A DNA stretch of 62,900 nucleotides, counting the filler, from Octopus bimaculoides (taxonomy: Eukaryota): assembly GCF_001194135.2 (NCBI RefSeq). It is 4 parts of 4 records of this genome, joined end to end, with 100 filler letters (N's around TTAATTAATTAA, not from the genome) between each part and the next. Parts side by side here need not be neighbours in the genome. Positions count along the whole stretch, not along the records: positions 31,703 to 58,793 come from NC_068997.1; 3 more parts are not named here. One strand, written 5' to 3'. Positions within the stretch are counted from its first letter, which is position 1, and each line of letters begins with the position of its first letter. Under the pieces are notes generated by a model. That model had not been told where the DNA came from. It saw only the letters and a list, made by a program, of their open reading frames with translations, and made no database searches. Positions 1-62,900 of the stretch are shown piece by piece. The position numbers and the translations under genes are program-made.

Positions 1-74
1 ATATATATATACATACATACATACATAAATACATATACATATATATATTTATTTAGATTTATATACACGTATAC

Positions 75-113
<39 letters not shown>

Positions 114-1009
114 ATATGCGTGTACAGTGTACGATAACACTTACCCACCACATGCATCACATGGATCTATAAAGAAGCGGTTATGGTAAGTAATCTATTT
201 TCTATCTGTGTTTCTATTTTAACTTAACTATTATTTACACACATCTCTGCACTTACTATCATATCAATGTTGCTCTGACAGAAATATCGTAACAAATAGA
301 TATCAATATCCGTAAATGTACGTCTTTTTATACACTTCATTCCAAGCTTTAGATAAAATAAATAAAAAAATGTTTAAAATGGCATTCTGGCGTGTTCTTA
401 CATCCTACAGCAATTCTTTATAGCATTATACAAGGTTACAAATTTTGTGCAAAGTTTAACAACTTCAAGACTATTATTTGAGTTTTTTTATACGGAAGAC
501 AGCCATTAGAAATTATTAATCTTTTATTTTTTTTTTATTTGTTTCTGTCAGTAGTCAGCGGGCGATGCTGAGGCACCTCCTAGACGAATTCAATCGAATA
601 AATCGAATAAATCGACCTCGGTTGTTATTCTCTTTTAAAAAAGGCTGGTACTTATTCCATCAGATTATTTTCCCTAAATGTTAATGTACGTAAACAAACC
701 AACACCGGTTGTCAGATATATATACTTATATACGTGTGTGTGTGTGTGTGTGTGTGTAAAAATCTAGCTTCCGCACAATTTCTGTCTACTTACGTTATTC
801 ACTAGTCATTGGTCAGTCTGGGGCTATAACAGAAGAGTTCTGCCCAAAGTGCTGCGCAGTTAGACCGAGTTTAAACTATTGTTGAACTCTCAGAAGGCAA
901 CTCATAAACAATAACCAAAAATAAAGCATTTTCATACGGTTGGTTCTAAGGAGCAATTACCAAAAAAAAAAGACAAGAAATACTGTAAAGTAGTTTTCTA
1001 ATATAATAT

Positions 1010-2022
1010 TGTTACGAATGCCCGCACGCGAAGCACCTCGACGAAGAGAAAACTCTCGCGCGCGCGAACGTCGACGCTCAGTGAGTCGGGATGTCCGCCA
1101 CGACTAAGCCCAGCCGGAGCACGTAACGATGACAACAGGCAAAGGAGGAAGAAATAACACCATACGTTGCGTAGTGAAACTAGCTTTTTCTCTTTCTTAG
1201 CAAAACAATACATCATCAAAACAAAATAACATTGCATTCAATAACATGTAACAATAGCGCATGCAACAACGACAGTCTCCAAGCATTTAACATAATCAAA
1301 GTTTCAGAACATTGCATAATCAAAAGTTTGCAATCAGAGTTCGTATATCAAGTCAATTAAAAGTTCTTTTACTTCTTTGTTTTTCTTTTTTTTGAACAAC
1401 ATGTCACAACAAAGTTCTTTTCTTTTCTTTTCCACCAGTTAACATCGCAGTTAACAAAATCTTTTTTTTCTTTTAAAACATGTAACAACAAAGTTCTCTC
1501 TTTAAAGAATATTTAAACAAACCTTCACCGCAAGAATTTCCTTTCCTTCAAAGCTCCCAACTACAATCTTTTGCCTGCCACAACAGTTCCATCTCTCAGT
1601 CCCTCTCTCTGATTGCTTCAGTCCCTATCTGCTGACTGGTACCTTCTAACCATAGTCTCTCTCTTTCAGCCTCTTCTGTCCATATTCACTGCTCTACTGG
1701 CTTCTGGCCTTCACACCGGCTCGCGTTCTTCATCCAACTGCTTGTCCGCCAACTGCTCGATACCAACTGCTCTGTCCCAAATCTCTGCTCTCGTATTTAT
1801 CACAGAAAAACATAGCTCACAGTGCTGCGGTCCCCCTTCCAAAGCTGGGTCAGTTTAATACAGTTCCTAACTTGTTTTTCTGAACTTTCGATGACTGGAA
1901 AGGGTCATCGATCACACCAACGCTAAAAATAACTGTGCTTGTTCACAGGACAAAGGAAATACCATTATCCTCAACAACCAGAATACGGTTTCAAACCCAG
2001 CTGAGGGAATAGGGACATAACA
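1010..2022. mobile_element. Probable solo LTR (~1.0 kb) of an LTR retrotransposon
   Basis: Begins TGTTACG and ends CATAACA (TGTTA...TAACA terminal inverted ends typical of LTRs). The interior is GC/CpG-richer than the flanks and has no credible ORF. Flanking 4-5 bp match only imperfectly (ATAT vs TTAT), so no clean TSD. Confidence 0.45.
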
Positions 2023-4249
2023 TTATTTTGTGTTTCGGTGGTCTGTATCAATATCTTATATTTTATGTACTTTAGGCTGTTGTTCAGTTTTATATGGTAG
2101 GTCGTGGGTTGTAATTATAAATAAAAGACAACCATTTACATCAGTGTTTCTCGTTTCTCAACCACTTTTACCTTTGGACCACTTTGATTCGTGTTTTACT
2201 CAGATGTACCCACTTAACTATTCGATGTTTAAGAAAATTATATATTCTTATCATTAAATATTATAAGGCAATGTATTTAATAATTTTTTAAAATATTTTA
2301 TGTATTGCAGAAGTATAACCAATTTATAGCACAAAATCTTATATTGAGCCCCCAAGAACCATGTGGACATTGGTTGAAAACCGTTGATTTATACAGTGGG
2401 TTCTAAGCAGGAATTGTAAAATAAATGTTATAGTATTTCTTTTTTATATATTTTCTCATATATTATGTTCATGAAACGTGTTGCTGAAACTTCATGTAGT
2501 AGGATGTAAGTAGTAAATATAAATAAAAAGTTATCTTATATTCTAATATTCTAATATTTAATTCTAGTTTCTTTTATACATTTCTGCAATAACCTAGTAT
2601 AGAAAAAAAGAATTTTAGTTATTTCCCGGCAATATTCTGTTTTACAAATGTACTAAGTTAATTATCATCTTCATTGACCCGATACATCCAGTGGATTTTA
2701 AGCAGTAAATATAATGGCTAAAATTTGCAGGAACGAAACACCAATCAGGAACTGGAAGGTCAAAGGAAATTGTCCGCTACTCCATGCATTAGAAATCTAA
2801 CCGAAAGGACCAAAACGCAATGATTTCCAGAGGGCGAACACTTAGATGAAGAAAGAGGAAGCGGAATATTTTCATTCATATACCTTCGTAATTCCTTCGT
2901 AAGTCACTACTTTGGAATAGAAACAGGAATATTAAATCAGAGCACTGGTGTACCTAATGCAAATAGTAGGAATAATGATGAAGGCATCACACTTTGCTTA
3001 ACTAGTGTAACAGAAGATAACACAAAGAATGACATAGAACAAGATATGAGTGAATTCATCACGGCCACCATTTCAGCCAACGTAATGTCGTCAAATTTAA
3101 AAATAGTAAAGAGAATCGATGATAAAAAAGAAAAATTCAGCAAATGAATTCAAATCGCAGACAAAAAGCAGACATATTCAAGGTACTGGTTGAAAAGTAA
3201 ATTTTGGCAGAGGCAAAATAAGGTACACAAGGTATTGTTCCAAGGGATTAATTAAAGGTAGTAATATGCAGTGATCTATATCGAGAACGTTCTGAGGGAA
3301 CTGGTCCCTCAAATTAGCATTCACATCTATTCAAAACCTATGCAAGACACCACTGCATAGTTCCAAAACTCCAGACTAGACTTCTTCCTCTCCGATGAGA
3401 ATAGCCTATAAACCAAAGGGCCTCAGATCTTCAAGTACCAATTTCCTCTGCAAAACTTACGATGTGAAAAATGAACTTCTTAGATTATTTTCCAAGAAAT
3501 AAATCTTTAATGTTTTCAAAGACCATAAGACTTCTGAGAGGAAGTGTCGTAGGTAGTTGTCTTCTTAACGAAGTTTTGGTCTGTACACTCGCAACAGCGT
3601 AGTCATCAAGGGAACTCGTGGAAGTGTTTAAATGATTAGATCCACCACCCTAATACAGAGACGCCCCTCGTCAATTTCCTAGAGTTTTTGTCCACCAACT
3701 TTCCCTCAAAATTTTCCTTAACTGAAGGGTTTGTGAAAAGATAGCAGTTAGCCCACAGTTGGATTGAATCCTTAACCGTATTGTGTCAATGAGACGTTCT
3801 TAACGTTGATGCTGTGCTTGCACCTCTTTAAAAGCAGAGCAGATAATTATGGCAATGGAAATATTTTGTATGATTTTGTTTATTGCTTCAATGATAGGTT
3901 ACTGTTTCCCATGCGATAATTCATTTTTTTTTTCATAGATAAAGGGAGTTCTTCAAATATTCAACCGCAATGTATGTTGAATCTTTGTGACACATTCATG
4001 GCTTCGTCATTATGTTGCGTATACAGATTTAATTCATATTTATAGAGTTTATGTATCTTTATGCGATAGCTAATAGAAGAGAATGAACTCAGCAATGTAT
4101 GTCAATGAAATAGTCATCATATTTACAATATTGTCATTGCTAAGAAGTTTCACTTCTGTTGTAATACAACAATAACGTATCTACAGAGAAGCAGACTGGA
4201 CTGGTTGAGAGCGAAGAGCATTTTACAATGATTTGTGCCAAGTTTAAAC

Positions 4250-4830
4250 AGTTACTATAAATCAACGTCATACAAACTAACTGTGCTATATCTGTCGAGC
4301 CGAATCCGTAATCCAATTTTGTTTTGATTCAAGGATTAAGCTTTTTTAATTCAGGCATTCTGATGTTTTGCAAACAAATTGCACATGCAAGTGCTACCAG
4401 TCGAAAGCCCTGCATACCGGAAGCCAACAAGTGTATGGGGTCATCAGGAGAGAATGCGCGTCGTTTCAGGGCCTACCTCCCTGCGGCATCATTCCGCATT
4501 GGATCAAATAACGCTCTCTTCTCTCTGTTGCTCATGTTTTGACGTTGTTGCTAACAACAGATCTGCGTTCGCCCTGCATCATACTTGCAAATGGTCTGAA
4601 CCGATCTGCGCCAAAACCAAGTCTCTGCTTTTGCTTTCTACTTCTGTGTGGATTAAGCCTGATTTCTATGTCCTTCAACTCTCTCAGCCTCAACACCGAT
4701 TTTACCTTCCCTGGTTTATAAATGTCGACTATTGACGCCAGTGGTAACTGCAACGAACCTCTTTTACGATAGAGAGCTGAACTGTTTAATATCCAAGGTA
4801 AGCCTAGTCACTTTCTAATGAATACACTCA
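4250..4830 (-). mobile_element. Fragment of an RLE-type (HERO/NeSL-like) non-LTR retrotransposon, post-RT region; partly duplicates 5711-6038
   Basis: ORF 4532-4753 (...KQKQRLGFG...RRSVVSNNVK) is nearly identical to ORF 5747-5968, which lies inside the RT-to-RLE element next door. Confidence 0.6.
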
Positions 4831-4959
4831 CTGTTATGAGGCCTCGCTTGCTACATCAACTGGATATCAAATAAAGCTCAATATTCTTCTAGCCATCGCT
4901 CATCGTCTCTTTTTAATCAAATCCAGTGGCTAGCCTTTTCCACTGTTGTTCGGATATCG

Positions 4960-6520
4960 TTCGTGGTAGTATTTATTTTACGATGTGTTAGGTCTAACGA
5001 TAACAACAGTTGCCTCACACTGTCCCACGAATACTCTACATCCGACATTGATTGGAAAATGCTCCGATTTCCAGCCTGCGTCTTCATATTCCTTGAGGAG
5101 GTTTACATAACGGTCAATCTTTCGAACCCGATCGGCGTCCATATTATCTTCATGAGGGACCGTTAACTCGACTAGATTCACCAATTTCTTTCTTTCACAC
5201 CACATTATATCATCCGTTTTTTTCGTAACTGGGATGGGAAAAAATCCCTGGCACCCCAGTAAATTTGCAGCCACCTCCCAAAAGACGTTCCACTTTTCAT
5301 CGCTCACAGAATGTTTCTTCTTGAAACAGATCTGCTGTCCTGAGCGCACAAAGGTAATGAAATCTCTGGTTGGTTCTTTCAATGCTTTTTTTTTCCACTG
5401 TTGACGAGAGCAATTTGGTTCTTTATAGCTTTGAAGATAACCTTAAGCATCAGGTTGTGTCTCCATGTATATCTATTCAATTCCAGTGAACAATTGGAAA
5501 GAATATGTTTCGGTGTTCCGACCTGTCCGCATTTGCCTATATCATTCTCTGAGACATTCTATCTTACTAGATTTGTAGGCAATGGCAAGACATCATACGA
5601 TGAACGAATCAGAAGACTTAGCCGAGATGTAGTCCACTTCTATATCACATTCCAACTTATTTTTCTCTCAATAACATATTCTCCCATCTTGTCATCTATC
5701 ATTGTTGAGTGCATTGGATCAAATAACGCTCTCTTCTCTCTGTTGCTCATGTTTTGACGCTGTTGCTAACAACAGATCTGCGTTCGCCCTGCATCATACT
5801 TGCAAATGGTCTGAACCGATCTGCGCCAAAACCAAGTCTCTGCTTTTGCTTTCTACTTATGTGTGGATTAAGCCTGATTTCTATGTCCTTCAACACTCTC
5901 AGCCTCAACACCGATTTTACCTTCCCTGGTTTATAAATTTCGACTATTGACGCCAGTGGTAACTGCAACGAACCTCTTTTACGATAGAGAGCTGAACTGT
6001 TTAATATCCGAGGTAAGCCTAGTCACTTTCTAATGAATGCACTACACTTTTGTTCAATGATTTGAACACGTGACAGTGCTATCTCGTATATTAAAAGTGG
6101 CCATGAAAGTCGCGAATACAAGCCGAACTCTAAGCACCAAATTGTATATTTACCTGATAGCTTTGAATTATCAATTGCTGTTAACCCATCCTCAGCTTCA
6201 TTCATAACTTGCATCCTGCGATTCCTATCTGAAAATGTTTAAATGTATACTCGCCCCAAGCTCTTGACGGGTTCTTCCTTGACTGTTGGAATGCTTTCTT
6301 CAGCTAATTGAAAGTTTACTTCTTTTTGCACTCACTTAACAAATGTCAGACTACGCGACGTTTTTGCTTTGAATCGCATCCTTGAGCACTTCGCAAGCTC
6401 GTCTAACCCCAAGAGAACGTTCTGCATGCTTTGCTTGTATGTTGATAGAAGTGTCATGTCATCTATGATAATAACTGAAGGAAGAGATAATCATTGCAAC
6501 TTCACATGTCTGCCTTCCAG
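4960..6520 (-). mobile_element. Decayed RLE-type LINE (HERO/NeSL-like): RT C-terminus, CCHC zinc knuckle, restriction-like endonuclease
   Basis: Minus-strand translation gives RFKAKTSRSL...IPTVKEEPVKSLGRVY, GKYTIWCLEFGLYSRLSWPLLIYEI, a C..C...GTPKHILSNC...RYTWRHN knuckle, and LVELTVPHEDNM...RKIDRY...FPINVGCR (PD-(D/E)xK-type RLE). Stops and frameshifts are present. Confidence 0.75.
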
Positions 6521-6659
6521 ATGAAAAAAGTTAATTCAACTGAGCTGTTTATTTTCATTTTCATCTGTTTTAAGTGAAAATGTTGGAATTTGTAGCCTAT
6601 TAATTAAGATAATTTTTTCTAATATTGACACAAGACCAGAGATTTTAAAAGAAGTGTGT

Positions 6660-6797
6660 CAACTGGTACTTATTTTACCGACCCCGAAAGGATGAATGGT
6701 AATTTTGATCTGGATGGTATTTGAACTCAGAACGTAACGCACCGGAAGATATGCCGCCAAGCATTTTGTCCAGTGCACTAACGATAATGCCAGCTAG
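6660..6797 (-). mobile_element. tRNA-derived SINE fragment (family beginning GCTGGCAGAATCGTTAGCAC...)
   Basis: The reverse complement matches the SINE copy at 35335-35520 (gctggcagaatcgttagcacg...gttcaaat...cctttcggggtcgataa). Confidence 0.65.
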
Positions 6798-8639
6798 AAA
6801 GATAATTGGTACAATACACCACGTTTTGGAAAGAAGATAAAGTCGATTATATAGATATCATTTCGTACTTCATCGGATAGTTTAGCTTAACGGCACTCAA
6901 GAATAAAAGTTAGTGTTCACCCACAAATGATTTGAACGTATGTTCACCTCCAAAGAATTGGACTGTAATGAAAAATGAGACTGTGTCAACAAACATCTAA
7001 ATGTTTCGATCGGTAATGATAACTAAAACAGTCTATTTCCGTAAGACACTGCCTCCAACATAAGATGAAATAAACAGTGATAGTACCGAAACTTTAACGT
7101 TCGCATCGCCAGCTTGCAGTCTTTAGAACTAGTTCTAAAGGCAACTATTACTAAATGATCGTGTAAGCTTAAATAACCCCTTTGAAATAAGAAAGGCAAC
7201 TCAAGATATTAGTTGACTCATAGGAACACAGGAAGACACATTCTATCCGTTTGGCATATATATATATATATATATATATATNNNNNNNNNNNNNNNNNNN
7301 NNNNNNNNNNNNNNNNNNNNNNNNNNNNNNNNNNNNNNNNNNNNNNNNNNNNNNNNNNNNNNNNNNNNNNNNNNNNNNNNNNNNNNNNNNNNNNNNNNNN
7401 NNNNNNNNNNNNNNNNNNNNNNNNNNNNNNNNNNNNNNNNNNNNNNNNNNNNNNNNNNNNNNNNNNNNNNNNNNNNNNNNNNNNNNNNNNNNNNNNNNNN
7501 NNNNNNNNNNNNNNNNNNNNNNNNNNNNNNNNNNNNNNNNNNNNNNNNNNNNNNNNNNNNNNNNNNNNNNNNNNNNNNNNNNNNNNNNNNNNNNNNNNNN
7601 NNNNNNNNNNNNNNNNNNNNNNNNNNNNNNNNNNNNNNNNNNNNNNNNNNNNNNNNNNNNNNNNNNNNNNNNNNNNNNNNNNNNNNNNNNNNNNNNNNNN
7701 NNNNNNNNNNNNNNNNNNNNNNNNNNNNNNNNNNNNNNNNNNNNNNNNNNNNNNNNNNNNNNNNNNNNNNNNNNNNNNNNNNNNNNNNNNNNNNNNNNNN
7801 NNACTTGCTTGGTGAGGAGGGTGTGTTGGACAGCATGCAGGATAAAAAATAAAACCCGTCAAAGGGTGGAGGTACTCTATGAACAGTCATCAGCCAGCTA
7901 ACAAAATGTTTGTAAAAAAATGTCTGTAATATATATATATATGTCATATTTTAAATTATATTTCTACTTATATATTTTCACTTTTATGTATATATATTAT
8001 CTTCTATTTCTCAATGGCATATCTTTTATCTATATATATCATTTTACACTTTATTTTTTATATATATCCATGTGTGTGTGTGTGTGTGTCGTGGGCGGGT
8101 GGGTGGTCGCGTCATGTGTGTGTGTGTCAGGTCAGATTAGTAAGAAAACAGAAAAGAAAAACTATCCTCAATCGATAATATTAGTATTCTTTACTTAGAT
8201 TAGGGATATCTTTTCACTTCTATAATTTCTTACTTTCTTCTCTCTGATGACGGTGTACTTAGCTTATATGGAACCATAACACAGTATCATAAACCGCATG
8301 CTTGTCTATGCTAGAAACAGCTGTGAAACTTTATCTTTTTATCATAATTACTCTGAGCTATATTTATGCTCTCTATTAAATTAAATCTTTTTCGAGTGAT
8401 GACAATTATTTTCCCTTTGCTCATTTCCTATTTTAATCTAAATCCACCCGCTCAAGGAGAAACCACTTCCAGCAACGTTTGGTAGGCAATTTCAGTACCA
8501 CATTTTTCAGTTGTAGTTAAAGCCAAAGTCTTAATGATAAATCAAACTGAGCATTCATGTTATACGCTTAATACATAACGCCAATTCACGAAAAAACATT
8601 GTGTGTTCTCTCTCGTTTAAGTTTCTGTGTACGAAACTA

Positions 8640-8766
8640 CTCACAAGGATTTGGTCGGCCGAGGCTATAGTAGAACACACATGCCCAATGTTCCACGTAG
8701 TGGGACTGAACCCGGAACCATGAGGTTGAGAAAGAAATTTCTAAACATGTAACCACGCCACCACGT
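8640..8766 (-). mobile_element. tRNA-derived SINE 5' part (family ...cttcccaaccacatggttccgggttcagtcccact...)
   Basis: The reverse complement matches the heads of the copies at 12571, 20235 and 59825. Confidence 0.75.
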
Positions 8767-8773
8767 ATGTATG

Positions 8774-8816
<43 letters not shown>

Positions 8817-8943
8817 NNNNNNNNNNNNNNNNNNNNNNNNNNNNNNNNNNNNNNNNNNNNNNNNNNNNNNNNNNNNNNNNNNNNNNNNNNNNNNNNNNNN
8901 NNNNNNNNNNNNNNNNNNNNNNNNNNNNNNNNNNNNNNNNNNN

Positions 8944-9840
8944 GATAAGAACAAAAATAGCGAAAATGCACGTTGGAAATCAAAAACAGGAAAGGCTTTT
9001 TATGAAAATTAACGATAGATATATATACAATTAGATGAACGGATGTAGGAATAAAAGTAATAAAAGTCATTATTGTGAATTGTTAAAGAGATTGAAAAGC
9101 ATACCGCTTTCGTAAAGTGGAGGGCTCAGAGTTCCACTTTAAACAAGGTGTAATATTTAAGATTAAAGCAAATTTCACCTGTGCCTCGGAAAATCTAATC
9201 TATGCCATTACATGCTTAGGGTGTGGTAATAATTATATTGGCCAAACAGAAATATCACTCCGTCGAAGAACCACTCTCCACAAAGAACAAATCCGCCACC
9301 CACAATAGAGACAGATACAGAATCTTAATAGAGACAGAATCTTAATCCTAATTTCCTAATTTTTCCCTTCTACCAATGTTCACAGAACACATCAGTACAA
9401 CAAAGGATGAATAAAGAGGCAACTTTCATCAATAAATATCTTCCACAACAAATATGAACACATAACATACTTCAGAACACTACTAACTTTTCAATTAATA
9501 CCACTAACTCCCATACATCCCATACACCATTCACATTACAGATCTATACCTACCCTAATTGCACCAAATCCAGAACTACTTACCTCCCTTACACATAATC
9601 TTTTTACTCAGGGACTAGTAGACCTGGCACCGTTCAGTAAGCGGTGTGCATTCAAAGCAATGATAATATTTTTACGAAACCGGTATGCTTTTGAATCTCT
9701 TTAACAATTCACACTAATAACTTTTATTACTTTTATTCCTACCTCAGTTCATCTAATTGTATATATCTATCGTTATTTTTCATGAATTGGCTTTCCTTTT
9801 TTTATTTCGAATGTGCATTTTCGCTTATTTTTCCTCTTAT
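8944..9840 (+). mobile_element. Penelope-like element 3' fragment (GIY-YIG endonuclease) flanked by inverted partial pseudo-LTRs
   Basis: ORF 9117-9308 reads FTCASENLIYAITCLGCGNNYIGQT (GIY-YIG-type with CxxC). 8944-9115 is the reverse complement of ~9671-9840 at roughly 85% by eye. Confidence 0.75.
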
Positions 9841-10099
9841 TTTTCCCTTACATTTCAACGTGTAGTTTTTATTAGTTTCTATTTTGTTTTTGTAACATAT
9901 TTCTATTGTGTATATAGATACATATATATATGTTTTTATATATATACACACATACGCATACGTGCATCTATCATATATACATACACACGCGCACGCACAT
10001 GCATTCGCGCACGCAAAGACACACACACATATATGCGTTTACATTTGCACAAATTTGAAAGCGCTCGAGTTTTCTGACAATGTCTGATGTAATGTGTTG

Positions 10100-10416
10100 A
10101 TGGTGGCGGGTTTAATGGTGGTGGTGGCGGCAGCGGTGGTGGTGGCGGCAGCGGTGGTGAAGAGGGGTGTTGGTGGAGGTTCTTGAAGGGCTGTGCAGAG
10201 GTGTTCCATAGGTTAGGTGAGAATGTGGTAAAGAAAAGGAAAAGGAAGTGGTTAAGGGATGAGAAGGGAATTCCCAAGAAGCAGTCGGTATTATCAAGAA
10301 ACTGCCGACGTCACCGTCGTCGTCATCGTCGTCGCCGTCGTCGCCAACAAAGCTCCGTCATCGTAGTAGTTACGTAGAAATAGTAACATCTTCAGCAAAA
10401 ACAGCAACAACTAGTC

Positions 10417-10453
<37 letters not shown>

Positions 10454-10507
10454 TAGTAGTGGCAGTAGTAGCCAGCAGCAGCAGTATCGCTATTATTATT
10501 ATTATTA

Positions 10508-10581
<74 letters not shown>

Positions 10582-10719
10582 ATTATCATTATTATTATTA
10601 TCAGTAGTAATAGTGGTGGTCGTGGTCGTGGTAGTAGTAGCCAGCAGCAGCAGTATTATTATTATTATTATTGTTATTATTATAATTAGTAGTAGTAGTA
10701 GTTGTAGTAGTAGTAGTAA

Positions 10720-10750
<31 letters not shown>

Positions 10751-10813
10751 TGTAGTGGCAGCAGCAACAGCAGCAGTAGTAGTGGTGGTAGTAGCAGTAG
10801 TAGTAGTAGTAGC

Positions 10814-10867
<54 letters not shown>

Positions 10868-10890
10868 TAGTGGTAGTAGCAGCAGTTAGT
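10100..10890. repeat. Compound trinucleotide microsatellite (GGT/CGT/GCA/GTA/TTA)n
   Basis: Directly visible; accounts for the poly-Ser/Ile/Leu/Asn ORFs. Confidence 0.95.
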
Positions 10891-11299
10891 AATAATTAGG
10901 CAGAAGCACGCAACAAGTTACTGTAGTAACGACATCAGATGCCGATCTTGAATTTTGGTGTGCATGTGGGCGGCGTGCGGTGACGGCGGCAGTGAAGGCG
11001 CTAAACGGTTCGGTGTTGTTTAATCGTAGAATCTGTGCGTGCGTACGCGTGCTAAATATTCCGCACTCCGCACCTCACCTCAACCATCAACACCAACGCC
11101 ATAATCGCCACCAATACCACCACCGACACCACCGCCGTCTACATCTTCTTGTAGCTCACCGAAGACTGTGCCGTTAGGAGCACGCGCAGGTTCATGTGCC
11201 AGCCACGTGCAGGTGAACAGATGCTTTCTGTAGCCGAGAAAGAAGCGTACGATTGGGTTTACTCACAAAATACGATGATTCTATCTGCCTTACTCCCAC

Positions 11300-11962
11300 T
11301 ATTTTTTTTTCCTTCTAATTTCACTTCTTTAAATCTTTATAGCTTTCTTCCTTCCTTCCTTTCTTTTCGTCTTTCCTTTTTTCTGTCTGCGTCTTTTTCC
11401 TTTCTTACTTTCTTCCTCTCTTTCTTTCTCTCTTTCTTTCATTCTTCCTTTCCTTCATTCTGCGTTTCTTTCTCTCTTACTTTCCATCTCTCATCTTCAT
11501 CCTTCTCCTTCTTATTCTCCCCGTCATCATCTTTTTTCTCCTTTTATTCATCTCCTCTTCCTCGTCCTCCTCCTCCTCCTCCTCGTCGTCGTCCTCCTCC
11601 TCCACCTCCTCCTCCTTTTCTTCTTTTTCGGTAAATTTTCTTTTCCTTTTACTATCCTCCTCCTTCTCCCTTTTCTCCTCATCCTCCACCCTTTCTGTCC
11701 TCCGCTTGCTTTATTTACTTTCTCTCCTCTTCCTTTACATTCACTGCCTCCTCTACTGACTTCTCATACTCTCTATTTTTCTTCGACACTAACTCCTCTT
11801 TATCCCCCCTCCTTCTCCTCCTCCCTCCCTCCCATCTTTTCCTTCCTCCTCCCTCCCATCTTTTCCTTCCTCCTCCCTCCCATCATTTCCCTTCACCTCC
11901 CTCCCATCTCTTCCCTCCTCCCTCCCTCCCATCTTTTCCAACCTCCTCCTCCCTCCCCCTCT
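11300..11962. repeat. Polypyrimidine low-complexity tract ending in a ~25-bp minisatellite (cctcctccctcccatcttttccttc)n
   Basis: Directly visible; about 5 imperfect units from ~11815 run into the N gap. Confidence 0.9.
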
Positions 11963-12170
11963 NNNNNNNNNNNNNNNNNNNNNNNNNNNNNNNNNNNNNN
12001 NNNNNNNNNNNNNNNNNNNNNNNNNNNNNNNNNNNNNNNNNNNNNNNNNNNNNNNNNNNNNNNNNNNNNNNNNNNNNNNNNNNNNNNNNNNNNNNNNNNN
12101 NNNNNNNNNNNNNNNNNNNNNNNNNNNNNNNNNNNNNNNNNNNNNNNNNNNNNNNNNNNNNNNNNNNNNN

Positions 12171-12225
<55 letters not shown>

Positions 12226-12570
12226 TTACTCGAAGTATCCTTTGAAATATATTTTCTGTTATTTTCTTTAAATTTCTACTCGAAACTATGGGAATGGCAA
12301 TGAAATTCTACACGACTGCTAACCAGGAAGGTTAATATGGGCGTATGAGGAATTACATGTGACAAATATCGAATATGAGGCGGGAGGAAAACTAGAAAGC
12401 TAATCAGATATAAAGACAGAGAAAACAAGTAGAGATAATCACGACAGATAAAATGAAATCCAAGGAAAAGTGTTGGAAATTTATAAATACATACATACAT
12501 ACATGCATACATACATAAATATATAAATACATTCGTACATACATACACACATACATGTATATAAATATAT

Positions 12571-13010
12571 CGCAGGCGTGGATGTGTAGTAAGAAGCTTG
12601 CTTCCCAACCACATGATTCCGGGTTCAGTCCCACTGCGTGGCACCTTCGACGGGTAAATTCAACTATGGCCAACCAAAGCTTTGTGACTGGATNNNNNNN
12701 NNNTTCAACTATGGCCAACCAAAGCTTTGTGACTGGATTTGGTAGACGCAAACTAAAAGACGTTCATCGTATATATGCATTTGTGTGTATGAGTGTGCGT
12801 GTATTTTTGTCTGGTTGTCTCCTACCACAGCGTGGCAACCGGTGCTGGTATGTTTAAGTCCCTGTAACGTAGCACTTCTGCAGAAAAGAACGATAGAATA
12901 AGTACCGGGCTTTAAAGAAATACGTATTGAGGTCGATGCATTCGACCAAAAAGTCTACAAAGTGGTGCCTCAGCATCGCTGCAGTCTAACGACTGAAACA
13001 AGTTGCATAT
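12571..13010 (+). mobile_element. Near full-length tRNA-derived SINE
   Basis: Head gcaggcgtggatgtgtagtaagaagcttgcttcccaaccacatgattccgggttcagtcccactg, internal (TA)/(TG) tract, and tail ...cgatagaataagtacc...gcagtctaacgactgaaacaag are shared with the copies at 20235 and 59825. Confidence 0.85.
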
Positions 13011-14820
13011 ATATATATATATANNNNNNNNNNNNNNNNNNNNNNNNNNNNNNNNNNNNNNNNNNNNNNNNNNNNNNNNNNNNNNNNNNNNNNNNNNNNN
13101 NNNNNNNNNNNNNNNNNNNNNNNNNNNNNNNNNNNNNNNNNNNNNNNNNNNNNNNNNNNNNNNNNNNNNNNNNNNNNNNNNNNNNNNNNNNNNNNNNNNN
13201 NNNNNNNNNNNNNNNNNNNNNNNNNNNNNNNNNNNNNNNNNNNNNNNNNNNNNNNNNNNNNNNNNNNNNNNNNNNNNNNNNNNNNNNNNNNNNNNNNNNN
13301 NNNNNNNNNNNNNNNNNNNNNNNNNNNNNNNNNNNNNNNNNNNNNNNNNNNNNNNNNNNNNNNNNNNNNNNNNNNNNNNNNNNNNNNNNNNNNNNNNNNN
13401 NNNNNNNNNNNNNNNNNNNNNNNNNNNNNNNNNNNNNNNNNNNNNNNNNNNNNNNNNNNNNNNNNNNNNNNNNNNNNNNNNNNNNNNNNNNNNNNNNNNN
13501 NNNNNNNNNNNNNNNNNNNNNNNNNNNNNNNNNNNNNNNNNNNNNNNNNNNNNNNNNNNNNNNNNNNNNNNNNNNNNNNNNNNNNNNNNNNNNNNNNNNN
13601 NNNNNNNNNNNNNNNNNNNNNNNNNNNNNNNNNNNNNNNNNNNNNNNNNNNNNNNNNNNNNNNNNNNNNNNNNNNNNNNNNNNNNNNNNNNNNNNNNNNN
13701 NNNNNNNNNNNNNNNNNNNNNNNNNNNNNNNNNNNNNNNNNNNNNNNNNNNNNNNNNNNNNNNNNNNNNNNNNNNNNNNNNNNNNNNNNNNNNNNNNNNN
13801 NNNNNNNNNNNNNNNNNNNNNNNNNNNNNNNNNNNNNNNNNNNNNNNNNNNNNNNNNNNNNNNNNNNNNNNNNNNCATACATATAAGGAAAAAGCACCCG
13901 GTGGCGTGTTTTTGAATAATATTAAGAACTATGGCTATGTTAGACACCTTATGCCAAAAATTGTTTATTTATTGCAATCATTTCTACTTCCAAAGGATAT
14001 ATCATTATACCAAATGGTAATTCTGACCAACTCCAATTGAAAGGGGGGATAATTTCCAGATTCAAGAATTTCTCCATAACTGACATACCATTAAATAAAG
14101 CGAAAAGTTTATTGGCTGGCGCGAAGAGGACAGACATGGACACTTGTTTGTGGCTTAATAACCTTCATGAGCTTCACCATTGTCCTACATTATTTCCAGT
14201 AAAGAAAGGGCATAAACTTGTGCAAAAACATTAGAAAAACTGTTACAGACTAGGTAATATGCATAATTATTTCCCCTTCTAAAGCGGAGCTGTTCAAAAT
14301 TCCCATTTGACAATTATGATACAACGAGTAGAGGCAGAGATAACTACAATAAACCAATAATTTTTAGTGTAACGTATTTAACATATCAGTGTTTGTCTAT
14401 GTTAATCAAACACATACTACTTGCCACTTGAAGTCATTTCTCTTACTGCCTTTTTGTTTAATTTATGAAAATTACCGAAGCCGTTTTGGTTTTTATCCTG
14501 TTTTGTATAACACTAAATCCTTTGGTTATTGACGATAAAGTAGAATAATTGTCGTGCTCATTGACGATACTGAGCTAGAAACACCTGTCCACGGCTATTC
14601 ACTTATCTGTAGACAATAAGCCTGTCCTTAATTTCCTTAATAGGATTCAATTATGGAGTAATCTTGAATAAAGGGATTATCTCCGCTTCTCAAATGGAGC
14701 TGGTTATAATTTCCCCCTGCTAATTATGATATAGCAGGCGGAGATAATATCAACAAATCAAGAATTTTCGATATAAGATATTGACATAACGGTATTTGCC
14801 TCTCTGTCTCACACCATGTG

Positions 14821-15029
14821 CGGTAAGTTCACCGTCATCACTTCACCACAGGGTAAGTTCACCGTCATTAGTTTACTAGAGGGCAAGTTCGCCGAAAGGA
14901 ATGTTCACTGCGAATAAAGTTCATTGCAAGGGAAGTTTAGGGAGAGATAAGTTCACAGTATAAGAATAAGAGAAACTTCATTCTCGAAATTAAAGATCAC
15001 GGTGAATTGATGGCGGTGAACTTACCTGT
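14821..15029. mobile_element. Small MITE/foldback-like element with internal repeats of its terminal motif
   Basis: The left end CGGTAAGTTCACCG recurs degenerately about 5 times; the right end CGGTGAACTTACC is its reverse complement. Confidence 0.55.
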
Positions 15030-16149
15030 AATCGCTTCACACTTTATAGATAAATATCTCTAATTAACAAAAAAAAAAATAGTTACTCTGTCAAACACAC
15101 TTTGAACCACATGAAAACGTAACACAAAAGCAAAAAATACCGCCGTTAACTTCTTGGGTAAAAATCCACACCTGAACCGTTCTCATGACAGAAGGTTTTC
15201 AAAAACTTTTTAGAATATCCAGAAAAATCTCTATATAGCAGTAAAGATATGTTGAAATAGTTCATTTTCAGCCAGATATCGATATTTGCCACAGTTTCTA
15301 CACAGCATTGTTTTTAACATGAAGTTTTTGTCACTAATGTCACATCTATCTTTGTCACGCGCGTCACACCGGGTAAATGAAAATTATGGCCAGTAATATT
15401 ATTATTATTATTATCCAGTAAACACATTCACGCTTTTTGAAATCTAAAGCCAATGAACATAAACTGCATGAGGTTTATTTTATGATTCTCAGTAGAAATT
15501 CAGAAGAATTTCCAGTTAATATTTTCAGATGAAAATAGTTTTGTTTCATGACACGTGCGTCGGCTTTTCAGATCCTCTCCCAAAACTTCAACATACATTT
15601 CTGGTATAATTTTTTTGCTTGTTTGTTTTATACTTACCTGGGTATTCCAACTTTACTTTGGAAAATGAATCAATACAATTCTTGTAAATGTTCGAGATTT
15701 ACAGATTAGATATTTCATAACGTGCTTTTCTGACTGTCACGTCATGCCAAAGTGGCTTGGATATAATATCCGTAAGAGAGCAATGAAAGCAAATTGCATT
15801 AGGACGCTTGGAAAAGTGCTACATGTAATGATTCCATCCCGCCCCCTACAAAATACACACTAAATAGCAATTTACAACCAGCGATAAACGTGGCAGTCAG
15901 GATTCATGGTTACATTCAATGCCGGTTTTATACTGTAGAAGAGAGTTTGAGAACTAACTAGTGGTGATTGCAATAGTGGAGGCAGAGGGTAATAGCTAAT
16001 ACATTTATGATTTGGGTGGAATTTCAGTTTTATAAGTGCATCAAAAATATACAAGCGTTTTGCGGAGTTCATTATACTACAAGTTAATGGTTAAATGCGA
16101 AGCCGACGTGTTATTCACTGCAGTACAAACAGATTCACACAGATAACTA

Positions 16150-16155
16150 CGCACG

Positions 16156-16201
<46 letters not shown>

Positions 16202-16270
16202 CACACGAATATATATATATATGTATTTATACATATATACATACATATATATATATATATGTATACATAT

Positions 16271-16313
<43 letters not shown>

Positions 16314-17154
16314 CATACATATATATGTATGTATATATACGTATATATTTTCACAGAGACGCATTTATATGTATGTACTTCTGTATGTATTTGTGTATAT
16401 CAATTTGATTAAATGACCTCTGCATGGGTTCACGAATGTGAATCGACTGAACTCAACAAATTCTTGATGAAAGCGTACGAAGTGAACGCAGTGCGTTATA
16501 TTAACATTTTCTATGTAGAAAAGCAGAGATAGAGCCGTAATAATACATTGTACAGAGAACGATACAAACAGAAACATGTGGTCACATTCCTTTCTGCAGT
16601 AAATATTTAGAAAATAGCCCGAAAACATTTTTTTTTTTAATATTTCCATCGTGTTTCATATCTTCGATACACGGCAGCACTTCTAATTGTTTAGTCAATT
16701 TGTTAAAAGATAAATGGAACTTTAGAGAAGCATTGCTTGCTCAATGAGTTTTGTGATCGCAGATCATATAAATATATTCTACATACGTAGAAACATATAT
16801 ACACATGTATACATATATATATATATGCATATATATGTGCATCAATCGGCACAGGAGGAAAGAGTGAGAGAGAAAAGCGATAGAGAGGGAGATGGAGAAA
16901 GTGCGTGATAGAAAGAATGATGGGGTAAAGACAGTGGAAAAGAAAGGGACTGGATTTCATCATACGCTCATTCGTATTTGCAAATAAAACCGGAAAGATT
17001 TTTTTCCTTTTCCTCCATTTCGAGCTAATAGTTATTCCGTTTTAGAAATGAACCTCTTAATCGACGTGTAATGTATGGTCAAACACATTTGACTCTCTTC
17101 TCTCTTTCATATTATTATATATACATACATATATATATACATGCATATATACAT

Positions 17155-17195
<41 letters not shown>

Positions 17196-17304
17196 CATAT
17201 TTGTGGGTGTGTGTGTGTAAATATATATGCATAAGTGTATATATGTATTTTTATACATTTATATATATATACATAAACGTACATATATGCACNNNNNNNN
17301 NNAT

Positions 17305-17349
<45 letters not shown>

Positions 17350-17494
17350 CATATTTGTGGGTGTGTGTGTGTAAATATATATGCATATGTGTATATATGT
17401 ATTTTTATACATTTATATATATATACATAAACGTACATATATGCATACATACATGCATACATACACACACACACATACACACACACACACACAG

Positions 17495-17532
<38 letters not shown>

Positions 17533-17597
17533 ATGTATACATGCGTTCATACAAACATATAGACATGTGTAAATATATAATATATATATATAAGTAC

Positions 17598-17629
<32 letters not shown>

Positions 17630-17929
17630 TTGTGTGTGTGTGTGTGCGTGCGTATGCGTGTGTGCGAATGTATGTATTTAAATTAATTAGGAGGTAATAG
17701 AAATTGGAGGCATTTTGCATTTGTACCTTTGGCTTTGCATTTGCATACAGAGATAAAAGCAAATCCGTGAATCACACACACAAACACACACATATATATC
17801 TGTGTGTATATATATGTTTGTATATATATATATATATATATGTATATATGTGTGTATACATACATACGTATATACAACAACATGCACACACATACATACA
17901 TACAGGTATATATATATATATATATATAT
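16150..17929. repeat. Clusters of (CA)n/(TA)n/(TG)n/(TACA)n microsatellites, with unique sequence at ~16400-17100
   Basis: Directly visible; source of the HT/YI/CV-repeat ORFs. Confidence 0.9.
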
Positions 17930-19109
17930 NNNNNNNNNNNNNNNNNNNNNNNNNNNNNNNNNNNNNNNNNNNNNNNNNNNNNNNNNNNNNNNNNNNNNNN
18001 NNNNNNNNNNNNNNNNNNNNNNNNNNNNNNNNNNNNNNNNNNNNNNNNNNNNNNNNNNNNNNNNNNNNNNNNNNNNNNNNNNNNNNNNNNNNNNNNNNNN
18101 NNNNNNNNNNNNNNNNNNNNNNNNNNNNNNNNNNNNNNNNNNNNNNNNNNNNNNNNNNNNNNNNNNNNNNNNNNNNNNNNNNNNNNNNNNNNNNNNNNNN
18201 NNNNNNNNNNNNNNNNTATATATATATATGATTACGAACGGGAGTCAATAGTAGGAACAGTGTGATGTGGAATTGTTCAAACGGAATATAATAAATGTGC
18301 CGGAACCTTTCGCCCATTGCGAACTATTACACTATTACACCATCTAAAGGAGAACCAACAAGAGCAACAACATAAACAAGCGCAACTAAAAGCAAAAATA
18401 CAACATTACAAAAATGAAACACATCAATGAAATTGATTTCCTAATCCGGTATGTTGCATGTGATTGTTAGGACTGAGTGTTTGACTTCACAAATGGAGTA
18501 AATTATCGTTTCTCAATGTCATGAAAGAAGGGAAGCAATATAGTGTAGGAAACTTGGATTGGGTCTGAAAAGAATTTACCGATATTCTAAGATCCTGATT
18601 TCTGTTTAATGATTCTGATTTCTGATTTCTCTTTAATGATTCTGATTTCTGATTTCTGTATAATACCTCTAATATGTACAGAATTATACATTGCTATAAT
18701 ATTAATCGTTCTTTGTTTCACCGACCTCAGAAGCTTAAATAACAACGTCGCGCCCGGTGAGATTTAGAATCAGAACATAAAGAGCCGTAACTGAATATGA
18801 TTTATACATTAGAAATAAGGTCATACATTTTATGCGCGTATGTAGCCGATTGTGACCTCCCCACTTTATATTATGGAATCCAGAATGATGAAAGGCGATC
18901 TCAGTCACCGCTGGAATTTGCAGTCTGACATTCAGTATACATAACAGTATATTGAATGAAATTTAATCTGGCACCTTACGGCTCTTGTTAAATCAATCAG
19001 CTTCATTGCGGGCACAGTTGCACAAATCTAAAGGGGAATGTATAGTCGATTGCAGGTCGTCCCAGAAATACATATTCATTGATGTTTCTTAATTATTCAA
19101 AATAAACTT

Positions 19110-19375
19110 AAGGTGTGATAATGAAACTTGGCACACGCATTCTAATTTAAATTGTCAATCGAAATGCATTAATTGCATCTCAAAATGACCACCTCTCGCC
19201 TTGATCATAGCCTGCAGATAGGTTGTCACTGAGATGCATGAGCACCGTACCACTTCTTTACCAAACTTGATTCATGAAAACAGAATGGCTTTCTTCAGAT
19301 CTGACACGTTTGGATAGTAGCGAGCAAAGTCCACGTGATTGATGTCTGGGCTTGAGAGCGGCCATATCGTCTAAA
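19110..19375 (-). mobile_element. Tc1/mariner transposase 3' fragment
   Basis: Minus strand reads WPLSSPDINHVDF...YPNVSDLKKAI...LQAMIKARGGHFE (SPDLNPxD and GGHFE terminal motifs). Confidence 0.65.
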
Positions 19376-20234
19376 GATAGGTAGATAGATAGCTGGATAG
19401 ATAGATATTGATATATAATATATATGATATATATATATGTATGCATATATGATAGACGTATGTTTATGTATGTATGTATGTATGTATGTATGTACATATG
19501 TATATATATGTATATATTTACATTTATTCATACACACAATTTTATCCACACATACACACATGCACACACACTCTCTGTAGAAATCGTAGAAGACATATGG
19601 CGAAAATTCCAGACAGTGGGACTGAAACCAAGGCTATATGCCAGGCAATCAAGTTTCTCAACTCTTCATTAACACGTGTAAAAACGGATAAGTATTACAC
19701 ACACGATAAAAAGCACAGGTATATATACAAACACATACGTTTATACACATGTGTATGTGCGAAGGCTGAAATAGGGAATGTTTGTGTGCGCGCGTATGTG
19801 TGTGTGTGTGTGTGTGTGTGTTTGTGTGTCTATGTTTGTCCTCCCACCATAGCTTGACAACTAATGTTGGTNNNNNNNNNNNNNNNNNNNNNNNNNNNNN
19901 NNNNNNNNNNNNNNNNNNNNNNNNNNNNNNNNNNNNNNNNNNNNNNNNNNNNNNNNNNNNNNNNNNNNNNNNNNNNNNNNNNNNNNNNNNNNNNNNNNNN
20001 NNNNNNNNNNNNNNNNNNNNNNNNNNNNNNNNNNNNNNNNNNNNNNNNNNNNNNNNNNNNNNNNNNNNNNNNNNNNNNNNNNNNNNNNNNNNNNNNNNNN
20101 NNNNNNNNNNNNNNNNNNNNNNNNNNNNNNNNNNNNNNNNNNNNAGGTGCAGACATACATACGTATGTGAATATACATTCACACAAATACAAGCACGTAT
20201 ACAGCAATATACATTCACACGCGCGCGCCCACTT

Positions 20235-20610
20235 ATGCGTGACTCTGTTAAGAAGCTTACTTTCTAACCACATAGTTCTGGGCTCAGTTCCATTGATTGG
20301 CACCTTGGGCAAGTGTCTTCTATTATAACCTCGGGCCGACGAAAACTGAAAGAAGCCCGTCGTATATATATATATCTGTATGTGTGTGTGTGTGTGTGTG
20401 TGTGTTTGTGTGTCTATGTTTGTCCTCCCACCATAGCTTGACAACTAATGTTGGTGTGTTCACATCCCCGTAACTTAGCGGTTCGGTAAAAGGACCGATA
20501 GAATAAGTACTAGGCTTGCGAAGTATAAGTCCTGGGGTCGATTTGTGCGACTAAAGTTGGTGCTCCAGCATGACCACAGTCAAATGACTGAAACTAATAA
20601 AAAATAAAAG
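20235..20610 (+). mobile_element. Near full-length tRNA-derived SINE
   Basis: Same head, internal microsatellite and tail as 12571-13010 and 59825-60240. Confidence 0.85.
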
Positions 20611-21499
20611 AATAAACAGTCCTCCCATCCTCTCTTTCTCATACACACATACGGTAGCAATTCTCAAGATTTTGTGTTCGAGCTGCGTGTTTCTCGGATT
20701 TTCGGAACGCCCTAATGCAATTTATGTATCCTAAAAATTCGGACATTCACACATTTGTGACTGAACAGCATTTGGTATATGAAATGTAAAATTTTTCTTC
20801 ATTTTCTTCATCTAATTTTTAAAGGGCACAATGTCATGAGAAGCTAGTAATTATATATTGAATGCAAACATTGCTTTGATCTATTCCAGCTTTGTCGGAA
20901 ACAGGCTAGAAAAGAATCGTTTATTTACGAAAATAGAATAAAATTGCTTATTGATGAAAATTAATAAAATCATCTGCCCACGCAAAATATTGTTTCTGGC
21001 GATCGAAAATCAATGGTGAGTATAATGATCACGAAGACAATTTTCTGCTAATTTATCGTTGTGAACAAACCGATGCCGGGTCAGTTATTTTCATCATGTC
21101 GCCTTATACAAAAGGTGCGTTTGTAGGCCTTTTTTTTTTTATATAAGACGTTTTTGCTATATATTACTTTCCGAGTTCAAATCCCGTTGTGGGTGACATT
21201 ACATTTCATTCTGCCACCTTCGATAAAATAAAATACAAGTTACTTTCTTGAGTCGATATAATTTGTTTTTCTTTCATTCAAAATTGTGACCTTGTGTCTA
21301 TGTCAGAAATCATTATATATTATGCAATCAAAAATGAGTAGAAAACATAAAAATCATAATGATATTTTAAGTGCAAGAAACAAATCAACTGAGTTAAATA
21401 TGGATAATATTAACTGTTCTGAAAATAATCGGTAACTAATTTTAATCTTCAGTAAAGAGGAATTCGAGAATTAACCAGCCAAATGTTTGTTTTCTTGTT

Positions 21500-22700
21500 T
21501 TCCAGTTATAAACGATATTAACTAAATTAAAATGCAGGGAATATGTCGGTGTGTGTTGTGTGTAAAACAGATGAAAACCGGGTATAATGACAGAAAAATG
21601 AAAATCCCATTGAAAGCAGGGAGTTCATTCAATGTGGTTATGAATCTTGCTATAATTCAAGATAAGGATATCATTTATAAGAAGATTTGAAGAAACATAC
21701 AGAACAACTACAGCTACTTCAGAATTTCACGCAAGCAAGGGATAGTTTGAAAAGTTCAAGGAAGCACTGTTTGCATCTTAAACTGATAAAAAAGATAGCA
21801 AGTACAGGTAGAGAAGCATTTGTTGAAGGAGGTTGAATTGTTCAGCATATTTCTGGAAGAACATATCTGCTAAAGAGGAAAATGTTTTCGAGTATAACGC
21901 AGTTAGGGAAAACTGACGTTACTTGTTTATTACAATGTATCTGGTTGCCTTAAACTGGATCCAACGTTATTGTAGCATGCTGAAAATCGTACAAGTTTGA
22001 AAGCGTAGTTTATAGGAACGATATCAGTCATTTAGAAATCAAAAAAATAATATATATATATATATATATATATAATGTATTGAGTTTCTACAGTTATGCT
22101 TCAAGATTATTTTAATGTTAATTTTCTTGCTGCAATTAAAGAATATTGTGCCAAGAATAATTTATCATTTAAGACATTGCTAGAAGTAGATAATACCGCC
22201 ACTCATTCTAAAGTACTGCATAAATTTATCCTGAAAGGAAAGTGATATATATGCTTCTAAACAGCAAAAGAAATATTCAGCCAATGGATCAAACAATGAC
22301 TCACCAAAGCGAGTGATAAGGGAGATAAGCCTAATCCAAATGAGTTGAAAAGTTTAAACTATTTGTAATGCTATCAATAATAGTGGAGCCCTTGGAATGA
22401 GAAAAGAGAATGAACAATATAAAACGTTATGACTGTTTTAAAACCATATTTTAAAGAAGGAAACTGTACAGCTTATGAATCATTTTGATTTGTAGGTCAC
22501 TGGTGAAGATGTGAATGAACGAAATTGCCTCCCATTCAGATTTTACGACTAAAGAAAATTTAAATTGGCAATGCAAGAAGGAAATAAATATGGTAATGTT
22601 GAAGAGAAACTCGTTTCTATCAAATTTTCAACAGTGAAGAAAATGTATGAGGATTTTTTCATACCTTGGACAAAAGATGTCTGGTGTTCAAAAACCGTTT
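21500..22700 (+). mobile_element. Heavily decayed Tigger/pogo (DDE_1) transposase relic
   Basis: Broken frames retain LEVDNTATHS (cf. LLxDNAPxH) and NIQPMDQ (cf. LIQPMDQ). Boundaries are approximate. Confidence 0.6.
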
Positions 22701-23949
22701 GATGTGTTAAAGAAAAATGCTAATTCATCTATAAAACGGTATTGTTAATTTAGTTTTATTGACCATAATTTTCTCGTATTATATCATGAGATTAGTACTC
22801 CTATATATTTTATTTCTGGAATTTATCCAATAACTCAGAAGAGGATATGTATATATATGTGTGTGTTGTTTGAAGAATTTCTTATGGTTGAAGCGTGGAA
22901 CTTCCACAGAGAAACTTAATAACATAAATGTAAAGGGGGCCTTTTAATTTATATGTAATATAATTCAATGACAACGCCACAGTTTACCAAACAGCACCAG
23001 ACTGTTACACGCTGGCATTGAGTCTGCGTTTACGATTATACCAACCAAAATACAACCGTTGTTGTTACCTGTGGTCCATTAGCGAATGCTGTAATAAATA
23101 GAAATAATAAATAACACACAGGTATAAATATTTGTGACGAAATGTTGGCTATCGAGTAACTTATTCCAGTCTTTATAGTTTCACAAACCTATTAGAAAAT
23201 CATGTCAAATGAACAGTAGAATGATCCTCGCAATGAACAATAACTGGCTTTTAAAAATCTCTTTATTTCTTTGCGTTGTTCTTATTTAAATCTTTCTAGT
23301 AAGTGAAAATATTCACTTTGATCAGGGATTTGACCATTTGAAATAAGATATATTTACCTTCAATTAACAGTCAGCTGAGTCGATACCATTGTATCTGTGA
23401 TACTTGTTAAATTGAGCACAATACTATATTAAAGATAATACAGTACAGATAATAATACATTGTTACAGCTAGAATATACAACATAACACGGGTATCGATA
23501 ACTACAACAACAAAAATAAAAACGATGACAAAGAATTACATTTTTAATCATAGTAGCAAAATAAGGAATTCCCTTGAAAGAAAAGTGCATTTTTCTTGTG
23601 GAATAGGCATATAGGTGATTCGCTGGAAGCAAGTTTATCGTGAGAATTTTATTGTCTGAACCGAAGGAATATGAAAAACCTAAACCGAGTGAGATTTGAA
23701 CACAGGAAAGAAACAGATATAGTAGTCCGCCTCATGAAGTAATGTACCGTTTCGGTTATCGCCACTACTATAACAAATATACAAAGTTGCCGCATATTTT
23801 GGTTATATGAGTCAGGGCTTATTGTTATTCGGAAATGAATTAATACAGTACTATGCATGCTATCTGACAATCTGAGCAACTATTTGAATTGTGCAGCGAG
23901 GAGGTAATAATTTAGGATGGTCAATGTAGGGAATTAATGCAGTGACTCT

Positions 23950-24700
23950 TGTGTCAACAGTGTCATCAAGTTAAAACTGTTTCAAAGTGGTCAACTGACG
24001 CCAGTATTCTCTTGTATGACTAATGCACTAATTAGAACCGACACTGATATTTTTTGAGGTCGTTAAAAGCTACAGCGATCAAATTAGTATATATCAAAAC
24101 TGTGAGCCAAGTTCAAACAGCTAGAAGAAAGACAATCAATTAATGGTCCATTTGGCTTGCTGCCACTGACGTCGATAACTGATTAAGTAAATAGACTAAA
24201 TGAAGATTTCTCAACTGAAATCACAGCTTTTCATTTGCTGTCTCAACTATTTCAATCTTGACACAGGGGATTTGCTAATATTTTTTGCGTAAAATATGTT
24301 GTTTAGATTTGAATAGGATATTATGTGAATATTAATAAAGGTACATCGGAATATTTAATTCTTCAGCGATCGAAACAATGCTGAAATTGTTTATTGAGAC
24401 TCGCCCACTATTATAAAGGCTAATTAAACCCAAATCCTTTTCTAAAACCTTCTCTTTCGGCGAGACACTGTAGTTCAGCCATTAATAATGCAAATCACCG
24501 CCATTATATCTGATTATAACTGTTTGCAATATTTCCGATAAATTCTGCATGAGAACATTGTCTTCAGTTTGGGCCGAGGTCAAATTCCGTTTTGCATTGT
24601 CAATTGATGAGGCAACTAACAACCTTTAATGACTACCTAACAGCATTAATATTTGTATTTTCATTACAAACGTTTGGATATTACTGAATTGATATAAATT
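23950..24700 (+). mobile_element. Decayed hAT (Charlie/Buster-like) transposase relic
   Basis: VKFRFALSIDEATN at ~24580-24620 (cf. FSLQLDESTD) with LIKP upstream; many stops. Boundaries are approximate. Confidence 0.45.
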
Positions 24701-25014
24701 ACAAATCGGTTGTTTGAAACTATTGTTTCGTTCTTTTTGTTTATTCAAGTCATGAATGTATTCATTCTAGTGGCGGCGACAGACCACCTCTCCCTCATAT
24801 ATTTCCACCCAGTCTAACCCTTCCACTTCTACCACATCAATGATTTTGTCTTACTCTGCATCTCTCTTCAATTTATTCCTTTCAATGATTTCAGTCTCTT
24901 TATCTCTTTCCATATTCCCTCGTTATCACTTCATTTATCTCTCTCTTTTTCCTCTCTTTGTCTCTGTCTTTGTCTCTCTCGCTCTCTATCTCTCTCTNNN
25001 NNNNNNNTCTCTCT

Positions 25015-25053
<39 letters not shown>

Positions 25054-26387
25054 CCTCTCTTTCTTACAGTTTCTTTTTCGATTTTATATAACTTTTCTGT
25101 CTTTAAAAACTCTTCTGATCACTTACCTCAAATGTGTTTATTACTTCATTCCTACCTTTCTAACTTTCCAACGTATTGTTTCGCTTCTTGCACTGCTTCC
25201 CCCACCATACATACATACATACATACATACATGCACATATATATACATACATATATATATACACATACACATACACACACACACACACGCACACNNNNNN
25301 NNNNNNNNNNNNNNNNNNNNNNNNNNNNNNNNNNNNNNNNNNNNNNNNNNNNNNNNNNNNNNNNNNNNNNNNNNNNNNNNNNNNNNNNNNNNNNNNNNNN
25401 NNNNNNNNNNNNNNNNNNNNNNNNNNNNNNNNNNNNNNNNNNNNNNNNNNNNNNNNNNNNNNNNNNNNNNNNNNNNNNNNNNNNNNNNNNNNNNNNNNNN
25501 NNNNNNNNNNNNNNNNNNNNNNNNNNNNNNNNNNNNNNNNNNNNNNNNNNNNNNNNNNNNNNNNNNNNNNNNNNNNNNNNNNNNNNNNNNNNNNNNNNNN
25601 NNNNNNNNNNNNNNNNNNNNNNNNNNNNNNNNNNNNNNNNNNNNNNNNNNNNNNNNNNNNNNNNNNNNNNNNNNNNNNNNNNNNNNNNNNNNNNNNNNNN
25701 NNNNNNNNNNNNNNNNNNNNNNNNNNNNNNNNNNNNNNNNNNNNNNNNNNNNNNNNNNNNNNNNNNNNNNNNNNNNNNNNNNNNNNNNNNNNNNNNNNNN
25801 NNNNNNNNNNNNNNNNNNNNNNNNNNNNNNNNNNNNNNNNNNNNNNNNNNNNNNNNNNNNNNNNNNNNNNNNNNNNNNNNNNNNNNNNNNNNNNNNNNNN
25901 NNNNNNNNNNNNNNNNNNNNNNNNNNNNNNNNNNNNNNNNNNNNNNNNNNNNNNNNNNNNNNNNNNNNNNNNNNNNNNNNNNNNNNNNNNNNNNNNNNNN
26001 NNNNNNNNNNNNNNNNNNNNNNNNNNNNNNNNNNNNNNNNNATACATACATACATACATACATACATACATACATACATACAAACATGTGCGAGTATGTA
26101 TGCACCTCGATTAGCACTCAAGATACGTCGCAGGGTTAAATGAAAGAGCGGTATTATGCGGGGTTAATATAACAAACAAAGACACTAGTTTGGCAAGCGC
26201 TTTTTAGCAGTAATATTAAAAATAGAATGAGATAACATTAATAACATAATATTAAAACAGAATGAGATAACATTCAGGAGAAGACTGAAATATCTCGTTT
26301 CTTTCTTAATGGCTTAATATTTCTAGAAAACCCTAATCAATATATTACACAAACTAATCTAAATCTATGATGAAATTAGGAATGAAG

Positions 26388-26990
26388 TTAGACAGTTTTT
26401 GTCGACCTTGCTTCTAGAGAAGTTAGTTTTTTCTTGTTAAGAGATGAAAGTGCTGTATAGTAGCCATTTCTAGAACAGGCTGATTCATCTACATTGAATG
26501 TATTATCAGTAGGGTAATTTCCACGATTGATGACACTGTTAACAACATTAGAAATTACATCAGCTGCCTCGCTGTCTATACTTACAGCTTCACTGTTTGA
26601 ATTTATCAAACCAGCTTCTAATAGCTGCGAAAGCATTGTCATTTATTTCCTTGTGCCTGACGATGTTTCTTGGTTTATCTATTATTGTTGGCTAAATAAT
26701 ACCTTGTGTTGCATTGCGTAGTCTAAACAAGCATGTTTAACATTTTTCCAAAGATTTATTCCTCCCATGTGCCAACTTGTTTCCTGATAACAAAGCAGTC
26801 GTCATGTTAACAGACTTTATTTTGTTCCTTGTTTTAATTGACGGTTGTAATCGTTGATATTGCCAATCTTCAAGTCTTACATGCATCTACCGTTCGCTAT
26901 CTTCCAACCATTTCAACAATTTTAAATTCAGTCTGGTGGTTGTCTTCAGCATCTTAATTCAACGTAGTGTACCCGGAGGTGTCAGCCGTT
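26388..26990 (-). mobile_element. Decayed Tigger/pogo transposase relic
   Basis: ORF 26388-26642 contains AVSIDSEAADV...INRGNYPTDNTFNVDESA, matching the pogo/Tigger motif AxxDxEAA...GYxxxQIFNxDETG. Confidence 0.6.
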
Positions 26991-27399
26991 TTACACTCAT
27001 GATAGGTAAAAGAACATTATGTAAACAATTTAGGTGAATGGAGGAGTATATATAAATGTAAGTCATAATTTCTTGTCACGTTATTATTTTCTTGTTTTTA
27101 GAAAACATTTGTTTCGTTTTCTGAGGGAGAAATTGCACTTCTTTCCTCTGCATTTACATTTGTTTTTAAGAAAGCAATGAAGATATTCCAGAGATTTTTC
27201 GTTATTTTTCTATATAAAGATAAGATAAAAAAAAAACTGTCTCTCTCCTGATTGACCTCGAGTGATCTGAAAGACTCCAAGAGCCTGCAGTGTGGGACCT
27301 TCTTTTATATATTCAGCCAACTGTTAACTTCTTTCTTATTCTTAGCTCATTTAGTATCCGGCTATTAATATACAACAGATCAACAGTTCCATTTGATGT

Positions 27400-28830
27400 C
27401 TTTCGGCATCCCCGATGATAGACTCCACTTCACAAGAAACTTGTACACTTCATCTACTATAAAACAACTTTATAATTTCCAGAGTAATGGTATGTATTAA
27501 TTCCTCTATAATTACTGAATTTCCATTCTCTTTTCTTTTCCTTCTGCATTAGCATGGCCCTTCTGTTATCATTCATGTTAGCGTTCCAGTTTTCATAATC
27601 AGTAAGAAATGTTTGCATAAAGCTAGTCCATTTTCTATAATCAGTAAGGAATGTTTGTATGAAGCTTGTACCCTCGTTATAATAGTTACTGTGCCATACA
27701 AGAAAGAAGGCTTTCTGTTGATTCAGGAAATTCATCCCGATATTCGTCGTCTTCAACCAACCATTATAATTTCGTGTAACTGTTTTTAAACCTCCTATTA
27801 TAAGTAGGATAATTATAACTTGATGGCAATACCTGATTTTTATGTCACGATATTTTTTTTCTATTTTTCTCGCGTTCTTTGTTTACCACGCTTATCCCAA
27901 ACAGGCAAGCAACATCGATTAAACAACATACTTTTTCATCTTTATTGAGTAAAACAATATCTGGGGGTCAAAATTCTATTTGACTGTGTGTTTGAAACTT
28001 CATATCTCTTAGTAACTTTACGATCATTTTCAAGGATGTGTTCTATTTTATAATCATACCATTTTTCCATGTGTTCAAATCCATATTTTTTGCAGATTCG
28101 CCAATGTATGATTGTAACATCTTTGTCGTCTTCCCATTTCTTATAGACCCTCTGAACACGTATGACACAATCAGGGACTATATTCACAAACATTTTTCCT
28201 CTTTCACTACATCTTCTGTATTCAGCCGAGATGTCTTTCTTAACTCCTGCCTGGTGAATTTTGCTCTGATTGATTGATCCTGAGGAGCAAGAATCAAACT
28301 GTCTATTGCTTTCATTAACGCTTCCTTCTTTAATCATTGAAATGTTTTGTGATGTTGATAGCTTTCGGTACTTTGAAAAACACTTTCCCTATAAAATTTT
28401 CTATTTGTACGTTGCTTTCTAACTCTGAGGGCTTTGCTTTTTTTTGTATTCCTTCAGCTAACAGATGTCTTCTTAAAGCTATCAAAAACATCTCTTCACT
28501 GACAGCAACATACTTCCTTACACTCACTACTTCTTCCTGTCTACACTGTTCATCTGTTTTGTTGAAATACAGTCTGTCAACATCTGCCTGTGGATATAAG
28601 GCCTTGTAGTTTGCCAGCAATTTCCGTTTTTGTTTTTTCTATTTATATTGTCAAGGTCTTCTTTTGTCGATTTGATTGTTCAGGTGTTGTAGTTGATGAT
28701 GGATATAAACCCCGAGTTTATGGGAATGATGGTATTTATAAAATTGAATTTGTCTTTTGGTATTCTCCTTATCCACAGGAAATGTTCTTTCGTGGTATTG
28801 TCTTTTATTATTAACTTCACAACTGTTGTT
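27400..28830 (-). mobile_element. Decayed R4/Dong-like RLE LINE, 3' half
   Basis: KALYPQADVDRLY (cf. LHPKADVDRLY), IHWRICKKYGFEHMEKWYDYK, and a C-terminal IPVIIG-like region; many frameshifts. Confidence 0.65.
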
Positions 28831-31077
28831 CTACAGGAAAATGCCTCAAAAATATTTGTTACATTCTGTGATGTTTATTTATTACATTTACAAATAAAGA
28901 TACGAACTGATTTATATCGATTTTATATATTTTAGATACGTGGAAAAAAACAACATATGTTGGGTATAGTTCGGTGATAACAAAGAACTATAGACCTTCA
29001 AAATAGTGCAGTTCATTGATGTTAAGTCTTTGTAGTTTTATTGAGTTCTACATTATATGTTACCATAATCAAAGGTAGACTTAATCTGATTCCATTTGCC
29101 TCACTTTGTCGTAAGTGCTGAATAATTTCTAGTAAAACACAAAACACGCAAAGTTTGTTGCAGAAGGTTTGTTTGTTGATATCATCGACTCCAATCCTTG
29201 ACTAAAAGAATAATGTTATCGGCTCTGGAAGGATAAAAAGAAAAGTTGCCCTTGGTGAGTTTTGAAGTCAGAACATATAGGGTCGGAAGAAAACATGCAA
29301 AGCATTTTGTCCCACGCTTAACCATTCTGCTAATCTGCTGTCCACGAAACAATAGAAAACAACGAAAGCAAATCTTTTTCATCTTTTAAATATATAAGGT
29401 CTACTACTTGTCGGAAACACATGTAATTCTCCATAATATAATTTGTTGACATTGTAGAAAGTTACTTTCCGGAAAGCGATGAGTTACTTGAAAAAAAAGC
29501 TGCATAGATGAAAATTGTATAAAGCAATTATAAACTGGGAAAGATGCAAGGAAAATAAATATTGGAAAAGAAACAGATAATTAAAGGACAATATAATGGA
29601 ATAATATCGAGAAGGTAAAAATAGCGCAAGAAGAAATCAGTTGTGTAATGATTAGATGTTCTTGATAAATGTATACTGAATAACTGAACATTTAATGAAA
29701 TCATTTACACAATATAATATATATTAAGCATCGTAGATTAGGATATAACGACCTAAACTCTGTTTTATTTCGCTTATACGATAGAGTGAGTATTTTTATT
29801 TGGTGTATAACTTCTTGCAGACAAATATTATTAACGTATATGTTAATCTTGTAAAAGATTGTTAGAAACAAAGCGTCAGACTAAAAAGCATCACGGTATT
29901 TCATTATATATCGTTGAATTCTGGGTCCAAATCACGCCGTAAGCTACTCTTTTTAATTGTTCTGCAGTCGATAAAATATGAATCAGTCTAGTTAAGCTGG
30001 ACCAATTCCTTCGAATATACACCAACTTGAATTTTTTCAGGTCATGTGTCTATGCTAAAAATGGTTCATTATTCAAATAAAACTGAGCTGTGACGTTTTA
30101 GTAAAAGGAACTCGAATTTGCTTACTGTACTTTTCATACTCTAGTCATTGTACGTCCTAGTTTCAACATTCCCCTTTATTCCATAATCTTGATTGTACAT
30201 GGGAAACCTGAGGCCTTTGGGCTGCAGGCGATATGCAAGATTTTCTGAATGGTTTGCCTTACGAGAAATTACCTTCAATTTTATTTTAGTGCAGCTCATA
30301 CGGCGTACTTCTTAAAGAAGGTTGCCCATGCTGATCTTGATAAAATATACAGCAGTAATGTTCAAGAAGGAATTCGACTGATTTTTATTTTGGCTACGAA
30401 GAACTACTTATATGTCAAAAGATTTACAACATAGAACGGAAAATTAGAAGAAATATTAAAAGATAAAGGTAAAGTGTTATACAATATTTAGTTCCTTAGC
30501 CCTTCGAGCTAACCAGCAGCAATGGCTTTGGCTTTACACTGACAACAAAACGTTAAAACTATACGTGACTTACTGTATAATCCTGAATTGTAAGGCTCAT
30601 TCTCTAAACTATGGGTTTCTCTTAGTCAAAGTAAATAATTAATAAAATGGAAAGGGTACGAAAACTTTGGACTAGACTTACTTTATAATCTAGATAGGAA
30701 CTCCTTGTTCTGAATTCCAATTTTCTCAACTTTTGTTATGTTCATCGTCTTTTTACAATAATGATGAAGAATTACATAGGCTGAACGAATGCATCTCTCC
30801 CAAGATGATTAAGTATGCTCATAAACGACACGTCAAGAGCATACTCAAATCTGCGTTAGATGGGAAAACTATCTTTTAAACGACAGCAAAAAATAAACTC
30901 GAATAAATAAGAAATGAATAGCTTAGTAGCAGCAGCATGGAATCCTTACGTCTAAAACTACTCTAATTTAACCCAGCAAACAAATCTCTACCAATGGCGA
31001 AACAGCACTATGGCTTCAAATTTATTAGAATCTCACGAAAAACATAAATACATATGTACATAAATATGTATATATTT

Positions 31078-31113
<36 letters not shown>

Positions 31114-31602
31114 TAGATATATGTACATACATACATACACACAGACATAGAAAACCGTTGTCAATACTTCTACGATCTCTAGGGAGTAAGGTGGGGATGT
31201 CACAAATATTTTCGTAGCATAGCAACTTTCCTCTCGTTGTGAAATGGTTGCACTTCACGCAGAGTTTTCCTCAACAAGTTATTGCTTGTAATCAGTAAAA
31301 AAGAATAGAGAGATATTTCGAAAGCTTATCTATTATTATCGATTCTGGTATATACAGTAAAATGTCTCACAATTTGTTGCCGGGAATTAGATGCTAAACG
31401 ATCGAAAATTCTTTTTTCATTCGTGTTAAATTGATAATCTCCTGCAGATAAATAAATGACAAAACGTATTCTGCAAAACACAGTAACAAAATCCTGAAAA
31501 ACTAGCGAGCGGCACAAAATATGACTGAACCATACATCAGAAGAATCTAGGAATCTAAACAAGTAAAGCACAAACAGAATTATTATAAAGGCTCAAGTAT
31601 TA

Positions 31603-31702
31603 NNNNNNNNNNNNNNNNNNNNNNNNNNNNNNNNNNNNNNNNNNNNTTAATTAATTAANNNNNNNNNNNNNNNNNNNNNNNNNNNNNNNNNNNNNNNNNN
31701 NN
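31603..31702. other. Artificial scaffold spacer N44-TTAATTAATTAA-N44
   Basis: Exactly 100 bp with a six-frame stop palindrome at 31647-31658; identical structures occur at 58794-58893 and 60880-60979. Confidence 0.95.
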
Positions 31703-31805
31703 TGTTAGGTAGTATGATTTCTTGTTTGTATTTGTCAGCTTCCTTAAATACTGAAAACAGTTTTTTTGTTTTGCTCGTGTTTTGTGGCTATTTGTATTAG
31801 TTTTA

Positions 31806-31868
<63 letters not shown>

Positions 31869-32119
31869 CTATCAATAATTAAAAACGGAAGAAGGTGAAT
31901 TGGTTCTTTCCAAGGACAAGTTCAGCGCCCTCATTGATCGCTTGTTATAGTAAACACATTTGATCTCTGTTGACCGCAAGGGTGTGACGTTTCTTTTGTT
32001 CCCTGATCGCACAGAAATGCGAGGCTCCATTGTTGATCTCCTTCTCACCATTTACAGACCCTTGGAATCAAGTCCATATACCAAGCTGCTTCTCTTTCTC
32101 CTACTATCTCCTCCAACCC

Positions 32120-32370
32120 TCACATATTTATGATTATCTCGAGTACAAGACAAAAGTCGAAATTAAACAACATTTAAGTGACAAAGACGGCATCTCAGGA
32201 CGGTTACAATACCAGTGATTATAGGAGTACTTGAAACGAACATAAAAAGGAACTGAAAAGTATTTGAGAATGTTCTCTGGATGAGCATCCACGCAGGAAG
32301 CGCAAAAGATTGTCTTAACCGGTAACTGGTTACACGTACTGAGAAGAGCATTGACGACATGAATTTTCTT
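32120..32370 (+). mobile_element. R4/Dong-like LINE 3'-terminal fragment
   Basis: TIPVIIGVLET and EAQKIVLTGNWLHVLRRALTT* resemble the C-terminus of RLE LINE ORFs. Confidence 0.55.
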
Positions 32371-32573
32371 TTTGCCTTTTATTTTCTCTGTTTACTGTTA
32401 TATTCTATATCTTTTCTTTTTCGCCCTTTCTTCTCCTCTCCTTTTTTCTATCACATGACTTTGTAAATGAACAATTTGGTGTGATTATTTTAATGGCCTA
32501 CAATTATTTTAATGCCCCAGGTGTCAGGAAAGCACTCGACAAGAGAAGGAAACAGAATGGAAAGAAGATGAAA

Positions 32574-32614
<41 letters not shown>

Positions 32615-33289
32615 ACTACTACTAATAATAATAATAATGGAACCAAGCAAAGGAACGGCGGATAGTTAATCATAAATCTTGTAAGATGGTTGATTTAGGA
32701 GTTACACACACACACACATACACACACACACACATGCACACACACATACACACACACACATACACACACACATACACATACACACACATACACACACACA
32801 CACACATACACAGACACTACTATGCAACACCCCTCCAAAAACATACAAGAATAAACTCATACTGAAAATATTCAACAAAATGAAGAAAAACCCACAGCAT
32901 GTGCCATAGAAGGTTGATACTCGACAGAAGAACACAACCTGCGCTACACAAACAACACAAGATAAAAACTAACAGAACCGAAGACTCAAACAAAAACCCA
33001 TAAGAAAACGTACTGATACAATACAATATCCCTCCCCCACCACTGAGAAAATGCAGCACACACCACCCCCACCGCACAAAGGTACAACAAATGATGCAAC
33101 AGAAAGTTGCTTGAAATTTTCAGATATTGAGAAATAATAGTGGTGATAACGATGGTGACGAACGTTACTTTACCTAAGTTTATGAGAGACAGGAGTTTCC
33201 GAAAATCTCTGGACCTTTAAGGGACGGCCTCTCGCTTGGTAGTGGTTCAGTAAAGATGCAGACTGACCACAGCTGTCATCGCAATACAG

Positions 33290-34080
33290 CATCAGCAGAT
33301 AATAGAGCAAAGAGGAGGAAGTGGAGCAGCGACGAAAACAGGATAGCGATACAATGTTACTTAGTAAGTGAACTTAAAACGGATGTTAACGCTTTGGGTA
33401 GAGACGGGTATGTTTAAAATGACTGAGCAGATATTAGTTGATCAAACTAATGCTATTAGGAGAAGAAAGTGGATGACAGAATTGGAAGTAGAAGAGATCA
33501 CAAGAGAACTGGAAAAGAAAGACGAGGCAGTGGGGAAGACAAACATCATCATAGGAGATACAGCTCTAACCAAAGAAGAAGAGGAAGATCTGAAGATTTT
33601 AGATGAGTTGCAGTATGTAATGAGTAGACAATGCCAGCATTAAAAGGCAATAGCAGAAAGAAGCTGCTAGAAATGACCAGGAAAATGGAATTTGTTACCA
33701 GGAGGATAGATACTAAAAATATAGAAGACACTCACTTATTTATGCAGGAGAGGTAGTAGTCACCAGAAGATTAGATGTCTCACAGGGAAAGATTAAAAAA
33801 GAGCAAATATGGAAAAGGAGATTACAGAATAAAGTGAAGACTTTAAGAGAAGATCTGAGTAGAACAGAAACCCTGGGAAACAAACAAATTCGAAAACATG
33901 ACCTTCCCATTTCACACTTGAAATCGTCATAGTTGTTTATTTTTTCTTCTTCTTTCACATTGATCCTTTTGTCACCGGGTCATGCTATATCGATTATCAT
34001 AAATGTTCTGTCTTTTTTATTCACCACAACAATGTCCAGTTTCCGATGTCTGCTCAACTGATCGCACTGGATCATTAAAT
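33290..34080. mobile_element. Two juxtaposed RLE LINE fragments (N-terminal part on +, RLE part on -)
   Basis: + strand: KWSSDEN..., EQILVDQTNAIRRRKWMTELEVEEI. - strand: DIVVVNKKDRTFMIIDIA.PGDKRINVKEEEKINNY. Confidence 0.55.
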
Positions 34081-34089
34081 CCCACAGGA

Positions 34090-34905
34090 TTTTGCAGGAC
34101 CACGACAGGCAAATGATAACTAATCCGAGACAGACGTGTGCGGCCTTTCAACAGCCTTTGCAATATGGGAAGCAATGGCTAGTTGCACGAGGTGTAAATC
34201 GCCTGGTTTGGATGGTCTGCCCTACCAGTTTTACGCTTATATATCAGACTTGCTGGCGAACTCTTAGCAAACGTTTACTGCAAGTGACAACAGAATGGGA
34301 GAATTGTTAGTTTTGTGAGCCGAGGACCGGTAGCTTTGCTGAGGAAAAACCCGAACAAGGGGGAATTGTATTGACGACTTTAGGTGCATAACTCTGCTAA
34401 ATGCAGAGTTCAAAAATTTTGGCCAAGCAGTTAGCTACGAGGTTGGCGCTTGTCGACAGGGATCTGTTAGGGAGACACCGACATATGTCATCCAGAAAAG
34501 ATATATCACCGACAACCTTCACGTTATACGATACATCATTAAGGTATAAAGCTAAAGAATCTGGCATAGGTGGAACATTGATCAATTCAGATCAGTCTAA
34601 AGCTTTCACTAGGCTCGACCATCTGTACCTAGCGGTGGTCGTCAAGGCAGCTGGTTTTGGGTCTATATTCAGGGGGCCGGATAACTGCAATGCACAGCGA
34701 CATATGTTCAGTGTCCGATTGAATGGTCACTTCTCAGAACCGTTCAACATCATGCGTTCGGCCTGGCAAGGTTTCCGCCTTTCGTCTCCCTTGTATATAC
34801 CGACTCTCGAGCAACAGCTACACAAACTGGAGACATTGAGTGACATTCTGCGTGACCTAGGATGTGAGAGATGCGTGTCGGCATAAGCAGACAACGTCAC
34901 CATAG
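34090..34905 (+). mobile_element. L1/Tx1-like LINE reverse transcriptase fragment
   Basis: ITLLNAEFKILAK, DQSKAFTRLDHLYL, QGFRLSSPLY and (Y)ADNVT-type RT motifs lie in broken frames. Confidence 0.7.
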
Positions 34906-34953
34906 TGGTTTCGTGTTATAAACCCTCAAAACAACACGTACTCATACATTCAC

Positions 34954-35017
<64 letters not shown>

Positions 35018-35137
35018 NNNNNNNNNNNNNNNNNNNNNNNNNNNNNNNNNNNNNNNNNNNNNNNNNNNNNNNNNNNNNNNNNNNNNNNNNATTATTATTA
35101 TTATTATTATTATCATCATCATCATCATTATTATTAA

Positions 35138-35198
<61 letters not shown>

Positions 35199-35334
35199 AG
35201 TAGTAGTAGTAGTAATAGTAGTATTATTCAGGCGGCAATCTGGCAGATTCGTTTCCACATCAGGCAAAATTCTTAGCAGCATTTCGCCAAATTTTCAGGC
35301 CTTGTGCTCTTAATACAAAGGATTATTATTATTA

Positions 35335-35520
35335 AGGTGTCGAGCTGGCAGAATCGTTAGCACGCTGGACGAAATGCTTAGCGATATTTACGTCCGTTTT
35401 TTTCTTTCTGACTTCAAATTACACCGAGGCTGAATTTGCCTTTTATTCTTTCGAGGTCGATGTAGACCATTATATCCTCCCGCAAAATTCCAGGCCTATA
35501 AAATTGTGCCTATAATAGAA
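35335..35520 (+). mobile_element. tRNA-derived SINE (second family); further partial copies at ~35225-35310, 35820-35950, 29200-29340 (-), 46980-47120 (-)
   Basis: gagctggcagaatcgttagcacgctggacgaaatgcttagcg...ttcaaattacaccgagg...ctttcgaggtcgat recurs at these positions. Confidence 0.75.
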
Positions 35521-35589
35521 ATGATTATTGTAATCATGATCCGTCTGTCTGCCCGCATTCCTGCATTGCTGCCTGCTTGTCTCTTTGTA

Positions 35590-35658
<69 letters not shown>

Positions 35659-35974
35659 GTCTGTCTGTCTGTTCTGGGTTTCTAACTGTCAAGGATGTCT
35701 TATAAAGCCATTCCCCTATACCTAAACCCTTAGTAATAGAGGGTATATAAGCAGTGACTTAGTGAAGTCTCAAAGTTGCCACTGATGACGTCTCAAAAAA
35801 GAATTGAATTTAGTTTCTTTGTTGGCGCTTCTAGAATCGTTAGAACGCCGGACAAAATGATTTGCGGTGATAAACTATATTCAAGTCAAGAACTGGGCTT
35901 CATGTAATCGATTATCCTTCCTGCCACAAAATTTCTGCCATTGTCATTATAGTAGACAGGATTTAAAAAAAAAA

Positions 35975-36039
<65 letters not shown>

Positions 36040-36276
36040 GTCTCGGTAATCTTGTGTCTCAATCCGGAATTCTGTGCTTAATACTTCACGTAAAATTTTA
36101 GAACTATCTGAAATGAAAACTAGACAAGCATTTTTTGTATCTACAGACACCATTCTACATTGACCAGAGAAATAGGAGCGACTTTTCAAATGCAGACGGT
36201 TTTGTCTATCTTTGGACTAAAACATAGAATACAAGTCAAGGAATGAAATAAACACAGAAGATTCAAATTTGTTTAC

Positions 36277-36534
36277 CGTCTCTAAACTTGGTCGGCACAG
36301 ATCTTCTCAACTGATAAAAATGGGTATTAGTTGCGTCTATTAGTATTTTCTCTGTTGAGTCATCTTCGTATAAAATACAGCTTGGACTCATCGTTCTGCT
36401 CACGAAGGATTTACATACAGAAGCTTCAAAACAATTCTTCGAACAGTTGAAGGTATCCACGTCAAGTGTCATCAATGTTTTACTGTCTTTCAGAGCACAG
36501 TTTTGTACTTTTATAAAATACTTCAGATATTCAA
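36277..36534 (-). CDS. Internal coding exon encoding one PAN/Apple domain (gene B, minus strand)
   Basis: Pyrimidine tract plus TTACAG acceptor and G|GTAAAC donor; 258 nt, phase 1-1, no stops. Translation EYLKYFIKVQNCALKDSKTLMTLDVDTFNCSKNCFEASVCKSFVSRTMSPSCILYEDD...HFYQLR fits the PAN core C-x3-C-x5-C-x2-F...C-x-L. Confidence 0.75.
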
Positions 36535-37059
36535 CTGTAACAAAGCCAGGCAAATTAAACAACCAAAAGAGAAAGACGAAAGTGAAAGATTATGAAAATA
36601 GATAATAATAAAGAAATAGAATATTAAATGTTTGACGATCAATATTGATATTTTTAACAGAAAGAAGTGATTAAGTTGTTACTACCATAGTGTAGGTACA
36701 AAGCATCTTGGGATATATTATCTGTTTAATGAAAATAAATGCGAATGAGTTTTTGAAGTTGTTTAATTAATTCTATTATTTAAATGATTCATATATTATG
36801 TTTTATAATGTTTAACGGTTGTCTGTTCTAAATTTGCCCCAATGTCAGCACTTAACAAAATACTTCCGTTGGAAATTATGTCAAGAATTCACCATCATAC
36901 GGCTGTATCTTAAAATCAGAATTTTAAATTTTCTTTCCAACAAATATATTTTGAAAAGGAAATTATTTTCCTGTATTGAACTTCTAAATCAAATGTTTGT
37001 GTAGTGATTTTCATAATTTTCATAGATATAGGATAATATATTGATATAAATCTACTCAC

Positions 37060-37095
37060 GTCCATTTCCAAATTTCATTGAGAAGTAGAAGAGAA
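37060..37095 (-). CDS. Candidate 36-nt micro-exon of gene B
   Basis: CATTGCAG acceptor and AC|GTGAGT donor; in phase 1-1 it reads (x)LFYFSMKFGNG and joins the PAN exon in frame (...GNG-L-EYLKY). It could be the end of a signal peptide. Confidence 0.4.
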
Positions 37096-38967
37096 CTGCA
37101 ATGAGAATTTATTTCATAAAATATTTCATATTTCACATTTACGTTGGACATTAATTTACAAAAAATAGAAATGAAAGGAATAAGAAAGAGAAGTGCTACA
37201 AGCATAATTCGATAACAAATATTACTATGATCACCACTACATCACCATAAAATTATCCATTGAAATAAGGAGGGAGAACGATAATTTTGAGAGGGATAGA
37301 AAGATAGAGAAACGAAGGTGTGATGAGAGATAAAGAGAGAGGAACAAATACAAAAGAAGTTAGTGAAGGTACGGCATATGTTAAGAGCAGGATGAAGTAT
37401 GAATGTAGTGAACCAAAAAGATTTTTTAATTAATCGAAATTATACACGTAATGAAAAGAAAAGTCAATTATCTGATTTAATAATAACCGTTGGAGATGGA
37501 AGGGAGAGAATTAGGAAATTGTAATTGATTAAAAATAATCAAGAGGTAAGCGGTGTGGAACGAATTTAATTTTTAGTAGGTTTGGGGTTATGTTTTGGTC
37601 TTATCAGATATTCGTTGGGAAATATAGCCTAATACGTATTTAATCCAGACCATAGAATATAATTTTGGTGTGAAAATTACTACTCACTGAGTAGGCACTA
37701 ATTTAAAACAAGACGATGTAAAGTTTTGTAGGACTTCTTTCTGCATGCACAACGCTATACAACCAAATATATAATGAAAGTTGACCACATCCTTTCCGGT
37801 GAATCATTCCTTGCAAAGNNNNNNNNNNNNNNNNNNNNNNNNNNNNNNNNNNNNNNNNNNNNNNNNNNNNNNNNNNNNNNNNNNNNNNNNNNNNNNNNNN
37901 NNNNNNNNNNNNNNNNNNNNNNNNNNNNNNNNNNNNNNNNNNNNNNNNNNNNNNNNNNNNNNNNNNNNNNNNNNNNNNNNNNNNNNNNNNNNNNNNNNNN
38001 NNNNNNNNNNNNNNNNNNNNNNNNNNNNNNNNNNNNNNNNNNNNNNNNNNNNNNNNNNNNNNNNNNNNNNNNNNNNNNNNNNNNNNNNNNNNNNNNNNNN
38101 NNNNNNNNNNNNNNNNNNNNNNNNNNNNNNNNNNNNNNNNNNNNNNNNNNNNNNNNNNNNNNNNNNNNNNNNNNNNNNNNNNNNNNNNNNNNNNNNNNNN
38201 NNNNNNNNNNNNNNNNNNNNNNNNNNNNNNNNNNNNNNNNNNNNNNNNNNNNNNNNNNNNNNNNNNNNNNNNNNNNNNNNNNNNNNNNNNNNNNNNNNNN
38301 NNNGACTGCGCTCACAAACGAGAATACAAAAATGAACCCGACTGCTCTCAAAAATTAAGTGAAAAACAGGAAAAAATAATCCAGGCTCCTTGCCCCGTGT
38401 CTAATCGATCCCAAACTCTAATCCCCTCGTACCAGTCATGAGGCCAAACATCCCTGAAAGTTGCATCCGAATCCATCCAGCGGTTCTTAAGATATCTGTT
38501 TCACCGCCAAACAAACAAACACGACTGGAAACAATACCTTCGCCTTCGGTAAGTACAAGATATGATAAAAACACAAACAAAATCCTAAAAAGGTATATCA
38601 CGGTTATTCTCAGTCCCAAAGAATCACAGCGAAACAATGTGACACGACACACGCTAAACAACAACTATCCAATAAAATAGACAACATATATTCATATATA
38701 TATATATGTATGTATATATATGCGAAAGAGTAACATTTGAAAAGAAAACTACAAAATGAAATGCATCCAAGGATATATTTATTCATGCACAAATATGACA
38801 TATATATATATATATATATCATATCATATCATATCGGACATTTAATATTCCATCATTTCATTATATATTATATTATATTATAATAATATTGTAATAAAAC
38901 GTGAAAATCAGAAAAATTTGGAATTTCTTAGAGTAATATATTCTTCTATACACAATAATACACACTG

Positions 38968-39056
<89 letters not shown>

Positions 39057-39612
39057 AAAGGTGAGTTTTAGTGTGGTCTCAATCGTGACGGATAAATCTT
39101 TAAACAATAAGAATCTTCATATAATAAATTTATGATAAAATGTTTACATACAAATATTGTGAAGGTAATTCCACTGCAGCATCCCGTCTGTTTTCTAGGT
39201 AGAAATGACTGTCAAGAAGAAGAAGATATTGCTATTTTAAATCTACCTTCTTTATGAACGATAATCCTTATATGAACTTCCTATCGATTTATCAATAATA
39301 GCTGACAAGTGAAGTTATTGTATTTATGCAATGCACCTTTTGAAAGTAATCCTGATCAAATGATATCGACTTGCAACTTAAGATGGTGTGAATCCACAGA
39401 CATACACATCCGTTTATATATATATATATATACTCAATATAAAGTATAAGAGAAATTGCTTATAACAGGTAACTTCTACACGCTAGAAGACAGTAAAAAA
39501 CGACCGAAAACCNNNNNNNNNNNNNNNNNNNNNNNNNNNNNNNNNNNNNNNNNNNNNNNNNNNNNNNNNNNNNNNNNNNNNNNNNNNNNNNNNNNNNNNN
39601 NNNNNNNNNNNN

Positions 39613-41050
39613 AATCGGAAGGGGGTAAGGGCATGTCGTGTGCTTGTGTGTTTGTTTGTTGATGGTTGTTGATTATCTGCTTGTGGTGTATGTGATGTGC
39701 GAGAAAGGGAATTAGTTTTTGTATTGTCTTTTGCTTTTACAGTTTCCTTAGTTCTTGTAGTTGTTGTTTGTGTTTTTTCGGGTACATTTGTTGGTGTAGG
39801 CGGGTTTGGTTTGTGGGATTCTTCTGTCTTGCTCCTTTTGCTCGTTCTTTGTGTGGGTAGTAGAGGTCCTTTTTTGGCTGTTTTTTCTTCTTGTTGTTTT
39901 TTGTTATCTGTTGCTGTTGGGCAATCTTTTTTGAGGTGCCCTTCGATGCCACACAGGTAGCATCGAGGCCTTCTACCTTCTACCACAACGTAGAGGGTGT
40001 GGCCGTCTGGCAGCTCAATTTGAGTTGGAATTTCTTTTGATTCTTCCTGTGTAATCTGTAATAGGACATCGAATTTTTTTCCATTCCAGTCTTCCTGCTT
40101 TAATGCAGTAGTTTCCTTCCATGTGATAACAAATAGCTGATAACAGCCATTGTGGTTCCACTTCTGGAGGGACNNNNNNNNNNNNNNNNNNNNNNNNNNN
40201 NNNNNNNNNNNNNNNNNNNNNNNNNNNNNNNNNNNNNNNNNNNNNNNNNNNNNNNNNNNNNNNNNNNNNNNNNNNNNNNNNNNNNNNNNNNNNNNNNNNN
40301 NNNNNNNNNNNNNNNNNNNNNNNNNNNNNNNNNNNNNNNNNNNNNNNNNNNNNNNNNNNNNNNNNNNNNNNNNNNNNNNNNNNNNNNNNNNNNNNNNNNN
40401 NNNNNNNNNNNNNNNNNNNNNNNNNNNNNNNNNNNNNNNNNNNNNNNNNNNNNNNNNNNNNNNNNNNNNNNNNNNNNNNNNNNNNNNNNNNNNNNNNNNN
40501 NNNNNNNNNNNNNNNNNNNNNNNNNNNNNNNNNNNNNNNNNNNNNNNNNNNNNNNNNNNNNNNNNNNNNNNNNNNNNNNNNNNNNNNNNNNNNNNNNNNN
40601 NNNNNNNNNNNNNNNNNNNNNNNNNNNNNNNNNNNNNNNNNNNNNNNNNNNNNNNNNNNNNNNNNNNNNNNNNNNNNNNNNNNNNNNNNNNNNNNNNNNN
40701 NNNNNNNNNNNNNNNNNNNNNNNNNNNNNNNNNNNNNNNNNNNNNNNNNNNNNNNNNNNNNNNNNNNNNNNNNNNNNNNNNNNNNNNNNNNNNNNNNNNN
40801 NNNNNNNNNNNNNNNNNNNNNNNNNNNNNNNNNNNNNNNNNNNNNNNNNNNNNNNNNNNNNNNNNNNNNNNNNNNNNNNNNNNNNNNNNNNNNNTATGTG
40901 TGGTTGCTGTTTTGATGACGTTCTTAGAAATTTCTTTTTGTGTGCGCGTGCAGTTTTCATTCTTTTTCTTATCTAGCGTTCCAAGGCTAGGGAAGTGATG
41001 TTCGAAGAACGGACTGGAACAGCGTTCCAAAACAATGTTTCTCGACATTT
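39613..41050 (-). mobile_element. LINE ORF1-like (gag-like) zinc-knuckle fragment interrupted by a gap
   Basis: IELPDGHTLYVVVEGRRPRCYLCGIEGHLKKDCP (CCHC knuckle) followed by a K/T/Q-rich low-complexity tail. Confidence 0.7.
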
Positions 41051-41234
41051 TCCCAAATGCCGAGAAAAATTTATGCCCCTAGGGGCCAATTCCTCCCTTC
41101 GAAAAAATACACAAATGAAGCTTGGGTGCTTCGCACAGATTATATGAAAAACTTTTAAACAAATGTGGGCAATATAAGGTAAAAAAAAAAAAGGTTTACC
41201 TCTGCAGCCGATGTGACAGCACGTCCGTCAGTAG

Positions 41235-41316
<82 letters not shown>

Positions 41317-41364
41317 AGAGAGTGAGAGAGAGAGAGAGATCTGATCAACCACATAATTCAGTCA

Positions 41365-42250
41365 AATCCGAAGTCCCAATTTTTGCGGATAAAACGGATT
41401 TGTACAGACACATGGAATTTCTGGAAACATGCAAATGCTCTTGTACACCATTATGTCAAACTTGGTTACAGTGAATCACGATCAAAGGAAATAGCAAATG
41501 AGATAGCTAAGATTAGCAAAGAAAGTCTAACTTACACGAATAATTTTAGCAAACAACTTTAGTACAATTTGTGACATAATTCTTTTAGCAAATAACTGAC
41601 ACAGAAATTTCGCTGGCATTTCAAAAGTGTTGCATGAAAGTTACCGGCTGTTGCAGAAACATATCCTCGTTTCGAACAGATATTTCCTCAGCCGCCTATT
41701 GTAGTCTTTAGATGAGATAAGAATATAAGAGAACTATTAACCTCTTCTTCTGACTCAAAGAACACTAACCGTGGAGTATCTGCACGCTGTTACTTAAAAA
41801 ACAGCCGCAAGAGAGGTAAAGCTTGTTCATTGTGTAACAACATGTATCAAGTGAATTCCATCAGGAATCATAATAGAAATGTTATGACTTATACATAAGG
41901 TGGGACATGTAGAGATTCCCATTTGGTGTACGCGGCAGAATGCGCAAAACACAACTTGATTTATGTTGGTTGTACAAGAGAACAATTAAACAAAAGATTT
42001 AATGGGCACAGATATGACGTCAGGCACAATAACAGTAGTTCGACAGAACTTGCCGAACATTTTGCTACAAACGGCTGCAATTTTGAAAAAGACTTGAAAG
42101 TGCGTATTCTCAGAAAATATTCTGAATTTGCTACACTTTCAATACTCAAAATGCATGAGAAGAAATATGTTTGCGTGTTATTAACATCGCGCCTTGGAGG
42201 ACTAAAATGACAGAATTCCATCATATTTACACAAAACTGTTTGATTAAAT
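41365..42250 (+). mobile_element. Penelope-like element 3' fragment (thumb/linker plus GIY-YIG)
   Basis: SQFLRIKRICTD...KLGY, EQIFPQPPIVVFR.DKNIRELL, and LVYAAECAKHNLIYVGCTREQLNKRFNGHR. Confidence 0.75.
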
Positions 42251-42690
42251 ATTTTTCTTCTCTATTCTTTTCGTTTTCCTTCTTTTTATTTCTTTTTGTT
42301 TTTACCAGTTGTAAACAGCTTCAGATCGTTCATATAAAACAGATGATTTACTATAATATTGTACATTTTGAATCCATACCTGGTGTTACACAGTTCGTTT
42401 GAGAGTGGGATAAATGGCATGCAAAAAAGTAATGGGTTGAAGGACTCACCTTAAGAGATATCTCGTTTGATGTTGATGTTGTCAGATTGGCTAATCCCAT
42501 TTCTATGGTTTAGAAGGAGACGTGAATTTCACTTCGCCGTGGTACCCTGTGTTAATTTGGAAACTACGGAATTTATTTATGCCACCGTAAGCTGTTTTCC
42601 TCTGCTTCGATACAGTCCTGGCAACTGATCAAAACTCTCCCACCCTTTCGTCTGATCTAGGTATCCATTCTCGTTACTTCTCTTTTTTGC

Positions 42691-42761
<71 letters not shown>

Positions 42762-42892
42762 CTTTACCCAATACTTTTTATTCATCCATTATTTCTCATT
42801 AATCTAAAACAATAAAACTCTTCATAAAATCATCCCACTACCATCACGAAAACCGAACCCAAAACGTTCATTTATCTGTTTTATTCTTTCAG

Positions 42893-43123
42893 GAAGATGC
42901 CCTGTGGATTTCATTTACAACGGGTATCTTCCTAGCAACAATGATTTGGGTGTCACATATGATGTTAATTATACGCAGTGTTTCTACAAATGTGAAGCAG
43001 AATCAACCTGTCAATCGTTTGACTACAACTTTCATTTGAAAGGTTGCTACATGTCATCGAGTAATCATACTAAAGCCGTTTTGCGTTGCATCAAAACTGA
43101 CATTTACACTGAAATAAACGGAA
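42893..43123 (+). CDS. Coding exon, PAN/Apple domain 1 (gene A)
   Basis: TTTTATTCTTTCAG acceptor and A|GTAAGT donor; 231 nt, phase 1-1. Translation RCPVDFIYNGYLPSNNDLGVTYDVNYTQCFYKCEAESTCQSFDYNFHLKGCYMSSSNHTKAVLRCIKTDIYTEING has six Cys with the apple spacing. Confidence 0.85.
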
Positions 43124-43635
43124 GTAAGTGCAAATTCGCTTTATATTTCGTTATACTTTTCTTCTATTTAGACCCTCTTCATCCACGTGCTTCCTCCTGA
43201 TTTTTTTAGTCCATTCCCATGGACTATATATGTGTGTGTGTATGTGTGTGCGCGCGCGTGTATGAGTGCAGGTGTGTGTGTGCGTGCATGTGTGTTGTGT
43301 GTGTGTGTGCGTGAGTGTGCATGTCAACGCGTTTTATTGTGTATGTGTTTGTCGCACAATACCACTTGACAATGGTGTTACTGAGTTTACGTTCACGTAA
43401 CTTAGCGGTTTGGCAAAAAGAACCGAAAAAAGAATTACAGTCTTGGCTGGATTCGTTCGACAAAGATTATTCGACGCGGTTAATGATGTCGAATGATTCG
43501 ACCCCAGCCCTTAATGATGTTATCATTAAAGGCAGGGAACTGTGTATTAGTGTCCCGGCTGGTAACTGAGGAAGAATTAGGGCCCTTCTCTGCCTGTCCT
43601 ATGCGTACGTTTTTTAATATTTAATGCATTTTTTC

Positions 43636-43720
<85 letters not shown>

Positions 43721-43810
43721 NNNNNNNNNNNNNNNNNNNNNNNNNNNNNNNNNNNNNNNNNNNNNNNNNNNNNNNNNNNNNNNNNNNNNNNNNNNNNNNN
43801 NNNNNNNNNN

Positions 43811-43897
<87 letters not shown>

Positions 43898-43898
43898 T

Positions 43899-43945
<47 letters not shown>

Positions 43946-44418
43946 CGTTAATCAAATATATTCAATGAGATTATGATATTCTGAATTTTTCATAATTTCT
44001 CTTGGTAGGAAAATATCTAAAACATTAAAGGTATTTAGACATTTAATAAGAGCGATTATATATTATATTATAAAATAAGAACAGGAAAATTACATCAAAA
44101 AATCATCACAGAAGATATACGTCCAAAATATTATTGTATTAATAGATAAAAATATAAATGTATGATTAAATAAAAAGTTGAAATTTAAAAATATCTTACA
44201 ATAGTTTCATGAATGTATTACACTTAGAAATGAAATCTAAAATTTATAATCATTATTAGGTAATACATCCACTCATCAGAGAGAAAGATGGTGAATTTTC
44301 GTGTAGCCAATCGAATGCTATTTAAAAATATATGAAAAAGATGTTGCTTAAAGATGTTGTTTAAAAGTTACTGGCGTAGGTATGCGTTGGTACAATTATT
44401 ATTTTATAATATAATATG

Positions 44419-44463
<45 letters not shown>

Positions 44464-44545
44464 GAATTTTAATATTAAAGAAGCCATGAATGATATTAAG
44501 TCCACGAGAGAAATAGGAAACTATTTTATTTTCATTCCATTTCAG

Positions 44546-44641
44546 AACTTTGGAATAACCTCAACCAGTCCCTTACACTGGAGAAGATTGACTCTGTTGG
44601 ATGTGATATAAGAATTTTCGACTCTTATTATTTCGTTGACA
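44546..44641 (+). CDS. Linker exon of gene A (absent from the ORF track)
   Basis: TTTTATTTTCATTCCATTTCAG acceptor and A|GTAAGA donor; 96 nt, phase 1-1, open: (K)LWNNLNQSLTLEKIDSVGCDIRIFDSYYFVD. In frame with both neighbouring PAN exons. Confidence 0.65.
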
Positions 44642-44883
44642 GTAAGACTATTTTTTATTGTTTACTTATTGTGTTCTTTGTTTCTGTTCCTTGTTCCTCA
44701 TCGTTAATTAATTGATCTTCTGTCTCCAGTTCTTGCAGTAAGAACTGAAATTAATAGATATCCCTTTCTTTCTCATCGCATGATTATTTCTACTTAGAGT
44801 CTTAATTCTTAGTTAAATAGATTAGCACTAAATTAATAATTAACAGCCTTTCAAAAGGATGTCGTAAAACTAATCCACAAGTA

Positions 44884-46142
44884 CGCGGTGGTATCAAAAA
44901 CTTCCCGGACTAGTTACGTTTTGAAAAATAACTTGTTTACCTAAGTTTTCGCATCACATCCTTCGAAATAGTCACCTTGCGCAACAATACACTAGTCTCA
45001 GCATTCCTGCCACTTTTGGCTTGGAAGTAGTTTTCCTTAAGCGACTCGGAAACCTTCTGCGTTTCAATCTGGATTTTGACAATGGTGTTCAAACGGTGGC
45101 CTTCAAGCTGCCTTTTTTCATCTTGGTGAAGAGATGGAAATCCGCAGGTGCTAAATCTGGTGAATAGGACAGGTGCGGAAGCGTAACCATGTTGTTTTTG
45201 GTGAGAAACTCACGAGTAAGGATGCATTGTCGTCGTGAAGTTCCTCGCGCTTCACAAATCCGGTCGCTTTAGCCGAATGTCCTCTCTAAAACGCTTCAAA
45301 ACACCGAAGTAGAACTCTCGACAGATGATCTGACCCTGGCGGTCGAACTCTAAATGCTCAATACCTCAGATTTTCATTGAGCTGCGGATCTGTCGGATTG
45401 AGTTCAGTCGTGGAGATGAAGGACTTTTCCATTGTGACGATTGTTGCTTCACCTCAGGATCGTACTAGTAGACTCAACTTTCGGTACCGGTGATGCTCTT
45501 CGACATGAAGTATGGGTCATCAACTGCAGGCTGACGGAGATCTTGACAAACTTCGGCGCGATGTTCTTTCTGTTCAGTGGTCAACAGTGGGGAGAACTTG
45601 GCAGAGACACGCCGCATGTTCAATTCAGACATTAAGATTGTCTGCACAAATCCATATGACAGACCAACCACATCAGCAATGTCGTTGATTGTCTACCGAC
45701 GATCTTCATTCACAAGATGATGGATTTTTTTCCACATCTCCAGAAGTGACGCTCGTCGCAGATCTTCCAAATCGCTCATCGTCTTCCAGGGATGTTCTTC
45801 TGCTTTTGAAGAGCCCGTGCCACTCTACATATTGCGTACAACCAATTGCCTCGTTAACGTAAGCATGCAGAAGCATGCTCAATGTCTCTGTAACAGACGT
45901 CCCAAGTTTAATTCACGTTGGCTTTTTGTTCTACGTTCTTGTCCATGACGAAATCGCAGACTACAGCGTACACGTGATGATAAAAACACAAATTTCACAA
46001 CTTGCGATAAGTAAACACAGCGGTGTCACTCAGCACACTGCCTCATAACCATCACTGCTAGCTCTCACTGCACACTTAACCGTGTGCTGCCATCTGTAAA
46101 CACACTATAGAACTAGTCCGGTGATTGTTTGATACCACTTTG
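44884..46142 (-). mobile_element. Full-length but inactivated mariner transposon in an intron of gene A
   Basis: Imperfect ~31-bp TIRs (CGCGGTGGTATCAAAAACTTCCCGGACTAGTT / AACTAGTCCGGTGATTGTTTGATACCACTTTG), TA on both sides, and motifs RRVSAKF.PLLTTEQK, SITGTES (TGDE) and PYSPDLAPADFHLF. Confidence 0.85.
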
Positions 46143-46573
46143 TACATTTAAAATCTGGCAGATGGGTTAATATTAATCCTCGCTGTCATTAAAAATCTCA
46201 ACACGCTTCATTACTAACTTGCTCAGAAATACCCCCAATAAATCTCGCTGGTAATACGAGAACCTCTCTACCTCAAAGATAACCAGCCACTTACCCCTTC
46301 TCCCTCTCCCCTCATACATGCTATTTCAACAGCCAGATCCCTCATCAATTATTATTCCCAGTCCTTCCTTTCTAGATTAGGCAACACTCAGGAATTCACT
46401 CCCTACTCACACTAACCTAAAGATGCTCAAACGGAACATCAATAACATCGATCTATCGAATCAATAGACCACATCTATTCGTTTCCCTTGTACCTTGTCA
46501 ATGAAGAGAAATCATTTCATTTATGTTGCTATATTTCTTGTGTTTTTTCTTTCATATCTTTTCTCTGTTGCAG

Positions 46574-46764
46574 AAAAAGAAATTAATGGCCAGACAGCTT
46601 ATTCAACTTTTTCCTTCAAACAAAATCCACATCACAACCTTGTAACCGAGGCCCAAATGGATGCTCACTCGGTTCTGGATTGTTCACGTTTATGTATGAT
46701 ATCTTCTACATGTATCGCCTTTTCAAATACTAACACTAAGTGCCTACTAAAGAAACTGATCTGA
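46574..46764 (+). CDS. Terminal coding exon, PAN/Apple domain 2 plus stop (gene A)
   Basis: Long pyrimidine tract plus TTGCAG acceptor, phase 1. Translation KEINGQTAYSTFSFKQNPHHNLVTEAQMDAHSVLDCSRLCMISSTCIAFSNTNTKCLLKKLI* has the C-x3-C-x5-C-x2-F-x6-C core. Confidence 0.8.
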
Positions 46765-46879
46765 ACTTTAATGGAATTCACCTGAAAATTATTTACTTTT
46801 CAATGAAATGTGAGCAAGATCTCAACGGATCATGTTCGCATATAATAATTATATGAAATAGAATGTGTGTTTCTTTGTG

Positions 46880-46885
46880 AATAAA
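46880..46885 (+). promoter_or_regulatory. Candidate polyadenylation signal of gene A
   Basis: AATAAA about 115 nt after the TGA, followed by T-rich sequence. Confidence 0.5.
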
Positions 46886-49800
46886 ATCAATTTAATTCAG
46901 ATATTTCTTTTCTTTATTTCTATTGCTAACGTTTTTCGTTTTAAATTACTCTTCTCTTATAAATTCATTCACACATTTGAAGAGTTATAAAATTATTTAA
47001 TTTACCCGATCACCAATAAAGCACTTGGGTATTATTTTATCGACCTTCAAAGAATGAAACTCTAAGTTAACCTGGACAGCATTTGATCTTAAAACATAAC
47101 TGGTCTCAACTAAATACCACAAACAGTTAAATCGAATCTTTAATGATTCTTACCTATCATCTAAATAATATATCAAATAAAACATTTGCGTTTGGTTGAT
47201 TTCTTTTGAGAAGTGAAAGGATTCGCAATGCAAACAAAACAAGAAAATTGCATTAAACCTGCGTCACAGTAGCACCAGACGTGGCATGCAGACCATCATA
47301 TAACTTGATTGATATTTGCATTGCGTTTTTATTCTACTCATCTGTTCTTCGAAGTCAGTGTGCGCATACGTATTGAGAGTTCATTCTTCTTTTTTCTGGT
47401 TCCGACTCCAAACTGTTTACAGATCATAACCATCTCACCAACTGCATTCGTGAGGAGCACTTCACGCTCCGATGGTGTGAAAAAAACTGATGAAGGTAAC
47501 ACCGAAAACTTTTCTGAGGAACATGGTAAACGATTTACGGGAATCAATGTTTGTTCATTCGAACGTAGCAAAGCACCAACAATCTTAGGTAATATTATTG
47601 TTAATTTGAGTTTTAGTTCTGGTCCCTCATTAACTATTTAAGCTGGCTGATCTTTATCAAGGATTACAAAACCAAATTGAAGTTTTGCGTTTCAGCATCT
47701 TCTTTGCATGTAACGTCGGTACAGGTTAAATGGAAGTCCGAAACCAGTAACAGGAAAAACGAAATTTACTCGCAGTTCGTTCACAAATACAGCAGCTTCT
47801 TGAGATCTTTTTTGATTACTGGAGGGTAATACATAGCAGTGAAAAACGAATTTGCAATACTACTCGTTTAGTTTTCATAGGTTAAGTTTTAAATTATTGT
47901 TTTTTTTTTCTTTTTTCATAGTTTAGTGAAGAGGAGAGATGGCGGTGGATATGGCGTTTGCAAGACTTTATGGATATTGGTGAGACCGATATGATTAATG
48001 CTTAGTTTGAAGATTTGTGTGTTGACATCTGTAAAGAAAATGTGATCAGAGATTGAATTTCAGTGGCGACCCAATCCAAGCAGATTTAGTTTTTAAAAAG
48101 CTCTAAGCACAGGCAGATATTTTATATAAATGATCATTTGAGTTTTAATTTAATAAATCAAATTTAAAGTCAACTTCTGAATGTGATTGAAAAGTCAAAT
48201 AAATAAAAAAGTTAGCTGTGAAAATACAAACTACACAAAAGTGATTCTCTTTTCGGTGATTTGTCGGAAAACGAAGGAGGGTGTCTTCAAAATTCAGGCT
48301 TTCATCACATCATCTATTCATAATAATTGGGCATAAATTATCCGGTTTATTGTCTACCACGGAAATCAACAGATACGACTTGATCATCCACAGCTTGAGA
48401 AAGTATTCCTTCACAGCCTGCCGTGTACTTACAGGCAGTGTTACATTTTCTTGAAGCAGTTCGATCAGTTCAATCGAGGAATCCATAGAGCGATTCAAAA
48501 ACTCAAGTAAATCGGTCAATGAGATCAAAATGTGTCACTTCCACCCGATGAGACGCTTTGCACAGTCGAATTCATTCTGACTTCCGGTTGTCCAAATTTA
48601 GCTGAAATGTGTCTGCTATGAATTTGAGAGAATGTTCAGAAAATGGGAATTTAAGGATTAAGATAAGAGAGGCTCATCATTATACTGTCACTTTATGCCG
48701 AAAATCGGTGTTGGAGCTCTAAGTAAATCTGGTTTAACATGACCGTCTCCTGGTGAAAATTGATGAAAGGTCCTCTATTATAATAGAAACATTTGTCTTT
48801 AATTTGCCCTCCCATGACTTAATAACCTCACTGAAATGAGAGAGAATGTCCATAATAAGCTCATAATGAACAGCATAGCACGGTACCTGCTGACTGACCC
48901 ATCGTGTATAGGAGAAGATTTTTTCCTCTACTGGTTGTCTTCGTTTTTCATCCTGTAAGTACTTGTTGTACTGATGCACTCTGAATCGATCCATAAACAG
49001 GTAAAGTTACTGCTGTCTGACGAAAAATTCCCCGATAGCCTTTTCATTTTTGTTAAGGAGTTACCCACAGCTAGATTCAGTTGGTTCAAATACGTGGTGC
49101 AGAACGTCTAAGAGCAGTTCAATTTTTTAAATGACCTTTGTTTCATTCAAACTTAATGTGAAGTTTAAGCCTGAGCCAAGTCTTAAGCTAGTAATTCTTT
49201 GATTACTGATGCCATGGTTTAAAGAAAAATCATTGCGTTTACTGTGATATAAGTATTTTGCATTTCGTGATCCCATTATTGTCCCCTTCTTGACAAGTGA
49301 CCGTGAATAGCATCACGTGTTTCTTTCCAAAATGTTTGATATTTCCTCCATACACAACCGGCTGAGATATAGATTTGGTACATTTTACCCCAATGCATAC
49401 TTCCGTTCGAGAAATCTTATGTGCTGCAAAATCAATATACTCTATTTTCCGGTATGCTGTACATATTGATGTGATTTACAAAGCCCTGGATTCGAACTGC
49501 GACAACTGGAGTCAAACAATGTTTATGAAACTGTTCTGAGTTTTGGTTAAAATGATTTATTGATCTGGTTGTTGTTAATGTTTTCAAGATGTTGACGTTA
49601 AATCTGTTAAATCAAGACTGGGCTATTGATTACTACTCTAATCAATAGCCCTATTGATTACTACCGGTCATATGACCTTCCTTAAATTCCTCTTTTCTCT
49701 CACTCCTTTATATTTTCTTCTTTTCTCTTTGTTTTAATATTTATATCTCTCTACATCCTCCTCTCCTTTTGTGCTCTCTACACATTCTGAGTGAATATTC

Positions 49801-51649
49801 CATGCGTCAACATGTCCCTTCTTGCGACAATGTAACCTTTAATTTAATGAAGATATCCTTGGCCTGAAGACTAGCCTGCGCTATGCAACTCGCCTGGGTA
49901 TTTACCACTTCTGAGGTTCCGCTCGCTATGAAACATATGTAGCCCGGATCTTATTTGCTTCATTCCGTAACTCTTATTCGCACACCCGGCAACCCTGGTC
50001 ACCTACTGTGAAATATAAATGACTGTGGTGTAACTCCTGTTTATGAGGGAGAAACTCCTTGTTATTNNNNNNNNNNNNNNNNNNNNNNNNNNNNNNNNNN
50101 NNNNNNNNNNNNNNNNNNNNNNNNNNNNNNNNNNNNNNNNNNNNNNNNNNNNNNNNNNNNNNNNNNAGTGTTTATATCTATTCAATACATCTTATGAAGG
50201 TACTCCGGATGAAAAGGTATTGACATAACGCTTGAGATGGCATACGAACACTAAATAATACATTTATATATACATATGTATGGTTATGTGTGTCTGTGTG
50301 CGTGCGTGCGTGCATGTGAATGTATGTGTGTTTGTTTGCATGTACTTACTACACTCAAGTTGTGAAAAATACCAATAATTTTGTCAAAACAAAGAAACCA
50401 TTGATACATTTCATATCTAAAGACATTGCCGTTTTTTATTTTTAAAAAAATTCCAATAATTCTTAGATGTGACATTTCCCGCTGTGAGTTGAAACTAAAG
50501 GGTCACAATCATTTATAAAGTATATTGTCACTTGTGTTATTAAAACAATGACAGCTATTTCATCATAGATTATATCGCACTCAATCAACTGTTTTAAGAT
50601 CATCAAAAAATGCGAGCTCCTTCAACATGTAGCAATAACAATCTCAGATGAAATATTTCTTCTTGCTTTGGACTTAGAAATTAAAGTCTTGAAATAATTT
50701 TCTCTTCTCGTCTCTCGCGTAGTTTCCAGTCATCCCTTTGTCACACACATAATGATAAGAAATATCAATATGTAACTGGCGTCTTGTATTCTTATATCAT
50801 TTACTAAGGACAAACCATAATGGTTGAGGCGTGTTACGACGGGCAACTATGTCTCTCTCTAACACTTCTTTCTCCTTACTTTCTCTGAAAAAGACGGATT
50901 CTTGTTGCAAATGCACTGTCAGCCAGTATAATAGCATGGTGTCTGTTATGTATTCTTTTTAATTTAAGCGAGACATCACTCCAGGTACACTCACACGTCT
51001 CCCATGAAAATGACGTTTTACTTCATCATGTACAACTTCCCTGTCCTTCTTCCTTCACTGCAAACAATCTGATCTATTTCCAACGAGTCATCTGCATGTA
51101 ACATTATCAAGATATGACCATATGGCAATTGATTCTTCCGATACTCATCAGTGAGCAAATGAGCAAGCAACTCTATCGAAAACGTGTCTCGTTTTAACGT
51201 CATTCAAAAGTTATTTTAGTTTTAGTTTGAAACACCTTGCTCCCAGATCTGGTCTTTTTGAGAGATTTTCTTCATGAAATAAGTTATCCTTAATTTCTGG
51301 TCACTTTAGATTACATGCTATAAAATGAAAATATCAGGTGAGCTATGTTGACTTACTAAAGCCATTGTCTTGTAATACCGTTTTCGCATGTTTCTTGGAA
51401 ATTCTTGGAATGAAGACGGGAGAATAAGTGCGTGTGTCGAGCCTGAAAACCAGCATAATGCGCACCGTTATTTAAATGAATAGCTAAGCTTCTCTAAAGT
51501 TTCACATTCAATATTTGTTGTTGGTTTCTGAATTTGTAAGCAGAAGTCTACTGCGCAATGCTGGGAGATTTTTTCCTCCTTGAATAATGGGATTGAACTC
51601 CTTATGTTTGACTACTCTGCTGCAACATTGTGATATTTCATCGATTGTG

Positions 51650-52700
51650 AACATTTCCTGTCATTTGTTGTTGCCATCTTGGTTCACGGAAAGGAGAAAA
51701 ACCGCCTTTGTGGTTTTGCGCGTCGCACGTAAGATGTAGGTCTTCAAATTGTTGACGCTGAAGTGTGGTGAAACATTGATTCTTGTTTGAAGTATGCCCC
51801 ATAAAAAGTAATCGAGAAGGTTGAGATCTGGGCTATTACCGGGACAGATATTCGTCCTCACAAAAAATGGCACATTCTTACCAAGGAAGACCCGTGTTGC
51901 TTTTCACCCATAACATGGTGCAGAATCCTGGATAAGCACCTCGTTGTCAAGCCCAAACTTCTGCTCCATCCAAAACAACAGAGAGTTCTTCAGGATGTCC
52001 AGATACTCCTTTGTGCCGACCTTCAAACCAGACTCAATGAAGTGTGGGTCCATGACACTTTCATCACTCGCCGCGGTTCCAAATACCACCATAGAGCCAG
52101 GGTTCTTAGTATTAAACACAAGGAGGACGCCAGAAAGGTTGTATGCAATCACTCAAGAATTTCTGCGATTCATCTCAACGTCCACAGTGAACTTCATTTC
52201 GTCCACAAACACAAGAGTTTTTTTTTCCTGCACCTTGATGCTTGACGAATGGCAGAAGCTTTGGGCATCTCTCGGCTCTGATTGCTTTGGCCCCTTGGCT
52301 GTTAGGTGGGTGACGGTGTCATGGAACATAGTTATGCCAAGGTTCCTTTTCACAACCCTGGACACCGTGGAAAGGGACACATTGCCTCTGTTTGAAAAGA
52401 GTTGTCATGGATGCGGATGGGTTGGTTTCAACCGAGCGTTTCAGGTCAGTGAGGAACTTTGGTTTGCGCTTGGAATCACTTCGACTTTTGCGTTCTTTTC
52501 TATCAATCTTTACCACTTCTTTAAATTATTTATACATGCAATAAACTGTTGCCTTTGGAAGTTTCGTCAACTTAACAATTTTATTGGCAATGTGCCCGGT
52601 GCATGCCAAAACAATAATGGAGGAACGATTCTGTTGTTCCATGACTTTCTGTTGTTGAATCAGTTCGCTATTTACCTGAAAAATGAAGAGCAGGATAATA
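51650..52700 (-). mobile_element. Frameshifted Tc1/mariner-superfamily (maT/DD37D-like) transposase
   Basis: N-terminal HTH (KLTKLPKATVY; SLSTVSRVVK), VFVDEMKFTVD, VLIQDSAPCYG and GNSPDLNLLDYFLWGILQ across several frames. TIRs not identified. Confidence 0.8.
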
Positions 52701-53006
52701 TTTTCAAGCAAGCAAGGTTTTGTCAAAAGAATGAAACACACAAGCATCCGAACATTACATATATCCAGAATATGACATAATATAATGCAAAAGAAATTCA
52801 TCATCCAGCACAGTCTTTTCTCAAAAGTCAAACCCAATGCAGATAATCATCCAAGGGGTGTCATCCAAGAGTAGCGCCCCTTTATTGTGAATTTCTGTGA
52901 ACTTCCGTGCTCTCACTGAAAATGGAGACGAACACCATATCTCCATGTGATCGGCTTGAAAATTTGTTAGATATTAATGTATTTTCTCAACATGAAACCA
53001 ATGGTG

Positions 53007-53133
53007 GCCTTAATACATACATACATACATACATACATACATACATACATACATACATACAAACAAACAAACAAACATGCATACATACATACATACATAC
53101 ATACACACACACATACATACATACATACATACA

Positions 53134-53164
<31 letters not shown>

Positions 53165-53200
53165 TACACATACATACATACGTACTACACATACACATCC
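53007..53200. repeat. (TACA)n tetranucleotide microsatellite
   Basis: Directly visible. Confidence 0.95.
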
Positions 53201-53537
53201 GCATATATAGGTTAGAGACAGGTGTTCTCTATATAGAATACACATCCTTTTTTAAACTGCATCCTGGCAATACCAAAAAAATGTAAAATTCTCCAATGTA
53301 AAATTCTCCAATGTAAAATTCTCCAAGTAACTATCATTATTCCGATCCACCAAACCCTCAGAAACAGCTGTTGGACTCGTAAAACTCTACCCATTTAACT
53401 CCTGATATCATTTATATTCTCTATGTCAGATTAATTTTTATCCATACACATGTACATTTTTTGTATTAAATGTATTTAATATTCTGTGTAAATCGACTTG
53501 CTTAACTTGCTTGTCATTACATTTACTCGTATGTATG

Positions 53538-53576
<39 letters not shown>

Positions 53577-54404
53577 NNNNNNNNNNNNNNNNNNNNNNNN
53601 NNNNNNNNNNNNNNNNNNNNNNNNNNNNNNNNNNNNNNNNNNNNNNNNNNNNNNNNNNNNNNNNNNNNNNNNNNNNNNNNNNNNNNNNNNNNNNNNNNNN
53701 NNNNNNNNNNNNNNNNNNNNNNNNNNNNNNNNNNNNNNNNNNNNNNNNNNNNNNNNNNNNNNNNNNNNNNNNNNNNNNNNNNNNNNNNNNNNNNNNNNNN
53801 NNNNNNNNNNNNNNNNNNNNNNNNNNNNNNNNNNNNNNNNNNNNNNNNNNNNNNNNNNNNNNNNNNNNNNNNNNNNNNNNNNNNNNNNNNNNNNNNNNNN
53901 NNNNNNNNNNNNNNNNNNNNNNNNNNNNNNNNNNNNNNNNNNNNNNNNNNNNNNNNNNNNNNNNNNNNNNNNNNNNNNNNNNNNNNNNNNNNNNNNNNNN
54001 NNNNNNNNNNNNNNNNNNNNNNNNNNNNNNNNNNNNNNNNNNNNNNNNNNNNNNNNNNNNNNNNNNNNNNNNNNNNNNNNNNNNNNNNNNNNNNNNNNNN
54101 NNNNNNNNNNNNNNNNNNNNNNNNNNNNNNNNNNNNNNNNNNNNNNNNNNNNNNNNNNNNNNNNNNNNNNNNNNNNNNNNNNNNNNNNNNNNNNNNNNNN
54201 NNNNNNNNNNNNNNNNNNNNNNNNNNNNNNNNNNNNNNNNNNNNNNNNNNNNNNNNNNNNNNNNNNNNNNNNNNNNNNNNNNNNNNNNNNNNNNNNNNNN
54301 NNNNNNNNNNNNNNNNNNNNNNNNNNNNNNNNNNNNNNNNNNNNNNNNNNNNNNNNNNNNNNNNNNNNNNNNNNNNNNNNNNNNNNNNNNNNNNNNNNNN
54401 NNNN

Positions 54405-54472
<68 letters not shown>

Positions 54473-54711
54473 GAATAGTTAGTTTAAAGCATTGTGTGGA
54501 ATATATTATATAAAATTAGTGTGTAAGGCCGGAACAATGCGAAATAAATCCAAGGCAGATCACAAGGAAACAGGCATGTGAATCAATCGTGACTTACCCT
54601 GCATTCGATATTTCAGGGTTATGACTACAGGAGTTAGCGAATGTTGCAAATGTAACCCTCTTCTTATATATAAAAATACATCCTATAAATATATACATAG
54701 ACAAACAGACT

Positions 54712-54749
<38 letters not shown>

Positions 54750-55019
54750 TAGCTAGATAGACAGATAGATATAACATCTATTAATGTGAAGTATTTATTT
54801 ATGCGTGACTATATATTTTGCATAATATGTTTTCTTTTCTACCTCTAATGGATTACATTGATTTGGTTTCAAAGTTACAGCCTTACACGCAAACCAACAG
54901 AATAATAAAGATAACGAAAGTGTTTGAAATCAACATTATATCAATTGCGTTATTGTGTTTCAAACGCATATTTTATTTTAGGAAGCCATTTTTTGTATTT
55001 ATAGTTTTTATTAATTAAA

Positions 55020-57340
55020 GTCATCGTCAGGACCTACTGGGACTCGGGAGAGAGGAGTTACAACTACTAGGTAGATGTTGAACAAAACAGGGGCGAGGAC
55101 GAAGCCCTGTTTGACTCCCGATTGAATATCGAATTGTTATGAAAATGCTCCACCGAGAGAGAGACTCTGGCTAGCATTTCGTCTTGGAATTTGTGGATGA
55201 GAATTAAAGCGGTTGGAGGACAGCCGAATTTTGTAAGGAGTTTCCATAAAATTTAATGATTAACGGTTTCAAAAATCTGTGTCAAATCGATGAAAGCAAT
55301 TTTCATTTATTTTTCTTTTGTAAATGCAAATCATATCGGCATTTTCTAGCGCTCAGGAATATTTTTGTTTTTCCAGTAGAGGAATAGGAAAGAGTGAAGA
55401 TATGACTCAAGTAACGGTCCACCGTATTTGTAAGCCTCTCTAAGTACAATGTGTTCTTCAGAGGATTTCTTATTCTTTAGGGAATGCAGGGCGTTTGAAA
55501 CTTCGTCTTGACTGCATTTAGCATCTACTTCTTTGATGAATGGAAGTGTTGGAAGCTCATCTAAAATCGACGTATCATTTAGGTTGACTGTTCAGGAGAT
55601 TTTGGAATGTTCAGCCCATCGTTCAAGAATCTTATCTTTAAGTATTGCCGTCAACGGCACGGGCAGGTGCAATCGGGCATTGCGGAAGACCGAAGATATG
55701 TTTGATCGAGTTGTAGAATTCGTAAGTTGTATTTTCGTCAGCCAAACGTTGGATCTCTTCGGAGTTGCGGAGCCACCAGACATTTTTGCTTCAGAAGCCA
55801 CTTTGGGGCTAAGGTACATGAACAAGAATTTGTGAGGTGGACGCTATGAGGATGGTTTTTCGTCTGCAAAAGGGTTTGGATGATTTCTGCAGATTCATTA
55901 AACAAATCAAGGTTCTTCATGTGGGTTTTTCCAAGGGTGGATTCAGTGGTTTGTCGAATGATGGACATGGCAGAGTCCCAGAGTGAATTGAATTCATTCT
56001 GTTCGACCTCGATTTGTTCAATATCATTCTCAATGTTATTTTCCATATTGCGATGGAGTTTTTTTGGAACTGGAAGAGCTGGAAGAAGAGAGAAGGCAGC
56101 AGCGAGGTTTTCTTGAAGCCTATCTTGTTTCATTGTGCTGGAAAAACAGACCACATTGAGTTTGGGAAACGCTTTGCTTTTCCTGGCCGGAGGGCCGATC
56201 TGAAGACACATACATGCGGTGATCGGTCCAACATTCTGCACCACGCATATATTTGATATGGAGGACAACTTTCTGATCGTGTTGACGAACGCTCACGTAA
56301 TCGAGAGGATGCCACATCTTGGAGCGAAGGTGTCTCCAGTAGAACTTGTATTTATTGGGCTGCTGAAAAATGGTCTTCGTAATCACGAGATTGTGCTCAG
56401 CACACAGGCTCAAAAGGCGAAGATCATTGGTATTCATTTTGCCTATCCAATGAGAACCAAGAACTCTGGACCAGATGTTTACATTGGAACCGACTCTAGC
56501 ACTGAAGTCACCAAGAAGAATACCTTTGTCTGTGCGAGGTATCCTTCTCTAAAAGGAGTTAAGAGACTCGTAGAAGGTGTCTTTTGTGTCTTTAATAGTG
56601 TCTAATGTTGGGGAATAGACACTGAAGATAGTGGCGTGCACTTTGTTACTGAGGAGAATTCGGAAAGTCATCAGCCTTTCCCTTATATCGGTTGCAACCG
56701 AAGAGATGTTCTCCAGTAATGACGGACGAACAGTAAATCCGACACCATGAATTCTATTATTGCCTTGAGGAAGCCTTTCTAGAAGTACATGTATCCCAGT
56801 GAGAAAGCCTTCATCAGGAAATCTTGTTTCGCTGAGTGCGGCGATATCCACATTGTATCATTTCAGTTCAGAGGCGATGAGCGCGGCCCAACAGTGGGGC
56901 CGATCGTGGTCATCATGGTGTATCAAGGTTCGTATGTTGCAAGTAGCAAAAATTTGAGGCCTTGAGGATTTTTCTTTTAATCATCGACTACGGTGCGATT
57001 TCCTGGCTAGGCGAAAAAGGATTGCGTCTATTAGACCACGTTTCATAGGCCCCTCTTCAGATGAGGCAGGCTGCGAGTTCTAAAAAGGTCCACCTGGCCA
57101 AACAGGTAGAACACGAATCGATGTGCAGTCCCAGGCTCACATCGGGTCGGCCGTCTTGCCTGCGTCCCCTATGTGCAGGATCCAGACTAAGGGCTTATAG
57201 CATCATACAGTTCCTGCTCCCGTCATCTGTTGCTCATTGCTGTAGGACTTAGTTGGGGAGAAGTTGAGATAAGAGGTGTGAGAACAAAACTTGCGCAGCG
57301 GAGTTGATTAGGGTGGTAATAGGGGCACGCAGCCCCATTC
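55020..57340 (-). mobile_element. Decayed RTE-clade LINE (5' UTR, APE endonuclease, RT N-terminal part)
   Basis: DIAALSETRFPDEG...HGVGF, LCAEHNLVITKTIFQ...WRH.RSKMWH.LDYV, WTDHR and IAFIDLTQIFETVN, all typical RTE/BovB-like motifs. Confidence 0.85.
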
Positions 57341-57486
57341 GCTTGCACTTCACTCTTTCTAACCTCGATCCACGGCACCTTCATTGAAATTTCAACATCA
57401 TGTATGTATGTATATATGTATGTATGTATGTTTAATGTATGTAATCTCATGCATATAGTTGCACATCTGGACATGCTCATATATAT

Positions 57487-58540
57487 TTAAATGATAAACT
57501 TCTGGAGAGTTTTACAATTTTTTACAGTTCTAGTGATGGATTGGATCTGTAGTTTTCGAATTAGCTTTTTCTTTTCTGGTTTTGAGAAGCCTAATTTCTC
57601 AAGAATGGTATTTAGGCAGTGTATTGCATATCCCAGTGTCCCAATAATTACAGGTATAAACCTGAACTTGTAATCTGGATAGAGTAACTGCAGATTTTTC
57701 AATAGCTCAACATAGGTGTTCTCTTTTTCACTTATCTTCAGCTTTATGTTAACATCCGCTGGGCAGCTAATTTCCACAAGTGTGCATAGTTTCTCTTCTC
57801 TATCCCAAACCGCTATATCAGGTCTGGTGTGCTTACATTTTATTGAGGTCTTCACTGGGACGTTTCACCAGTATTCCTTTACATTTTTATTGTTAGTCGC
57901 TATGGCTTATACCATAATGCGGGTTCTTATTTCTTTGTTCTCAGAGTTATCTTTCCGACGGATTTCATTAGAGAGTGTTCTAGCTACAAAATCATGTCTC
58001 ATCAGTAGATGATATCGTGATGACATTTTCGGACAACTGCTTATGATATGCGTGACATCTTCAGTATGAAGTTCACAGAGTCTGCATCGGTTGTCACATC
58101 TTACGGTTTTTCTTGCATCTCTATCCCTTTATGCATCAGGTACCTAGTTGATATTTTCTGTTCCTGGATTGCAAACACATAGCCTTGAAAGTGGGTGGTA
58201 GTAATTCGACTATCAATCCATGATAAACTGCTTTGATGTTCGAGGTTACTATCATCACGGAGCTTTCTACTGACATATCCATGCAGTCTTCTGCTCATAT
58301 AGGTTCATCCTTTCATCTGATGATATGCTGCGGTAGAGTCGTGCATGTATTCTAGGTTATCAGACAAAGAGTGTTACTCAAGGAACTGCCTTCCAAGTCT
58401 TATGATGTTATCAGCCTCATGTATGCAAACTTGGTCAAGGGATGCACTTCGACACTTGATGGCTAGAAAATGTTACCGAAGGGAAATGATGCGACATTCA
58501 AAGGCATTTTGGATCGATGTTTAGCCTCGTATGTATGACT
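57487..58540 (-). mobile_element. R4/Dong-like LINE 3' part (CCHC plus RLE)
   Basis: CRLCELHTEDVTHIISSCPKMS...RHDFVA, and KHTRPDIAVWDREEKLCTLVEISCPADVN...KENTY...FIPVIIGTLG. Confidence 0.85.
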
Positions 58541-58793
58541 GTATGTATGAATCCGTAAAAAGCATACTCATCAGTCAGAAAATTGTCAATAACCTGAGTT
58601 GAACAATAGTAACTTATACCTTTTTTTTTTTTTCACGAGTTGCACAAAAACTTCCTTGTTAGTTTGACTGTGTAAATTTTAAAATTAATATTATGCATTT
58701 AAAACCCAAATTACCTCCCTTTATATTGAAGCCGGAGTTATTTCTCTTGTAGAGGAAGTTAATTCACTAAGCGAGATAACTGATGGTGATTAA

Positions 58794-58893
58794 NNNNNNN
58801 NNNNNNNNNNNNNNNNNNNNNNNNNNNNNNNNNNNNNTTAATTAATTAANNNNNNNNNNNNNNNNNNNNNNNNNNNNNNNNNNNNNNNNNNNN
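58794..58893. other. Artificial scaffold spacer N44-TTAATTAATTAA-N44
   Basis: Identical 100-bp structure to 31603-31702. Confidence 0.95.
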
Positions 58894-59824
58894 TCATACC
58901 ATTGATGTCCAGAGCTGATAACAGGTTTTGTTGTTGAAATCATTCTAGGTCTGTAGAAAGTTTACGTCTCACGTAAACTTACCAATATTTTGGTAACTTA
59001 GTTACCTTATTCGTCAAGAAACAACAAAAGCTGACAAGCAGCACTGTCTGAAGCCACCTTTCTGCCAATTCTTTAATTCCACGAGGCGAAGAACCCCTTC
59101 TCTGAAGTTTCCATATCCGCTTGGTTGATGAAATGCCGTGAGCGAAAGCGGTGAGCCATTGATCAGAACAAGTTAAAATCCAAAGGAGCCAGGTCACAAA
59201 TACACATAACCTAGCACGGCGGACATCTACCCAATAGTCCCTTTTCAACCACCCCAATAAAGGACTCCGCACATATTGTACCCCTACAGACACTCTATGC
59301 ATACATAAATGCTCCAAAAATTTAACCAAAACATAAAAGAAAGAAAACACACTAACGAACACACAAATGCGTATGCGGCCTTTGGGCACCCCTCCCCACG
59401 AAACGCTGCACATTCCATTTCTACAAGAATACCAACCTTAATAATTCACACATTTCCCATACACTCTTTTCCAGAAAACTTTTGTCACCCTGCAACACGC
59501 CCAGAGATTGTGTTTAGGTACCAAAGGACATAACTCTCAACTGAACTCTTACTCAGTTCGTTTCATCATCTCTTTCACAGCAGCCACAATCCGGATGTGT
59601 CACCTTCAACAATAGAGAGCAGTCGCCATATTTCATTCCATAACTGCCATCACTGGAGAACTCAGTGTTACATAATCGGGCTGTTACCTAACACTCTGTT
59701 GAACCTCTTCAACCTCTAGCGTGACACCGATCGGTAAGATCGGCCACAATAGGTACTTAATACTGTTCGCTTCGATTAATATTTATTATTAATATATGAA
59801 ACAAGTAAAAGACTATATACATAA

Positions 59825-60240
59825 GCGCAAGCGTGGATCTGTTGTAGGAATCTTGCCTCCCAACCACATGGTTCCAGGTTCAGTCCCACTTCGTGGAACC
59901 TTGGGCAAGTGTCTTCTAATATAGCCTTGGGCCGACCAAAGTATTGTGAGTGGATTTGGTAGGTGGAAACTGAAAGAAGCCCGTCATATATATATATATG
60001 TGTGTGTGTGTGTGTTTGTGTGTTTGTCACTCCATCACCTCTTGATAATCAGTGTTGGTTTATTTACGTCCCCGTAATCTAGCAGTTCGGCAAAAGACCC
60101 CGATAGATACAGTTGTAGGCTTAAGAAATAACTTCTGGGATCAATTTGTTCGACTAAAACCGCTTCAAGGCGGTGCTGCAATATTGTCGCAGTCTAATGA
60201 CTGAAGCAAGTAAAAGAATAAAAGAATAATAGAATAAAAG
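59825..60240 (+). mobile_element. Full-length tRNA-derived SINE
   Basis: Same family as 12571 and 20235; ends in an (AAAAGAAT)n tail. Confidence 0.85.
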
Positions 60241-60879
60241 AATAAAAGTACATAAGAATATACTTACAAGATATCAGATTCTTGACACTTTGTACAATTT
60301 ATCAACAAAACAAGTTGAATAAACTTTAAGTGTATCCGTACTCTTGTACGTACTTCTCTGTCTGTGAATATATGTGCGTGTGTGTATTTGACGTAGTTTT
60401 GTGTGTGTACGTGTGGATGATTCACATATATGATATACGCGTGTGTATGTGTGTGTATGCGTGTGTGTGTGTGTGTGTGTGTGTGCGTGCGTGCGTGTAT
60501 TTGACGTAGTTTTGTGTGTGTGTGTGAGTGTGTGTTTGTGTGTCTGTGTCTGTGTCTGCTAATAGAAGAAATTCGCTTGTTAGAAAAATCCCAGAATATT
60601 TTAATCAATTCAGTCGATGCCAGTAAAATATTTTTGCAATAGAGTCAATCATATAGAGTTCTCTTACTGTCAAACACTAACCTGGATAAATGAACGCTCG
60701 TTTGTCGACGTCCTCACCACTTTTCTCACCCAATCTAACTTCCTATGACATATGTAAATACTATAGATCTACTTGACCAGAGCTTACCTGAGGCTAAAAC
60801 ACAAACAGAAACGTCAATCTAGCAGATCAAGGTGGTCCATAACTCCATAACAATAACAAGAAAAATAAAGGAACTGAGA

Positions 60880-60979
60880 NNNNNNNNNNNNNNNNNNNNN
60901 NNNNNNNNNNNNNNNNNNNNNNNTTAATTAATTAANNNNNNNNNNNNNNNNNNNNNNNNNNNNNNNNNNNNNNNNNNNN
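60880..60979. other. Artificial scaffold spacer N44-TTAATTAATTAA-N44
   Basis: Identical 100-bp structure to 31603-31702. Confidence 0.95.
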
Positions 60980-61068
<89 letters not shown>

Positions 61069-62182
61069 TTGGTACTATTTTGCGTACCAGGTTTTGTTTT
61101 GTTTTTTTTGTTTTTTTTTGTTCAAGACCAACACGCAAAATACATCAATAACACTTAAACCGCTTTGAATAAACTAACCAACCTAACGGCTGTCTTATTC
61201 AACCCATAAAAATGTATAAATAGAGAAACATACACATAAATGCCGAGCAAGAACACATACAAGCTTATTGAAATTAATATCTACCGATATGAATCAACAC
61301 TGGTATTGCTGTCTATTTGTGCGCAATACATAAAAGCAAGTCCATAGGGAATAGCCTTATGATTAGTTCATACACATGTATGTATATATAATACATACAT
61401 GTATATAGGTATATAAATACATATATGCGATATAATACATTACATACATACATATATATATATATGTGTAAGAAAGAATCTCCACTTCTATCACACTTCC
61501 AAACGAAGTCAAAACGATTGGTCATAATCGAAAGGAGTAAAAAACGAACTTCAACAATATTTTTAAAAGAGTGGTTGTACCAACGAACTTTAGCTTTCAG
61601 GATAGCGTTTTCTCAGCTCAGCTATTCCAGCTTTCTCAAGTTTTCTCTTCAGATTTTGTAGCATATATCTAATATTATCAAACTGGTAATACTTTATTAT
61701 GTATATAAAAAAATATACATTAGCAAATAAGTAACGAGAAAGTAGTTCATTACGAATGGTAAATTAATTGAAAATATAATTGGTTTGCTAGGTTTTTATT
61801 CAGTTGCACACGTTGTTTTAACCCGTTTTCATTTACAAGGTGTGGTAAAAAAAATTCACATTATCTATATGAAGACACCGCTTTCACCAACCTAAGCGCA
61901 TACACTATGTGAAGTTCTCTTCTTGCGCGGTGTGGCTGTTTGTTAAGAAGTATATGGGTACAGGACGTCACAAACAGTGCAAATAGCACGAAATACGTAA
62001 ACAAACAAGTTAAATACGTAAACAACGAGAAAAAATGGAAAACAGGAGAAGTAAACACGGAAAGGACCTTTCATCGGTTGTCGGTTGTCTATCTACTCCT
62101 CATTTCGAGCATTCAACGACAATATGAGTCTTCAAAGACAGTTGCTCCCGAAGAATTTGCACCGGATGTTTTGCAGAGTTTT

Positions 62183-62786
62183 GAATTAGGTACTTTAGTT
62201 GAAGCACCGAAAATTAGTCCGGTATTATTCGTACAACTTCAAAATAAGGGGAATAAAATCAAAATAAGCAACAGGATATCCAGAGGTGATGCAGTACGAC
62301 CGTTTCAAACAGCTCCATCTAATTGAACAATGCAATCATTGCATCAATCTAAATGCAGGGCTATCTTCAGCTGCATAAATAAATAAATAGAATTTTTTTA
62401 AGCAGTCGGACACATTTGTATAATTTTACTTAAATCCTCTAAGAGGGTAAGAAGACAAAGTCCATGCTGTTGTCACTTGAGCGTAGAAGTGACAACAGCA
62501 TGGACTTTGTCTGTCTTCTTACCCTCTTAGAGGATTTAAGTAAAATTATACAAATGTGTCCGACTGCTTAAAAAGATTCTATTTAATTACTTATGCAGCT
62601 GAGGACAGTCCTGCATTTAAATTCACGTAATCATTACATTGATCAATTAGATGGAGCTGCTTGAAACGGTCGTACTGCATCACCTCTGGATATCCTGTTG
62701 CTTATTTTCATTTTATTCCCCTCATTTTGAAGTTGCACGAATAATACCGCACTAATTTTCAGTGCTTCAACTTAAGTACCAAATTC
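62183..62786. repeat. Long inverted repeat (palindrome), ~300-bp arms with an 8-nt loop
   Basis: Arms 62183-62478 and 62487-62786 are reverse complements around the loop GAGCGTAG (62479-62486). Confidence 0.95.
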
Positions 62787-62849
62787 ATCTGGATCTCAAT
62801 TATTTCGCTATACATACATATATATATATATATGGACACACACACACAT

Positions 62850-62900
<51 letters not shown>

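What the first reader, a model, noticed from the sequence alone, without database searches (positions are those of the whole stretch)
42893..46885. Hand-assembled multi-exon gene for a small tandem PAN/Apple-domain protein, including an exon the ORF track misses
Seen: three exons with canonical GT-AG sites, all phase 1, splice into one open frame: PAN1 (6 Cys), a 32-codon linker (1 Cys), PAN2 (4 Cys, ends at the stop), then AATAAA. N-glycosylation sequons NYT, NHT and NQS are present. Established: PAN/Apple modules mediate protein-protein and protein-carbohydrate binding (plasminogen/HGF N-domain, prekallikrein/factor XI apples, apicomplexan microneme adhesins), and phase 1-1 exons typify shuffled extracellular modules. 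Inference: a secreted product whose visible C-terminal part is PAN-only, with no protease or TM domain after PAN2, so a candidate lectin-like, immune or adhesive protein of a lineage-expanded family. The start/signal exon is not visible and may lie in a gap or further upstream.
Basis: partly seen in the sequence, partly recalled or inferred. Interest (0 to 1): 0.75.

Follow-up and report, generated by a model that had tools for sequence, protein, structure and literature searches.

The report
Octopus secreted apple-domain protein gene
The three exons are real and form the back two-thirds of an already catalogued but unstudied Octopus bimaculoides gene for a small secreted protein built only of three PAN/Apple binding modules; its front end is missing because a 10-kb piece of the assembly is turned the wrong way round.

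Summary
Exons 42893-43123, 44546-44641 and 46574-46764 have GT-AG borders, are all phase 1 and splice into one open frame. RefSeq's partial 119-aa model LOC106882685 (Octopus bimaculoides) uses the same junctions. The 90-N gap lies in a microsatellite inside an intron and hides no exon.

Full-length relatives in four octopod species show the family plan: signal peptide, PAN0, PAN1, a short exon, then a C-terminally truncated PAN2, about 280 aa in six phase-1 exons. So the protein has three apple domains, not two. Pfam, a confident AlphaFold model of the O. sinensis ortholog and Foldseek all support the PAN/Apple fold.

The family sits in same-strand tandem arrays. PAN1 is highly divergent between paralogs, while both gene ends are homogenised. 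dN/dS against the ortholog is about 0.8.

The block 39613-50066, bounded by two exactly-100-N gaps, is inverted relative to both flanks when compared with two gapless congeners. A family-type 5' exon set (ATG 39182, 37095-37060, PAN0 36534-36277) lies on the minus strand. It belongs either to the next paralog (favoured) or to this gene.

Function is inferred only: a secreted lectin-like recognition protein. The finding is ordinary and mildly interesting.

The parts
42893..43123 (+). Exon 4 of the family plan: the second apple domain (PAN1), 6 Cys, phase 1-1, 231 nt
   Evidence: Splice sites and frame. Pfam PAN_1 33.5 bits against a cut-off of 21.4. 76% aa identity and 87.7% nt identity to the O. 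sinensis ortholog exon. The exon plus 150 nt on each side is 86% identical to L006/L007 but only 61-69% to the other paralogs.
44546..44641 (+). Exon 5, 96 nt, phase 1-1: short helical spacer plus the invariant Cys and first strand of the third apple domain
   Evidence: Junctions identical to RefSeq model P0003. Present in every paralog locus. Secondary structure of the ortholog model.
46574..46764 (+). Exon 6: core of the third apple domain (PAN2, 4 Cys), ending at TGA 46762-46764
   Evidence: 94% nt identity to the ortholog. The C-terminal '...C.LKK..' ending is conserved in the family.
46880..46885 (+). AATAAA polyadenylation signal, 116 nt after the stop codon
   Evidence: Conserved in L006, L002 and L003 within a highly conserved 3'UTR.
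43721..43810 (.). Assembly gap (90 N) inside the intron between exons 4 and 5, within a compound (AC)n/(TG)n microsatellite
   Evidence: the flanks are collinear with the gapless orthologs and no exon is missing.
44885..46141 (-). Decayed mariner-like transposon in the intron between exons 5 and 6 (TA target duplication, about 28-bp terminal inverted repeats)
   Evidence: Present at the same site in L006, L007 and L003 and absent from L002, L004 and L005.
39613..50066 (.). 10,454-bp block carrying exons 4-6, bounded by two gaps of exactly 100 N (39513-39612 and 50067-50166). It is inverted relative to both flanks when compared with O. sinensis and O. vulgaris.
   Evidence: Window 41235-49591 aligns on the + strand to L006/L007, while 35998-39432 and 50167-58793 align on the - strand. 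Gap list.
41236..41316 (+). (GATA)n tract followed by the right-flank sequence of the PAN0-PAN1 intron of the ortholog. It marks where this gene's intron 3 resumes after a retroelement fragment.
   Evidence: The motif AATTCAGTCAAATCCGAA is found only in the window, L006 and L007.
39152..39182 (-). Family-type exon 1 (ATG, MLQWNYLHNI, donor GTATGT), on the opposite strand. It belongs either to the neighbouring paralog (favoured) or to this gene.
   Evidence: ATG 39182 is exactly where a separately annotated 355-aa minus-strand gene model starts.
37060..37095 (-). Family-type exon 2 (36 nt, second half of the signal peptide, FLFYFSMKFGNG), opposite strand
   Evidence: The acceptor TTGCAG and donor GTGAGT are conserved in all seven paralog copies.
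36277..36534 (-). Family-type exon 3 (PAN0, first apple domain, 258 nt, phase 1-1), opposite strand
   Evidence: tblastn E values of 1e-41 to 1e-48. Pfam PAN_1 23.2 bits against a cut-off of 21.4. Splice sites.

Best explanation
The three exons are exons 4-6 of LOC106882685 of Octopus bimaculoides (chromosome CM046617.1, about 30.05 Mb).

The gene belongs to an octopod-expanded family of secreted proteins of about 280 aa and about 30 kDa. These proteins consist only of a signal peptide and three PAN/Apple domains. The first (PAN0) has the 4-Cys core. The second (PAN1) is a full 6-Cys apple domain. The third (PAN2) is truncated at its C-terminus and has its first Cys on a separate small exon. 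Every exon is phase 1.

Shown: the gene structure, the fold class, the restriction of close relatives to octopods, the tandem same-strand arrays, and a mosaic pattern in which PAN1 and its flanks are very divergent between paralogs (53-69% nt) while the 5' and 3' blocks are kept at 83-90%. Also shown: fast protein evolution (overall dN/dS 0.79 against the ortholog) with no indel or stop in the exons and all 16 mature-protein Cys of the joined sequence conserved.

Inferred: the product is secreted and works as a lectin-like or adhesive recognition protein. Its stable disulfide-bonded apple domains would bind a carbohydrate or protein ligand. PAN1 would be the paralog-specific, ligand-defining module and PAN2 the conserved scaffold.

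The RefSeq model is truncated to 119 aa because the 10.45-kb block holding exons 4-6 is inverted relative to its neighbours, most likely through a scaffolding error at two 100-N joins. The gene's own 5' exons then most likely fall in the join next to the block. The 5' exon set visible on the minus strand at 36.3-39.2 kb more likely belongs to the next tandem paralog.
For: Identity and structure:
- the window is base-for-base identical to GCA_001194135.2 CM046617.1, and P0003 is 100% identical with the same junctions.

Family plan:
- the order signal, PAN0, PAN1, short exon, PAN2 is seen on one strand in L002-L007.
- Divergent paralogs P0028 and P0022 and Argonauta P0020 (24-35% identity) keep the same plan.

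Fold:
- Pfam PAN_1 49.3 bits in 3 stretches for the joined 280-aa sequence; PAN0 alone 23.2 bits.
- AlphaFold2 model of the ortholog P0001 with 18 sequences: pLDDT 87.5, pTM 0.76.
- Foldseek: prekallikrein and factor XI apple domains at E about 1e-7, SML-2 and MIC4 at about 1e-5, and the HGF N domain at rmsd 2-3 A over about 85 residues.
- PDB sequence search: best hit 2yil, E 3e-4.

Distribution:
- 185 representative proteins at E<=1e-3. 17 of the 20 I traced are from Octopus or Argonauta.
- Two clusters lie on the same chromosome.

Evolution.

Secretion:
- Hydrophobic N-termini ending in GNG in the paralogs.
- The mature Cys count is even in 6 of the 7 full-length members examined.

Inversion:
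- One search gives the strand of each aligned block against two gapless congeners.
- The breakpoints coincide with the two exactly-100-N gaps.

Assignment of the minus-strand exons to a neighbouring paralog:
- The S2 start (50167-50281) is the 87% ortholog of the O. sinensis promoter segment. The same segment next to the minus-strand ATG is only about 70% identical.
- The exon-1 region is 72.8% identical to the ortholog.
- The post-(GATA)n motif is shared only with L003, whereas the block's own motif is shared only with L006/L007.
- The L005 intergenic region is collinear with window 46143-50022 (+) followed by the reverse complement of 39283-35678.
- A separate 355-aa model starts at ATG 39182.
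Against: - No expression, secretion or binding data could be obtained, and no paper on this family was found.
- The structural model is of the O. sinensis ortholog (81% identical over exons 4-6), not of the window's own protein.
- PAN2 alone is below the Pfam thresholds.
- dN/dS near 1 in PAN0 and 0.64 in PAN1 is also what relaxed constraint would give.
- The signal peptide encoded by the minus-strand exons is less hydrophobic than in the paralogs (maximum 9-mer Kyte-Doolittle score 1.44 against about 2.7) and lacks basic residues.
- The order in both congeners is upstream block, then exon 1/exon 2/PAN0, then this block. A single (GATA)n tract in O. sinensis has its left flank in the minus-strand piece and its right flank in this block. 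Both facts fit the view that the minus-strand exons are this gene's own.
- The sequence left of 31703 and the 355-aa model could not be retrieved.
Confidence: 0.8

Rival explanations
1. The minus-strand exons (ATG 39182, 37095-37060, PAN0 36534-36277) are this gene's own 5' exons. The true order is upstream block (50167-58793 reversed), then the 5' exons, then block 39613-50066. Joined to exons 4-6 they give one intact 280-aa, six-exon, all-phase-1 reading frame.
For: - This is the order and orientation in both gapless congeners.
- The joined frame is open, with 16 Cys at the same positions as in P0001.
- The left flank of the single O. sinensis (GATA)n tract matches the minus-strand piece, and its right flank matches the block.
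- No PAN1, short-exon or PAN2 sequence lies on the minus strand below 36277 within the piece.
- O. sinensis and O. vulgaris have no paralog within 7 kb downstream of the ortholog.
Against: - It needs the block to be both flipped and moved.
- The promoter-proximal segment next to ATG 39182 is a diverged second copy (about 70%) of the segment at 50167-50281, which is the true 87% ortholog.
- The exon-1 and intron-1 regions are 72-83% identical to L006, against 86-89% for the rest of the locus.
- A 270-bp segment and the post-(GATA)n motif are shared with L003, not with L006.
Confidence: 0.3
2. The inversion is real in O. bimaculoides. Exons 4-6 are then cut off from promoter, signal peptide and PAN0, and form a recently orphaned 3' gene fragment, that is a pseudogene.
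For: - The assembly as deposited shows this arrangement.
- RefSeq could only build a 119-aa model starting at an internal Met.
- dN/dS is high.
Against: - Both breakpoints fall exactly on 100-N gaps.
- Exons 4-6 have no stop and no indel over 519 nt at about 12% divergence, while the neighbouring introns are full of indels.
- dN/dS is 0.39-0.64 in these three exons.
- Splice sites and AATAAA are intact.
Confidence: 0.08
3. The family is not a binding or recognition protein. It is instead a structural component of an extracellular matrix or mucus, as PAN-domain proteins are in nematode apical matrices, with no specific ligand.
For: - PAN domains occur in matrix proteins (the C. elegans matrix paper listed) and in biomineral proteomes.
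- Giant multi-PAN octopus proteins of 1730 and 2643 aa are related to this family.
Against: - The protein is small and has no polymerising domain such as ZP or VWD.
- The middle domain differs strongly between paralogs while the ends are homogenised. That pattern suits ligand diversification better than a bulk structural role.
Confidence: 0.15

Closest known systems
Octopus sinensis LOC118766713 (XP_036366256.1, P0001) and its O. vulgaris counterpart (CAI9735614.1, P0014): the orthologs
   Same: - 81% aa identity over exons 4-6.
- Same exon sizes and phases, and similar lengths for the two introns between PAN1, the short exon and PAN2.
- Unique intron sequence is 86-89% identical.
- The same mariner insertion is present.
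- All 16 mature-protein Cys are conserved.
   Different: - The O. sinensis protein ends ...KKLVDL because of a 1-bp difference before the stop.
- The sequons NYT and NQS are lost there.
- The O. sinensis gene uses an exon 1 lying 18 kb upstream, because the proximal copy carries a 2-bp insertion.
- All of its exons lie on one strand.
Octopus bimaculoides LOC106868906 (P0006, 276 aa): the nearest full-length paralog, about 53 kb away on the same strand
   Same: Same six-exon, three-apple plan. PAN0 is 87% and PAN2 84% identical at the aa level. Same C-terminal ending.
   Different: PAN1 is only 43% identical, and the short exon only 50% with a 3-residue deletion. It lacks Cys35 and Cys174 and has no mariner element.
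Apicomplexan apple-domain lectins: Sarcocystis muris SML-2 (PDB 2yil) and Toxoplasma MIC4 apple domains (4a5v)
   Same: They are small secreted proteins or segments made only of tandem apple domains. They give the best PDB sequence match (E 3e-4) and Foldseek E values of about 1e-5. SML-2 was crystallised with a galactose analogue, which gives a working model for carbohydrate binding.
   Different: Only 14-17% identity. They have two domains rather than three and no truncated C-terminal domain. They come from unrelated organisms. Galactose-binding residues were not examined here.
Apple domains of human plasma prekallikrein and coagulation factor XI (6i44, 7qox, 5i25)
   Same: These are the top structural matches (E about 1e-7, about 280 aligned columns across several apple domains). 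PAN1 has the six-Cys apple pattern.
   Different: They have four apple domains followed by a serine protease. The domain arrangement differs (rmsd about 15 A overall). The octopus protein has no protease.
N-terminal PAN domain of HGF and plasminogen (3hmr, 1gmo, 4dur)
   Same: Single-domain superposition gives rmsd 2-3 A over about 85 residues. PAN0 and PAN2 share the 4-Cys core.
   Different: In HGF and plasminogen the PAN domain precedes kringle and protease domains. HGF's PAN domain binds heparin and MET. There is no sequence-level relationship beyond the fold.

Membership tests
PAN/Apple domain superfamily (Pfam clan PAN; PF00024 PAN_1) | Profile-HMM match above the curated gathering score | tested here: met
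   PAN1 exon 33.5 bits and PAN0 exon 23.2 bits, against a cut-off of 21.4. The joined protein scores 49.3 bits with 3 stretches. PAN2 alone is sub-threshold (PAN_2 17.3 against 21.1).
PAN/Apple domain superfamily | Core of four Cys (C2-C5 and C3-C4) around a central helix: C-x3-C-x5-C-x(9-11)-C | tested here: met
   Cys53/57/63/75, Cys138/142/148/160 and Cys254/258/264/274. The PAN1 and PAN2 core Cys are invariant in the close paralogs, and Cys142 and Cys148 are nearly invariant across the wider family. The disulfide pairing itself was not tested.
PAN/Apple domain superfamily | Fold: an alpha-helix packed on a curved antiparallel beta-sheet | tested here: met
   AlphaFold2 model of ortholog P0001 (pLDDT 87.5) shows strand-helix-strand-strand three times. 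Foldseek finds only PAN/apple structures at the top. The test was run on the ortholog, not on the window's own protein.
Apple subtype (factor XI / prekallikrein type) | Six Cys, including the C1-C6 pair that ties the N and C termini of the domain | tested here: inconclusive
   Only PAN1 has six Cys (111 and 174 in addition to the core). PAN0 and PAN2 have a C1-like Cys (35 and 205) but no C6. Cys35 and Cys174 are both absent in P0006 and P0028. The pairing is unknown.
Octopod three-apple secreted family (LOC106868906 / LOC118766713 type) | Architecture: signal peptide, PAN0, PAN1, short Cys-bearing exon, PAN2 ending about 6 residues after the last Cys; six phase-1 exons | tested here: inconclusive
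   Exons 4-6 fit exactly. Exons 1-3 of the right type lie nearby but on the other strand, and their assignment to this gene is uncertain.
Octopod three-apple secreted family | Orthologous position and sequence in other Octopus species | tested here: met
   Unique intron and flank sequence is 86-89% identical and collinear with L006 and L007. The PAN1 region is 86% identical to them against 61-69% to the other paralogs.
Carbohydrate-binding apple lectins (SML-2 / MIC4 type) | Demonstrated sugar binding and conserved binding-site residues | not testable with these tools
   Only fold and weak sequence similarity were obtained. No binding data exist for this family.

The most novel reading that the evidence does not exclude
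The octopod three-apple genes form a diversified recognition repertoire. They sit in tandem arrays in which gene conversion keeps the signal/PAN0 and PAN2 ends alike, while the middle apple domain (PAN1) is held highly divergent and evolves fast. This would give a panel of secreted binders with different specificities for innate immunity, mucus or skin defence, or gamete and egg recognition, in animals that lack adaptive immunity.
Probability: 0.15. Interest if true: 0.6.

Novelty: new member of a known kind. Interest (0 to 1): 0.3.

Why it matters
For genome annotation: the case shows that one gene of the chromosome-scale O. bimaculoides assembly is split or truncated by a misoriented 10-kb scaffold. 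RefSeq keeps a 119-aa stub, and next to it a 355-aa model that starts at a family-type ATG. The O. vulgaris model P0002 fuses two tandem paralogs. Anyone counting or comparing this family across cephalopods would be misled by these models.

For biology: the family is a so far undescribed, octopod-expanded set of small secreted proteins made only of apple domains, with a variable middle domain. It is a reasonable candidate for lectin-like recognition. Nothing here suggests a new fold or a new mechanism.

Tried and rejected
1. I first read an in-frame TAA in the 'signal exon' at about 37100 as a nonsense mutation. Alignment of seven paralog copies showed that the TAA is intronic. The exon is only 36 nt, starting after TTGCAG, and the ATG lies on a further exon at 39182. 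Rejected.

I used the ortholog P0001 instead.

3. The first AlphaFold run, with 5 sequences, was useless (pLDDT 46). A run with 18 sequences gave pLDDT 87.5.

4. I tried to retrieve the 355-aa minus-strand model, to reach sequence left of 31703. Two homology searches returned only O. sinensis fragments. An exhaustive exon-chain enumeration timed out. Look-ups of other O. bimaculoides paralogs landed at 48.9 Mb.

5. I considered whether the retroelement pieces beside the two (GATA)n tracts are two halves of one LINE. That would prove that the minus-strand exons belong to this gene. The RT-bearing piece (about 33.4-34.9 kb) shows no endonuclease or ORF1 upstream, and no full copy was found in the loci. 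Inconclusive.

6. Orthology of the exon 2-PAN0 block cannot be decided from identity. All paralogs are 83-90% alike there.

7. The P0005 tblastn hit at 49213-49536 is not a second short-exon/PAN2 copy. Only a 35-residue tail matches.

8. Literature searches for octopus or cephalopod PAN/apple proteins and for the accession numbers found nothing relevant.


Full report
**What is in the window**

The finding's piece (31703-58793) is base-for-base identical to Octopus bimaculoides chromosome CM046617.1 of assembly GCA_001194135.2, around 30.05 Mb, including its gaps. Loci L001 and L002 are not flagged as reversed, so the window's + strand is the record's + strand.

**Check of the observation**

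The three exons are as described.

| Exon | Length | Left border | Right border |
|---|---|---|---|
| 42893-43123 | 231 nt | CAG acceptor | GTAAGT donor |
| 44546-44641 | 96 nt | CAG acceptor | GTAAGA donor |
| 46574-46764 | 191 nt | CAG acceptor | ends at TGA |

- All three are phase 1. Joined, they read RCPVDF...CLLKKLI* without a stop.
- AATAAA at 46880 is conserved in the ortholog and in two paralogs, inside a well conserved 3'UTR.
- The PAN1 exon alone passes Pfam PAN_1 (33.5 bits, cut-off 21.4). PAN2 alone does not.
- A search of 5.8 billion proteins returned nine Octopus proteins at E values from 3e-90 to 2e-26.
- One of them is XP_014788936.1 / LOC106882685 of O. bimaculoides, a 119-aa model. 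UniProt already calls it an Apple domain-containing protein.

**The assembly gap**

- The 90 N at 43721-43810 lie in the intron between PAN1 and the short exon, between (AC)n and (TG)n.
- Both flanks align in the same order and on the same strand to the gapless orthologous loci of O. sinensis (L006) and O. vulgaris (L007).
- The O. sinensis intron has (CA)n followed by (GT)n at the same place.
- The six O. sinensis exons translate exactly to P0001 with nothing missing between PAN1 and the short exon.
- The gap therefore has no bearing on the frame.

**The full family plan**

Full-length relatives are P0001 (O. sinensis, 282 aa), P0006 (O. bimaculoides, 276 aa) and P0007. They read: signal peptide (MLQ..IFLFYISLTFGNG), PAN0, PAN1, a 32-residue exon, PAN2, ending about six residues after the last Cys.

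- Exon mapping in seven loci of three species shows six exons, all phase 1, always on one strand. Where two genes are visible they lie head to tail.
- The signal peptide is split over two exons of 31 and 36 nt.
- Much more divergent paralogs (24-35% identity) and an Argonauta hians protein keep the same plan and the same abrupt C-terminus.

**Fold**

- Pfam finds three PAN_1 stretches in a joined 280-aa sequence (49.3 bits), and PAN0 alone passes the cut-off.
- With 18 family sequences the AlphaFold2 model is confident (pLDDT 87.5, pTM 0.76).
- It shows the strand-helix-strand-strand core three times.
- The third domain starts within the 'linker' exon. That exon also forms two short helices.
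- Foldseek returns only PAN/apple structures at the top:

| Structure | Match |
|---|---|
| Prekallikrein and factor XI apple discs | E about 1e-7 |
| Sarcocystis SML-2 and Toxoplasma MIC4 | E about 1e-5 |
| HGF N domain and plasminogen PAN | rmsd 2-3 A over about 85 residues |

- A profile search of PDB sequences gives SML-2 as the best hit (E 3e-4).

**Distribution and evolution**

- An exhaustive profile search of 1.84 billion representatives gave 185 hits at E<=1e-3.
- Of the 20 I traced, 17 are from Octopus or Argonauta. The others are an annelid protein and an oomycete protein, both long multi-PAN proteins, and one ENA entry of unknown source.
- O. bimaculoides has at least two clusters on this chromosome, at 30.0 Mb and 48.9 Mb.
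- Between paralogs, the PAN1 exon with 150 nt on each side is 53-69% identical. The exon 2-PAN0 block and the PAN2 block are 83-90% identical. This mosaic is best explained by gene conversion at both ends.
- Against the ortholog, overall dN/dS is 0.79 with dS 0.146:

| Module | dN/dS |
|---|---|
| PAN0 | 1.3 |
| PAN1 | 0.64 |
| Short exon | 0.39 |
| PAN2 | 0.42 |

- PAN0 runs at dN/dS between 0.35 and 1.4 in all paralog pairs.
- The exons carry no indel or stop, and all 16 mature-protein Cys are conserved.
- The Cys count of the mature protein is even in six of the seven full-length members examined. Cys35 and Cys174 are lost together in two of them. This hints at non-canonical inter-domain disulfides, which is an inference.

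**Where the 5' end is**

A family-type 5' exon set lies on the minus strand:

| Exon | Coordinates (minus strand) | Content |
|---|---|---|
| 1 | 39182-39152 | ATG, MLQWNYLHNI |
| 2 | 37095-37060 | FLFYFSMKFGNG |
| 3 | 36534-36277 | PAN0 |

- All three have canonical splice sites.
- Joined to exons 4-6 they give an open 280-codon frame.
- ATG 39182 is exactly the start of a separately annotated 355-aa minus-strand gene model that runs leftwards past 33051.

Comparison with L006 and L007 shows three blocks:
- Window 41235-49591 aligns on the + strand at 82-89% identity.
- Window 35998-39432 aligns on the - strand.
- Window 50167-58793 aligns on the - strand and lies upstream of the gene in the congeners.

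The block 39613-50066 is thus inverted relative to both flanks. Its two ends are the only gaps in the piece of exactly 100 N, the conventional size for joins of unknown length (my inference). A scaffolding error is far more likely than a real inversion. The exons' integrity argues the same way.

**Whose exons are they?**

For 'this gene's own':
- The congeners' order is upstream block, 5' exons, then this block.
- A (GATA)n tract that is single in O. sinensis has its left flank in the minus-strand piece and its right flank in the block.

For 'the next tandem paralog':
- The start of the right-hand flank (50167-50281) is the 87% ortholog of the promoter segment just upstream of the O. sinensis proximal exon 1. 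The same segment beside ATG 39182 is a different copy, only about 70% identical.
- The exon-1 region is 72.8% identical to the ortholog, and the 723 bp upstream of exon 2 is 82.9% identical. The rest of the locus is at 86-89%.
- A 270-bp segment and the motif after (GATA)n are shared with L003 only, while the block's own motif is shared with L006/L007 only.
- The intergenic region of the O. vulgaris tandem pair (L005) is collinear with window 46143-50022 followed by the reverse complement of 39283-35678. A simple in-place flip of the block would therefore give two head-to-tail genes.

I put about 0.6-0.7 on the neighbour-paralog reading and about 0.3 on the same-gene reading. Under the first, this gene's own exons 1-3 lie in the unsized join next to 39613. 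I could not reach the sequence left of 31703 or the 355-aa model.

**How it most likely works**

Shown: the protein is made only of three disulfide-rich apple domains behind a signal-peptide-type N-terminus in its relatives, with no other domain.

Inferred:
- It is secreted and acts by binding, as the other small apple-only proteins do. SML-2, for example, was crystallised with a galactose analogue.
- The paralog-specific PAN1 domain would set the ligand, and PAN2 with the short exon would form the conserved scaffold.
- Which ligand, tissue and process are involved is unknown. No paper on the family was found.

**Verdict**

The gene is already in RefSeq and UniProt as an uncharacterised stub. 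It is a new member of a known kind of domain family and belongs to an undescribed octopod expansion. The most useful by-products are the diagnosis of the misoriented scaffold and the family's mosaic pattern of evolution.

Noticed in passing
window 39513-39612, 50067-50166 and the block 39613-50066 between them: A 10.45-kb block bounded by two exactly-100-N gaps is inverted relative to both flanks when compared with the gapless O. sinensis and O. vulgaris loci. This is probably a scaffolding orientation error in the chromosome-scale O. bimaculoides assembly. It splits or truncates gene models: a 119-aa stub on the + strand and a 355-aa model on the - strand.
   Followed up: yes
window 44885-46141: A decayed mariner-like transposon with TA target-site duplication and about 28-bp inverted terminal repeats. 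It sits at the same intron site in L006, L007 and L003 but not in L002, L004 or L005, so it marks a sub-clade of the family that predates the species split.
   Followed up: partly
window 41923-42210 (+): An ORF with a GIY-YIG endonuclease domain (Pfam 24.6 bits), probably a Penelope-like element remnant. It lies in intron sequence that is shared at 86% identity with O. sinensis.
   Followed up: no
window 39613-41048 (-) and 33370-34890 (+): Retroelement fragments: an ORF with a CCHC zinc knuckle at the left end of the inverted block, and LINE-type reverse-transcriptase remnants left of the 73-N gap. Each lies beside a (GATA)n tract (41236-41316 and 35590-35672). I could not show whether they are two halves of one insertion.
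   Followed up: partly
window 51559-55636: This segment is absent from the O. sinensis and O. vulgaris loci. It is an O. bimaculoides-specific insertion carrying minus-strand ORFs (51661-52380) that look by eye like Tc1/mariner transposase fragments; the one I scanned against Pfam had no hit. It also contains an 828-N gap.
   Followed up: no
L006 about 10001 and about 23867 (O. sinensis ortholog locus): There are two copies of exon 1. The proximal copy has a 2-bp insertion that breaks the phase. The annotated gene uses the distal copy, 18 kb upstream of exon 2.
   Followed up: partly
L005 10001-51098 (O. vulgaris): Gene model P0002 (298 aa) is a chimera that fuses exons of two tandem paralogs spanning 41 kb. 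Models P0005, P0008 and P0009 carry non-PAN C-terminal tails from downstream sequence.
   Followed up: partly
window 49430-49536 (+): This stretch encodes ...IFRYAVHIDVIYKALDSNCDNWSQTMFMKLF, about 90% identical to the C-terminal tail of the O. sinensis model P0005. It is a conserved downstream ORF fragment of unknown meaning, either an alternative 3' exon or a repeat.
   Followed up: no
PAN1 exon regions of window, L002-L007: The family shows a mosaic pattern. PAN1 with 150 nt on each side is 53-69% identical between paralogs, while the exon 2-PAN0 and PAN2 blocks are 83-90% identical, both within and between species. This suggests gene conversion at both gene ends around a divergent middle domain.
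   Followed up: partly
L008 and L009 (CM046617.1, 48.90-48.99 Mb): A second cluster of more divergent three-apple paralogs lies on the same chromosome. It has three same-strand genes in L008 and one on the opposite strand next to a SNF2-type helicase gene in L009.
   Followed up: no
window 49651-50022 (+) and 50167-50954 (-): Two different promoter-type segments face each other across the 100-N gap. The first matches the region just upstream of exon 1 of the second O. vulgaris paralog in L005. The second matches the upstream regions of L004 and L006. The arrangement makes no biological sense as assembled.
   Followed up: partly
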